Source of the DNA: a virus
Taxonomy: Duplodnaviria; Caudoviricetes
Reading direction: 5' to 3' (one strand)
IMG/VR virus record: IMGVR_UViG_3300017553_000002
Location: 1 to 48,440 of that record
DNA: 48,440 bases
The position numbers were made by a program, and so were the translations under genes. Position 1 is the first letter of the stretch. The number at the start of each line of letters is the position of its first letter. The notes beneath the pieces were generated by a model that had not been told where the DNA came from, ran no database searches, and saw only the letters and a program-made list of their open reading frames with translations. Positions 1-48,440 of this stretch are shown piece after piece.

Positions 1-123
1 CTTACTGGCTTTACCCTCTTTAATCTCAACCATCCATTCTTCATAATGCTTAGGGTCGGTCTTAGCGGCTTTTTTCTGGGTGGTCTGCTTAGAAGGCGCT
101 TCCTTCTTTTTGGGATGTTCAGC
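1..123. repeat. Terminal direct repeat, copy 1 (circular-contig overlap)
   Basis: Bases 1-123 are identical to 48318-48440. Confidence 0.97.
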
Positions 124-312
124 ATCTTCGCTCTTTTGAACTTCGTTTGAGCCTTCAGATGCGTCGAAATCATCGTCGTCGTCATCATCACCACTGTTAT
201 CCAAATCCTGATCAATATCAGATTCGTTGTTGATAGGATCAGATATTACAGGATCCTTGACTGTGGTTTTAGTCGTTTTGGCCGTCTTAGCGGCTTTTTT
301 CTGGGTGGTCAT
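1..312 (-). CDS. 5' part of a junction-spanning 144-aa acidic/Lys-rich protein (continues at 48317..48195)
   Basis: ATG at 312, MTTQKKAAKTAK...DDDDDDDF...KEGKASK, continuing across the junction as LKKLRDNVK...YFKPGQD-stop; lies between portal and scaffold genes; absent from the ORF track. Confidence 0.8.
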   Translation of the reverse strand, partial: MTTQKKAAKTAKTTKTTVKDPVISDPINNESDIDQDLDNSGDDDDDDDFDASEGSNEVQKSEDAEHPKKKEAPSKQTTQKKAAKTDPKHYEEWMVEIKEGKASK

Positions 313-341
313 AAAAACTGTTTTTAAGTTAGAAAAAGAAT

Positions 342-2075
342 TTAAGCGGTCAGTCGTTTTTGTTCTTCAGGTTCAGGCAAGGTAATGCCAGAGACATAAG
401 CACTCAGCTGATCATTTAACTGATCGCTGGTAAAGCTGATCAGCATGGCCTGGGTAAGGGTTCGCTTCCAGTCTCCGAAGTACATTTTGCGCTTTAAGTA
501 GTCCTCATCATAGCCCAGGGCTTTTACCTGCTCTATTGTCCGGTGTATATTTGGCTCAACCTTCATAAGTTTTACCTTAATGGCCAGCTCTATGGGGTCA
601 TTGAAGTACACCGATTCGTAGTATTCAACCAGCATGGCATCCAGAGCGGTATCGCTGGCACCGCTGGATTTAGCTTTCTGGTATTTGTCCCAGAGGGCTT
701 CCGGAGATTCCAGCATATACCTGGTACCGTAATTCACGGAGGCGCCGGAGTAGTTTATGTCGATCTGGAGCCGGATAATGCTATCCATACAGAATTTATG
801 GACCTTTTCGGCATAACTGGAGATGGTAAGTAACCGGTCGGCCTGAGGCTTGATATCTGTCAAGGCTTCAGTAGCCGTCTTTGTCTGACCATCTTTGCTG
901 ACAGACATTCCGTTGGTCTGGATCTTGGGTACCATGCCCCAGATGGTATAAGCCATGATATCCTCTAACATGGAGAGGTCGGCCACGGCAATCTCATGGA
1001 AGTTAATGGACGGCTCAATATAGCCTCCTACGTGTGGCGTGATAGTCGCATCGTTTTTGTCCTGGGGGAGATTGAGCAAATGAACGTCACTGACCTTAGT
1101 CATGGGCCTATGGCCTGATCCTTTACATTCTGGACATTGCTGGGCTTCAACCCATCCAGTCCCTTCACACTTATCACAATCATTGGCATATTCCCAGTAT
1201 TTGGGGAAGCCGTGCATGAAGTCGTGGGTGACTTTGATGGATCCTTTCACCAGGAACTTATTTGCCTGCTCAATGATCGGGTCAAAGATGGAGATCACGC
1301 CCTGGTTATGTTCTGTATCCGGAATATTGCCACAAAGGATAGCGGGCACCTGTGTAAAGTAGTTTGGAAGGGTCAGTTCTTCAATTATGGCAAATTCACT
1401 AATGACTTCAGTGCCGTTTTTAAGTGTGTTTACGCCAGATTGGCGTTTTACGATATAATCAGCAGAATCATCTACTACGCGGTAATATTGGCCCTCTTCT
1501 GTGATGCCCATAGCCTTTAAATCCTTTTTATCCAGGGAGAAAACAACATATTCAACTGTCTGGCCATTCACCAGGTAATCGAAAACGGTCTGGATAGACT
1601 TATAAGTGGGGTAAACGAATGATTTACCCTGGCTCTGGAGGCGGGCAGCTTCCGGATTAGGTTTGATCTCCATAAAGATCAACCCCGCCGGATCATCTTT
1701 ATAATGTTGCATCCAGTTCGTTTCCATCCATTTTTTAAGGGAGATGCCGCCGCCAATATCGGATAGCAGTTGCCGGGCCTTTCTTTCGCCGGCTTCGGGT
1801 AGGTTATAGTACACTGATCCGCCCCTGGCGGTATAGACTTTATCCATGGGCCGGGATAGACGGTTAAACAGGTCTTTATTGGCAGTGGCATATTGTATCC
1901 GGAGCTTATGCAGGACGTCGGTCTCGAAATCATCTATTTTACGGAGCACACCTTTCAGGTCCTCTCCATAAAAATGGGTTCTCAATGCCTTGTTGTACTT
2001 TTTGGCGTTCTGTACCAGGTCCTTATTAGGATTCTCGGTCAGGATTCTTTTAATGTCATCAATGTTAAGTATCAT
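342..2075 (-). CDS. Portal protein with inserted CxxCxGxG zinc finger
   Basis: 577 aa directly after terL; portal-like KTATE motif; CDKCEGTG...CPECKGSG insert. Confidence 0.8.
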   Translation of the reverse strand: MILNIDDIKRILTENPNKDLVQNAKKYNKALRTHFYGEDLKGVLRKIDDFETDVLHKLRIQYATANKDLFNRLSRPMDKVYTARGGSVYYNLPEAGERKARQLLSDIGGGISLKKWMETNWMQHYKDDPAGLIFMEIKPNPEAARLQSQGKSFVYPTYKSIQTVFDYLVNGQTVEYVVFSLDKKDLKAMGITEEGQYYRVVDDSADYIVKRQSGVNTLKNGTEVISEFAIIEELTLPNYFTQVPAILCGNIPDTEHNQGVISIFDPIIEQANKFLVKGSIKVTHDFMHGFPKYWEYANDCDKCEGTGWVEAQQCPECKGSGHRPMTKVSDVHLLNLPQDKNDATITPHVGGYIEPSINFHEIAVADLSMLEDIMAYTIWGMVPKIQTNGMSVSKDGQTKTATEALTDIKPQADRLLTISSYAEKVHKFCMDSIIRLQIDINYSGASVNYGTRYMLESPEALWDKYQKAKSSGASDTALDAMLVEYYESVYFNDPIELAIKVKLMKVEPNIHRTIEQVKALGYDEDYLKRKMYFGDWKRTLTQAMLISFTSDQLNDQLSAYVSGITLPEPEEQKRLTA

Positions 2076-2085
2076 GGCTTTATGA

Positions 2086-3558
2086 TTATGCCGCTGTGGA
2101 CCGGCGTCGTTTACGTTTATTTTTATAGATCAAATATTCCCTTTTCAGGATGGTTATGATAAAATACCTTTTGGCATCGCTAAAATGGCCGTGTGGCTCA
2201 TATGAGATGCCCTTCTCTTTGTCCTCAACTCGTTTCTTCAATACATGCCCGTTCATATCCTCCTTGGTCATGCAGTAATCATCAATGCTGGTCCGGCAAG
2301 TCTGGGAAATCTCAATGGACCATCCATCCAGATTGGATTCATAGATCTCATTGATAAAATCAGCAGAGATGGATACCTGGGGCGCTGATTTCTGTACTCT
2401 GTCAATTATTACCCACCTTTGTTGATGCAATACGCCAAAGAACTTGTCAAAGAAGGAGCGGCCCTCGTCATCCACTGTACTTTTGGCTTTGGCCGATGGA
2501 TCCCCATATATGAAGATCTTATCGATAAATCCTATTTTCCTCAGCCATTCAGAAAACACCTTTGCCGCCTTGGCAGCGGTATTGTTGGGGTATTTACAGG
2601 GAAACTCCATGATCTGCCTTATTTTCCGCCTTTTGGTATCCACCTGCCATACGCTGATGGTAACATAGGGATGGACATTATTGTCCAGGGTAATATGGAT
2701 AGGTCCTGCCCGGTAGGGTGGTACCACTTTGACGTGTTTAGATTCGTCAAAGCATTTCCAGAACTCGGAACCCGTCCTTACCAGTCCCCATTCGCCCAGT
2801 CCGTAAATGCGGTAATCGTTTGGCTTATGGATCTTGTCATATTCGAAATCGGCAATTACGTGTTTATCCAGGTAACCAAATCCCTTTTTGGGATGGCCAA
2901 CGATCCAAAAGTTATCCCGGTACGTTACTTTGATCAATAAGGCATTCCCGGTTTCGTTTATACGGATAAAAGAGTAATCAGGATCCAGGCGGCAATATTT
3001 GGTAGGAGCCTGGACATCGGGATGGATATCGTGCCACTGCTCCAGGTCCAGCACTTCACTTTTAATCCAGTGCGTGGCTATGATCGGGTTCCAGTCACAG
3101 ATGATCTTCTGACCGGGCATCCCGCGTAAACGCTTCTTACCCTGTCCGAAGTCTGCATTGTCAAAGAGCGAAAATTCATTATAGTACAGGTATTTGTACC
3201 CTTTAAGTCCTTTTAGTTTCTCGGAGTTGTCAAGCCCTCTAAATCTGTGCTCAGCGCCATTGCTATAGCGAATCAGCCTTTTAATTGGTGCCTGTACCTC
3301 GTCAACCTTCAATTTTTCACCCACTTCTTTAAAATCCTTATAAACGCTGTCCTCGATATCGACCCCAAATTTTCTAAGGATCATCGATGAGGCATTATTT
3401 TGGACCGCTTCAACTGTCAGCGCCTGGGTGATCGAATAGGTTTTAGCTGCTGAGGATCCTCCATAGACATAAATAAAACGGATATCGTCCTGGGCCATCG
3501 CCCAACGGATCACCCAGTACAGTGGATTAAACAGATATGGATGGAACTCATACTGCAT
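2086..3558 (-). CDS. terL: Terminase large subunit (PBSX-like)
   Basis: YVYGGSSAAKT Walker A, YLYYNE Walker B, ICDWNP motif, C-terminal nuclease (YGDPS, HFSDAKRY). Confidence 0.93.
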   Translation of the reverse strand: MQYEFHPYLFNPLYWVIRWAMAQDDIRFIYVYGGSSAAKTYSITQALTVEAVQNNASSMILRKFGVDIEDSVYKDFKEVGEKLKVDEVQAPIKRLIRYSNGAEHRFRGLDNSEKLKGLKGYKYLYYNEFSLFDNADFGQGKKRLRGMPGQKIICDWNPIIATHWIKSEVLDLEQWHDIHPDVQAPTKYCRLDPDYSFIRINETGNALLIKVTYRDNFWIVGHPKKGFGYLDKHVIADFEYDKIHKPNDYRIYGLGEWGLVRTGSEFWKCFDESKHVKVVPPYRAGPIHITLDNNVHPYVTISVWQVDTKRRKIRQIMEFPCKYPNNTAAKAAKVFSEWLRKIGFIDKIFIYGDPSAKAKSTVDDEGRSFFDKFFGVLHQQRWVIIDRVQKSAPQVSISADFINEIYESNLDGWSIEISQTCRTSIDDYCMTKEDMNGHVLKKRVEDKEKGISYEPHGHFSDAKRYFIITILKREYLIYKNKRKRRRSTAA

Positions 3559-4187
3559 TATTCATCGTCTTCCTCCTCATCGACAGGAGTATAACCCACC
3601 ACAATTTTTTCAGTTTTCTGCTTATTGTCGATCTCGAACATACCCTTATGCTTCATTACTAGCTCTATGGCTTTTACTTTATCAAAGGTTTTAAACTCAA
3701 TACCTCCTTCCTTGCATGGCTTTATGGAAGAAAGCGCCCCAATCTTATCCGGGTCAATCAGGTCTGTATCGAGAATTTCAATCTGTTGCTCCAGGTAGGT
3801 TTCTTCTACTTCCTCGAATTGTGGTCCTTTATTTTCATTATCACCCTCATTGTTCTCATTTTCAGTAATTTGTTTAACTCGAGTTACAATTCTAGTTTTT
3901 TCTACAGTCCTGATTTTGGCGAAATCAGTAATACGGGCGCTGGCAACAGCCCAGGCTTCTCTTAGTACGGCATCAGCAGTAATTTCCAGTCTCTTAGCCC
4001 TTTCAGCCATTAATTCATCGATTCTGGCCTTTATCTTAGCATTTCTTAGCAGTTTATGCGCATTTACAGCAGCAGTGTTTTCGCTTTTAACTTTATACAC
4101 TGCTTTATAGGCCTTTGTGGCGTTAAGGTATTTATCGCTTACATATTCTTTGCAAAAAAGTTCGTGTTTGGCAGAAAGGTTTTTCAC
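3558..4187 (-). CDS. terS: Terminase small subunit
   Basis: FCKEY...NATKAYKAVY...AHKLLRNAKIKARI and DKVKAIELVMKHKGMF are typical Terminase_2 motifs; abuts terL. Confidence 0.92.
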   Translation of the reverse strand: MKNLSAKHELFCKEYVSDKYLNATKAYKAVYKVKSENTAAVNAHKLLRNAKIKARIDELMAERAKRLEITADAVLREAWAVASARITDFAKIRTVEKTRIVTRVKQITENENNEGDNENKGPQFEEVEETYLEQQIEILDTDLIDPDKIGALSSIKPCKEGGIEFKTFDKVKAIELVMKHKGMFEIDNKQKTEKIVVGYTPVDEEEDDE

Positions 4188-4190
4188 GAG

Positions 4191-4232
4191 TAACCGTATT
4201 GTTTACAACAAAAATAGTAAACATATCGGTTA
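4191..4232 (-). promoter_or_regulatory. Putative late promoter (-7 box TATTTTTG at 4216-4209) flanked by an imperfect 16-bp inverted repeat
   Basis: TAACCGTATTGTTTAC (4191-4206) and GTAAACATATCGGTTA (4217-4232), 13/16 complementary, just upstream of terS. Confidence 0.55.
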
Positions 4233-4250
4233 TTTATTGTAATTATTTAA

Positions 4251-4757
4251 TTATTCATCTGGGGCCTCAACCTCGGGGTATCCAGTATATACATATTCCA
4301 CCTTCGGCCATTTTCGTTTGCGAAGTGGTATAATTGTAGTTTTTTCGTTTCCAGTGATCATCAACTCTATTGCATAATTTATTATTTTTCCATCTTCAGT
4401 TTTTTCTGGGAAAACGCCATATCCATGATTTTTTATAATTTTTGGTTGTGAATTTGAAATTACGCCTGGGTATACCATAGGAAAAATTAAATCGTTTATA
4501 TCTATTATTTCAGTTTTTTTCCCTGATTCATCTATTTGTAGAACCCGAAAATCTGTATAATAAATTGGGCTAGATCCTTTAGTAGACAGGACTATTATTG
4601 CTTTGGATATTTGATCACCAGAATAAGGATCCATATCATATTCATCATGAATGTCCGCATATATTTTTCTTTCTATAAAAAATTTGTAGATTGCTATTGT
4701 AGGAAGAATTAGAGCAACAATCAGTGCTAATATTGATATAACTATTGGAGTGGACAT
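4251..4757 (-). CDS. Membrane-anchored hypothetical protein (moron)
   Basis: N-terminal hydrophobic helix; AT-rich; own promoter box. Confidence 0.7.
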   Translation of the reverse strand: MSTPIVISILALIVALILPTIAIYKFFIERKIYADIHDEYDMDPYSGDQISKAIIVLSTKGSSPIYYTDFRVLQIDESGKKTEIIDINDLIFPMVYPGVISNSQPKIIKNHGYGVFPEKTEDGKIINYAIELMITGNEKTTIIPLRKRKWPKVEYVYTGYPEVEAPDE

Positions 4758-4774
4758 AATTCGTTAGTTTTCAA

Positions 4775-4791
4775 CAAAAGTACTAAATTTG
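4775..4791. promoter_or_regulatory. Back-to-back Bacteroidota -7 promoter boxes
   Basis: CAAAAGTA (TACTTTTG on minus strand, 4775-4782) and TAAATTTG (plus strand, 4784-4791) between two divergent genes. Confidence 0.6.
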
Positions 4792-4801
4792 ATTAAAATT
4801 A

Positions 4802-5215
4802 ATGTTTATGACTACTACTGATTATATTGGAATGTATGGAGCTGTTTTGTCAACTATTATAGCACTTATAGGATTAATCAGGTATTTTAAAGGGCGTAAG
4901 ATACATGTTAGTTATAACGTGGATCCCTTCACGCCTGATAAAACTTTGCTGACCTTTTACACCAAGAATCCAGATCCTTATTTTGTTACTTATTTTTATT
5001 TCGAAAGGTTTGACAGGAAAAACAGGTATTTAGATGGTCTTGATCCGTTGACGGGTCATCAAGTCTTAATTACGGTACATAAAGGACTGTTGGGGCATTA
5101 TATTTTGAATGCCCCAGATCATATACCTTGTTGTAATAAAAATGAAGGTGAAAAGGTAATAATTAGGATTTTTTATGAAGGAAGACATAAATATAAGTCA
5201 TATAAAATAAGATGA
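4802..5215 (+). CDS. Membrane-anchored hypothetical protein (moron)
   Basis: N-terminal TM (IGMYGAVLSTIIALIGLI); AT-rich; opposite to the surrounding operon. Confidence 0.7.
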   Translation: MFMTTTDYIGMYGAVLSTIIALIGLIRYFKGRKIHVSYNVDPFTPDKTLLTFYTKNPDPYFVTYFYFERFDRKNRYLDGLDPLTGHQVLITVHKGLLGHYILNAPDHIPCCNKNEGEKVIIRIFYEGRHKYKSYKIR

Positions 5216-5644
5216 TTAGGATTCGTAAATATCTATCCCAAAGACTTTTTTCATCAGATTACGCTTCTTAAGATACTCCCGGGTCCTGTGCCCTTTGGTA
5301 TCCTCCACGATCCTCTGACCGGTCCTGGCATCCAGGTAAACGAAGTCAGCCACATACTTAAGGGAATGGGTACCACCTTCATTTAACTCGAACGGCACCT
5401 GGAGCTCCAGATGACCGATCTCGCCGGCCTTGAGTAATAAGAGCAGCTCCTTATACCTGGTGGCTTCCTTAGCCGAATCGAACACAATTCCATCAAATTC
5501 CGTCTTTTTATTACGGTATTTGGAAACTTTTGTACGTTTTTTGGAAATTTCCTCCTGTTCCTGGAATAATTCAGGGTTCAGCGCGGCACAAGGTTTTTTT
5601 TGGAGCTGCTCGAGGGTGAATGATATGGAATTACTTTTTTTCAT
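5216..5644 (-). CDS. DUF1064-family PD-(D/E)XK nuclease
   Basis: SKYRNKKTEFDGIVFDSAKEA...LELQVPFEL...YVADFVY...VEDTKG. Confidence 0.88.
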   Translation of the reverse strand: MKKSNSISFTLEQLQKKPCAALNPELFQEQEEISKKRTKVSKYRNKKTEFDGIVFDSAKEATRYKELLLLLKAGEIGHLELQVPFELNEGGTHSLKYVADFVYLDARTGQRIVEDTKGHRTREYLKKRNLMKKVFGIDIYES

Positions 5645-6063
5645 TACCAGGCTACATCAAATTCCCAAAAACTCAATTTACCTTTTACTTCCAGGATCGG
5701 TTCATCATACAGAACGGGATTTGCGAGTACCCAATTATAGACATACAGATTACCTTCCTTTTGCCAATCCTTTGATGCCATGCTTTTCTCTGCCCAAATG
5801 GAAGGGTGATTAAGAACACAATCCACGATATCTACCTCGCCGATAATAGCACCAAATGCCATCGTCCCTTCCATTGCTGTTTGGAGTACAGGCAGGGCTA
5901 ATCTGGTCTGGTCATCTGTCAAATCCACTTTAAACTTCCTTGGAGTTGATGCATGAATATAGATCCGTCCCCGGTAATTTGTTTTCCAGGTTCGGTTTTC
6001 AACATCTTTGATGCCATGGGCGATAAGCGATGCCCATGGCTGTTTTATGGTTAATGCTTTCAT
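5644..6063 (-). CDS. ASCH domain protein
   Basis: ALTIKQPWASLIAHGIKDVENRTW...RGRIYIHAS...GKLSFWEF. Confidence 0.92.
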   Translation of the reverse strand: MKALTIKQPWASLIAHGIKDVENRTWKTNYRGRIYIHASTPRKFKVDLTDDQTRLALPVLQTAMEGTMAFGAIIGEVDIVDCVLNHPSIWAEKSMASKDWQKEGNLYVYNWVLANPVLYDEPILEVKGKLSFWEFDVAW

Positions 6064-6065
6064 TT

Positions 6066-6317
6066 TTATTGAACTGTCTTTTTAATTGTTTCCAGTTTTG
6101 CTTCCAGCTGCCTGATTTTTTCATCTTTAGCAGCCAAAAGGCGTTTCTGGGTTACATAGGCCAGGGATGCCTGTTCGTATATTTCCTTTCCGCCAGCCTC
6201 CTTGCCCCGGTTAAATTCCTGTTCGCCATATTCAAGCATGGCGCCTATTACGATGCCGATACCTTCCGGCTGGTCGCCGATTTTATGTTCGCCTGCGATC
6301 TGCATTGCTGATTTCAT
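6066..6317 (-). CDS. Hypothetical protein (C-terminal coiled coil)
   Basis: In-operon ORF, closely spaced to the next gene. Confidence 0.6.
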   Translation of the reverse strand: MKSAMQIAGEHKIGDQPEGIGIVIGAMLEYGEQEFNRGKEAGGKEIYEQASLAYVTQKRLLAAKDEKIRQLEAKLETIKKTVQ

Positions 6318-6389
6318 CGTTTCTTACTGTTTTTTAGTTTGAAAGGCACCAGACGTTCAGAAAAACCGCTGATTGCCCAGGGCTTTCAA

Positions 6390-6881
6390 TTATTTTGCTG
6401 CTTCTTTAATGGTTAATAATGCCTGTCTGGTGGTTCTTAGGATTTCCGCCTGTTCGGCAATTGGCTTTTTGGCTATGGCCATCGCCAGCCGGTCAACCTC
6501 TTCATGCACACCCTCCACCATAGACTGGCGATGAGCTTCAACCTGAAGGGAGGCAGGTATCATACCTTCATCAGTTTTGAGATAGGGTTTTAGATAACCG
6601 CAGAAGAAACACCCGCTGAACCCTTCCAGGAAAACAACCTCGTTTCCGCCTTTGTCGATGTAACTATCTGTTTGACAGATCCAAATTTTGCCTTTATACT
6701 TTGGCAAGGTTGATTCTGCACAACCTTCCATAATTACTTTGTCTCCTTTTTTAAATGTATTGTTCATTTCTTTTTTTTGGGGCCGGAGCCGATTATAAAA
6801 ACGTAATCTGCTTCCTGATGCTCGCAATTCGTTTTTTATAGAAAATCTGACAGCTACGGATAAAAGCCTCTGTCTGATCAT
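6390..6881 (-). CDS. Hypothetical protein (true start probably the internal MNNTFKKGD)
   Basis: FKKGDKV motif common in small phage proteins; N-terminal part overlaps the upstream gene. Confidence 0.55.
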   Translation of the reverse strand: MIRQRLLSVAVRFSIKNELRASGSRLRFYNRLRPQKKEMNNTFKKGDKVIMEGCAESTLPKYKGKIWICQTDSYIDKGGNEVVFLEGFSGCFFCGYLKPYLKTDEGMIPASLQVEAHRQSMVEGVHEEVDRLAMAIAKKPIAEQAEILRTTRQALLTIKEAAK

Positions 6882-7050
6882 TTAATTCGTGTTGGCAATC
6901 AGAATTCATTACAATCCTATCAATATCCGACGGGTACCCCGTTTTTGTAGGGATTACCATAAAACAATCTTCCCACTCTTCGAGTTTCTGCTTGCACCGA
7001 TCAAGTTCCGCCATTAGCTCTTTTACCTTAGTGTAGTTTTCTACTAGCAT
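6793..7050 (-). CDS. Hypothetical protein
   Basis: In-operon ORF with A-rich leader. Confidence 0.55.
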   Translation of the reverse strand: MLVENYTKVKELMAELDRCKQKLEEWEDCFMVIPTKTGYPSDIDRIVMNSDCQHELNDQTEAFIRSCQIFYKKRIASIRKQITFL

Positions 7051-7154
7051 CGTATTTATTTTTTATGTTTAAAAAATGTTGCCACCGCTATGATTATCAT
7101 AACAGAAAATGCGATAACAGTGGCAATATTTAGGGGTACAATAACCATGGATTA

Positions 7155-7370
7155 TTAATTGAGGTGTTCAAATACTTCAATATTATCGGTCTCCTCATCA
7201 ATTTCTTCAACTACCCAGGTAGGAGTTACCTGGACATAACCCAGCCCATTTGCCTCACAATACTCCTGGGCGAGCTTCTGAGTGGGCGCTTCAATATAAG
7301 GACCGGCCCAAATTTTAATTTCCTGCGTTTTAGGGTCTTTGGCTATGACCTGTGTATACCATTTTCTCAT
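7155..7370 (-). CDS. Hypothetical protein
   Basis: In-operon ORF with protein-like composition. Confidence 0.6.
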   Translation of the reverse strand: MRKWYTQVIAKDPKTQEIKIWAGPYIEAPTQKLAQEYCEANGLGYVQVTPTWVVEEIDEETDNIEVFEHLN

Positions 7371-7414
7371 TTTTTAAATTGATTTGTGCCCGAAGGCAGA
7401 GTGATTATTTTTAA

Positions 7415-7645
7415 TTAAATAATCCCGTTTAATAAATCAACAGCTTGCTGGCCATAATGCTCCTGCAGCATTTGTTCGAGACTTTTATCCGGAGATTGAT
7501 GAATTTTTTCAAGGCGTTCGCATAAGGCAATTATGTCAATAACCGGGTATCCAAAGACTATCATTAGAAATCCATTCATAGGAACCTTAAAGCCTAGGAT
7601 TTTGCTAAGCTGCTGGATCTGCTGGTATATTTCTTTATTACTCAT
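7415..7645 (-). CDS. Hypothetical protein
   Basis: ATGA overlap with the recombinase stop. Confidence 0.6.
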   Translation of the reverse strand: MSNKEIYQQIQQLSKILGFKVPMNGFLMIVFGYPVIDIIALCERLEKIHQSPDKSLEQMLQEHYGQQAVDLLNGII

Positions 7646-8511
7646 GAAGCGTACCTTTTATTTACTTTCATTCCTCCATTTGCCTTTATCCGGATTCCCT
7701 GGTGGATCTCCGTGAACATATCATATAGCTCCACCCGTTTAGAGATGAAAGTGCGGTATGATGATTCAGACAGTTCCAGGTCCAGTTGCTTATTGCATCG
7801 GATCCTAATTTCTTTATAGTTTAGGCCATTTTGAATGGCATCCTTAACGATTTCCCGGTGCGGCTCAAGGATAGCCTGTTTTTGAATAGGTGTCTTTTTA
7901 GACGCCTCCAGACCTGAACTCACCAGGTATGCAGATAATGTAAGTCGGTGCACTTTGATGATTCTGGCAATGGCTGATATGGAAACCCTTTGTTTTCGGA
8001 GGGCAATAATCTTGTCCCGGTTCTTTTCGCATTTAGGATTGCCACCATCCCGGGTCCGGCCTATTGGGCGCCCTAAGATCATGCCCGCGTTCTTTTTGCG
8101 TTTTAGCGCTTCTTTGGTGCGTTCACTGATCATATTACGCTCGATCTCGGCGGCCAGAGAAAAAGCAAAAGCTAAGACCTTGCTTTGAATATTGTCTCCT
8201 AGTTCGTACCCATCCTTTACGGTATATACCTTAGCACCGACATTCATACAGTGTTCCAGGATTCGCATGATCATAAAAAGCTTACGGCCCAGTCTGGATA
8301 ATTCAGAGGTAATAATCACATCGCCCTCTTTAATTTTCTTCAGAAGTTTGCCAAGCTTACGTTCTTCAGGCTCCTTCGTACCGGAAATGCCGTCATCGGT
8401 GATATAGCTGTCGATGGACAAACCCAGTGACTCTGCTTTAAGTATCACTCCGGATTTCTGGTTTTCTGTGTCTTGTTTGTCGGTGCTAACGCGTATATAT
8501 CCGTATACCAT
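7642..8511 (-). CDS. Serine recombinase, Mpi-like DNA invertase/resolvase with extended C-terminus
   Basis: YGYIRVSTDKQ (catalytic Ser), ELSRLGR, GDNIQSKVLAFAF..AEIERNMISERTKEAL, LGRP, then an HTH. Confidence 0.9.
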   Translation of the reverse strand: MVYGYIRVSTDKQDTENQKSGVILKAESLGLSIDSYITDDGISGTKEPEERKLGKLLKKIKEGDVIITSELSRLGRKLFMIMRILEHCMNVGAKVYTVKDGYELGDNIQSKVLAFAFSLAAEIERNMISERTKEALKRKKNAGMILGRPIGRTRDGGNPKCEKNRDKIIALRKQRVSISAIARIIKVHRLTLSAYLVSSGLEASKKTPIQKQAILEPHREIVKDAIQNGLNYKEIRIRCNKQLDLELSESSYRTFISKRVELYDMFTEIHQGIRIKANGGMKVNKRYAS

Positions 8512-8524
8512 CTTCGAATTTTGA

Positions 8525-8923
8525 TTAATTAATTAGGGAATTAGTTAATAGTCCATATAATGTTCTGCTGCCCAATTTGGTGGGTTTCCCTGCAAGCAGG
8601 ACAGATGCAGATTGTTCCTTACACGTCACTGACTCAAAAATCTTTTTAGCCAGGTATGAGTTATTGAACGCCAGGCTAGTAGCATTTTTGTTTTTCCTGA
8701 TGGGAAATCCCCCGCTTTTTACTTTTTCAATATACCAGTCTGTGATCTCCTCTTCATCCTGATGAAAGGTTACTTGATCTTTTTCCTTGAGGCCTAATAA
8801 TTCTACAGCTCCCTTGTTGATGCTCAATAATCCGGATTTGGTATTAATTGTAATCTTCGGGCTGACGCTCTTTGCCCGATTTGGAGTTGTAATAGCGTCG
8901 AAAGTTTTTAAGTTCATAATCAA
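8525..8923 (-). CDS. Hypothetical protein
   Basis: In-operon 132-aa ORF. Confidence 0.65.
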   Translation of the reverse strand: MIMNLKTFDAITTPNRAKSVSPKITINTKSGLLSINKGAVELLGLKEKDQVTFHQDEEEITDWYIEKVKSGGFPIRKNKNATSLAFNNSYLAKKIFESVTCKEQSASVLLAGKPTKLGSRTLYGLLTNSLIN

Positions 8924-9091
8924 TTTTTGAAGATTTTAAAAATTAGGGGCGGAGTTAAAACATATTTTCCACGAGAATTAAAAGGATACCGCCCCAAAAA
9001 AGTGAATATTCATTGTTTGCTATTTCATTTTTACCTCCTTTTTGCTAAAGTTAGCTTTAAAAGTAAACAATATGGTTACTATTTCAATCAA

Positions 9092-9406
9092 TTATTCAAA
9101 ACCATTGTCTTTTTTATACTCATCATACGCTGCCTTGTCGATAACACAGAGGATGCATATTTTGGAACTTTTGCCTGTTGGGCCAGGTGTCATGATATCC
9201 ATTAAGGTCCGGCCAGTGACACCCATGGAAACCACGCCGCCTCCGGGATGGGTTTTAGCGGTCACCATGGCATTTGAAATCACCAATTTGGCATTACCCT
9301 CGTTTACTGCTATTCCCGATTCCTGCAGTTTCTTGTCCTGGTCATTTAGCTCTTTCATCATCTGAAAAAGGTTCAGTTCTTTCTGTTTTTTACTTTTTGC
9401 TGGCAT
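9092..9406 (-). CDS. Hypothetical protein
   Basis: In-operon 104-aa ORF. Confidence 0.6.
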   Translation of the reverse strand: MPAKSKKQKELNLFQMMKELNDQDKKLQESGIAVNEGNAKLVISNAMVTAKTHPGGGVVSMGVTGRTLMDIMTPGPTGKSSKICILCVIDKAAYDEYKKDNGFE

Positions 9407-9454
9407 TGTTAGTGATTTAAAGGGGGGGTAACGATTCGTTATACCCTTTGGCGA

Positions 9455-10345
9455 TTAAAATATTTTAGATTCTTTTTTGCGGATCAGCTTTTTATCAACC
9501 AGGATCTGGCGGACCCTGGTCCAATCCACATAAGGCCTATGAGATACCCTGGAGTCATATTTGAGCGGGCATCCCAGGGCGGCGTCATCAATGATGATTT
9601 GGCCATAAGCTTTCTGGCTGGTGGTCCAGCTCTTCTGCCTGGGATTGCTCTGGACGCCATACAAGGGTATACCGTTTTCGGCGAACCATTCAACCGCCCT
9701 GGTTAGGTGCTTACCAATTCCTGCTGTTATCTGTCCCTCGTGGATAATAGGCTCATCGATATCAGCGCGCATGGTAAATAAGATCAGCCTATGGCCATTT
9801 TCTACCAGTTCCCTGAGTACCGGTACCGCTCCGATATCCTTTCCAATTTTAGGAAAGGCATGAGCTACTACGGTGCCGTCAAAATCGATAACGATATCCA
9901 TTTTCGTTTTGTCGAATTCCGGCAAAACAGGTTCGACTTGTTTAGGTTTAGCTGATATTGTTTTCTGGATTACCTTTTTGGTCCGGCCCGCTCTTTTTTG
10001 TGGTTGGCTCTGCTCTTTTACGATTTCCGGGACCGGAATAACCTTATCAGGTTCTGGTTGGATCTTAGCCGCGGCAATGACTTCCACGACTGCTTTAAGG
10101 GCTTTATCCAACATTTCATTATTAGGTACTTCCTTTGGCAGCTCTGCCTGCTGTACATACATTGGATGGCTGGGGGGCAGGATACTGGCATCTCCTGGCT
10201 TTATGCCCACTATTTTTTCGTTTATCAGGCATCTATACCTGAGTCCGTCCTGGGCAAGAACTCTTTCTGCCATTGCCCTCTGGCCTGCATATAGGCCTCT
10301 TTTGATTAAGATTAGTTCATTCATTTGCGTTAAAATTTTCGTCAT
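9455..10345 (-). CDS. HAD-family phosphatase (BT0820-like) with N-terminal extension
   Basis: IVIDFDGTVV motif I, LILFTMR, IIIDDAALG motif IV. Confidence 0.85.
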   Translation of the reverse strand: MTKILTQMNELILIKRGLYAGQRAMAERVLAQDGLRYRCLINEKIVGIKPGDASILPPSHPMYVQQAELPKEVPNNEMLDKALKAVVEVIAAAKIQPEPDKVIPVPEIVKEQSQPQKRAGRTKKVIQKTISAKPKQVEPVLPEFDKTKMDIVIDFDGTVVAHAFPKIGKDIGAVPVLRELVENGHRLILFTMRADIDEPIIHEGQITAGIGKHLTRAVEWFAENGIPLYGVQSNPRQKSWTTSQKAYGQIIIDDAALGCPLKYDSRVSHRPYVDWTRVRQILVDKKLIRKKESKIF

Positions 10346-10580
10346 AAGTATACATGGCCACGGGAGGGATGCTTGCTGCTGTAATAATTTTCAGCATGAT
10401 GGGCCTACCGGCTTTAATGGCCTCTATATCCTCGTAATTAGGTTTGAAGGCCAGCAGTATAAAGGGGAACCCTTCCTGGTCTATCCCTTTAAATGCCTTG
10501 ACTGACTGGCACTGCTCGTCGGTCATTTCACTCGGTTTATTCAGCGTGAGGTTTGTTCCCTCAAAATCTACTGGTAGCAT
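10317..10580 (-). CDS. Hypothetical protein
   Basis: 87-aa ORF downstream of dnaB. Confidence 0.65.
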   Translation of the reverse strand: MLPVDFEGTNLTLNKPSEMTDEQCQSVKAFKGIDQEGFPFILLAFKPNYEDIEAIKAGRPIMLKIITAASIPPVAMYTYDENFNANE

Positions 10581-10607
10581 GTTTTTGATATTGGGTTAAA
10601 AAATTAA

Positions 10608-12146
10608 TTAAAAGGGTGGCGCGTCAAATTCTTTGTCGAAATTATCCGGCTGCTGGATAAAGAGGCTGGGGCCATCGGGGGCCGGCAGTTTGGTCCAGCT
10701 GCCATCTCCCAGGCCGTGCCTGGACATATAATCCCTGTAGGCATCCTCTTCGAACCATTTCTGGATCCTGAGATCGGTTTTGAATACCAGCTTCTCCAGG
10801 GAGCCGTTTCTATGCTTTCTGATATCGAAATTGGCATTGCCTGCAATGGCAGGATCCTTCTCGAGATCGTTTTGCTGGTAGTCATCCCTGGATAGGAAAG
10901 CGACAAAATCTGCATCCTGTTCGATGGCACCTGATTCCCTCAGGTCCGATAGCTTAGCGCTTCTGCCACTGCCTTTTTCGATGTCCCTACTCATTTGCGA
11001 TAGGGCAATGATCGGTATATCCAGCTCCCGGGCTATTGACTTGAGGTTACGCGTGATCATGCTGATCTCCTGTTCCCGGTTTCCAAAATCGGAGGAGCTG
11101 CCCATCAGCTGGAGGTAATCGATAATGATCAGGCCCACTCCGTTTTTGCTGACCATTTTCCGGGCCTTGGACCTGAATTCAAAGATGTTCAGGGAGGCTG
11201 TGTCATCAAAATAGATATTTGGCAGTTGGTCTGCTGACTGCTGCAGTTTTAAAAACTCCTGATCGTTCATTTTGCCGCGGCGTATCTTATCCAGGAATAT
11301 CTCAGATTCGGAGGAAAGCACCCTTTCTGTTAGCTGTCCCCGGCTCATCTCCAGGCAGAAGAAACCAACTGGTACATTGCGGATGTTGTTTTTAGACGCA
11401 TTACGGGCCAGATTAAGGGCAAGAGCAGTCTTACCTACACTAGGGCGCGCGGCAAGAATTATGAGGTCGCTAGGCTGCCATCCGTAGGTAATTCTGTCCA
11501 GGGACGGGAAGCCGGTGGGCACCCCGGTAAATTCATCCGGATGGTTACGCAGGAATTCCACCCTGGCTATCGTCTCGACGCCCACGTCCTGGATGGCGTG
11601 ATAATTCTGCTTGACCATGCCCGTGGAGATGGCAAAGACCATTTGCTCGGAATCATCTATCAGGTCGAATACATCCATGCCAGGGTCAAAAGAATTGTGG
11701 ATGATGCGACCACCGGCTTCAATTAGCCGCCGCTGTACCGACTTCTGCCAGAGGATCCTGCAGTGATCCTCCAGGTGGGCCGTGGAAGCGATATTGGCTG
11801 TGAGCTGGCTGATGTAGTAGGCGCCACCCACTATATCCAGGTCCTGGGTCCGGTTCAGCTCCTCCACGACAGTCAGCATGTCGATGGCCTTGTTCTCCAC
11901 GGACATTTTCAGGATGGCTTTGAAAATCGTTACATTGCTGGGTTTGTAGAAAACCTCCGGATCATGGAAGATGTCAAGGACGGTATCCAGTGCGCTCTGC
12001 TCCATGAGGATGGCGCCTAACACCGCCTCTTCGATATCAATTGCCTGGGGCGGCACCTTGCCATGAAGCACATCAACCTTCACGGAGCTTTTGTTTCTGT
12101 CTTTCCGCCAGCTGCTTATGCTCTGCTGCTTTTCGCCTGATCTCAT
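10608..12146 (-). CDS. dnaB: Replicative DNA helicase DnaB (start may be GTG at 12083)
   Basis: VPPQAIDIEEAVLG, AARPSVGKT Walker A, IIDYLQL, LSDLRESGAIEQDAD, KHRNG. Confidence 0.97.
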   Translation of the reverse strand: MRSGEKQQSISSWRKDRNKSSVKVDVLHGKVPPQAIDIEEAVLGAILMEQSALDTVLDIFHDPEVFYKPSNVTIFKAILKMSVENKAIDMLTVVEELNRTQDLDIVGGAYYISQLTANIASTAHLEDHCRILWQKSVQRRLIEAGGRIIHNSFDPGMDVFDLIDDSEQMVFAISTGMVKQNYHAIQDVGVETIARVEFLRNHPDEFTGVPTGFPSLDRITYGWQPSDLIILAARPSVGKTALALNLARNASKNNIRNVPVGFFCLEMSRGQLTERVLSSESEIFLDKIRRGKMNDQEFLKLQQSADQLPNIYFDDTASLNIFEFRSKARKMVSKNGVGLIIIDYLQLMGSSSDFGNREQEISMITRNLKSIARELDIPIIALSQMSRDIEKGSGRSAKLSDLRESGAIEQDADFVAFLSRDDYQQNDLEKDPAIAGNANFDIRKHRNGSLEKLVFKTDLRIQKWFEEDAYRDYMSRHGLGDGSWTKLPAPDGPSLFIQQPDNFDKEFDAPPF

Positions 12147-13005
12147 CGTCTTTCGGGTTTGTAGTGGGTTTAGATTGATAATTGCCTTCCAGGATTTTTA
12201 AATAGTTTGAATCATTTTCGATTATCCAATCGAAAGCGAACCAGCTGTTGCTCAACAGGAATTCTGAGTTACCGGCCATTTTCAGGATATTGCAGAAGTT
12301 GAAGCTTTTCTCACTGAGCCGGACCTTTAGCTTTTGCCGTCGTTTCTTGGTGATATCCCTAACCTTGGGTACACCCTTCTCTGCAGCAAACAGATTCCAG
12401 AAGTCGACATAGGGCTCTGCTTCCTTGGGCCCGGTTTTCAGATATTCCCAGATACCGGTTTTTGTTTTTTCAACCGATTTATAAGAAGGGGAGGGGGCGG
12501 TCTCACCGACGGATGTCGGGATAGATACGTTAGTATCTATTACTTTACTTTCCTTTACTTTACTTTGTGTACTAATGTCATCATTAATGCCGTCAGTAAG
12601 AGGGTTTTTGTATACAGAAACCCCATTATTGCAAGCAAAAACTGTGATAGCTCCTTTTTCCCGCCTTTTAGTTGCTACTAAAAAACGTTTTTGTATGCCG
12701 GCGCTTGTTAATACTTTATCCGAATTAAACAGGCCTTCATCAAAGAAATCCCATTTAACTAAGCGTAAAACTATTTGTTCAAGCAATTCACTGCTTACAC
12801 CAGGAAGCCGCTTAGCGAGCTTCATTTTTAGCAGATCATTCCACACAATGAAATAACCATTACGGTATATCGCACATAGCAGTTTGACTGTAGCTAATTC
12901 GCCCTTCAGCCCAAATTCTCCACTGATTGCTTCGATCTTTTCATCTTCAAAAAAATCTACGTCAAAAGGAAAGTAATCTAATCCGTCTTTGAGTGGCCTC
13001 GCCAT
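12073..13005 (-). CDS. Replication initiator (DUF4373 / Lin1244-like)
   Basis: MARPLKDGLDYFPFDVDFFEDEKI...VLTSAGIQKRF; C-terminal FDWII..SNYLKILEGNY; directly upstream of dnaB. Confidence 0.85.
   Translation of the reverse strand: MARPLKDGLDYFPFDVDFFEDEKIEAISGEFGLKGELATVKLLCAIYRNGYFIVWNDLLKMKLAKRLPGVSSELLEQIVLRLVKWDFFDEGLFNSDKVLTSAGIQKRFLVATKRREKGAITVFACNNGVSVYKNPLTDGINDDISTQSKVKESKVIDTNVSIPTSVGETAPSPSYKSVEKTKTGIWEYLKTGPKEAEPYVDFWNLFAAEKGVPKVRDITKKRRQKLKVRLSEKSFNFCNILKMAGNSEFLLSNSWFAFDWIIENDSNYLKILEGNYQSKPTTNPKDDEIRRKAAEHKQLAERQKQKLREG
12541..12566. repeat. Five tandem 5-mers T(A/C)CTT inside the initiator gene (possible origin element)
   Basis: TACTTTACTTTCCTTTACTTTACTTT in the inter-domain linker. 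Confidence 0.45.
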
Positions 13006-13008
13006 AAT

Positions 13009-13212
13009 TTAAAATAATTCTAACTGTCCGCTTTTTCTTAATTCGATCTCTTTCTTAAGTAACTGGTCAAGCTCCCGCTCATACCTTTTGGCTGATTCCA
13101 GGTCCTGTTTAGCCCGGTACTGGAAAAAGGCCTTTTGTTTCTGCCTCATTTTGAGTGTCAGCGTGAACAACTGCTCATATTTTTTCTGGAGGCTCTCTAA
13201 TTGCGGATCCAT
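13009..13212 (-). CDS. Small helical protein ending in clamp-binding-like motif QLELF
   Basis: 67 aa; C-terminus GQLELF. Confidence 0.7.
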   Translation of the reverse strand: MDPQLESLQKKYEQLFTLTLKMRQKQKAFFQYRAKQDLESAKRYERELDQLLKKEIELRKSGQLELF

Positions 13213-13231
13213 AGTGCATAATATTTAGGGT

Positions 13232-13990
13232 TTAAAAAATCTTGATTGGGTTGACATGGAATGTGTCCAGATTGACAAAACATCCCTGGCTGGTGATCAT
13301 ACCTTCCCTGAATAATTTCCAGAGAATGTCGGCCCCCAGAGTGGCCATTATAGGATTAACGAATAGGTCCTGCTTTTTAATAGCTTCTGCCAGGCTGCAG
13401 CTGGGCCCATCATCTTTATCCTTTACTTTTTTAATCTGAGGATACAGATCAAGGACATCCGGAAGCGCTTTTTTTGTTTCCAGCTTTGATTTTGGCTGCT
13501 GAATATCCTTGACCGTACCCAAAACCACCTGGCCACTTTTTGAACCGTTACCCATATCCAGCCAGTATAAAGCCTTTTCATCCGGTTCCTGCTCATCCTT
13601 GGTAGACTTGATCAGGCTTTTAATCTCAATCCTGGCTTTAGCAGAATCCACACAGGTTATAATGATATTTGCCCTGAGCTGGCAAACGTATTTCTCCGGA
13701 TGGGCTTCCCAGTTCAGGCCAAAGAATCTATTTAGGCGGGAAACAAGGACTGTGGCCTTATTGAGTCCCAGATCCGGCTCAGCAAATAGCTGTCTGCCGA
13801 TATTAGCTTCCGATACCTGATCATCATCATAGACGTGCACATATAGTCCTGGGTGGCCCAACGCCTGCAGGGTGGTGTCTATTCTGGCCAGGTGTCCCAG
13901 CATCTGGGATCCGGTACCACCTACACCTACCAGGGCTACTGATATTAATTTTGTCGGATTTAAAAGGTATTGCGCGGTAAAGTGAACCAT
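13232..13990 (-). CDS. PRTRC system ThiF-family E1-like enzyme
   Basis: LVGVGGTGS, DDDQVSEANIGRQ, ITCVDSAKAR, YWLDMGN, GPSCSLAEAIKKQDLFVN. Confidence 0.93.
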   Translation of the reverse strand: MVHFTAQYLLNPTKLISVALVGVGGTGSQMLGHLARIDTTLQALGHPGLYVHVYDDDQVSEANIGRQLFAEPDLGLNKATVLVSRLNRFFGLNWEAHPEKYVCQLRANIIITCVDSAKARIEIKSLIKSTKDEQEPDEKALYWLDMGNGSKSGQVVLGTVKDIQQPKSKLETKKALPDVLDLYPQIKKVKDKDDGPSCSLAEAIKKQDLFVNPIMATLGADILWKLFREGMITSQGCFVNLDTFHVNPIKIF

Positions 13991-14691
13991 TATAAAAGAT
14001 TTTTAAGCGTTAATTTGGAAGGCAGCAACTCATCCATGGGGAACTTGGTGCCTTTGCTGACCTGGTTCATCCAGATCAGATTTAAATTTCCTTTGGTAGG
14101 GTTGTTTCCACTGAGGTGTGAAAACTTGGATTGCCAGAATAATGTCTCCCAGTATTCGATTTCAGATCCGAAGGTCCTTTTACTTTCCCTTCTTGCTTTA
14201 GCACTCCCCAGACATACAGAGCCATGTTCACCATTCGTATTATGAAAAGGAGGTTTAAGTAATATCGTATTTAAAGCTGGCCTGTCATCACTCTCAAGGG
14301 CCATTACGGTGAGCGTTCGGCCTTTTGCCTGGTAGATCAGGGGCGGTACCCAAACCTGGCCATCAGGAATACACAGGCTTTCTGAAAAATGGATTATTCG
14401 CTGCTCAGCCGGTCTGTACCAGATCATATTATAATCGCTGCCATTGAGTTTCTCAAAATGGAGCAGATTACCAGGGAAGATGCCCGATATATTACATTGG
14501 GTGATGCCTTTCTCCTTAAAAAGTTCCGCAATCCCAAAAATCGTTTCTTCTGCTAATGGCTTACCTTCCATGATCTGGCCACTGACGATTTCGTGGCTCT
14601 CCAGATAAAAGTCATTATGGCCTTCATAAACCATTATTGCCAGGGTAGGAGGGTAATCCTGTTGCAGACTATCAGTGAACTCATTCAGCAT
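13990..14691 (-). CDS. PRTRC system protein B (prokaryotic E2-like)
   Basis: PFHNT...GSVCLG (E2-like catalytic Cys context), WETLFWQSKFSH; coupled to ThiF. Confidence 0.88.
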   Translation of the reverse strand: MLNEFTDSLQQDYPPTLAIMVYEGHNDFYLESHEIVSGQIMEGKPLAEETIFGIAELFKEKGITQCNISGIFPGNLLHFEKLNGSDYNMIWYRPAEQRIIHFSESLCIPDGQVWVPPLIYQAKGRTLTVMALESDDRPALNTILLKPPFHNTNGEHGSVCLGSAKARRESKRTFGSEIEYWETLFWQSKFSHLSGNNPTKGNLNLIWMNQVSKGTKFPMDELLPSKLTLKNLL

Positions 14692-15775
14692 ATTTCTTGA
14701 TTTTATTTAAGGTTTTATAGGTTTGGTCAAAGAAGTCCTGCAAGTCCTCAATAAAAGTGTCCTTAGATTCAAAGTCCTTCAGGTCGGTCTTTTTCTTGCC
14801 ATTAAGCATCAGATATTGATGTGGCTCCTCTACACCTTCCATTGAATAACTGTCCAGGTACTCCTCTGTTTCTGTAGCCAAGGCATCAGTTAAAGACCAG
14901 GCTATGCAGAATCCAAAATCAAAGGGTAAATAGCATGATTCGTTTTTGTCTTGGTGAAACATCTGATAATCGGTGATGTTTTTGCCGGTTTTGATAATTT
15001 CCACCCCGTTTCTGATAATCCGGGCAATGGGGTGCTTTTTATAATCTTTAAGTAATTCGATGAACTCGTTAGGATCATCGGGCGAATCCTGGTTTTTTAG
15101 GAATTTTTCGTACATGGCCGCTTTTCCATGCCTGTATTCATAAATTGAGTTAAGGAACTCCCTTTTTAATTTCTCGTCCTCATCCTCGTCATCTATATTC
15201 ATTATTCGCTCATCGAGATTGTAAATCTGTTCACCCATTAATCCGTAATACCATAAATCAACACCGGTGCTTTTGCTAAAGGCTTTTAAAAAGCTCAAAA
15301 ACGTTTCATGCAGAAAATCATCTTCACGGCTGAGTACTTTGAGGACTTTGCCGACGGCAAAACAGGACCATCCACAATTCCAGTCAGCTGCTCTGTAAAT
15401 ATTCAAACACAAGTTGCTTTTATAGTCCTCCTGGATAATCACATTAGCATCACCAGGTAAAAGCGATTTGACATTTGAGAGAATTTGTTTCATCTGGATG
15501 TCTTCTGGCTTGCGCTTATCAATCCTGGGAGCATGCTTGATTAACTTATAAGATCTGGAAACCCCTTCATATATCTCCCGGAATTCATCGGGATGAGTAG
15601 CTTTTTTCATGAAAAATCCATTGATCTGCCTGTATTTTACTGAACCCAGGGCAGCCGGGAAGACGGCAGTAAAAGTCGTTCTTGCCTTGTGGTTCCGGAG
15701 AACCTTTGTTTGTCCCTGCGTTCTTTTATCAGGATTCTTCCCAGCGCTCTGTGAAAATTGTTTATTTTGGGGCAT
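14681..15775 (-). CDS. PRTRC-associated hypothetical protein (protein F position)
   Basis: 364 aa between the Ub-like and E2-like genes; assigned by synteny only. Confidence 0.55.
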   Translation of the reverse strand: MPQNKQFSQSAGKNPDKRTQGQTKVLRNHKARTTFTAVFPAALGSVKYRQINGFFMKKATHPDEFREIYEGVSRSYKLIKHAPRIDKRKPEDIQMKQILSNVKSLLPGDANVIIQEDYKSNLCLNIYRAADWNCGWSCFAVGKVLKVLSREDDFLHETFLSFLKAFSKSTGVDLWYYGLMGEQIYNLDERIMNIDDEDEDEKLKREFLNSIYEYRHGKAAMYEKFLKNQDSPDDPNEFIELLKDYKKHPIARIIRNGVEIIKTGKNITDYQMFHQDKNESCYLPFDFGFCIAWSLTDALATETEEYLDSYSMEGVEEPHQYLMLNGKKKTDLKDFESKDTFIEDLQDFFDQTYKTLNKIKKYAE

Positions 15776-15798
15776 TTCTTCTTTCTTTTCTTCATTAC

Positions 15799-16020
15799 TT
15801 ATCCTTTGGTGCCGATGGTGGTTTTGAACTCGTAGACCTGCTTGTCATCCTCAATCTTGGGTCCGTCGATGGTGCAGGTGGTGAGTTCCGGATGCTGATT
15901 AGAATAAAACTGAATCACCTCCTGGGCTGTGAACTCCTTGTTGGGATCGGGAAGGGTTGTTGTCTTGCTGTTTTTGGTGAACCTGAACTCTCTGGCCAGG
16001 CTTGTTACTTCTAGTGCCAT
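15799..16020 (-). CDS. PRTRC system protein C (prokaryotic ubiquitin-like)
   Basis: LAREFRF...LPDPN...EVIQFYSNQHPELT...YEFKTTIGTKG, ending in Gly. Confidence 0.92.
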   Translation of the reverse strand: MALEVTSLAREFRFTKNSKTTTLPDPNKEFTAQEVIQFYSNQHPELTTCTIDGPKIEDDKQVYEFKTTIGTKG

Positions 16021-16279
16021 TGTTTTTTGCTTTTAACTGTTTATAGAATTTTTTTGCTGCATGCAGTCCGTGCAGCTGTCTGACAGTATTAAGGTTCAAG
16101 GTGTAGACACCCTTCTTTTCCTTCAGCAGCGGTTCTATCCGGGTGAAGGCGGAAAAGGAAATCTGTTTTACCGGTGCATTACCATGGTATAGGCAATGTG
16201 AATGCGTTTTACGTCGGTTAAATCGCTGCTTGAGTGTGCAGCCCTGTAACATCATCTTGAATATTGTACTGTCTGACAT
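15899..16279 (-). CDS. Basic hypothetical protein between PRTRC E and C
   Basis: Starts 2 nt after the E stop; its tail overlaps the Ub-like gene by 122 nt. Confidence 0.55.
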   Translation of the reverse strand: MSDSTIFKMMLQGCTLKQRFNRRKTHSHCLYHGNAPVKQISFSAFTRIEPLLKEKKGVYTLNLNTVRQLHGLHAAKKFYKQLKAKNNGTRSNKPGQRVQVHQKQQDNNPSRSQQGVHSPGGDSVLF

Positions 16280-16281
16280 AA

Positions 16282-16647
16282 TTAGAATAATGAGGGGTGT
16301 TCGAGTTTGGGTTGCTCTTCTTTTTTAGGCGCCTCAGTCTTTTTGGCTGGTTTGTCCTTTTCCTTGGCTTCTTTAGCCGTCTTGTCCTTTTTTTTCGGCC
16401 ACTCCTCTTCGTTAGCCATGCTGGCTACGATCTCCAGTTGGAGTTCACCGGCTTTTTCCAGTTGCCGGGTGACTGTATCCAGGAAGCCATTGTCCAGATC
16501 TTCAGGCGTGCCGGTAATAATTACCGGTGTGACGTTCTTGGCATTGGAAGGAAGCACGCTGACAGTCAGTTTTTCGTTTTTGCGCTTGATGTTGATCGCC
16601 AGATCGGCGCCGTCAGCCAGTTCGTAAATTTTTTGAAAGAAACTCAT
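16282..16647 (-). CDS. PRTRC system protein E
   Basis: MSFFQKI...LTVSVLP...PVIITGTPEDLDNGFL; ends in HPSLF. Confidence 0.88.
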   Translation of the reverse strand: MSFFQKIYELADGADLAINIKRKNEKLTVSVLPSNAKNVTPVIITGTPEDLDNGFLDTVTRQLEKAGELQLEIVASMANEEEWPKKKDKTAKEAKEKDKPAKKTEAPKKEEQPKLEHPSLF

Positions 16648-16679
16648 TTGAGTATTATTTGAAAGGTTAAAAAATAGCG

Positions 16680-17780
16680 TTAATAAGAAATGGGCATGAG
16701 TAGCGCGAGATAACCGGCTTCTTCCTCAGATCGGAATAGAATCGGACGATCTTTTTGGTGGACAGCCAGGGTTATATTATTATATGGGACCTGGTTAAGG
16801 AGGTTACTCATCTTATCTGCATTGAAATGGATCTCTGAAACATTTCCTGAGTAATCAATGGAATTCATCTGCACATTGATTTTAATCCCTGATCCAATAT
16901 CATTGGCTGTAATAATACCTGTCTTTAGGTCCAGAGCCGCTTCCTTGAAACGGTCCTTGGAGAGTGCGCACTTCTCCATGGCCAGGAGCATCTCCTTTTT
17001 ATCAAACTTCAGGTTAGCGGTAAATTCCGGAGGGAAAATAGCCCGGAAGTTCACAAACTTCTCTTCCGGCCGCGTAAAGATGATGGTGACCTCCGCGGCA
17101 TTGATGGCCACCTTTTTGTCGTCCCAGGAGACTGTAAAGTCTTCCAGTCCGTCAATGGCTTTAATAACCTTGATCGGTAGAAGCAGCTCAACCTCAGATT
17201 TTAGCTTTACCGGCTTTGTAATACTAAATACCTCATAGTGGGTATCAGTAGAAGCAATGGTAACGCCGTCCTTTTTAATGTCCAGTAGAACTCTGAGCGT
17301 TGCAGGTTGAGCCGGGCTTTGATCTCTGTTGACTGTTTTAAGTGCCCTTTTCAGATCATCCGTTAGATCAGGCAGTGTTTTTTCAATGTTTTCTTTGGGA
17401 GACTCCATCGGCTTAATGAAATCCTGGACCTTCTCCAGAACATTGATTTTGTAATCATCCGTCTCGGTCCTAATGGATAGCCCTTTTCCCTCAAAAACAA
17501 ATGTCATCAGGGCGCCCTTATTGAGAGCAATGATCTTATTGAGTAGTTCAAAAGGGATAAGGCATTCTGCCTCTTCGATTTCAGAATCTACAGCAATGTC
17601 GTGACCGATCTGCATCTCCAGGTCTGTGCCGGTAATGTATCCGGTAGTTGTAGAGGTGATTTGAACCAGAATGTTTTTGGTAATGGGAATAGCAGGATTA
17701 CTGCTAACGGCAAGACCGACCTTGTCCATTACCTTCTTAAGGTCGGCTGCCTGGATTTTGAATTGTTTTTTCTTTGCCAT
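16680..17780 (-). CDS. dnaN: DNA polymerase III beta subunit (sliding clamp) homologue
   Basis: 366 aa; PITKNILV, ITGTDLEM, IASTDTH, KFVNFRAIFP, IHFNA, C-terminal LLMP. Confidence 0.88.
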   Translation of the reverse strand: MAKKKQFKIQAADLKKVMDKVGLAVSSNPAIPITKNILVQITSTTTGYITGTDLEMQIGHDIAVDSEIEEAECLIPFELLNKIIALNKGALMTFVFEGKGLSIRTETDDYKINVLEKVQDFIKPMESPKENIEKTLPDLTDDLKRALKTVNRDQSPAQPATLRVLLDIKKDGVTIASTDTHYEVFSITKPVKLKSEVELLLPIKVIKAIDGLEDFTVSWDDKKVAINAAEVTIIFTRPEEKFVNFRAIFPPEFTANLKFDKKEMLLAMEKCALSKDRFKEAALDLKTGIITANDIGSGIKINVQMNSIDYSGNVSEIHFNADKMSNLLNQVPYNNITLAVHQKDRPILFRSEEEAGYLALLMPISY

Positions 17781-17782
17781 GA

Positions 17783-18073
17783 TTAAAATAATGAAGGTTG
17801 TGAATTTTGTTTTTTAGGTGTTGCTTTTCTCGGTACCACAGGTTTAGTCACCTTTTTGACAGGAGCGGGGGGCTGTTTTTCGACTTTAGCCTTCTTGTCG
17901 TCGCCTTCCTCTATTTTTGAAGGAGTGTCTTCAAGATCGGCTCCTCTTACTGTGTAGCGTTTGCCGTCAGGCCCTTCAACAATGACTTCAGAGACCAGCT
18001 TTACCTCATCACCGGCATTGCCATATTTTATGTTGTTGTTAAAGTGGCTATATATGTCTCGTTTGAGCCTCAT
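17783..18073 (-). CDS. Small protein with Lys/Pro-rich tail ending in QPSLF
   Basis: 96 aa between the exonuclease and the clamp. Confidence 0.7.
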   Translation of the reverse strand: MRLKRDIYSHFNNNIKYGNAGDEVKLVSEVIVEGPDGKRYTVRGADLEDTPSKIEEGDDKKAKVEKQPPAPVKKVTKPVVPRKATPKKQNSQPSLF

Positions 18074-18642
18074 TTTCCCGCGGTTACTATTTTATAAATG
18101 GATCTGGTGAGGTCGATGTCGTACTGGGCGTCATGAAGTTTATTTTCATCTACCTTGATGCCTAGGGCGGCGGCAACGGTCATCAGTTTGAAGTTGACCA
18201 TATCATGGCGCCGCCGCATCAGGTATTGGGTGGCCATAACCATCACATCTATGGAGCTGGACCAAAACCAGCTGCCGAAATAATCATCCAGGTTCTGGAC
18301 AAAGAAGGCCCGGAAGAAATGATTGTCAAAAGAGGCGTTGTTAAAGCCTACCAGGAAGAACTTGTCCTTTTTATTGAACTTATTGACATATTTGCCCAGC
18401 ATTTTAAGTATGACGCGGTACGCATCCTTAAATGGCATATAGCCCTTAATAGCCTCCATGCTGGTACCGGAGATCTCCAGTGCTGCCGGATCGATCTCTG
18501 CAGCATGGTAAGGCTGGCAGCGGATGTCAAAGTATTCCTTGACCTCTCCATCAATCTCAATACAACCGGATATCTGGTGAACGGAGTGGCGCCAATGCCT
18601 GGTACCGGTTGTTTCAACGTCAAAAAAGAATAGTTTACTCAT
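18070..18642 (-). CDS. DEDDh 3'-5' exonuclease (DnaQ-like)
   Basis: FFDVETTG, GFNNASFD, LHDAQYD. Confidence 0.92.
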   Translation of the reverse strand: MSKLFFFDVETTGTRHWRHSVHQISGCIEIDGEVKEYFDIRCQPYHAAEIDPAALEISGTSMEAIKGYMPFKDAYRVILKMLGKYVNKFNKKDKFFLVGFNNASFDNHFFRAFFVQNLDDYFGSWFWSSSIDVMVMATQYLMRRRHDMVNFKLMTVAAALGIKVDENKLHDAQYDIDLTRSIYKIVTAGK

Positions 18643-20746
18643 GAACTTTGCTAAATTGGGGTTTAGTGTAATATGCCTGGAACCGAACTACATCGTTGTA
18701 TTCAGGTGATTTGATCAGGCCGTCACCCTGGCCGGCCAGCGCCTCTGCACCCGGTTCATCTATTACCACGCGGCTATCCGTCTCTTTAGGCACCCTGAAG
18801 CAGATCTGAACAGGGAAATTAACCTTTGCATCACCTGTGATCACCTGGACACTGGCCCGCTGGGTAGCTGCTACAACGCGGTAACCGGAAGAACGTCCTT
18901 TCTGGAGTAACATTTTCAGGTTTTGCTCCAAGGATTTATGCTCGCCTACACACTCCACTTTGGTCTTTTCTCTTCCATCATTATAGAACCCGGTTACAAT
19001 CCGCTCATAGATCTTCAGTTCGTTACCCTTGGCAGAATTAGCCACGGCGTCAGCAAACTCATCAAATATGACCAAGGTCTTTTCATGGATGCGGTTCTTA
19101 ACCCTGTATTGCATCTCCTCAATCAAGTTTCTCATTTGCTCTTCAATCTCTTCGATCTGGCTAAATACGAATATGGTTTTGCCGTTGTGGTATTCAGTAA
19201 ACTCAAATTTGGGATCGAAAATGACAATGGTGTTAATGCCGGCAGCTTTACCCGCTTCAATAATGGTAGTGATGCAAACGGACTTACCGGATCCGGTAGC
19301 ACCGCAAACAAGTGCATGCGGGGTTGAGTTGTTTTCCAGGTCCCAATAAATGACGTTTCCGAAATTGTCTCTTCCGAGGGGGATCTTCATGCCATGAAGA
19401 TCTTTTGGATCATAATCAAGGCTCTTTTCTCGTTTTTTAGAGAAGTCCACAGCCACATAACTTTTGCCTTCATGGACCACCAAATCCTTGGCAATACGGA
19501 CGCTGGCCACGTCCAGGGCGTTGGCGATATCCAGCCTATGCTGGTGAATAGATGCTACCTTGGTACCGGCACCGATATTTAAAAGGTAGGTGTTGGAAGA
19601 ATATCCTTCAAACGTATGGGCAACTTCTACCGGAATGGAGAAGGTTTTTAAAACGTGTTCGATTTTTTCTTTAGAATTCATATTAGTGCTGCTTAAGTTG
19701 TACTGAATAAATTTGCTGGCGTTGGCCTTAAAGCTCTGGACCACCTTAGGATTAATAGTAGCGATGGAGCTGTCTCTGATCTTTTTCAGACGCTTACCTA
19801 TAAGGTCTTTTTTAGCGTCAGCAATATTGAAGTCCTCAATCTCACTGATCTGGGTTTTAGCCCAAAACTCATACAGTTCTGCCCGGTCAGTCAGGTTATC
19901 ATAATCGTTGATCAGGTAGATATAATCCGGATCCCTGACGGCCTGAATCAGCCGTTTAAGCGGCTCATACAGCAGGGCTTCATAAAGCTTTCTTGTATTA
20001 TCGTCAATCTCCACCATGATCTTTTTCAGCTGCGGGGATTTGTCCTTGTTGGCTGAGTGCTTATTCTCGACGAACCAAACCTCTTCAACCGTGGATCCCT
20101 CAAATTCTGCCTCATACTGCAAAACATACGTAATGGCCTGGACGCCGATGGCTAGTGCTGCTTCATCATCTGAGGTATAGGTAGCTTTTGATTTATGATC
20201 GGCAATGGCGATCTTATCGTCTTTGGTACGGACCACCAGGTCAAGCTTGGCCCTGCAGGGGAGTGGTATATCTACGCCATTTACGACCAGAAACTCTTCC
20301 AGTTCCAGTTCTACATAAAGGACTTCTTTTATATTGTCCTCATATACACCCTTTTCCAGGTAGAAATTACGTATGAGTGCTATGGCAGTTTTATTTGCTT
20401 TCAGCTGTGCCTCTTCCACCGTAGGTGTCGTTTTCTGCAGTTTCCATTTATTTGCCTCAACTGATTCAATATATTCAAAGGCGACCTGCTCAAGGGTGAT
20501 CACATCTACTTCGATGCCTTCCTTCTTTTTTTCAAAGTAAAACTGCAGGGCGGCATGATAGGCGCTGCCCGCAATGGCTGTGGCTGATTTACGGCCGTAC
20601 ATGCCATAGATGTATTGCATTTCAAAGGCTTTCTCGTTACGGGCAAAGCCGGTAACACTGGAATAACTCCAGCGGTCCACCAGAAACTGGCTGAACAGAT
20701 CCTGCAGCTGCTCATGATTTAAACTGTTGTAGTGGCTGTTTGTCAT
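18635..20746 (-). CDS. PD-(D/E)XK nuclease fused to an FtsK/SpoIIIE-type ATPase
   Basis: N-terminal WSYSS, GSAYH, LDLV..IADHKS; C-terminal GATGSGKS, IFDEFAD, KGRSSG, ATQR, GAEALAGQGDGL. Confidence 0.88.
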   Translation of the reverse strand: MTNSHYNSLNHEQLQDLFSQFLVDRWSYSSVTGFARNEKAFEMQYIYGMYGRKSATAIAGSAYHAALQFYFEKKKEGIEVDVITLEQVAFEYIESVEANKWKLQKTTPTVEEAQLKANKTAIALIRNFYLEKGVYEDNIKEVLYVELELEEFLVVNGVDIPLPCRAKLDLVVRTKDDKIAIADHKSKATYTSDDEAALAIGVQAITYVLQYEAEFEGSTVEEVWFVENKHSANKDKSPQLKKIMVEIDDNTRKLYEALLYEPLKRLIQAVRDPDYIYLINDYDNLTDRAELYEFWAKTQISEIEDFNIADAKKDLIGKRLKKIRDSSIATINPKVVQSFKANASKFIQYNLSSTNMNSKEKIEHVLKTFSIPVEVAHTFEGYSSNTYLLNIGAGTKVASIHQHRLDIANALDVASVRIAKDLVVHEGKSYVAVDFSKKREKSLDYDPKDLHGMKIPLGRDNFGNVIYWDLENNSTPHALVCGATGSGKSVCITTIIEAGKAAGINTIVIFDPKFEFTEYHNGKTIFVFSQIEEIEEQMRNLIEEMQYRVKNRIHEKTLVIFDEFADAVANSAKGNELKIYERIVTGFYNDGREKTKVECVGEHKSLEQNLKMLLQKGRSSGYRVVAATQRASVQVITGDAKVNFPVQICFRVPKETDSRVVIDEPGAEALAGQGDGLIKSPEYNDVVRFQAYYTKPQFSKVHE

Positions 20747-21702
20747 GGCAATTCCATTTTAATTTGTGAACCGGATTGTTGTTGTCTGTCTTTTAATGCT
20801 TCCTGAGGCGTTTCCTCTGCTTCTTTTTGCTGGCGTTCATATTCCAGGGCTGCCTCCTTACAGATCTCCTTATGTTCTTTCAACTTGAGCTTTTGTGCTT
20901 TGGTAAGGTTATTCCAGATGGAAATTACACCGCCCAGGCCCCATTCACAAGCCTGGAGCATTTCTGCTTTTATTTTTGTGATCTGGGGATCTTCTTTTTC
21001 GCCTGTATTTACCCACTCCATGATCTTTCGGCCGGTCTCTTCACCCAGATATCCGGATCCATTACCAAAAGCTGAGAGTAGGAAAGCGGGCATCTTAATG
21101 AATGTCTGTTTCTTGCCTTCCTCACCCATGAGGATGGAAGCAGTCATCTCGAACATGAAGTTCTTTTCGCATACGGGCTGGATACCCAGGCTCACCGGCT
21201 TCTTTGGATTTTTGAAGTCTGTCTTTTCCCGGGCACGAAGGCAGCAGATAATATGCATATTGCTTTGCAACAGGGTATTCATAAAGCTTTTATGTGCACG
21301 TTTTGCACCCACCCAGTTCAACATTTCACTATTACCCATTTTGGCATTGGCAATATCATCGCAACCGCCTTCTCCTTCCCATTCGTGTGAGACGCTGTCG
21401 ATTACCAGGACCTTTACGCCGGCATCCTGGAACTCTTTAATAGCTGATGCGTACCTGGAAGGAGAGAAAGGGGGATAGAGGTCCGCTATCCGGAATTGGC
21501 CATCCAGGATGTCAGCATAAAGAGATCCTCTCATGTTCTCTGAATCCAGGAAGCCTATCTCGCTTGCACTGTTTACCATGCCCCGCGCTATTTTCAATGC
21601 AGTGTAAGTCTTACCGGATCCGCTGACCCCGGCAATGGCTATCACTGTTTTACTGCCGCCTCTTACGGCCGGCCTGATGTTTAAAATTCCCATTGTATTC
21701 AC
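20743..21702 (-). CDS. AAA ATPase, Sak4-like (AAA_24) recombination protein
   Basis: GVSGSGKT, FLDSE, LVIDSVSHEW, HIICCLRA. Confidence 0.82.
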   Translation of the reverse strand: MNTMGILNIRPAVRGGSKTVIAIAGVSGSGKTYTALKIARGMVNSASEIGFLDSENMRGSLYADILDGQFRIADLYPPFSPSRYASAIKEFQDAGVKVLVIDSVSHEWEGEGGCDDIANAKMGNSEMLNWVGAKRAHKSFMNTLLQSNMHIICCLRAREKTDFKNPKKPVSLGIQPVCEKNFMFEMTASILMGEEGKKQTFIKMPAFLLSAFGNGSGYLGEETGRKIMEWVNTGEKEDPQITKIKAEMLQACEWGLGGVISIWNNLTKAQKLKLKEHKEICKEAALEYERQQKEAEETPQEALKDRQQQSGSQIKMELP

Positions 21703-21712
21703 TTTTTATTTA

Positions 21713-22084
21713 TTAATAATCCGGTTGTAGGTATTCTTTCAGGTATTCCCACAATTCGTAATAGTAGTGGTCCGATATTGCTGTATAATCCATTTCTCCA
21801 TCAAACTTGGCCATCTGGGAGGTATCCACGTCTATGGAGTCCTCTCCACCTTCCTGAGTGATCGGATTATAGGTATGCTGCACTTTGGCCCAGATGAAAT
21901 TAATAGTGAAGTAATCGCCATATGCTTCAATGGAGGCAATATCGAAATGGTATTCACCAACGACAAAACCTTTATTTGGTGTCAAATAAAAGCGCACACC
22001 TTTATGCCCCTGGTCGTTTATTACGATCTCAGAATAATGGAATTTGTCCGCTTCAATACTTTCTATTAATTTTGCTGTATTCAC
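21713..22084 (-). CDS. Hypothetical acidic protein
   Basis: In-operon 123-aa ORF. Confidence 0.65.
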   Translation of the reverse strand: MNTAKLIESIEADKFHYSEIVINDQGHKGVRFYLTPNKGFVVGEYHFDIASIEAYGDYFTINFIWAKVQHTYNPITQEGGEDSIDVDTSQMAKFDGEMDYTAISDHYYYELWEYLKEYLQPDY

Positions 22085-22271
22085 TTTATTTATTTTTTAG
22101 GGATGTCCGTCGCTGGGATGTCCCTAATTTTTTTACTAAGATTCCTGCATCTGCATAAAAAATTGTTTAAAAACGCGGGCTTCCACTACTTCCGGCTTCG
22201 TGGTATTTCTGACTTGCCGTTCATTTGCAACTGTGGCATCGGTCAGGATCTCGCCCTCTTACTAAATGGTT

Positions 22272-22313
22272 GTGGGAGATGGGGAATCGAACCACCGTTA
22301 ACCATTTCTCCCG
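22272..22313 (-). ncRNA. Truncated tRNA-like element (acceptor stem plus T arm only)
   Basis: CGGGAGA-AATGGTTAAC-GGTGG-TTCGATT-CCCCA-TCTCCCA-C. Confidence 0.4.
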
Positions 22314-22369
22314 TAAAAGCCGCCCAGAGTGAAAACACAGGCGGGAAGTCCAAAACTGAACTTGATCCG

Positions 22370-22442
22370 TTGCGGAGGCGGGAATCGAACCCGCGACTTA
22401 AGGGATATGAGCCCTTCGAGCTACCAACTGCTCTACTCCGCT
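22370..22442 (-). tRNA. tRNA-fMet (initiator, anticodon CAT)
   Basis: AGCGGAG TA GAGC AGTTGGTA GCTC G AAGGG CTCATAT CCCTT AAGTC GCGGG TTCGATT CCCGC CTCCGCA A; 1:72 mismatch, A11:U24, three G-C pairs in the anticodon stem; CCA not encoded. Confidence 0.92.
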
Positions 22443-22597
22443 GTGTGCTGCTGGAACAACCTACAATAGTGACCAGCAGCTTTTATGATGAGCCTTCAAA
22501 TTTGCAGGTGAAGGCATACCTGCTATTTTTAAAAGACCGGTTTTTAAAAGGATCCCGGAAAACCTTATCTTTGTTTTCACCACAAAAACAAAAAATT

Positions 22598-22846
22598 ATG
22601 TCTGGCAAATTTGCACCTCGACTAGGAAGTATTGTAGTTTTTAAACACTTGCCAAAGCGCAAACTCATAGTTACTCATTACATTGACAGCCAAGGGAATC
22701 CCAAAGGGGGACCGGATGTAAGCTTCTTGGCTGTAATTTGTGATTATGAGGACCCCTTAAATGGATCGCAAATGATTGTACATACATCCTTATTAAAGTC
22801 CTTTGAGGCTGAGCCTACTTCAATAATCGTTGCAGATGTCGATTAG
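22598..22846 (+). CDS. Small counter-oriented hypothetical protein (82 aa) with own promoter
   Basis: TATCTTTG box at 22566-22573, A-rich leader, ATG at 22598 (3' part of the listed 22103..22846 ORF). Confidence 0.6.
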   Translation: MSGKFAPRLGSIVVFKHLPKRKLIVTHYIDSQGNPKGGPDVSFLAVICDYEDPLNGSQMIVHTSLLKSFEAEPTSIIVADVD

Positions 22847-22997
22847 CAATTTGGATTGATTTTGATATTCCTTCTCTAGCTTTATCAGACTCCTTATCTG
22901 GAGTTGACGGTATTGACTCAGACAGAGCTTTTAAAATCTGAGATATCATACTTAGGTCATTTAGATCTAGTTGATTTTTAATCTTTGTTTTTTTCAT
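22815..22997 (-). CDS. Hypothetical protein
   Basis: 60 aa, convergent with and overlapping the 22598 gene. Confidence 0.45.
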   Translation of the reverse strand: MKKTKIKNQLDLNDLSMISQILKALSESIPSTPDKESDKAREGISKSIQIANRHLQRLLK

Positions 22998-23036
22998 TTC
23001 CGAATGATTGAAAGAATTAAATAATGTTTGGCAATT

Positions 23037-23086
23037 GTCCCCGGATGGAAATCCAGGGACGCAACCAAAACTAACTGCTTATGAGA
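23037..23086 (-). repeat. 27-nt conserved element plus hairpin, copy 1
   Basis: CGCAACCAAAACTAACTGCTTATGAGA (23060-23086) is identical to 28507-28533; adjacent GTCCC/GGGAC hairpin. Confidence 0.85.
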
Positions 23087-23373
23087 CTCTTCTGCTGAGC
23101 TGCATCCTGATGGAGCTGTACCATTTTATCCAGGAATGCCTCTGAGCGTAATGCGTTATACTTATTGCCTTTCTGGTACCATTCAATTGCCTGATCCGGT
23201 GTCTCTGATTCATGTATGCCGGCAATATGGCCTTCAATATCTTCTGGCTCCTTTGCTTTATTTCTGGGATCCTTCTTTTCTTCCTGGGCAACCTTAATAA
23301 GGCCATAGATAAATAATGCTGCCAGATAGATCTTCACCATCAATGGTGAGAGTAAAAAGTTCAATGTGTCCAT
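23071..23373 (-). CDS. Membrane-anchored hypothetical protein
   Basis: N-terminal hydrophobic segment; early operon. Confidence 0.6.
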   Translation of the reverse strand: MDTLNFLLSPLMVKIYLAALFIYGLIKVAQEEKKDPRNKAKEPEDIEGHIAGIHESETPDQAIEWYQKGNKYNALRSEAFLDKMVQLHQDAAQQKSLISS

Positions 23374-23374
23374 G

Positions 23375-23665
23375 TTATAAAAGTTGATGATTAGCGATTA
23401 ATTCATTTATGACGTCATCTTCCGATGGCTCGTTAGAGTCAACCTCAGCCCATTTGATACGCGCACGTTCCATTGCATGGCTGAACACCTGGTCCCAGTT
23501 GATTACATCCCGGACAAATTTTGTATTCAGATTCATGAATTCAATCAGGATGGTGCCATTACCGGTCCTGTGGGACTCCACCAGGACATACAATGTTTTG
23601 CTGTCTATCCTGGTGTTATCGGCCAGGATATTCAGGTAAAAGATTATTTTCTTCATTTGTTTCAC
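23375..23665 (-). CDS. Hypothetical protein
   Basis: Tightly packed operon ORF. Confidence 0.6.
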   Translation of the reverse strand: MKQMKKIIFYLNILADNTRIDSKTLYVLVESHRTGNGTILIEFMNLNTKFVRDVINWDQVFSHAMERARIKWAEVDSNEPSEDDVINELIANHQLL

Positions 23666-23668
23666 TTT

Positions 23669-23893
23669 TTATTTATTGATAGGGGTCAGATTCCTGCCCT
23701 TATTTGCCCTTGCTATTATTTTTGCCAGTTTTTCCTCAGATAACACAGGTTTCCTAGGCTTTTTTTTACTGGCTCCAGTAGAAACCGGAGCCAGCTTTTC
23801 TTCTATTTTTTGGCATTTAGCCAAGCCCATTTGATGATATGCTTTCATTTCTTGCACATCTTTTAATATGTTGTTTACTTCAAGCTGTGTCAT
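23669..23893 (-). CDS. Hypothetical basic protein
   Basis: Tightly packed operon ORF after the cro-like gene. Confidence 0.6.
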   Translation of the reverse strand: MTQLEVNNILKDVQEMKAYHQMGLAKCQKIEEKLAPVSTGASKKKPRKPVLSEEKLAKIIARANKGRNLTPINK

Positions 23894-23899
23894 AACCGA

Positions 23900-24145
23900 T
23901 TATTTTGGAAGGTTTGCCTTGGAAGTCTGCTTTTTCAGGAACTTTCGGACCTGCTTTACTGTTTTCTCAGCACCTGTACCTCTAAAAAGAATGTTGTACA
24001 AAACCGTTCTTTCAATCCCTATTTCAAGCGCCGCTTTTGAAATAGTTTCAGTTTTCTCGACGTGTGCTTTTATCGCTGCAATCTCGTCCGCATTAAACTT
24101 GATGGACCGTCTTTCTGAATATGGGAGTCTATCTTGTGCGTTCAT
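23900..24145 (-). CDS. Cro-like HTH regulator
   Basis: TISKAALEIGIERTVLYNIL HTH; first gene of the early operon, divergent from the repressor. Confidence 0.75.
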   Translation of the reverse strand: MNAQDRLPYSERRSIKFNADEIAAIKAHVEKTETISKAALEIGIERTVLYNILFRGTGAEKTVKQVRKFLKKQTSKANLPK

Positions 24146-24162
24146 GATTTATATTTTTCGGC

Positions 24163-24254
24163 ACTATAATTATAGTACATGGTTTCTTACTATCTTTGTG
24201 TATTGCAATACGAAGATAGGGAACAAAAGGGAATATAACGGAATAAAAAGGGAA
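24163..24254. promoter_or_regulatory. Lysis/lysogeny switch region: opposed -7 boxes, palindromes, phased GGAA repeats
   Basis: TATCTTTG (+, 24191-24198), TATCTTCG (-, 24218-24211), palindromes ACTATAATTATAGT (24163-24176) and GTATTGCAATAC (24200-24211), (G/C)GGAA at 24219, 24229, 24239, 24250. Confidence 0.65.
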
Positions 24255-24300
24255 TTTTTTTAAAAATATTTTTTCGCCATGAATAAAAGTTTTATAATCA

Positions 24301-24696
24301 ATGAATAAGCGATTTATCGAAGTTGTTGAGAGTTTAAATTTTGCATTTCCTGCAACGGAAATTTCAGAGAAAATTGGTTATTCAAAAGGGAAAATAAGTG
24401 AATATCTTAATAACAAGAAAAAAGTACCGAAGGCATTTTTATTGAAGTTTTGTAAGGCGTATAAGCTAAATTATGATGCTTTATTTAAAGAAAATGAAAT
24501 TATGGCTCAAGCTCCAAAAGTGGAAAATGAGTCAGATATGGCCCTGATAATTTTAGTTCACACGATAAAGGATGAACTTTTAGAACTTATTGCGGAGCAA
24601 AAAAATAAGAGTCTGGCAGTTGTACAGGATGATTTTAAGAGACGTGCCATAGCAAAGCAGAAAGAACTTTTGAAGCGCTTAACATCTCTTTCTTAG
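24301..24696 (+). CDS. CI-like XRE HTH repressor (no S24 peptidase domain evident)
   Basis: ATEISEKIGYSKGKISEYLNNKKKVP...FCKAYKLNYDALF. Confidence 0.78.
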   Translation: MNKRFIEVVESLNFAFPATEISEKIGYSKGKISEYLNNKKKVPKAFLLKFCKAYKLNYDALFKENEIMAQAPKVENESDMALIILVHTIKDELLELIAEQKNKSLAVVQDDFKRRAIAKQKELLKRLTSLS

Positions 24697-24832
24697 GCTT
24701 TTTGGAGCGATATTTATTGGACTTTAAGGCTTTTTTATCTTTCTTGGTCTTCTCTTTCATCGTAAGTATTTTGGGGTACAAACTTAATGAATACTAAATA
24801 TATGTGCAAATAAAATTTAAAAAACAACAATT

Positions 24833-25600
24833 ATGAGAAAGTTTTTATTGATTTTAATTTTCATTGCTTTTATCTCAGGATGTTCGACTTCCATTGTAAA
24901 CAAAAAATATACTGTGATAGTTGAAACAGAGTCTAAAGCTATTATTGGGAGTGGCACAGATTCTCATGAGATGAAATTTGATATAAAAGCAAAAGATGAC
25001 ATCGAAGCATATAGGAAGGGGGCGGATTATTATGGAATATCCATAAAAACATATAATCAAAATGAAGATAACACATATCATCCTAGACCTGTAAAATTTG
25101 AGGTTAGGAATGATGTCGGTCTAAATATAGTACCCTTGCTATCTCAAAATATAAAGGACAGTATTAATAAAATAGTTTTCGCAGAATTACTTGAACCTAA
25201 TGGGAATCAAAAGGAAGTCCCTGTGGCAAACGAAATGAAAAATCCGTATTTGGATACAGCAGGTGACGGAGATTCACCGGTGAAAATAACTTCTGCCAGA
25301 TTTATTGAAAAGGAATACTCTAATTATAAGAGTGTAAGATTGTCCTATAGAAATATAAGTGGGAAAAAGATTGATGCAATTAAATTTAGATGGTATGGAA
25401 CAAATGCCTTTGGAGATCCAGCTGAGTGTGGAAGCTATTCTGATATAGGATTGGGAGGAGGTTTTACTGATGATCCATTGGGTGCAGGAAACTCGGATTA
25501 TGGGATTTGGGATATTTTAAGTAAAGACGGGAAAACCATAAAAAGGGCATGGGTCACTGAAGTCGCCTTCCATGATGGAACAAAATGGGAACACGAATAA
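24833..25600 (+). CDS. Lipoprotein (lysogenic conversion or exclusion candidate)
   Basis: Signal peptide with lipobox ISG-C; in the repressor-integrase cluster. Confidence 0.75.
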   Translation: MRKFLLILIFIAFISGCSTSIVNKKYTVIVETESKAIIGSGTDSHEMKFDIKAKDDIEAYRKGADYYGISIKTYNQNEDNTYHPRPVKFEVRNDVGLNIVPLLSQNIKDSINKIVFAELLEPNGNQKEVPVANEMKNPYLDTAGDGDSPVKITSARFIEKEYSNYKSVRLSYRNISGKKIDAIKFRWYGTNAFGDPAECGSYSDIGLGGGFTDDPLGAGNSDYGIWDILSKDGKTIKRAWVTEVAFHDGTKWEHE

Positions 25601-25606
25601 AACTGA

Positions 25607-26689
25607 TTGGTAACCAAAATTCAACTTATGTTAGTTACAACAACAAATACACTTCAAGGGATTGAAATTAAAAAATATTTAAAACCCGTATCGGCCCATG
25701 TAGTAGCCGGTACGGGCTTTTTAAGCGATTTTGGTGCATCTTTTACCGATATCTTTGGCGGAAGATCGGGAACCTACCAAAGACAGCTGCAATCACTTTA
25801 TGATGACGCTACAAATAAGCTAATCCAAAGCGCCATGCAAATTGGGGCTAATTGCATAATTGGACTTAATATTGACATGGATGAAATCTCCGGGAAGGGC
25901 AAGGCTATGTTCATGATAACTGCTACAGGTACTGCAGTAATTATTGAGCAGGGCCTGGCAGTGCAAAAAAATCAAAATATTAATGAAGCTATCAATACGG
26001 ATTATTACGATGCAAGCTATAAATTGATAATTGAATTAAATAAACTAGAAAAGGATCCAACCCATTATTGTCAGGTAGAAACGCTAAAACCTTTATTGGA
26101 TTCAGGAATTCCGGAAACAATAGATTTATTATTAAATAATCTTAAAATATCGTGTAAGCAAAGCATTGACATTAGCGACGATTATAAAAATAAATCAATA
26201 TCCTTTCTTCAAAGGATGCCTTTTGAAGTGGCCACAGAAAAAATTTATGATTCGCTCTTTGAATCAGATAATACAGCACATATTAATTTACTAAAATCCT
26301 TTATTGAAACTGCTGGACTCGTTGATCTGGATAAAGTTAAAAGTTATATTAAGTCAGAAGATATAGCCAAAAAGAAAGGAGCATTAAGAATTGCAACTCT
26401 GAAGAAAGAAACATTTTCAAAATCAGATATTATTGATTACGAACGGATAATTGAATTGATTCAACAAGAGTTTCCTGAAATTGGAACTCGATCAACGCGC
26501 AAAGTTGGGATTCTTTCCAAAGAACGTGATGTTTGGGATTGCCCATGTGGAAGAGAAGGTAATACTGAAGAATATTGTACCAAATGCGATAACAATATCT
26601 ATGGGTTTAAATATTTTGAGATTGACCAGGAGAAAGCGATTCAGGTACTTAAGGATAGGGTCGAAGTCCTATCATTTATTTTTAAATAA
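25607..26689 (+). CDS. YbjQ-family domain protein with C-terminal zinc ribbon
   Basis: LVTTTNTLQG...DIFGGRSGTY...GANCIIGL...ITATGTAV; WDCPCG...YCTKC. Confidence 0.85.
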   Translation: MVTKIQLMLVTTTNTLQGIEIKKYLKPVSAHVVAGTGFLSDFGASFTDIFGGRSGTYQRQLQSLYDDATNKLIQSAMQIGANCIIGLNIDMDEISGKGKAMFMITATGTAVIIEQGLAVQKNQNINEAINTDYYDASYKLIIELNKLEKDPTHYCQVETLKPLLDSGIPETIDLLLNNLKISCKQSIDISDDYKNKSISFLQRMPFEVATEKIYDSLFESDNTAHINLLKSFIETAGLVDLDKVKSYIKSEDIAKKKGALRIATLKKETFSKSDIIDYERIIELIQQEFPEIGTRSTRKVGILSKERDVWDCPCGREGNTEEYCTKCDNNIYGFKYFEIDQEKAIQVLKDRVEVLSFIFK

Positions 26690-26694
26690 GTAGT

Positions 26695-26970
26695 ATGCAC
26701 CTAAAAGAAAAATCTAAAGTTGAAAATCGCCAGGATCAGGCAGTGTTCGATATTATTGACACGCTCATGGAAAAAGGTGTGGTCGACAATGTTCAGGATT
26801 TCTGCGAGAGGGTAGGAATGTTCAAGCAATCCATTACTGAGATTTACAAAGGAATCCGGCATTTTAACGTAAAGCAGATAAGAGAGATTTGCCAGGTATT
26901 TAATGTGAACGCCAATTATATATTTGGGTTTTCCGAAAACAAGTTCCGACCTAAAAATAAACGGACGTGA
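26695..26970 (+). CDS. XRE-type HTH protein
   Basis: QDFCERVGMFKQSITEIYKG...ICQVFNVNANYIFG; next to attP. Confidence 0.8.
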   Translation: MHLKEKSKVENRQDQAVFDIIDTLMEKGVVDNVQDFCERVGMFKQSITEIYKGIRHFNVKQIREICQVFNVNANYIFGFSENKFRPKNKRT

Positions 26971-26997
26971 TAATCAGTGTTTTATACAAAAGTGCTG

Positions 26998-27020
26998 ATC
27001 ACAAAAAGTATCACAAAAAA
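26998..27020 (+). repeat. Putative integrase arm sites, left (ATCACAAAAA x2)
   Basis: ATCACAAAAAGTATCACAAAAA is repeated at 27224-27245 on the other side of the core. Confidence 0.75.
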
Positions 27021-27109
27021 GAAACGAAAATAGGAATATTAAATTAAATATTATTTATAACTTTCTTAATGCCAAAATAATATGAGGCTTTTTTGAGTGG
27101 ACTTTCTCT

Positions 27110-27151
27110 CTACGGATCAGAAGGTTTCAGGTTTGAATCCTGACGCGGTCA
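27110..27151 (+). mobile_element. attP core: 3' half of tRNA-Arg(ACG)
   Basis: CT-ACG-GA TCAGA AGGTT TCAGG TTTGAAT CCTGA CGCGGTC A gives anticodon loop, T arm and acceptor 3' strand; no 5' half; upstream of the integrase. Confidence 0.88.
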
Positions 27152-27157
27152 CTCTTC

Positions 27158-27193
27158 AAAGCCTTGATTGATAAAACTTTCAAGGCTTTTTTT
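27158..27193 (+). terminator. Intrinsic terminator after the tRNA fragment
   Basis: AAAGCCTTGA...TCAAGGCTTT followed by a T tract. Confidence 0.75.
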
Positions 27194-27221
27194 AACTTCT
27201 ATTTTTTGGCATTTCGTCAAG

Positions 27222-27245
27222 GTATCACAAAAAGTATCACAAAAA
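27222..27245 (+). repeat. Putative integrase arm sites, right (GTATCACAAAAA x2)
   Basis: Tandem 12-mer direct repeat matching the left arm. Confidence 0.75.
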
Positions 27246-27254
27246 CGAAATGCA

Positions 27255-28457
27255 ATGATTCAACTTCCTAACAATTGCAGACTGAGTAAAATTTCAGTCC
27301 ACCCTAGCAATTGGAAAACCACTAAAGCCAGTTTAAATGTTAAATGGAGAATCGTTTATCGGTTCTACGATGATAATGTCGGACTGCAAAAGCAGATACG
27401 TAAACAGGGCATGAATGAGTTTGAAGATTTAAAGGGAAGGCAAGCGGCGACAAAGGCAATTCTGGAGAATGAAATAAGAATATTGGAAGAAGGATATAAT
27501 CCAATTCAAAATAGTTTAATTAAAGAAGCTGTCCTGGAAAACGATATTCCCTCGGAAAAGACTCCATTTAATCAGGCGATTGAAATGGCTTTAAAATCGA
27601 TTGATGTTGAAAAGCATACAAAGGAGGATTTAACTTCTGTGGCCGGCTTCGTAAAAATGGCTGCGGATCATTTAAAAATAGATGGTAAGCCAATAGCACA
27701 AACACCGATAGGGAAGATACGGAAAAGGGATATCAGGGCCCTATTTGATTATTTATCCAAAAAAAGGAATTGGTCCAACAATACGTATAACTATTATCGG
27801 TCTCACATGATGATGTTCTATAAGGAGCTCGGAGAGTTTGACGCGGTTGAATCTAATATTCCAAGGGAGTTGTCCAAGAAAAATACCGTCAAGGCCACCA
27901 GGATCCTGTTAACACCTGATCAGAGAACGAAGGTTAAAGAAAAGATTATCTCCAAGAACTATCGGTACTGGCTCTTCATTAATATGTTTTTCCATTCTGG
28001 AGCCAGGATCACGGAATTCTGCCGGCTCAAAATATCAGATGTCAGTCTGGAAAGGCAAACCGCCACTTTTTTAATCAAAAAAAGAAAGCAGTGGATGAAG
28101 GTGGCCAAGCCCATCAAAAATATTGCTTTGCCCTTCTGGGAGGAATTTTTAAAAGATTACAATGATCCCAACCATTATGTGATATCCTGGAGATTGAAAC
28201 CTGGTCCAGATCAGATCCGGACTGAGCAGATCACGCGCCGATGGAAGAACTGGGTAAAAAAAGACAAGGAGCTAAATATCTGTGCGGACTTTTATTCACT
28301 CAAACATCTAAATTCTGATGAGGTTTCTGACCTTGTTGGCATTGAAAAAGCCCAAAAACTGAATTCCCATACATCAACCAGGACCACCCGGATTTATGCC
28401 ATTAATGAGGCGGCCAGGGAGATGGAGATTATAAAAAGGGTAGGGAATGAGTTTTAA
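27255..28457 (+). CDS. int: Tyrosine integrase
   Basis: SGARITE, YSLKH, SHTS..TT.IY catalytic motifs; start reassigned to ATG 27255 because the longer ORF runs through the terminator and arm sites. Confidence 0.93.
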   Translation: MIQLPNNCRLSKISVHPSNWKTTKASLNVKWRIVYRFYDDNVGLQKQIRKQGMNEFEDLKGRQAATKAILENEIRILEEGYNPIQNSLIKEAVLENDIPSEKTPFNQAIEMALKSIDVEKHTKEDLTSVAGFVKMAADHLKIDGKPIAQTPIGKIRKRDIRALFDYLSKKRNWSNNTYNYYRSHMMMFYKELGEFDAVESNIPRELSKKNTVKATRILLTPDQRTKVKEKIISKNYRYWLFINMFFHSGARITEFCRLKISDVSLERQTATFLIKKRKQWMKVAKPIKNIALPFWEEFLKDYNDPNHYVISWRLKPGPDQIRTEQITRRWKNWVKKDKELNICADFYSLKHLNSDEVSDLVGIEKAQKLNSHTSTRTTRIYAINEAAREMEIIKRVGNEF

Positions 28458-28476
28458 TTGCGGCGATTTCGCCTAA

Positions 28477-28533
28477 AATAAAATTAGCCCCTATGGATAT
28501 AGGGGCCGCAACCAAAACTAACTGCTTATGAGA
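28477..28533 (-). ncRNA. Candidate ~55-nt sRNA (copy 2 of the 27-nt element) with promoter and terminator
   Basis: TATCTTTG on minus strand at 28544-28537, then TCTCATAAGCAGTTAGTTTTGGTTGCG, a GCCCCTAT/ATAGGGGC stem and a T-rich tail. Confidence 0.65.
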
Positions 28534-28591
28534 TCACAAAGATAGCCATTTTCCCGAAATAATTACTATTTTGCACTAAATTATTTGGTTT

Positions 28592-28879
28592 ATGAATGCA
28601 AACTGGGGAAAATCGTCTGAAACAAAATACAGTGTTCAAGGAGTGATGGCCATGGCCAGGGAAGCCAGGCTCTCTAAAATGTGGATAAAGTATGATAGTA
28701 CCTGGTATACTCCAGAGGAACTGGAAGCGGTAGCGGAGATCAGGACCTTTGAAGAAGGACGGCTCTTCCTTCGGGATCCCATCATGGCCATCCGCGCCGG
28801 TAGGGCTCACATTGATGATCTCCAGGCTAAGTTGACTGAATTTAACGTGAAGGTGGCAGAGTATTACAGAAATAAATAA
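28592..28879 (+). CDS. Hypothetical protein
   Basis: 95 aa with WYTPEE motif. Confidence 0.65.
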   Translation: MNANWGKSSETKYSVQGVMAMAREARLSKMWIKYDSTWYTPEELEAVAEIRTFEEGRLFLRDPIMAIRAGRAHIDDLQAKLTEFNVKVAEYYRNK

Positions 28880-28933
28880 TTGGTCAGTTTTCCAACTTTT
28901 TATAAATTAGCGTATTGATAACCCAAAAATTAA

Positions 28934-29152
28934 TTGTTTATGAAGTCCTATTTCGCAGTGATCTTGATTGAGTCAGCAATCCCAACTTTCGGAAATCAGA
29001 TTGGTAAGTTCTTGTTTGCAAAAAATATACACGGAATAAATAATGAATTCGAAAACGAAGAAGATGCCCTTAAAGGGGCTGAAGAGATGATCAAAAAAGG
29101 TGCGAATCTGAAAGATTTTTTTATTCACAAATTTTATAAAGGGGCAGTTTAA
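28934..29152 (+). CDS. Hypothetical protein (AT-rich cargo)
   Basis: Short ORF, probable ATG at 28940. Confidence 0.5.
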   Translation: MFMKSYFAVILIESAIPTFGNQIGKFLFAKNIHGINNEFENEEDALKGAEEMIKKGANLKDFFIHKFYKGAV

Positions 29153-29319
29153 AAAATGCCTTTGTTCTGAAAACGAAAACATCCTCACTTATAATAAGGG
29201 TCGAATGAGTTAGGAATTTTATCAGCATGTTGTTAAAATATTAGAATCAAAAGCAATAAGATCCAGGACAAATACATGATATAAAAGGCATATATTCGTT
29301 GCCAAAATAATAATATATT

Positions 29320-29553
29320 ATGGCAATAATTCTAAGCTTGGATGACGTATATGAATATGCTGAATACAAAAAAGGCGGATTCGCGGTCAACAAACTTGAT
29401 GGATCTAAAATTGGGGATGTTGAGTCGATATATTTAGAAAAAGTCCTGCCTGACTCATATGATATCTCTGGAAAAAAGATTATTACAATTGTAAATGGCC
29501 TTCCTCTAAATGAATATATCCAGATGAATGGGTTAGCCGATGAATTTAAATAA
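29320..29553 (+). CDS. Hypothetical protein (AT-rich cargo)
   Basis: 77-aa acidic ORF. Confidence 0.55.
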   Translation: MAIILSLDDVYEYAEYKKGGFAVNKLDGSKIGDVESIYLEKVLPDSYDISGKKIITIVNGLPLNEYIQMNGLADEFK

Positions 29554-29647
29554 ACGTTCTTTCTAAAAAACTCTTTGAATCCTTCTATTTGCACTGTATT
29601 TGTGGGATTCTTTATAGATTTTAATTTAAACACCAAAATTAAAGCAA

Positions 29648-30637
29648 ATGAAATTATTAATCTTAGCCCCCATTAAGCATCTTTATTCAAATAAAGAATT
29701 AGTGGATCATGAATTATTAATGGGATTTCGACTTTCTAATAACTATTCATTATTAGAAGCATCTGGCAACTTTAAAAGTGAGTTTATGACTCAATTCGGC
29801 GGAGTGAACTATGATCTTGTGATGAACCGAAAATTCTGTTTTGTATATCAGATTTATTCCGATATACCAGACAAGTCTGATTTGAGTATACTGTTAGACA
29901 CTGCATCCACTTTTATTAATATTATCATAGGCAATCTGTGGTATATTCGAGATTGTAACCTTTGCGCACCGACAAGTTTTTTATATATAATGGAAGGAGA
30001 TAAGAATCTGTCGCTCATTGTTTATAAAGACTATTATTTTAATACCTCCAAAGGTGGCCGTCTAAATTATATTTATTCCAAAGATTTATTCGATGAATTA
30101 ATAAAAATCTGTGAAAGGGAATTATATTATAGTGCAGTTGTGAATCAAAAAGCTTATGCCATGGTTAGTAAAGATAATAGGGAAGGGTTTTTTAATAGCA
30201 ATGCTGCACTTGTTCCATACAACTCATTTTCCCGTTTCTCAAGAGCGAAGCTTTTTTTACATCAAGCTAGAGCAATTGATGTAATTCCAGTAAAAATAAC
30301 AAATTATATAGCTTCGCTGGAATGTCTTTTTTCCTTACATAAGGAGGATAAATATTGGAATATAAAAAATAGAATCGCGCAGTTTTTAAACGATCCCGAA
30401 TTTGATCTTTCACTTTTTGCATCGGCATACACGATCAGGAATAAATATATCCATGGGCAATTGTTAATTGATTTAGCTACCAAAAAGGAACCCTCTTCGG
30501 AGATTATATTGAAATTAAGTGAATTTTCTGATAGTTTATGTAGGAAAATGTTTAGGAAAGTAATAGAGTCAGATCCAGAACTTTTTATGAAATCTAATAA
30601 AGATTTGATACATTACTTTGCATCATTTCGGGAATAA
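29648..30637 (+). CDS. ApeA-like HEPN domain protein (putative anti-phage RNase)
   Basis: ASLECLF and AYTIRNKYIHG (RxxxxH) near the C-terminus; AT-rich. Confidence 0.78.
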   Translation: MKLLILAPIKHLYSNKELVDHELLMGFRLSNNYSLLEASGNFKSEFMTQFGGVNYDLVMNRKFCFVYQIYSDIPDKSDLSILLDTASTFINIIIGNLWYIRDCNLCAPTSFLYIMEGDKNLSLIVYKDYYFNTSKGGRLNYIYSKDLFDELIKICERELYYSAVVNQKAYAMVSKDNREGFFNSNAALVPYNSFSRFSRAKLFLHQARAIDVIPVKITNYIASLECLFSLHKEDKYWNIKNRIAQFLNDPEFDLSLFASAYTIRNKYIHGQLLIDLATKKEPSSEIILKLSEFSDSLCRKMFRKVIESDPELFMKSNKDLIHYFASFRE

Positions 30638-30867
30638 TATAGATTATCAATAACTTCAAACTTTTCAATGATTCTATTGGAGTTAGCTTCCAACAATGCA
30701 TTATATAGATCCTGAGATATTGGAAAATAACTAACGCCCTCGGAATGCTCCATACCGATAAAAAACAAATTTTCTAGATGTGTAATTATTACTCCGCCTT
30801 CATAATTACTTAGGCCCTTAAACTCGATTCGATTCTCGAACATAGATTTAAATTGTTCTTCCGTCAT
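30613..30867 (-). CDS. Hypothetical protein
   Basis: 84 aa at the end of the late operon. Confidence 0.5.
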   Translation of the reverse strand: MTEEQFKSMFENRIEFKGLSNYEGGVIITHLENLFFIGMEHSEGVSYFPISQDLYNALLEANSNRIIEKFEVIDNLYYSRNDAK

Positions 30868-30899
30868 AATATATTGGTTTTAACTGTTTAAAATTTAGC

Positions 30900-31268
30900 C
30901 TATTTTTCAAGCGCCCTCCGAATCCACCCCTTAAGGTATTTGTCCAGCCGGCTATTTTTGAGACAGAGGGAATCATAATACCAGACTCTGGCTAGCTTGA
31001 AACGAGCTTCAAATAAGGCGCTATCCCTGGATCGAATTGTGCTTTTTTGCTCCTGGATTATTGACTCCAGGGAGTCAAACCGATTGCTCACCCATACCAG
31101 GAAAGAATCGGTGGTAATAACTGTTTCTTTATTTCCCACCAATGGTGTATCAGGTCCGTATACGGTATCTAAAATAACCAGAATAGGGTTTTCTATGCCC
31201 GTTTTCTTTTTATGACATCCGGTGGCCATGATCAGAACCATGGCCAAGACAATACTAAGCTTCTTCAT
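30900..31268 (-). CDS. Lipoprotein in lysis cassette
   Basis: MKKLSIVLAMVLIMATG-C lipobox; coiled coil. Confidence 0.65.
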   Translation of the reverse strand: MKKLSIVLAMVLIMATGCHKKKTGIENPILVILDTVYGPDTPLVGNKETVITTDSFLVWVSNRFDSLESIIQEQKSTIRSRDSALFEARFKLARVWYYDSLCLKNSRLDKYLKGWIRRALEK

Positions 31269-31689
31269 TTGCTAATTTGTTTAAAATGTTGATCGTATTC
31301 TGGTTCAGACCGACCTTATTCTCCATGGCTATATTTAAAGCCTGCCCAACGATAACTGGAACGGATCCACCGCCCGTGTTCACGTTGACATCAAAGATCT
31401 GCTCCGCAAAGTGCTGGACATTTATATCATCCCCATGGATAGGATCCCAGTAAAGGCTTTTGAATATAGCCTGAGCTCTGGCTTCAGTTAGAGAATCCAT
31501 GTCATCCCGGGTGGGCTGTTTCCCATAGAAGCGCTTATAATCGATGGGTGTAATACCATATTTGGTACCGGAGAGCTCTCCAACGCCAATTTGGCCACTA
31601 GTCCAGTTTCCGGAGTCATCAGGATCAAGGTCTAGCCTACTACCTTCCCATCCCACCGTTTTTCTGTATGCTTTTAAAAATTCTGCCAT
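31255..31689 (-). CDS. Endolysin, glycoside hydrolase family 108
   Basis: WEG...DPDDSG...GTKYGIT...IFKSLYWD...FDVNVNTG. Confidence 0.9.
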   Translation of the reverse strand: MAEFLKAYRKTVGWEGSRLDLDPDDSGNWTSGQIGVGELSGTKYGITPIDYKRFYGKQPTRDDMDSLTEARAQAIFKSLYWDPIHGDDINVQHFAEQIFDVNVNTGGGSVPVIVGQALNIAMENKVGLNQNTINILNKLANEEA

Positions 31690-31691
31690 AA

Positions 31692-32357
31692 CTATTTTTT
31701 GATAAGTTTGTTTTTAAACCATTTAATAACCGTTTTCCTTTTCGCCAGCACCCAAACAATCAGAGCAACTAACACCCCCAGTCCAATAAGCTGCAGTACT
31801 GGCCACTTGGTTTTACTCTCAACTTCTTTAGTCTTTTCGGCGTGTAAATGGCTCCCAGAAGCGGCTATTTGGCTCAAACTGTCTAATATCTCATTAACCC
31901 TCTTCTTTTGTTCTGCAATCGAATCCTGCGCCCGTATGGAGGTTTTGTCTTTAATGTTGATTTGCTTAGTGTAAGTCGTTTGTTCGCCATGGCCTTCAAC
32001 CTTAACCTTGGCCTTTATTAAACCCGTCGCCTTATCATAATTGGCCGTTAAGGTGACCCCGTTACTGGTTAGTTTAATTCCGCCCCCAGCAGCTGTGTCA
32101 ATCTTGAAGTTTCCGGTCAAAACGATTGGTTCGGAGCTTGACTTAGTTTCGCTTTCGATAATGGACATATCCTTTCCTTTGTCCACGCTTAAATTGCTTG
32201 TGTGGGAAAGGAACTGTGAGGAATCGGATAGTGATTGTTTTACCTCCGCCTTAGCGACATTAAGCGTGTCCGCCTTGTCTATTTTTTGCGATTTGGTCAA
32301 GTGCCTGGAATGTGAACACCCTAGAAGTAACACGGCCAGAATTAATACTTTTTTCAT
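31692..32357 (-). CDS. Putative unimolecular spanin
   Basis: N-terminal lipobox LLG-C plus a C-terminal TM helix with basic tail; adjacent to the endolysin. Confidence 0.6.
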   Translation of the reverse strand: MKKVLILAVLLLGCSHSRHLTKSQKIDKADTLNVAKAEVKQSLSDSSQFLSHTSNLSVDKGKDMSIIESETKSSSEPIVLTGNFKIDTAAGGGIKLTSNGVTLTANYDKATGLIKAKVKVEGHGEQTTYTKQINIKDKTSIRAQDSIAEQKKRVNEILDSLSQIAASGSHLHAEKTKEVESKTKWPVLQLIGLGVLVALIVWVLAKRKTVIKWFKNKLIKK

Positions 32358-32782
32358 GATTGCGGTTTTATAGTGATCACTTTAGCGCCACCGGTTGAAT
32401 TGAGTTTCATCTTGAAAATTTCAAAGTTTTTGCGATTCTCGTCTTTAAGCATGGAGTTTAAAACCCCTTGTAAGGAATCCTTGTCATGCTGCACTTGCAA
32501 CCTTTCGGCATGCTCAAACTGCCAGTTCTGTTGATACTGCTGGACTATCTTTACTTTATCAGCCGAGCAGTCCCCAACGCCTTTATCGTACTGTTTTCCG
32601 CCCCAAATAAATAGAGCGGGAATAGCAGTACAGATAATAAAGACCGACACGTAAAAGGCATAAGCAATGAAACTCGTTCGTTTTACCTCGTCCTTTGCGT
32701 CTCCGGTGTCATCAGTTCCGGCTTGTGGTATGTTTATGGGTGGTGGCATTGGAAGGATTTTAAAGCGCCCCGAAGGGCGCAT
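32354..32782 (-). CDS. Membrane protein, holin candidate
   Basis: Single TM plus coiled coil at the head of the lysis cassette. Confidence 0.5.
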   Translation of the reverse strand: MRPSGRFKILPMPPPINIPQAGTDDTGDAKDEVKRTSFIAYAFYVSVFIICTAIPALFIWGGKQYDKGVGDCSADKVKIVQQYQQNWQFEHAERLQVQHDKDSLQGVLNSMLKDENRKNFEIFKMKLNSTGGAKVITIKPQS

Positions 32783-32792
32783 GATTAATTTT

Positions 32793-35162
32793 TTAGGCTA
32801 ATAATCCCGGCAGGATCTTATCCCTTAAGATGGTATAAATCTCAGTGGCTAAATACTCAGACCATTCAGCATTAAAATGATATTGGTCAATAAGTTGGGC
32901 ATCCTTCATGTCTATCAGATATATGTTTTCATCCTGAGCAGCAATATCCTTTTGTGCCTGTTCAACAATAGTATTGTATTGAGCAGATGCATGAGGGACT
33001 GTACTCATGAATATGGGCAGCTTAGGATTGCCGACCACGCCCCGGATATAATCAATAACATTAATCAGATTATCGTAATATTTGATAGCTGCGTTTATTG
33101 TCGAATCTCCCTCTCCCTGAATGAATAAAACGAATTTTAGACAGCGAATATCAATACCATTGGCGATCATTCTCCTAAATGCCTGCTCCGCCAATAAAAG
33201 AAGCTTTAAATCTGATTTACCATTATCTTCATTATATTTGTCTATCTGCTCATCCAGAGGAGTCCAAAAGCCACCACCGTCAGTACCCGTAGTGTCTATT
33301 GCCGTTCCTCCCAGTGATCTTTTTAATTCATATACATCCACGCCTTTGCTTTCTAAATAATGCGTTAGTTTCTTCAAAAGCAAAACGTCAAAGCCCCATT
33401 TGCCATTTAATACATAAGGTGCAAAATTGGGATTTAACTGGTTCTTGCTGTAATACGTACCTGTCATGGTAGTTCCGTCCAGATAGTTGACCGTATTCCC
33501 GTCCTCATCCTGATAAGAAACAGGGAAATCTGCGATTGCGTTCCTTCCGTCTATTTGGCTTTGTCCAAGTGCCCAAAAAACCAATATTGCAAGTGCGATT
33601 AGATTCTTATCATAGTTTTTGGGTGCCGCTCCTCTATTATACATATCAGAGATCGCATTAAGCACCTTTTTGGCGTTGTCGGGAAGTAGATCTGATAGTT
33701 TATCTATATCGATATTTTCTGGATCGATCTTATTTGGATTTTTACCGCCAGGATAAACAGCTATTTTAGCATCTGCTGGTAGTCTACTTCCGGATGCTGT
33801 GTTGAAATTGACGGCAATTTTGGCCACATTTGCTACGGTTATCGGCACCTCAAAATGCCCATTGTCAATGTCAGCTACTAGCGCATCTGAGTAATTTATC
33901 CTTTTTAAGAAGTTTCCATCGGCATCCAGAACCAAAAAAAGCATTGAGGTAGGAGCTTGATAGTTATATCCATCAAGTATTACCGTGTCGCCCGTTTTGC
34001 AGTCAAGTAAGTCATTTTTATGTTGCCATCCGGAAATAACGGTAACAGTGGGCGCATTGCCTACGGTTCCAGTCCAGTATCCGGCGGAATACGGAGGGAA
34101 ATCTGCATTTAAAGAGGCAGGGAAAATACTTTGTTTAAGCCCTAGGACACCCTTAGATGAGATGTTTTTAGTGCTATTTTTAATATCATCGGTGGTTTCG
34201 TTTACCCCTTTTATATCTTCAGTTGCCTTAGGTAAATTATCTGAATTTGCCACCAATAAGGTATTAACCCCTATTGTAACCTTGTCAATTGGGAAATTCT
34301 CTTCATCAGTATTATAAAAGTATAACCCAATTTTTGCAACTCCGGCACCAACACTTGCCTCAAAATGTCCGGCTTCCATGTCAGCATTCTCGGCGGTATC
34401 TCCCTGCAGCCTGCCCAAATAATTGCCATCGCTGTCAATCCATGCAAGCAGCCCGTTTGTTGCGATTCCATTAAGATTAAACCCATCAAGGATGATCCGA
34501 TCACCTTCTTTCACATCCATAAGGTCCGCATATTTATATCCCGCTGTGGTAGTCTTTATTACAGCCGCCTCGCCAACATTGCCACCCCAAAAGCCATCAC
34601 CTACGGGCGTGAATGGCATTGGAGGGTTTTCAGCGGTGAATGCCCCTTCAATGAAAGATATTTTTTTGTTCAAATCCTGCGTAGAGCCTGGAAAGCCACC
34701 GTTAGGTGTTAAATAATTTGTATCTACATCCACCGGTACTGCCTGCACCGTCGCTTTTGTGCCGTCCCAGCTGATCACATTCAGATTTTCGGTCAACACA
34801 ATCGGCTGTGCATCTGCTCCGGGAAAGGATGCAAAAGTGCCAGGGCCGGAGAAATAGATGTATTGAGAATCTGTGGTGGCTCCTGCTGCGGGGACTGTAT
34901 TGGTAAAGGCCACTCCTTTAATATTACCAGGAGCACCAATGGGTATAAATTCATTACCAGTGTAAAAATTATAAATCCCAGCGATCCAAAAGAATTTATA
35001 CTTGGCCCAGGTGGGAGACATATCCTGACCAGCAAAGAATGCGGTTACTTCAGATGTGCTGGTCCAGTGCCTATAAGTTCCATCTCCTATAGGATACAGC
35101 TCCCATTCATTGAACGGTTTAGGATTAGTCGGTTTAAAATTGTCAGATGTTGCAATACTCAT
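32793..35162 (-). CDS. Tail spike / receptor-binding protein with C-terminal SGNH O-acetylesterase (SASA-like)
   Basis: GQSQ, GGT, QGEGD and DQYH motifs; two internal repeated domains; last tail gene. Confidence 0.78.
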   Translation of the reverse strand: MSIATSDNFKPTNPKPFNEWELYPIGDGTYRHWTSTSEVTAFFAGQDMSPTWAKYKFFWIAGIYNFYTGNEFIPIGAPGNIKGVAFTNTVPAAGATTDSQYIYFSGPGTFASFPGADAQPIVLTENLNVISWDGTKATVQAVPVDVDTNYLTPNGGFPGSTQDLNKKISFIEGAFTAENPPMPFTPVGDGFWGGNVGEAAVIKTTTAGYKYADLMDVKEGDRIILDGFNLNGIATNGLLAWIDSDGNYLGRLQGDTAENADMEAGHFEASVGAGVAKIGLYFYNTDEENFPIDKVTIGVNTLLVANSDNLPKATEDIKGVNETTDDIKNSTKNISSKGVLGLKQSIFPASLNADFPPYSAGYWTGTVGNAPTVTVISGWQHKNDLLDCKTGDTVILDGYNYQAPTSMLFLVLDADGNFLKRINYSDALVADIDNGHFEVPITVANVAKIAVNFNTASGSRLPADAKIAVYPGGKNPNKIDPENIDIDKLSDLLPDNAKKVLNAISDMYNRGAAPKNYDKNLIALAILVFWALGQSQIDGRNAIADFPVSYQDEDGNTVNYLDGTTMTGTYYSKNQLNPNFAPYVLNGKWGFDVLLLKKLTHYLESKGVDVYELKRSLGGTAIDTTGTDGGGFWTPLDEQIDKYNEDNGKSDLKLLLLAEQAFRRMIANGIDIRCLKFVLFIQGEGDSTINAAIKYYDNLINVIDYIRGVVGNPKLPIFMSTVPHASAQYNTIVEQAQKDIAAQDENIYLIDMKDAQLIDQYHFNAEWSEYLATEIYTILRDKILPGLLA

Positions 35163-35189
35163 CGTGCTAATATTAATATGGTGGAAAAA

Positions 35190-38100
35190 TTATTTTACTT
35201 TAATTCGGGTGGATGGATTGTTGTTGAACTGGGTAATCCATTGAGATTTATATAACCTCCCAGGCAGGCCATTAATGGTAAAATCTTTTGATTTGAACAG
35301 ATCCCCGGGTTGATCAATGGTACCAGTCATCAAGGGCTGTCCCAGGTCCTGCCAGGAGGTTTTAAGACTAAAACCCAGTGGTATCCAAAACCAGTAATAA
35401 GCGGCCTTAAGGACCGGACCGTAATTAATGATAATATCGCCGTCAGGATTAGCCAGGAAGAATTTATCTGCAATTGTGGGATCCGCTGCTGTTGGTAGTG
35501 TGCCGTAATAAATCATTGTATTTGTTTGGGTCTTGAATAATTCAATGCCAGGATCCTCTACAGGAGAGAGATCAATATCGAAATAGGATAGGGGGTTACC
35601 TTCCTGTTCATGCGCCTGGAGTTTTGAGTCTGCATTTCTGGTGTATTTCTGGCCATCAATAAACAAAGTGTTTACCGAAAGGACATGGTTAAGTTTAATC
35701 ACCATCCAATCGGGCAAACCATATGCATCCCCAAGAAATAATTTCCGGGTGTAGGTGGCCATACTGCTAAGGATCTCAAAATTACCTTCCTCATCCTGGT
35801 AATCCTCCAACGTATTTGTAGGTGTTATATGCTGCCAGAAAGCTGCCACACGTATGGATGGATTCCAGCCGTCAAAAAAGGCGTCAATAAAATTGTAGCT
35901 GTTTTTGTATTCAAACAGGAAGGTATCGGGACAATCATCATTTACTGAGAACGGCTCACTAATACAGATTGGTTTCCCCTCAGAATAAACCAGGGCGGTA
36001 TAATTACCCTCTTCCAGGTCCGATGTGTCAATACTTGCCTGTAAAAGCCGATTAGGAGCCAACACGGCCGGATTTAACGCTTCGGTCATGGGCACTTCGT
36101 TGACAAAGCCCAAAAGGCAGGAATGTACCTTAATAACAATATTGGAGTTGCTATTGGCCAGGAACTGAAGCTCGATGGTATCGCCCTGCTGCCATGGTTG
36201 AATATATTTAGCTGACATGGTCCAGCGCGTCATACGCTCAGACAGCCAGGCGTTGTACATGCCCGTTTCATGGTATTTAGCGGGCACCTGATAATCATAT
36301 TTGACCAGGTGAAGCGGGTTCAGATTGGATATATAAAGAGAATTGTCCATGTTGAAAAAGAATTGCCCGTTCTCATTTAGTTTGAACAGCGTGGAAAGAT
36401 CAGTTTTAGGCGCTACCAAAAGTGTCCATTCCTGGGAGCTACTGATAGCTGGCTTTGCCTTCATGGTCCCGACCGGGAGACAGTAAAGTTCAAAGCCCTT
36501 GTATTTGAGTTTAATATAGCCTTTGCCGATATTACTCATTACATCTACAAACCGGTAAGGAACCTTAGATTTAAAGGTCAGCTGGTATGGCAGAAATAGC
36601 GGCTGGCTAAGACTCTCCACTGGAGTGTCTGCTACCTCGTTTACGACATCGGCGCCTAGCGTTGTTACCAGGCCCGTGTTTTTATTACCGGTCAGAAATT
36701 TAATGGCCTGGCCAGCCTGCTGCATGAGCATGCCATGCAGATAATTACCATGTGCCAGCAGCTGCCTTTTAGGGCTGATTGTGGTATTATAAACCGTATT
36801 ATCCAATACGCCAGCAATAGTATCGTATTCGGGCCGGTTAACCACTGTCCTTATGCCGGAGATTTGGATGGTAGCGTTCACATCCTCTTCCAAGGTTGTG
36901 GCCGTGTCGATCCAGACCAAGAACTCGTAAAATGAAGGCCCCCCGCCTTGAACTGCCGTTACTTTTGCGGTAAAATTGTTATTCACTGTTCCGGAAATCA
37001 CCAAAGTGTCCCCAACCCGAAACTTGGACTTCAGGGACGGATCATGAAACCCGATTGCATTTGGCAGCTGCAAGAATGAAACTATACCGGCAATAGATTC
37101 TGTTTTGGTTACTTCCATGGTATCTACCAGAAAAGCCTGTTTGTCTCCGTCATTATCCGTATTGTCCAGGCCTGTTAGACCGCCCCTGATAAATTCAATG
37201 CCAAAGGCATCACCCCGGTATTTAGAGGTGATGTCATAATCCTTTTTGACCACGGTAACCGGCAGGGAGAAGGAATGCTCTGTATTGAACTCAAACTTTC
37301 CGCTGTTGGCATCATAATCCTGATCCGGATACCCGCACATAACCACATTGGCGATATAACTATCAGCTGTTGCGATTTCAAGGTCTTTTACTTCCCCGAT
37401 ATCCAGTACCTGGTCCTCATCACCATACAGGTCTGCCTTGGGTTCTACCCAAAGGACATTATCCTCTATTTTAATGCCCAGATTATAAATAGCGTTATAG
37501 CTGGCAAAGAAATCAGCAAAACTGGTCGTTAAAAGGTAATTCTGAATAGGGTGGCCATCGCCTTTTGCTGTATTACGAATGGCATCGCCACAACTAGTAA
37601 CTAAATTTGCATTTTGTGTAAAGAACTTGCTTTCTGCTGTAAATTTCCCGTCCGTCATTTTAGAGACAATAGCCTTTAGTAAAGCCAATGGCCGCAAAGC
37701 ATAATTTTCCGAATCATCATTTACAGAGGTAGTGATCACCTTAAGCTCCTGGTCACCAAATACTATATTTGAACTTACGGTGTCGCTCGGACCTTCCGGC
37801 GTTAAAACGCCATAAACAAATAGCTTACTATTAGGATCGACCGTAACAGCCAAATCAATTTTAAGTATAGCCGCGGATCCATGCTGAGGGTAATCGAACT
37901 TGTCTATCAAAACCGGAGTTCCTAATACGCTTGCTGCCTCATCGTAGATTACATATTTCAAAGAATAGGAGCCAGGCGTATCCTGATTATCAAGACCTAC
38001 CGGATAGGATGATCGTGCCTTAATGTAAAAGTTTCCCTGGATCTTGACTGCTACTGCCCGGCTGGATGTTTCCAGCAGGTAATTGGTATTATCTTTTAAG

Positions 38101-38768
38101 CTGGTAGTACCGTAATGGTCATATTGCGGATTGCCCATAACGAGGCCCACACTGTCCCCTTCATGGTCAACAAATACCATTGGAACAATATGGTTGGTAG
38201 GGTTATTGACACCAAATATGAGCGTATTGCCGATATCTATTTGCTGGAACACATTGCTATTCTCAAGCGTAATACCTGTAAAATTCACTTTGATGATATC
38301 CGGAGCGGTTTCATCGCACAAAATGTCATAATCAGTGCCTTCATTGCTGTTTAAATACTGGAGTACTCCGCCTTCTATGGCATTGACGGTAACACCTGTC
38401 CTAGGATCATCCTTGTATTTACTAAAATCCAGGCGTCCGCGGTATTCCTGGACGTAATTTCCAGTTTCCCGGTCCCAGCGCATTACCAGGATGTAAAGTT
38501 CTTCCTCGAAACCTCTGCCATCTCTAACCATGGTTCTGAGTATCTCAGCGCCGTCTTTAATGAATTTAAGGGGAAGAGAGAAGCTCCTGGCCAGGTTAAA
38601 ATACTTTTCATTTGTATTGAAAGCAATCTCCATGTTTCTCCAGCCATCCGGAGCATATTGTAATGCAGAGGGCTCTGTTACCTTCACTACATTACCGTCC
38701 CTGACAGTGCAATATTGATTTACACTGTCAAGGATAAAGAATTGCCATATTTTGCTCGGATTAATCAT
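35190..38768 (-). CDS. Large minor tail / baseplate protein
   Basis: 1192 aa, beta-rich, directly after the tape measure gene. Confidence 0.72.
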   Translation of the reverse strand: MINPSKIWQFFILDSVNQYCTVRDGNVVKVTEPSALQYAPDGWRNMEIAFNTNEKYFNLARSFSLPLKFIKDGAEILRTMVRDGRGFEEELYILVMRWDRETGNYVQEYRGRLDFSKYKDDPRTGVTVNAIEGGVLQYLNSNEGTDYDILCDETAPDIIKVNFTGITLENSNVFQQIDIGNTLIFGVNNPTNHIVPMVFVDHEGDSVGLVMGNPQYDHYGTTSLKDNTNYLLETSSRAVAVKIQGNFYIKARSSYPVGLDNQDTPGSYSLKYVIYDEAASVLGTPVLIDKFDYPQHGSAAILKIDLAVTVDPNSKLFVYGVLTPEGPSDTVSSNIVFGDQELKVITTSVNDDSENYALRPLALLKAIVSKMTDGKFTAESKFFTQNANLVTSCGDAIRNTAKGDGHPIQNYLLTTSFADFFASYNAIYNLGIKIEDNVLWVEPKADLYGDEDQVLDIGEVKDLEIATADSYIANVVMCGYPDQDYDANSGKFEFNTEHSFSLPVTVVKKDYDITSKYRGDAFGIEFIRGGLTGLDNTDNDGDKQAFLVDTMEVTKTESIAGIVSFLQLPNAIGFHDPSLKSKFRVGDTLVISGTVNNNFTAKVTAVQGGGPSFYEFLVWIDTATTLEEDVNATIQISGIRTVVNRPEYDTIAGVLDNTVYNTTISPKRQLLAHGNYLHGMLMQQAGQAIKFLTGNKNTGLVTTLGADVVNEVADTPVESLSQPLFLPYQLTFKSKVPYRFVDVMSNIGKGYIKLKYKGFELYCLPVGTMKAKPAISSSQEWTLLVAPKTDLSTLFKLNENGQFFFNMDNSLYISNLNPLHLVKYDYQVPAKYHETGMYNAWLSERMTRWTMSAKYIQPWQQGDTIELQFLANSNSNIVIKVHSCLLGFVNEVPMTEALNPAVLAPNRLLQASIDTSDLEEGNYTALVYSEGKPICISEPFSVNDDCPDTFLFEYKNSYNFIDAFFDGWNPSIRVAAFWQHITPTNTLEDYQDEEGNFEILSSMATYTRKLFLGDAYGLPDWMVIKLNHVLSVNTLFIDGQKYTRNADSKLQAHEQEGNPLSYFDIDLSPVEDPGIELFKTQTNTMIYYGTLPTAADPTIADKFFLANPDGDIIINYGPVLKAAYYWFWIPLGFSLKTSWQDLGQPLMTGTIDQPGDLFKSKDFTINGLPGRLYKSQWITQFNNNPSTRIKVK

Positions 38769-41700
38769 CTATACCTCTTGTATTTCGTTGTACATATTTG
38801 GCCCAGCCCAGATCAATATTTATATTATTAACCTGAATTCTTTTGCCGCGACTTTGATTTGCATCCTTATATGCCTGAGCCAGTTGTTTTAATTGCCATG
38901 GGGCTATTTCCATATAATCAGGCTTTTTGATCTTTGCCAGTTCCATCAATTGTGCAAACTGGTAATCCTTTTCACGGCTCAAAAATTCCGGGGTTATTGG
39001 TATAACCTGAGTGTGTGTGGGCAAATCCATTAACATCGGTTTTGTGGCCATACCTATTTTTCCGTCCGGAGTGATAACCAGTTCCCTGTGTTTCCCTTCT
39101 CCGACAATGGCAGGGCCGCCCGGGTGATCGTCCGTACCTTCAGCGTATTGAGGAACTTTTGTGGCCACCACTGCTGCCAGCTCAGCAGCGCCCATAGCTC
39201 CTATAGTATAAGTAAGAGGTAAGGCAAACCAGCCACCCTGAGCCAGCGTCTTCATTATTGCCTCAGCGGTGCTGCTAATTATATTAATTATGCTTATCTG
39301 TTTATTGAACTGTGCCCGTTCATTATCAGCTTGCTTTTGGCGCTTTTCAATCTGCTGTTTTTGCGCGTCATGTTGGGCTTCTAAAACCTTTAATTTATTT
39401 GCCTTTTCTGCTTCTGATAGGGTAGAGTTGGCAATGTTTTCCTGTTCCTTCGAGTAATTATCATCGGCCTTTTGCGCTAATTCATCCAATTCGGCTTTTT
39501 GATTATTATAATCAATATCGCCAATTGATTGCATCGTTGATGCTAAATTGTTTAAAGCTTCGGCAACCCTTTCTACATAAGGCAGCATCTTTTGAGCCCA
39601 AATTTGCCATTTTGGCATAGGGTTTTCGTCACTTTCTTTAACAAAATCCTGATAGGACTTCCTAAGACTTGAAATTTTATTTTGTAGCTCGAGAAACTCT
39701 TTTGGATCTGTGGTTAACTTTGCTGCTGCTTCCGCTGCTGCTATTTGAAGCTTAATTGCTTCAGCAGTATATTCTCGCTGCAATTTGATCATTCTTTGAG
39801 CATATTCAGTCTGAGAGATCTCCTTTTTATTAAGAGATTCCGTTAATGCCGCCTGCTCATTATTGTATTGTGTGGTGAGATCCTGGAGTCTGCTCTGGCC
39901 ATTTTCAAGTTCCAGCTTGGCATCATCATCCCTTTGCTTAAACTTAAGGATTTGGAGTTCTTTGCCATGTTTCTGTTCAAATGACTTCATTTCCTCCAGG
40001 TCCTTCTCATATTGAGCCTTAAAATCTGCATCTGCCTTTTGCTGAAGCTTTGCGTTTTCTGAATTGAATTTTACAGTAAGATCTAAGGACTTTTTGGCAG
40101 CTTCCTCTTTAATGGCAACTTTCTGTTCCTCAGTCAATCCAGCCTGTTGAAGATCATACTTTGCATTGTCTGCAATGATTTGCTGCTCAATAGCATAATA
40201 TTTTTTTAGAAAGCCTTGCCTGGCAGCATAGCCTATAGAATCCAAGTCAGCCAGAGACTTATTAAGTGCCGCTTGCTGTTGAAGTTGAGCCTCGTTTGAC
40301 TTTTTTTGTGCCTCCAGCATTTTTTTTGCCAAAATACTCTGTTGCTTTGCAGTTTTATCATCGGCACTTCCAAACGGAGTCCATTTATTTTGTTTGGCAG
40401 TAGAAGCTATATCCTTCATGATTTTGGTGGCTATATCCTTATACCCCAATGCAGCCTTAGTATCCTCATTATACCCTTCCACGACAGCTTCAACACCTGC
40501 TTTCGCCATTTCATTGAGGTTTTGATTGGATCCAAGGAAGGCCCCAATCATTTTTATATACCCTTTTATTCCAGGGCCATCAGTAATTTTCTTTTGGGCT
40601 TCTACAGTCTTTTCAGCATATTGTTGATAAGCATAGGTTGCGGCTGCTTTTTGCGCCATCATTTCAATGTATACATCCTTGTTTTTGACTAGCTGAGATT
40701 CGGCTGATTCCAAATCAGTCACTTTGCCGGTTGTTTTTCCTATGGTAGAATTATATTCCTGAAGTACCTGTTTTTTATCAATAAACCCTTTTTTAGCTAA
40801 TTCTATTTTATCAGTAAGCTCCGCTACGTTAGCTACTGCACTTTTATAATCTGTGCTTTCCAGCGCTTTACTAAAAGCTTCCTGGCTTAATTTGGCCTCA
40901 TCTATTGCCTGTTTGCCTTTTATTAAAGATGTAATAAGTTCACCTACTTCCTTACCGTAAACAACCAGAAGTGTAATGCCTAAGGATAGGGCAGTATTCC
41001 AGGAAAAGAATGCAGATCCCAGTTGTTTTAGGACGGAAGTTGTAGGCTTGCCTTCTGCTTTCAAAGCAGCATTTTCTACCCGGATCCGTTTGATCTCATC
41101 GGCTAGGATCGGGATATTGTTGGATATCCCCATAAAGCCGGTTTGAAGGCTATTGGCGAATGCAGGAAGTTCCCTGGTTAGCTGACTGACAGAGTTACCC
41201 AGGCCGTTCCAGGCCAAGGCATAATTGCCCACTTTGCGCTGGTGATTGCCGATAGTCTCATCCATTTTGGTGAGCTCTGCTCTTGCAGCAGCAACTTCTT
41301 TTTGCAGATTAACCCCGATTTCGCTTTCACGGTCCGTTTTTTTGAGCGCTTTCCAGGTCCTTTCCAGTTGGAGCATTTTCGCGTTTAGCTGATCATAGCT
41401 GTCCTCAGCAGCGATCAGCTCCTTGGTCTGGGACGTGATATAAAGGTTTTGCTGTTTGATAGCCTGGCCCAGTAGCTTCTCCTGCTTTTCAAGTTGCAGG
41501 AGGCTGGCATTATACTGATCCAGGGTGATATTGCCTGCCTGATAATCTTTGGCCAGGCTTCTCTGGGCTACCTGGTTTTCATTTAGCGCTCCTTTCAGCT
41601 TCCTCAAAGCTACCAGGCTTCCTTCAATATTTCCTAGCATGCTTCCATAGGCGGCATTCACTTCACCAACGGATTTGGCGGTCTGAACCTTAGCCTGGGC

Positions 41701-42003
41701 AGCATCTGCAGCAGCCTGAGCTTCTTTTTTCTGGGCTTCAGCCGTCTTTTGCTGCTGCTTATAGTGATCTTCAAGGACCTGGTTGTAATTTTTAATAGTT
41801 TCTGTCAGCCGTTGATATTGTGTCTCCAGGTCCTTAGTAACCGCTTTGAAATCTTTTATGGAATTGCTCATTTTAATCTCAATGCGGAGTCCGTCGATCT
41901 TTTTGGCAGATTGATAAACCTCATTGAGCGCTTCAAGGATTTTACCTTTTTCCTTGACTACATCCTCAGAGAACCCTAAATCTATAATATTATGTGCCGA
42001 CAT
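38761..42003 (-). CDS. Tail tape measure protein
   Basis: 1080 aa, Ala/Lys/Gln-rich helical; NHQRKVGNY, RELPAF, YAEGT..HPGGPAIVGE. Confidence 0.9.
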   Translation of the reverse strand: MSAHNIIDLGFSEDVVKEKGKILEALNEVYQSAKKIDGLRIEIKMSNSIKDFKAVTKDLETQYQRLTETIKNYNQVLEDHYKQQQKTAEAQKKEAQAAADAAQAKVQTAKSVGEVNAAYGSMLGNIEGSLVALRKLKGALNENQVAQRSLAKDYQAGNITLDQYNASLLQLEKQEKLLGQAIKQQNLYITSQTKELIAAEDSYDQLNAKMLQLERTWKALKKTDRESEIGVNLQKEVAAARAELTKMDETIGNHQRKVGNYALAWNGLGNSVSQLTRELPAFANSLQTGFMGISNNIPILADEIKRIRVENAALKAEGKPTTSVLKQLGSAFFSWNTALSLGITLLVVYGKEVGELITSLIKGKQAIDEAKLSQEAFSKALESTDYKSAVANVAELTDKIELAKKGFIDKKQVLQEYNSTIGKTTGKVTDLESAESQLVKNKDVYIEMMAQKAAATYAYQQYAEKTVEAQKKITDGPGIKGYIKMIGAFLGSNQNLNEMAKAGVEAVVEGYNEDTKAALGYKDIATKIMKDIASTAKQNKWTPFGSADDKTAKQQSILAKKMLEAQKKSNEAQLQQQAALNKSLADLDSIGYAARQGFLKKYYAIEQQIIADNAKYDLQQAGLTEEQKVAIKEEAAKKSLDLTVKFNSENAKLQQKADADFKAQYEKDLEEMKSFEQKHGKELQILKFKQRDDDAKLELENGQSRLQDLTTQYNNEQAALTESLNKKEISQTEYAQRMIKLQREYTAEAIKLQIAAAEAAAKLTTDPKEFLELQNKISSLRKSYQDFVKESDENPMPKWQIWAQKMLPYVERVAEALNNLASTMQSIGDIDYNNQKAELDELAQKADDNYSKEQENIANSTLSEAEKANKLKVLEAQHDAQKQQIEKRQKQADNERAQFNKQISIINIISSTAEAIMKTLAQGGWFALPLTYTIGAMGAAELAAVVATKVPQYAEGTDDHPGGPAIVGEGKHRELVITPDGKIGMATKPMLMDLPTHTQVIPITPEFLSREKDYQFAQLMELAKIKKPDYMEIAPWQLKQLAQAYKDANQSRGKRIQVNNINIDLGWAKYVQRNTRGIDD

Positions 42004-42641
42004 TATTTGCTTCTTTTATTGGTGATGGCTTCCATTTCAGCAGTAAAATCCTTGTACATCAGTCCAAGCTCCTCCATAGAGGTTTTGTCCTTATCGATAC
42101 TGAACCCTTCCTTACCAAGCCTATTCAGAAGTGAAACAAAGGCTATACGTTGCTGTTTAAGGCTTTTTGCTTGCCCCGTTGATTTTTGCCTAAATGCCTC
42201 CAGTGCCCTGAGTTTGTTCAAAAGCTCGGACTCCGTCCTGCGTTCTTTGCGCTCAATGCCTTTCAGATCGTTTAAGAATTTTACAGGATCCGGATTTTCC
42301 TGGTCCCACTTAATTTTGTGCCCCAGTTTTTTAAGGTCGGTGAGGGCAGGATAGAAAGGTTCTCCGACCTCAGCCATACAAACGCGGTTAATCTTTATGA
42401 AATTACCAATGGATTTTAATCTGGTTTGCAGGTATTCAATCTGCTTGATCAGAATATAATCCCCAGATTGCTCCATGCCGGCAAGGGTTATATACTCTTC
42501 ATGGATGGATTCAAATGCTTCTGCCAGTTCCTGATCAGAGGCTTCACCAGACACAATTAATACCTTTAAATTGCCCTCAAACCCGGCAGCCATATAGGTC
42601 CGGACAGTACATTCTTTAGCGGTATTGATAATTTGTGTCAT
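42003..42641 (-). CDS. Hypothetical protein (tail assembly chaperone candidate)
   Basis: Directly upstream of the tape measure gene. Confidence 0.55.
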   Translation of the reverse strand: MTQIINTAKECTVRTYMAAGFEGNLKVLIVSGEASDQELAEAFESIHEEYITLAGMEQSGDYILIKQIEYLQTRLKSIGNFIKINRVCMAEVGEPFYPALTDLKKLGHKIKWDQENPDPVKFLNDLKGIERKERRTESELLNKLRALEAFRQKSTGQAKSLKQQRIAFVSLLNRLGKEGFSIDKDKTSMEELGLMYKDFTAEMEAITNKRSK

Positions 42642-43120
42642 AATTTTAAACCTGTCTTTTTTAATAAAACCTCCTTAAAATCAGGAAGCAGGACATCTTC
42701 TGCGAATTCTTTTCGGCTTGACTCCGTTAAACCGAGGACCTCTTCACCGCTCCTTTCAAGCATTGTCTGATATTTCTCCTCTTCGTCGTTAGAACCTCCC
42801 TTGCTCACCACCGTAAACTGGCCATTACTTATTTTGGTTACCAAAGAGCGGTATAAGGCACCGGTATCCCTCCAGGTTACACGGTCATAGACCTGCCCTT
42901 TTTGTTCCTTCCTGATCATCGTATAAGGCCGGTAGCCGAAACCCCAGGGCGCGTTATCCTTAAGCATAATCTGCTCACCTTGGCTATCTATACCGGTAAA
43001 GAGCTGGATCGCCTGCAGGTCGGCAATCTTGTCCTGGTTGGACACAATAATAGCCTCCTGCTCCTTCATAAAATCAAAGGCAGATAAGTTATTGATCAGT
43101 GTCTCCAGGCCTTTCAGCAT
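42638..43120 (-). CDS. Virion morphogenesis / tail completion-like protein
   Basis: YRPYT..RK...DRVTWRDTGALY...VLGLT motif; tail operon. Confidence 0.6.
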   Translation of the reverse strand: MLKGLETLINNLSAFDFMKEQEAIIVSNQDKIADLQAIQLFTGIDSQGEQIMLKDNAPWGFGYRPYTMIRKEQKGQVYDRVTWRDTGALYRSLVTKISNGQFTVVSKGGSNDEEEKYQTMLERSGEEVLGLTESSRKEFAEDVLLPDFKEVLLKKTGLKL

Positions 43121-43295
43121 TCTTTTTAGTCTTTTTTGGGTTCAGCTGGTTAAAGAGTTGTTTGCAGAGCGCTTCCCGCTCCTTTCCGGATTCCTGATGG
43201 AAGAAGCGCTTATCAGCTATAAGATCCTGGACCGTCTTGATCTTTCCAAGATGCTCCAGGTTAAAATGGTACTGGTTGAATTTTAGATAGGACAT
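43089..43295 (-). CDS. Hypothetical protein
   Basis: 68 aa after the tail tube gene. Confidence 0.55.
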   Translation of the reverse strand: MSYLKFNQYHFNLEHLGKIKTVQDLIADKRFFHQESGKEREALCKQLFNQLNPKKTKKNAERPGDTDQ

Positions 43296-43314
43296 TCCTT
43301 AAGGTTTAATGGTT

Positions 43315-43341
43315 AAAAAGAAGGGGGAGTGATCCCCCTTT
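43315..43341 (-). terminator. Intrinsic terminator after the major tail gene
   Basis: AAGGGGGA...TCCCCCTT-CTTTTT on the minus strand. Confidence 0.75.
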
Positions 43342-43352
43342 ATTTATAGCTA

Positions 43353-44291
43353 TTATGCAGAAGGAATGACAATGACAGCCGCTTTGGCGCCTTCATAACC
43401 GGTTACAGCAGGCTCCAGAGCTGCCAATACGGATGCGTCGGCTAAACCGACGGATAGGGTCTTACCTGCCTGGGTAGCAAAAGTGAGATCCCAGCCGCCT
43501 GCACTCGCATTTTTAGCTACTGCAGTAGCCACCACAGCGGTACCGGTAGCATCCTGGATCTTCCACGCCTCAGGCTTGGCCAGCTCATCGGCATACAAAC
43601 CGTAAAGGTCGGTACCGGCACATTCTGTGGTGGCGCCAACGGTTACCTTGGTGGCGATGGCAGCAGCTTTGCTCTCGATATCCACATCAAGAAGGCCCAT
43701 CAGGTCAGACAGGTCAGCGTCTGTTTTGTAAATGACGGCGTTGGTAATGTATTCCTCCAGGGTCACGTTCATAACCAGCTTGTTTTTGTAGCTGGCGGCA
43801 AAAGTGCTCAACTCTGGACGGGTGCCATAAAGGTCCGTCAGTTTCAACCCGGAATAGGTCCCGTCAGCGTTTTTGCGCATCTTGAACTGGTTGTTGTCAT
43901 CAACTGGAATAAAACGGTATCCCTTTTTATTCAGAGAAAGCAGCTTTTTAGCCAGGCATTCACCGCCATCGGCAAAGGTCAAGGTGATGCCATAACCGGC
44001 TAAATGTAGCATCTTAGTTGTGCCATCAGCATAGGTTTCTGTCTGATCAGAACCTTCAGCCACCTCAATGTTTTTGAGATCTGCAAAAATCGGATAGAAC
44101 CTTTTACTTTTTACTTCGTGGATCTTGGACTGGAAGAATTCCAGTGGATCCGCCATTTCTGCTTTAGTCCATTTGGCAGAAGGGGGAACGGCAAAGCCAC
44201 CTACTAGAACGCTCAGCATTTCACTGCATTCATAACCGGTATTTTTGATAGAACCGCCATCCTGACATGGATTTAATAATAATGAAGTCAT
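43353..44291 (-). CDS. Major tail tube protein (probable)
   Basis: Start at MTSLLLNPC; N-terminal C..NTG.EC; Ala/Thr-rich C-terminal region; followed by a terminator. Confidence 0.68.
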   Translation of the reverse strand: MTSLLLNPCQDGGSIKNTGYECSEMLSVLVGGFAVPPSAKWTKAEMADPLEFFQSKIHEVKSKRFYPIFADLKNIEVAEGSDQTETYADGTTKMLHLAGYGITLTFADGGECLAKKLLSLNKKGYRFIPVDDNNQFKMRKNADGTYSGLKLTDLYGTRPELSTFAASYKNKLVMNVTLEEYITNAVIYKTDADLSDLMGLLDVDIESKAAAIATKVTVGATTECAGTDLYGLYADELAKPEAWKIQDATGTAVVATAVAKNASAGGWDLTFATQAGKTLSVGLADASVLAALEPAVTGYEGAKAAVIVIPSA

Positions 44292-44317
44292 TTTAAAATA
44301 ATTTAAAAGTTGAATAA

Positions 44318-44866
44318 TTAACACCTAAACGGGTTGTAACTCACCTGGAAGTCATATCTGAAACAATGAACCGGATGCATGTCCACCACCTTTAGGCGGT
44401 CATCTCTAAACGATCCCGGATATTCCCTCAGCACGTTTTCAATGCCCGTTTTCTGGGCATTTACGACAAGGCCGCGGATATTCCTTTCAATGATCCTATA
44501 GACATCGAGGCGGACCTCTTCATCCTGGCGCTCGACCTGGAGGCCTGGTTTAAGGTCAGCGATATTGACAAAGAACACCAGGTGCACATTGGCTACCGGG
44601 TCAGTATCAATTTCGGTTATGGGATCAACCCCAAAAAAGGAGAGTGCGGACAGGGTATCATCCCAGTACACTTCCTTATATTCATTGCCACCTTCATAGA
44701 ACTCAGCGATATAGCCGTTATCCTTTTTATTTCTGTAGCAGCGGCCATAGGCATTGTATTTAATGCTGGCCGGCCATGTGCCTGTTAGCTTATCAAAAAG
44801 CTTCTTTTGCATGCCCTGGATAACCAGGTCGATGCCAACAGGGTTATTTTTTAGGAATAAGGGCAT
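44318..44866 (-). CDS. Tail terminator / completion protein (probable)
   Basis: Upstream of the tail tube gene; 182 aa. Confidence 0.55.
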   Translation of the reverse strand: MPLFLKNNPVGIDLVIQGMQKKLFDKLTGTWPASIKYNAYGRCYRNKKDNGYIAEFYEGGNEYKEVYWDDTLSALSFFGVDPITEIDTDPVANVHLVFFVNIADLKPGLQVERQDEEVRLDVYRIIERNIRGLVVNAQKTGIENVLREYPGSFRDDRLKVVDMHPVHCFRYDFQVSYNPFRC

Positions 44867-45951
44867 GTCGTGCTAATGTTAATGGTGGCAGGTAACTGCT
44901 TTTTAATAAACTGCTTCTTGACTCTCACAGCTTCCTGATCAATTCTGGATTGAAGGCCCTGGATTTTAGGAGAGGCACTTACGGGTGCTGCTCCTTTGAG
45001 ATCCAGTTGTAATCCGGCCGTCTGCAGGTCATCTTTGTTATTACGCTCCGTAGCATTGCTCCGGTTCGTATAAAGCGATTCTTCGATAACCATATACGCC
45101 ATAGTGAGGCCAATTAGGTTATCGAAGTAATTCGCCTTTTTAACGATATCCTGGGTCCAGTCCCTGAAGCTAGTAACCTCCAGATTAAGGCCGTATGGCG
45201 CCATGGGAAAAGACCTGTTATCCTTACTGAAAGAGCTGCCAATCCTGGGTGCAGTAAACGCCTGAGCGCCTATACAATGGGTCCTGTTCCAGCCGCAAAT
45301 TTGCTCCTGAATGGCTTTAGCAGTACCTAGATCGTCCTGGAAGTATACCAGGTAAAAACGGCCACCTTTGAGAGCGGCATAATTAAGATAGATATCGCTA
45401 ATGTCAATAACAGTCTGCTCACCAGCTTTGGCTTCAACTTCCTTGGTCCAGATGGGAGAGGGGGTGCCCTCTTTGAACAGGTATAGGTTAAAGGTGACGT
45501 CAGAATCGAAAAACAGGATGGCCGTTGTAATCTGGCAGGTAATATCGATCCTGCTTGTAAGGTCCAGCTGGTAACCAACAGCAAGACCAGAATTTTGGAC
45601 CGGTACCGCATTTTCAGGGAGACGGTCATAAAGAAGCATTTGCCCGTCAAAATATTCCACCTCATTAAAGACAGCTGTGAGTGCACGCATGGCCGCCGCT
45701 TTCCCTTTCTGGACCAGTAAGGCGTTAACGCCAGCCTCATCCAGTTTGGCGTTTTCCTGGCTGGCTACAATATTGGAAACAGTCACCATGGAATGGAAAC
45801 TGCCGTCATTATAATACCTGCCGGATTTAGAAGCGGTGTTGGCCTGGTCCAAGGTAGGAGCGCCTTGGGCGGTGGGCTGAATCCAGCCCAGCCGTCCGGT
45901 TAAAGCGCTGCTTACTAAAGACAGGTCAAAGCCATTCGTATACTGATACAC
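44851..45951 (-). CDS. Head-tail connector / structural protein
   Basis: Directly after the capsid gene. Confidence 0.55.
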   Translation of the reverse strand: MYQYTNGFDLSLVSSALTGRLGWIQPTAQGAPTLDQANTASKSGRYYNDGSFHSMVTVSNIVASQENAKLDEAGVNALLVQKGKAAAMRALTAVFNEVEYFDGQMLLYDRLPENAVPVQNSGLAVGYQLDLTSRIDITCQITTAILFFDSDVTFNLYLFKEGTPSPIWTKEVEAKAGEQTVIDISDIYLNYAALKGGRFYLVYFQDDLGTAKAIQEQICGWNRTHCIGAQAFTAPRIGSSFSKDNRSFPMAPYGLNLEVTSFRDWTQDIVKKANYFDNLIGLTMAYMVIEESLYTNRSNATERNNKDDLQTAGLQLDLKGAAPVSASPKIQGLQSRIDQEAVRVKKQFIKKQLPATINISTTCPYS

Positions 45952-45979
45952 GAGCTGTAATTAGGTGAGAAAATTAGGA

Positions 45980-47014
45980 TTATGCTTCTACTGGAGCTGC
46001 CTGGCCGAATTCCAGGATGACACTGTCAGTGCGACCGCTGATGGTAGACAGGGGCGCTTTGTTGTATGAAGTGTCCAGGGACAATTCAAACTCCATCGTC
46101 ACGTCCTGGCCATCACCATTGGCTGCACTGGTATCTGATCTGGAAGCATAGCCATGCAGAGCAAACTGATAACCCAGGAAGTTGAAGGTGCCATATCCGC
46201 CAACATAGGAGTTGTAATCTCCCCAACCGGTCCTGTTTTGTTTAGGAATCCAGTTCAAGGCGGCTACAGTTCCCTTTTCAAAAGCCAGGCCCACACCGTT
46301 GGCGTAATTAGCGTCTGCTAACTCAATGCTTTCGATCACGTCGACACCCTGGAACTGATATCCCAGATTGGTCGCATTTGCTGCACCCTGGCGGCCAATG
46401 TACTCACCCCAGCCATAAAGCAGGGAGTCAGCAATGACATCGAGATTGGAACTATTGAAATAGTTCTGGCGCATACCTGATTTCAGGCGCTGGAAGAACA
46501 GGTTCTTGTCGGCGTCTGAGATTTCCACAGCGTCATTAGTGGTGTTAAAGGTCATTCCCTTCAGTGTGGCAGAGGCAGTAGCTCTCTGGGCACGCAAATA
46601 GGCTATTGCTTCAGTTTCTTTTGCTTCCAGGATATTCATACAGGCCTGTTCAAGCTTGTTTGCCAGAACGGTGTTGAAATCAAAGATGTTTTTGTCCAGG
46701 AGTTTTAAAGAAATAGCGAACTTATCTACCTTGGTAGTCCAGGTCAGGTCTACTTTCATGGAGTCATCCACTGTGCCTGTGTGGTTGTACGTTCTGGATG
46801 CAGTTGGAGTCCGGACTGTTCGCTTTAAGAGATGAGCCTCGATAGCGCGATCGTCACGGGTTCGGAGAGTTTCGGCACCCACAACTAGAAAGTTGGAGTT
46901 ACCTGTTAAGAGTTGAAATGCGGGGGCCGGCTTCATTCTCATTTCCGGCTGAGCATACTTTTTAGCGACTAAGGTTTGCGCTGTTAAGAGGTTTGAGACA
47001 TCAAAATTTGCCAT
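45980..47014 (-). CDS. Major capsid protein
   Basis: 344 aa after the scaffold gene; size, position and composition. Confidence 0.78.
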   Translation of the reverse strand: MANFDVSNLLTAQTLVAKKYAQPEMRMKPAPAFQLLTGNSNFLVVGAETLRTRDDRAIEAHLLKRTVRTPTASRTYNHTGTVDDSMKVDLTWTTKVDKFAISLKLLDKNIFDFNTVLANKLEQACMNILEAKETEAIAYLRAQRATASATLKGMTFNTTNDAVEISDADKNLFFQRLKSGMRQNYFNSSNLDVIADSLLYGWGEYIGRQGAANATNLGYQFQGVDVIESIELADANYANGVGLAFEKGTVAALNWIPKQNRTGWGDYNSYVGGYGTFNFLGYQFALHGYASRSDTSAANGDGQDVTMEFELSLDTSYNKAPLSTISGRTDSVILEFGQAAPVEA

Positions 47015-47060
47015 TTTAGTTTAAAAATGTGAATCAGGAAATCCTTCCTTCTTCAAAGTT

Positions 47061-47154
47061 GCCCAGCACCTTGGGCGAATCCCCCGGGTCCAGTACCTTG
47101 GACCCTATTTTTTCTTTTTTGCCCTTTCCTCAAAAGCTCCGCCGTACCTTGGGA
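47061..47154 (-). promoter_or_regulatory. Structured capsid leader with three CCAAGGTRC hairpins
   Basis: TCCCAAGGTACGGCGGA, GGGTCCA-AGGTAC-TGGACCC, GCCCA-AGGTGC-TGGGC; upstream TTTG-N20-TTACTTTG promoter-like site at 47212-47181. Confidence 0.6.
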
Positions 47155-47225
47155 TACCAGTTGAGGCCTTGTTGCAGATACAAAGTAAACGAAATGGTTA
47201 TTGATGGCCAAATTAATTTGTAAAT

Positions 47226-47256
47226 AAAAAAAGCACCGGAATTTTCCAGTGCTTTT
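47226..47256 (-). terminator. Intrinsic terminator after the scaffold gene
   Basis: AAAAGCACTGGAA-AA-TTCCGGTGCTTTTTTT. Confidence 0.8.
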
Positions 47257-47275
47257 AACGTATGAATGAGGTTGC

Positions 47276-48112
47276 CTATCCTGCCATATCAAAATCAGGA
47301 TTATCCTTGACAGCTGCTGCTACAGCCTGGCTGAAGTCGCCTCCAAGGAATGATTTACCTTCACTTTCAAACTTTGCCTTGATTTCAGATAATTTACCTG
47401 GCTTAAATGCAGCACCGGAGGAACTGCCACCGCGGCCGCCAGGAGTTCCGGGAGCTTCATTAATCAACTTCCTTTCCTTCAGGTAACCTGTAATGACGTC
47501 TTTTACTGGTACACCGTTACCGATCTTATCAGTAACAGGATTGCCATCTTTCATGGCTACAAGTGCACCGTTTTCCATCTTAAAGTCATAACCTTTGGCC
47601 TTCATCATCGTCATGATCTCTTCACGGTCGAATGATGGGCCATTTTCGTTTGATATCTCTGGGATATACTTGAATAGCTCTGAATTGGTCCTGATGGTCC
47701 CAACTTCAGTTTCTTTCTCGGTCAGTTTAGCCTGTAATTCAGTAGCGGTTGCCTGGGCCGTTTTTAATTTAGTCTCGAGTTCGGCGACCTTTTCATCTGG
47801 TTTAAGCTTGGCGTCTGCCAGAGCTTTAGCTTTATGGGCTTCCAGAAGGTCATCAAGGGATTTTCCGGTGAATTCCAGGTTGTGTTTGTCCTTCACCTCT
47901 TTGATGGTCATTTCAAGGCCTTTTTCCTTTCCGGCCTTGTATTCATTTTTCTTGAGCGTTTCCAGCTCTTTGTCATCCAGGACGGTAAGAGCGTCGGAAA
48001 TATCGACATCCTTCTCCTCACTATCCTTGATTGCTGTCTCCAGCGTCTTGGGATCGATTTTGGCTATTTTAGCCAGTTTTTGAATGGTTTCTACCTTAAG
48101 CATAATAATCAA
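47276..48112 (-). CDS. Capsid scaffolding protein
   Basis: Charged coiled coil, Gly-rich GGRGGSSSG linker near the C-terminus; upstream of the capsid gene. Confidence 0.72.
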   Translation of the reverse strand: MIIMLKVETIQKLAKIAKIDPKTLETAIKDSEEKDVDISDALTVLDDKELETLKKNEYKAGKEKGLEMTIKEVKDKHNLEFTGKSLDDLLEAHKAKALADAKLKPDEKVAELETKLKTAQATATELQAKLTEKETEVGTIRTNSELFKYIPEISNENGPSFDREEIMTMMKAKGYDFKMENGALVAMKDGNPVTDKIGNGVPVKDVITGYLKERKLINEAPGTPGGRGGSSSGAAFKPGKLSEIKAKFESEGKSFLGGDFSQAVAAAVKDNPDFDMAG

Positions 48113-48194
48113 TAATTTGTGTTTAAAAATTGCCGGGCTGGTGCTACTTCCATCCCGGCGTGTTTATGGCTAAGAAAACAATGGGCTGATTTTA

Positions 48195-48317
48195 TTAATC
48201 CTGGCCAGGTTTAAAATACATAACGTGCCTGGAGGCATTTCCTTGTCCCAGTGCACCATGGTTGAGGGTGTCGGCCTCTTCATCGCTGATTTTTACGTTA
48301 TCCCGTAATTTCTTCAG
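48195..48317 (-). CDS. 3' part of the junction-spanning 144-aa protein
   Basis: In-frame continuation of 312..1; TAA at 48197-48195. Confidence 0.75.
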   Translation of the reverse strand: MKKLRDNVKISDEEADTLNHGALGQGNASRHVMYFKPGQD

Positions 48318-48440
48318 CTTACTGGCTTTACCCTCTTTAATCTCAACCATCCATTCTTCATAATGCTTAGGGTCGGTCTTAGCGGCTTTTTTCTGGGTGG
48401 TCTGCTTAGAAGGCGCTTCCTTCTTTTTGGGATGTTCAGC
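48318..48440. repeat. Terminal direct repeat, copy 2
   Basis: Identical to 1-123. Confidence 0.97.

Follow-up and report, generated by a model that had tools for sequence, protein, structure and literature searches.

Phage-borne copies of a small-RNA-like family of Chitinophagaceae, predicted to mask start codons

The window analysed here is a complete virus record of 48.4 kb (48,440 nucleotides) with direct terminal repeats. It holds two copies of an element that we read, with a probability of roughly 0.6, as phage-borne members of a small-RNA family of Chitinophagaceae that would mask start codons, chiefly those of receptors and exported proteins and perhaps those of the phage's own genes. 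The family, its fixed strand, the covarying terminator, the two phage layouts and the complementarity are established. In the proposed mechanism, the RNA has an invariant 24-nt 5′ stretch that would base-pair with mRNAs from the A-rich leader through the AUG and so prevent their translation. Copy A would be made from its own housekeeping promoter and copy B would form the 3′ end of an early lytic transcript, each RNA having many imperfectly matched start regions as partners, mainly in mRNAs for TonB-dependent receptors and further proteins destined for export. The phage may thereby take over a host envelope-control circuit and free it from host sigma54-type control, and the same RNA may also repress phage accessory genes, above all ORF 28940. 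Possible benefits include fewer surface receptors, spared export capacity or the switching off of lysogeny genes.

An earlier note on this DNA had reported an exact 27-nt repeat, and we find it at 23060-23086 and 28507-28533, 5447 nt apart. Identity between the copies ends with these 27 nt and extends on neither side. When the 21-nt core was sought with three mismatches allowed, 0/100 shuffles yielded even one match. The two copies comprise the following features:

28537..28544, minus strand: -7 box of copy A, a Bacteroidota-type promoter element (TAnnTTTG) identified from the sequence
28478..28534, minus strand: copy A, predicted stand-alone small RNA of ~57 nt (seed 28533-28507, terminator hairpin 28507-28486, U-rich tail)
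23037..23086, minus strand: copy B, 3′-UTR form (seed 23086-23060, different hairpin 23060-23037)
23071..23373, minus strand: 100-aa ORF of the leftward early operon, its stop codon within the copy B seed

The box described in the earlier note, TATCTTTG, stands on the minus strand at 28544-28537, with 3 nt between it and the 27-mer that follows, and the hairpin and U-rich tail of copy A are likewise as described, with 8 Watson-Crick pairs and a closing G-U; no -33 TTTG box was evident by eye. The fold of copy A, calculated for a predicted RNA 5′ end, has a z of -2.55, and its hairpin is one of just two terminator-like sites within 22900-29800, while the seed can partly form a weak 7-pair helix. 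Copy A converges on the 3′ end of the integrase gene. Copy B does carry a hairpin of different sequence (23037-23060), and inspection of its sequence revealed no -7 box, no U tail and no promoter of its own. It sits where the first leftward early genes end, and the 100-aa ORF there has no Pfam or PHROG match.

The 27-mer is not specific to the phage: it is the seed of a multicopy small-RNA-like family of Chitinophagaceae. The 21-nt core matched an estimated ~1,800 GTDB stretches, and among the 80 titles listed for these matches 61 named Chitinophagales taxa, 14 gave the phylum only and 5 named other taxa, the listed genera being placed in what we take to be their families. With one mismatch allowed, the core is present in 181 of 251 genomes of the family at 1-7 copies each (reversed control, 0). 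Genome G038, a stand-in chosen in place of the phage's true host, has five chromosomal copies. At all 120 fetched chromosomal loci the ATG on the sense strand opens just 2-54 codons and never a gene, and 119 of the 120 show a G+C hairpin with an A-run upstream, the remaining locus being cut by a contig end. A sigma54-like box lies upstream of 50/123 host copies, as against 0/117 control windows and 0/16 viral loci; the consensus used agrees with that given in PMC12316311, and G038 encodes RpoN. Host copies are thus predicted from sequence to be stand-alone genes, many of them behind a sigma54-type promoter. The sigma54-like box sits 29-90 nt upstream of the seed (host loci L010-L129 and L236), and in 38 cases TTAACA precedes it by 21-22 nt, possibly an undescribed activator site or a Bacteroidota promoter extension. 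A second, tandem seed-like stretch lies directly 5′ of the first in 31/123 host copies (for example L044, L059 and L089).

The hairpin is conserved as a structure. Across 37 aligned host and phage copies, 98.2% of the cells of a 9-pair stem are paired and 8/9 stem pairs show compensatory change (0/500 shuffles), with slid controls at 24-56% for these 37 sequences, a comparison that leans in favour of the stem because it was derived from the same alignment. The alignment is made up of 37 gap-free rows; not included are copy B, L079 and nine rows in which the stem is shifted. This covariation, the fixed strand and the 120/120 chromosomal matches that open no gene all support the earlier proposal of a base-pairing small RNA as a prediction, and we regard it as highly probable that the element is an RNA gene. 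The repeat might instead be a DNA site (operator, recombination or att) or the start of a plus-strand leader peptide, given that two exact copies flank the lysogeny module and that the plus strand reads as a leader plus ATG. However, the terminator is always attached on one strand, the compensatory changes tolerate G-U, the repeat is not palindromic, other phages have a single copy, and the sense ORFs range from 2 to 54 aa, which makes either version very improbable; the leader-peptide and operator readings were rejected on the one-strand terminator link, the variable sense ORFs and the lack of a palindrome. As an attachment site, too, the repeat was rejected, the core shared with the host integration site lying at 27110-27155 instead.

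The closest functional parallel is FopS, described in PMC11697453 as a paralogous sRNA family of Bacteroides thetaiotaomicron (Rfam RF04319) that represses susC translation and binds RbpB through its single-stranded part. Like FopS, the element is multicopy and combines a 5′ seed left single-stranded with an intrinsic terminator behind it (copy B lacking the U tail). As in FopS, the seed is complementary to start regions at a matching register, SusC-type mRNAs may be among the targets, and there are intergenic and 3′-UTR forms as well as copies in phages. Unlike FopS, it has a predicted length of ~57 nt rather than 71 model positions, belongs to Chitinophagaceae rather than Bacteroidaceae, has 1-7 rather than 12-15 copies per genome, is in many host copies preceded by a sigma54-type instead of a housekeeping box, and in phages has mostly moved to gene 3′ ends. 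In FopS loci a TAnnTTTG box precedes the RNA 5′ end by 4 nt; here such a housekeeping box is found directly upstream of copy A and of the copy at locus L225, and in 2/123 host and 0/16 other viral copies. The RF04319 covariance model gave no match at copy A or B at E up to 10 and only sub-threshold matches elsewhere, FopS loci scoring 57-78 bits as the positive control, and Rfam scans found nothing at either copy. Between the seed and the FopS R1/R1′ seed there is gapped likeness only, equalled by 70/2000 dinucleotide shuffles. The element would work like FopS, yet it is not a member of the FopS family. The Chitinophagaceae family is likely its counterpart, a real FopS-like family that is probably undescribed to date: we found no description of a Chitinophagaceae sRNA of this kind in the openly readable literature, and the main text of PMC11697453 notes one Caudovirales phage copy and does not mention Chitinophagaceae. 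If so, these data define an apparently undescribed family-wide regulatory RNA in a group of abundant soil and freshwater polysaccharide degraders. A FopS probe matched 63 viral stretches (L160-L222), some of which may be host DNA at prophage edges, as against the single phage copy given in PMC11697453.

The binding of FopS to RbpB (PMC11697453) raises the alternative that the main role of the RNA is to decoy an RbpB-like RRM protein rather than to pair. G038 has two RRM_1 genes, and an invariant stretch of 21-24 nt exceeds what most pairing seeds need. The complement of that stretch is nevertheless exactly in register with the AUG and with receptor start regions, and the common seed variant, an A-to-G change, keeps pairing possible, so we judge the decoy improbable and prefer a pairing RNA.

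As to what such an RNA would pair with in the host, no exact full-length leader match turned up in host mRNAs (0/120 fetched loci). A 14-mer leader search returned one SusC start among 14, and an exact 13-nt seed match 30 loci with ~7 gene starts, 0 SusC and no conserved target. Another search was swamped by matches to the RNA genes. We also used a bipartite pattern in which the two ends of the seed complement are retained and the RNA gene is excluded. In 401 genomes it found 20 matches (reversed control, 9), none of them in G038: 17 open ORFs of at least 50 aa, two variant RNA genes and one short frame. Seven of the 17 gene starts encode a TonB plug with CarboxypepD_reg and one further start a receptor-like barrel, the rest including one OMP barrel, three M13 peptidase lipoproteins and one aquaporin; as two of the receptor matches and the three peptidases are orthologous, the 17 amount to ~14 independent cases. 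A single permuted control gave 3 matches (7 when reversed), and none of the 3 starts a frame of over 28 codons. With a looser pattern in 61 genomes, 17 of 29 sites examined (from 32 non-RNA sites) open at least 60 aa, and the three best-pairing ORF starts among the 29 are TonB receptors, one of which is also in the strict set.

In G038 the test covered 2.0 of 4.9 Mb and 1,318 script-called ORFs, 64 of them SusC-like. By perfect-helix energy the 64 SusC starts pair better than the 1,254 others by 0.97 kcal/mol (0/60 shuffled seeds) and in-register identity is slightly higher for SusC (p=0.004), with at least 18 of 24 positions paired in only 3/64; whole-duplex energy fails to tell SusC and other genes apart (p=0.39). 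The suggestion that TonB-dependent or SusC-type receptors are among the targets is supported as a prediction by 8/17 bipartite starts and by the perfect-helix energies in G038, with no enrichment in whole-duplex energy or in the exact 13-nt search. Receptors are enriched among the best complements, and by these sequence comparisons targets must be partial and many. Because the seed mirrors the general start context of Bacteroidota, which is A-rich at -12/-11, some complementarity is expected by chance. According to PMC6847099, Shine-Dalgarno pairing is absent in Bacteroidota, which rely on upstream adenines instead; that the seed covers this A-rich zone makes start blocking plausible and raises chance complementarity as well. 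On balance we favour an RNA that represses start regions, with host receptors as its main targets. That it serves superinfection exclusion, as the earlier note supposed, is a guess.

Phages have repeatedly captured this host RNA family. Besides the window phage, the core occurs in 16 viral stretches, which are 13 distinct records, and none of their flanks aligned to the window outside the element over the flanks compared. These phages have one copy each, as against two in the window, and none of the 16 copies has a sigma54-like box or a nearby -7 box; 13 of the 16 lie -5 to 50 nt from a same-strand gene stop. Copy B, at a gene 3′ end, is therefore of the usual phage form. A second stand-alone phage copy is that of G313 (L153). 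Among GenBank phages only two short, chance-level matches were found. Copy A is identical over 48 nt (28487-28534), hairpin included, to chromosomal copy L236 of G038, which carries a sigma54-type box where copy A has the -7 box. The proposed mimicry of a host sRNA fits this well, the element belonging to a host family with one chromosomal copy identical over 48 nt. Since the hairpin of copy B resembles another host subtype, we infer that two separate captures are likelier than duplication of one copy. At L225, among ten loci with related integrases, a variant copy has its own -7 box 15 nt before it and converges on the integrase, and the integrase relic of G038 has a copy ~1.7 kb downstream.

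The position of 13/16 viral copies where a terminator is needed, and of copy A at the end of a convergent region after the integrase, would also suit an element picked up by phages as a ready-made terminator, its seed playing no role. Against this, phage hairpins diverge while the seed is exact (though exact seeds were what the search selected), copy B has kept its seed but not its U tail, and copy A and L225 have a -7 box of their own, so a mere terminator has little probability. Capture of a regulatory RNA is the reading we retain. On that reading, unrelated phages have repeatedly taken up the same host RNA and made its expression their own, in most cases at the 3′ end of a gene, a pattern that suggests a general route by which Bacteroidota phages rewire host translation. 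We found no description of such phage RNAs in the openly readable literature. Prophage trans-acting sRNAs (DicF, Esr41 and AgvB) and cis RNAs in superinfection exclusion (STnc6030 and sas) are covered in PMC12197685. Like DicF, Esr41 and AgvB, the element is a phage-borne RNA predicted to alter host or phage expression by pairing. Unlike it, all five come from enterobacterial phages and are either Hfq-dependent or cis-antisense, and AgvB mimics a target whereas the element here copies the actual host regulator.

The window phage is temperate. It encodes a terminase, portal, tail and replication genes, two HTH regulators and a tyrosine integrase; almost all lytic genes are on the minus strand, and lysogeny and accessory genes occupy the plus strand at 24301-30637, with one more at 4808. 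The integration features are:

27255..28457, plus strand: tyrosine integrase gene, copy A lying just 3′ of its stop
27110..27155, no strand assigned: probable attP core (3′ half of tRNA-Arg), matching L223, L224 and L228 by related integrases

The tRNA-Arg identity was read by eye from L223. The integrase is found at E 1e-40 or better in 19/301 genomes, a group at the level of Chitinophagaceae, and G038 has a broken integrase copy (74% DNA identity) adjoining the tRNA core of window 27110-27155. Direct repeats at 26998-27029 and 27224-27255 flank the core and are probably integrase arm sites. A 26-nt near-identical repeat (92%) at 23800-23825, inside ORF 23669-23893, and 27196-27221, between attP and the integrase start, is a possible operator or excisionase site.

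When the phage's own genes were scored against the seed, the best matches fell in this plus-strand region:

28920..28943, plus strand: leader and start codon of ORF 28940, pairing at 28926-28943
28940..29152, plus strand: ORF 28940, 70-aa orphan gene and best predicted target, 400 nt from copy A
25628..26689, plus strand: YbjQ-domain accessory gene, second-best phage target (12-bp helix, -9.8)
29648..30637, plus strand: 329-aa HEPN-like accessory gene, third-best phage target (11-bp helix, -9.4)
24833..25600, plus strand: accessory lipoprotein gene (8-bp helix, -7.2 kcal/mol)

The leader of ORF 28940 would form 18 contiguous in-register pairs with the seed (3 G-U) through the AUG, at -16.8 kcal/mol, and a promoter-like box with one mismatch precedes it at 28903-28910, as read by eye. 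This is the strongest predicted duplex of ~2,100 genes; the best of 1,318 host genes reaches 15 bp and -13.4, the best of ~735 genes in 13 other phages -13.9. Its energy was attained by 2/500 shuffled seeds over 53 window genes, and its 18 bp by 0/500. We found no relatives or family for ORF 28940; two candidates, L368 and P0002, were rejected as short or repetitive matches. The earlier note had singled out the lipoprotein, and TTATGAGA is indeed present at 24831-24838, but a mere 8-bp helix of -7.2 displaces it as main phage target in favour of ORF 28940. The fourth-best-pairing gene of the window is the plus-strand accessory gene at 4808. No helix with the seed was found for the two HTH regulators or for the integrase start, which was scored apart from the strand counts below. 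The accessory genes have no PADLOC match. ORF 29648, for which Pfam also gave none, has a predicted fold with a TM of 0.81 to a HEPN cluster; judged from that model and an RxxxxH-like motif, it is a candidate anti-phage gene.

These matches raise the alternative that the RNA is kept mainly for the phage's own genes, as an antitoxin-like off-switch for ORF 28940 and the lysogeny-side accessory genes, host targets being incidental. It is supported by the ORF 28940 helix, beyond any host or other-phage gene scored. In addition, nine plus-strand genes have a pairing advantage of 4.8 kcal/mol over 44 minus-strand genes (3.6 with ORF 28940 left out; 0/500 shuffles), or of 2.9 with automatic gene calls (0/100 shuffles), although the plus-strand accessory class was defined after the top matches were known. 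RNA from this region fits as well: seven contigs in one soil metatranscriptome cover the repressor, lipoprotein, integrase and 29108-29494. None lies over copy A, copy B or 30500-48300; such contigs cannot reveal a 57-nt RNA, and the gaps between them carry no weight as evidence. On the other side, pooling the 13 other phages shows no such strand effect (+0.48 over 505 genes, 68/100 shuffles; low-GC genes, 22/100), and 8 of their records are incomplete. G313 alone among them shows it, its low-GC genes pairing better than the rest (0/100 shuffles), and no strong self-target was found in the 13. ORF 28940 has no relatives that could show covariation, and conservation of the RNA in host chromosomes is left unexplained. 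Control of the phage's own genes is thus unlikely to be the main reason for keeping the RNA, whereas self-silencing of accessory genes in the window phage, alongside host targets, is a tentative possibility.

Masking of host start regions by a captured RNA may be extended into a two-way switch, in which the twice-captured master sRNA of the host would repress host TonB receptors and, when released with the early lytic transcript as the prophage is induced, would also silence the phage's own accessory and HEPN-like genes, whose leaders would have evolved toward the host seed. We consider this doubtful; if true, the phage would have made an RNA-based form of self-immunity out of a regulator stolen from its host. 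In type I toxin-antitoxin systems a small gene has a nearby RNA that covers its start region. The extended antisense pairing (18 bp) over the ORF 28940 start is similar, but the 70-aa product is not a hydrophobic peptide, and the RNA/ORF 28940 pair occurs in one phage only, with none in the 13 others. The prophage autoimmunity control system Tha/Ith (PMC11087260) likewise involves a prophage HEPN-type gene that needs switching off at induction (here HEPN-like by fold); inhibition of Tha comes from the product of a gene that overlaps it in antisense, whereas here a trans-encoded, captured RNA is predicted to pair.

Several other features of the window were observed. An A-rich leader ending before ATG or GTG is common to three early genes (21691-21718, 22076-22096 and 23654-23681) and has no complementarity to the seed. 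The early genes also include a second recombinase, of serine type with a resolvase/invertase domain (7642-8511), and a PRTRC-type cluster (13232-16647) with ThiF, prokaryotic E2 family D and PRTRC protein E. A fusion of a PD-(D/E)XK nuclease and an FtsK-like ATPase is encoded at 18635-20746, and a tRNA-Met(CAT) gene on the minus strand (22369-22442) lies within a probably spurious plus-strand ORF of 247 codons. Finally, another exact 27-nt repeat, at 59-85 and 284-310, has a hairpin arm and a U-run and is located just past the portal gene.
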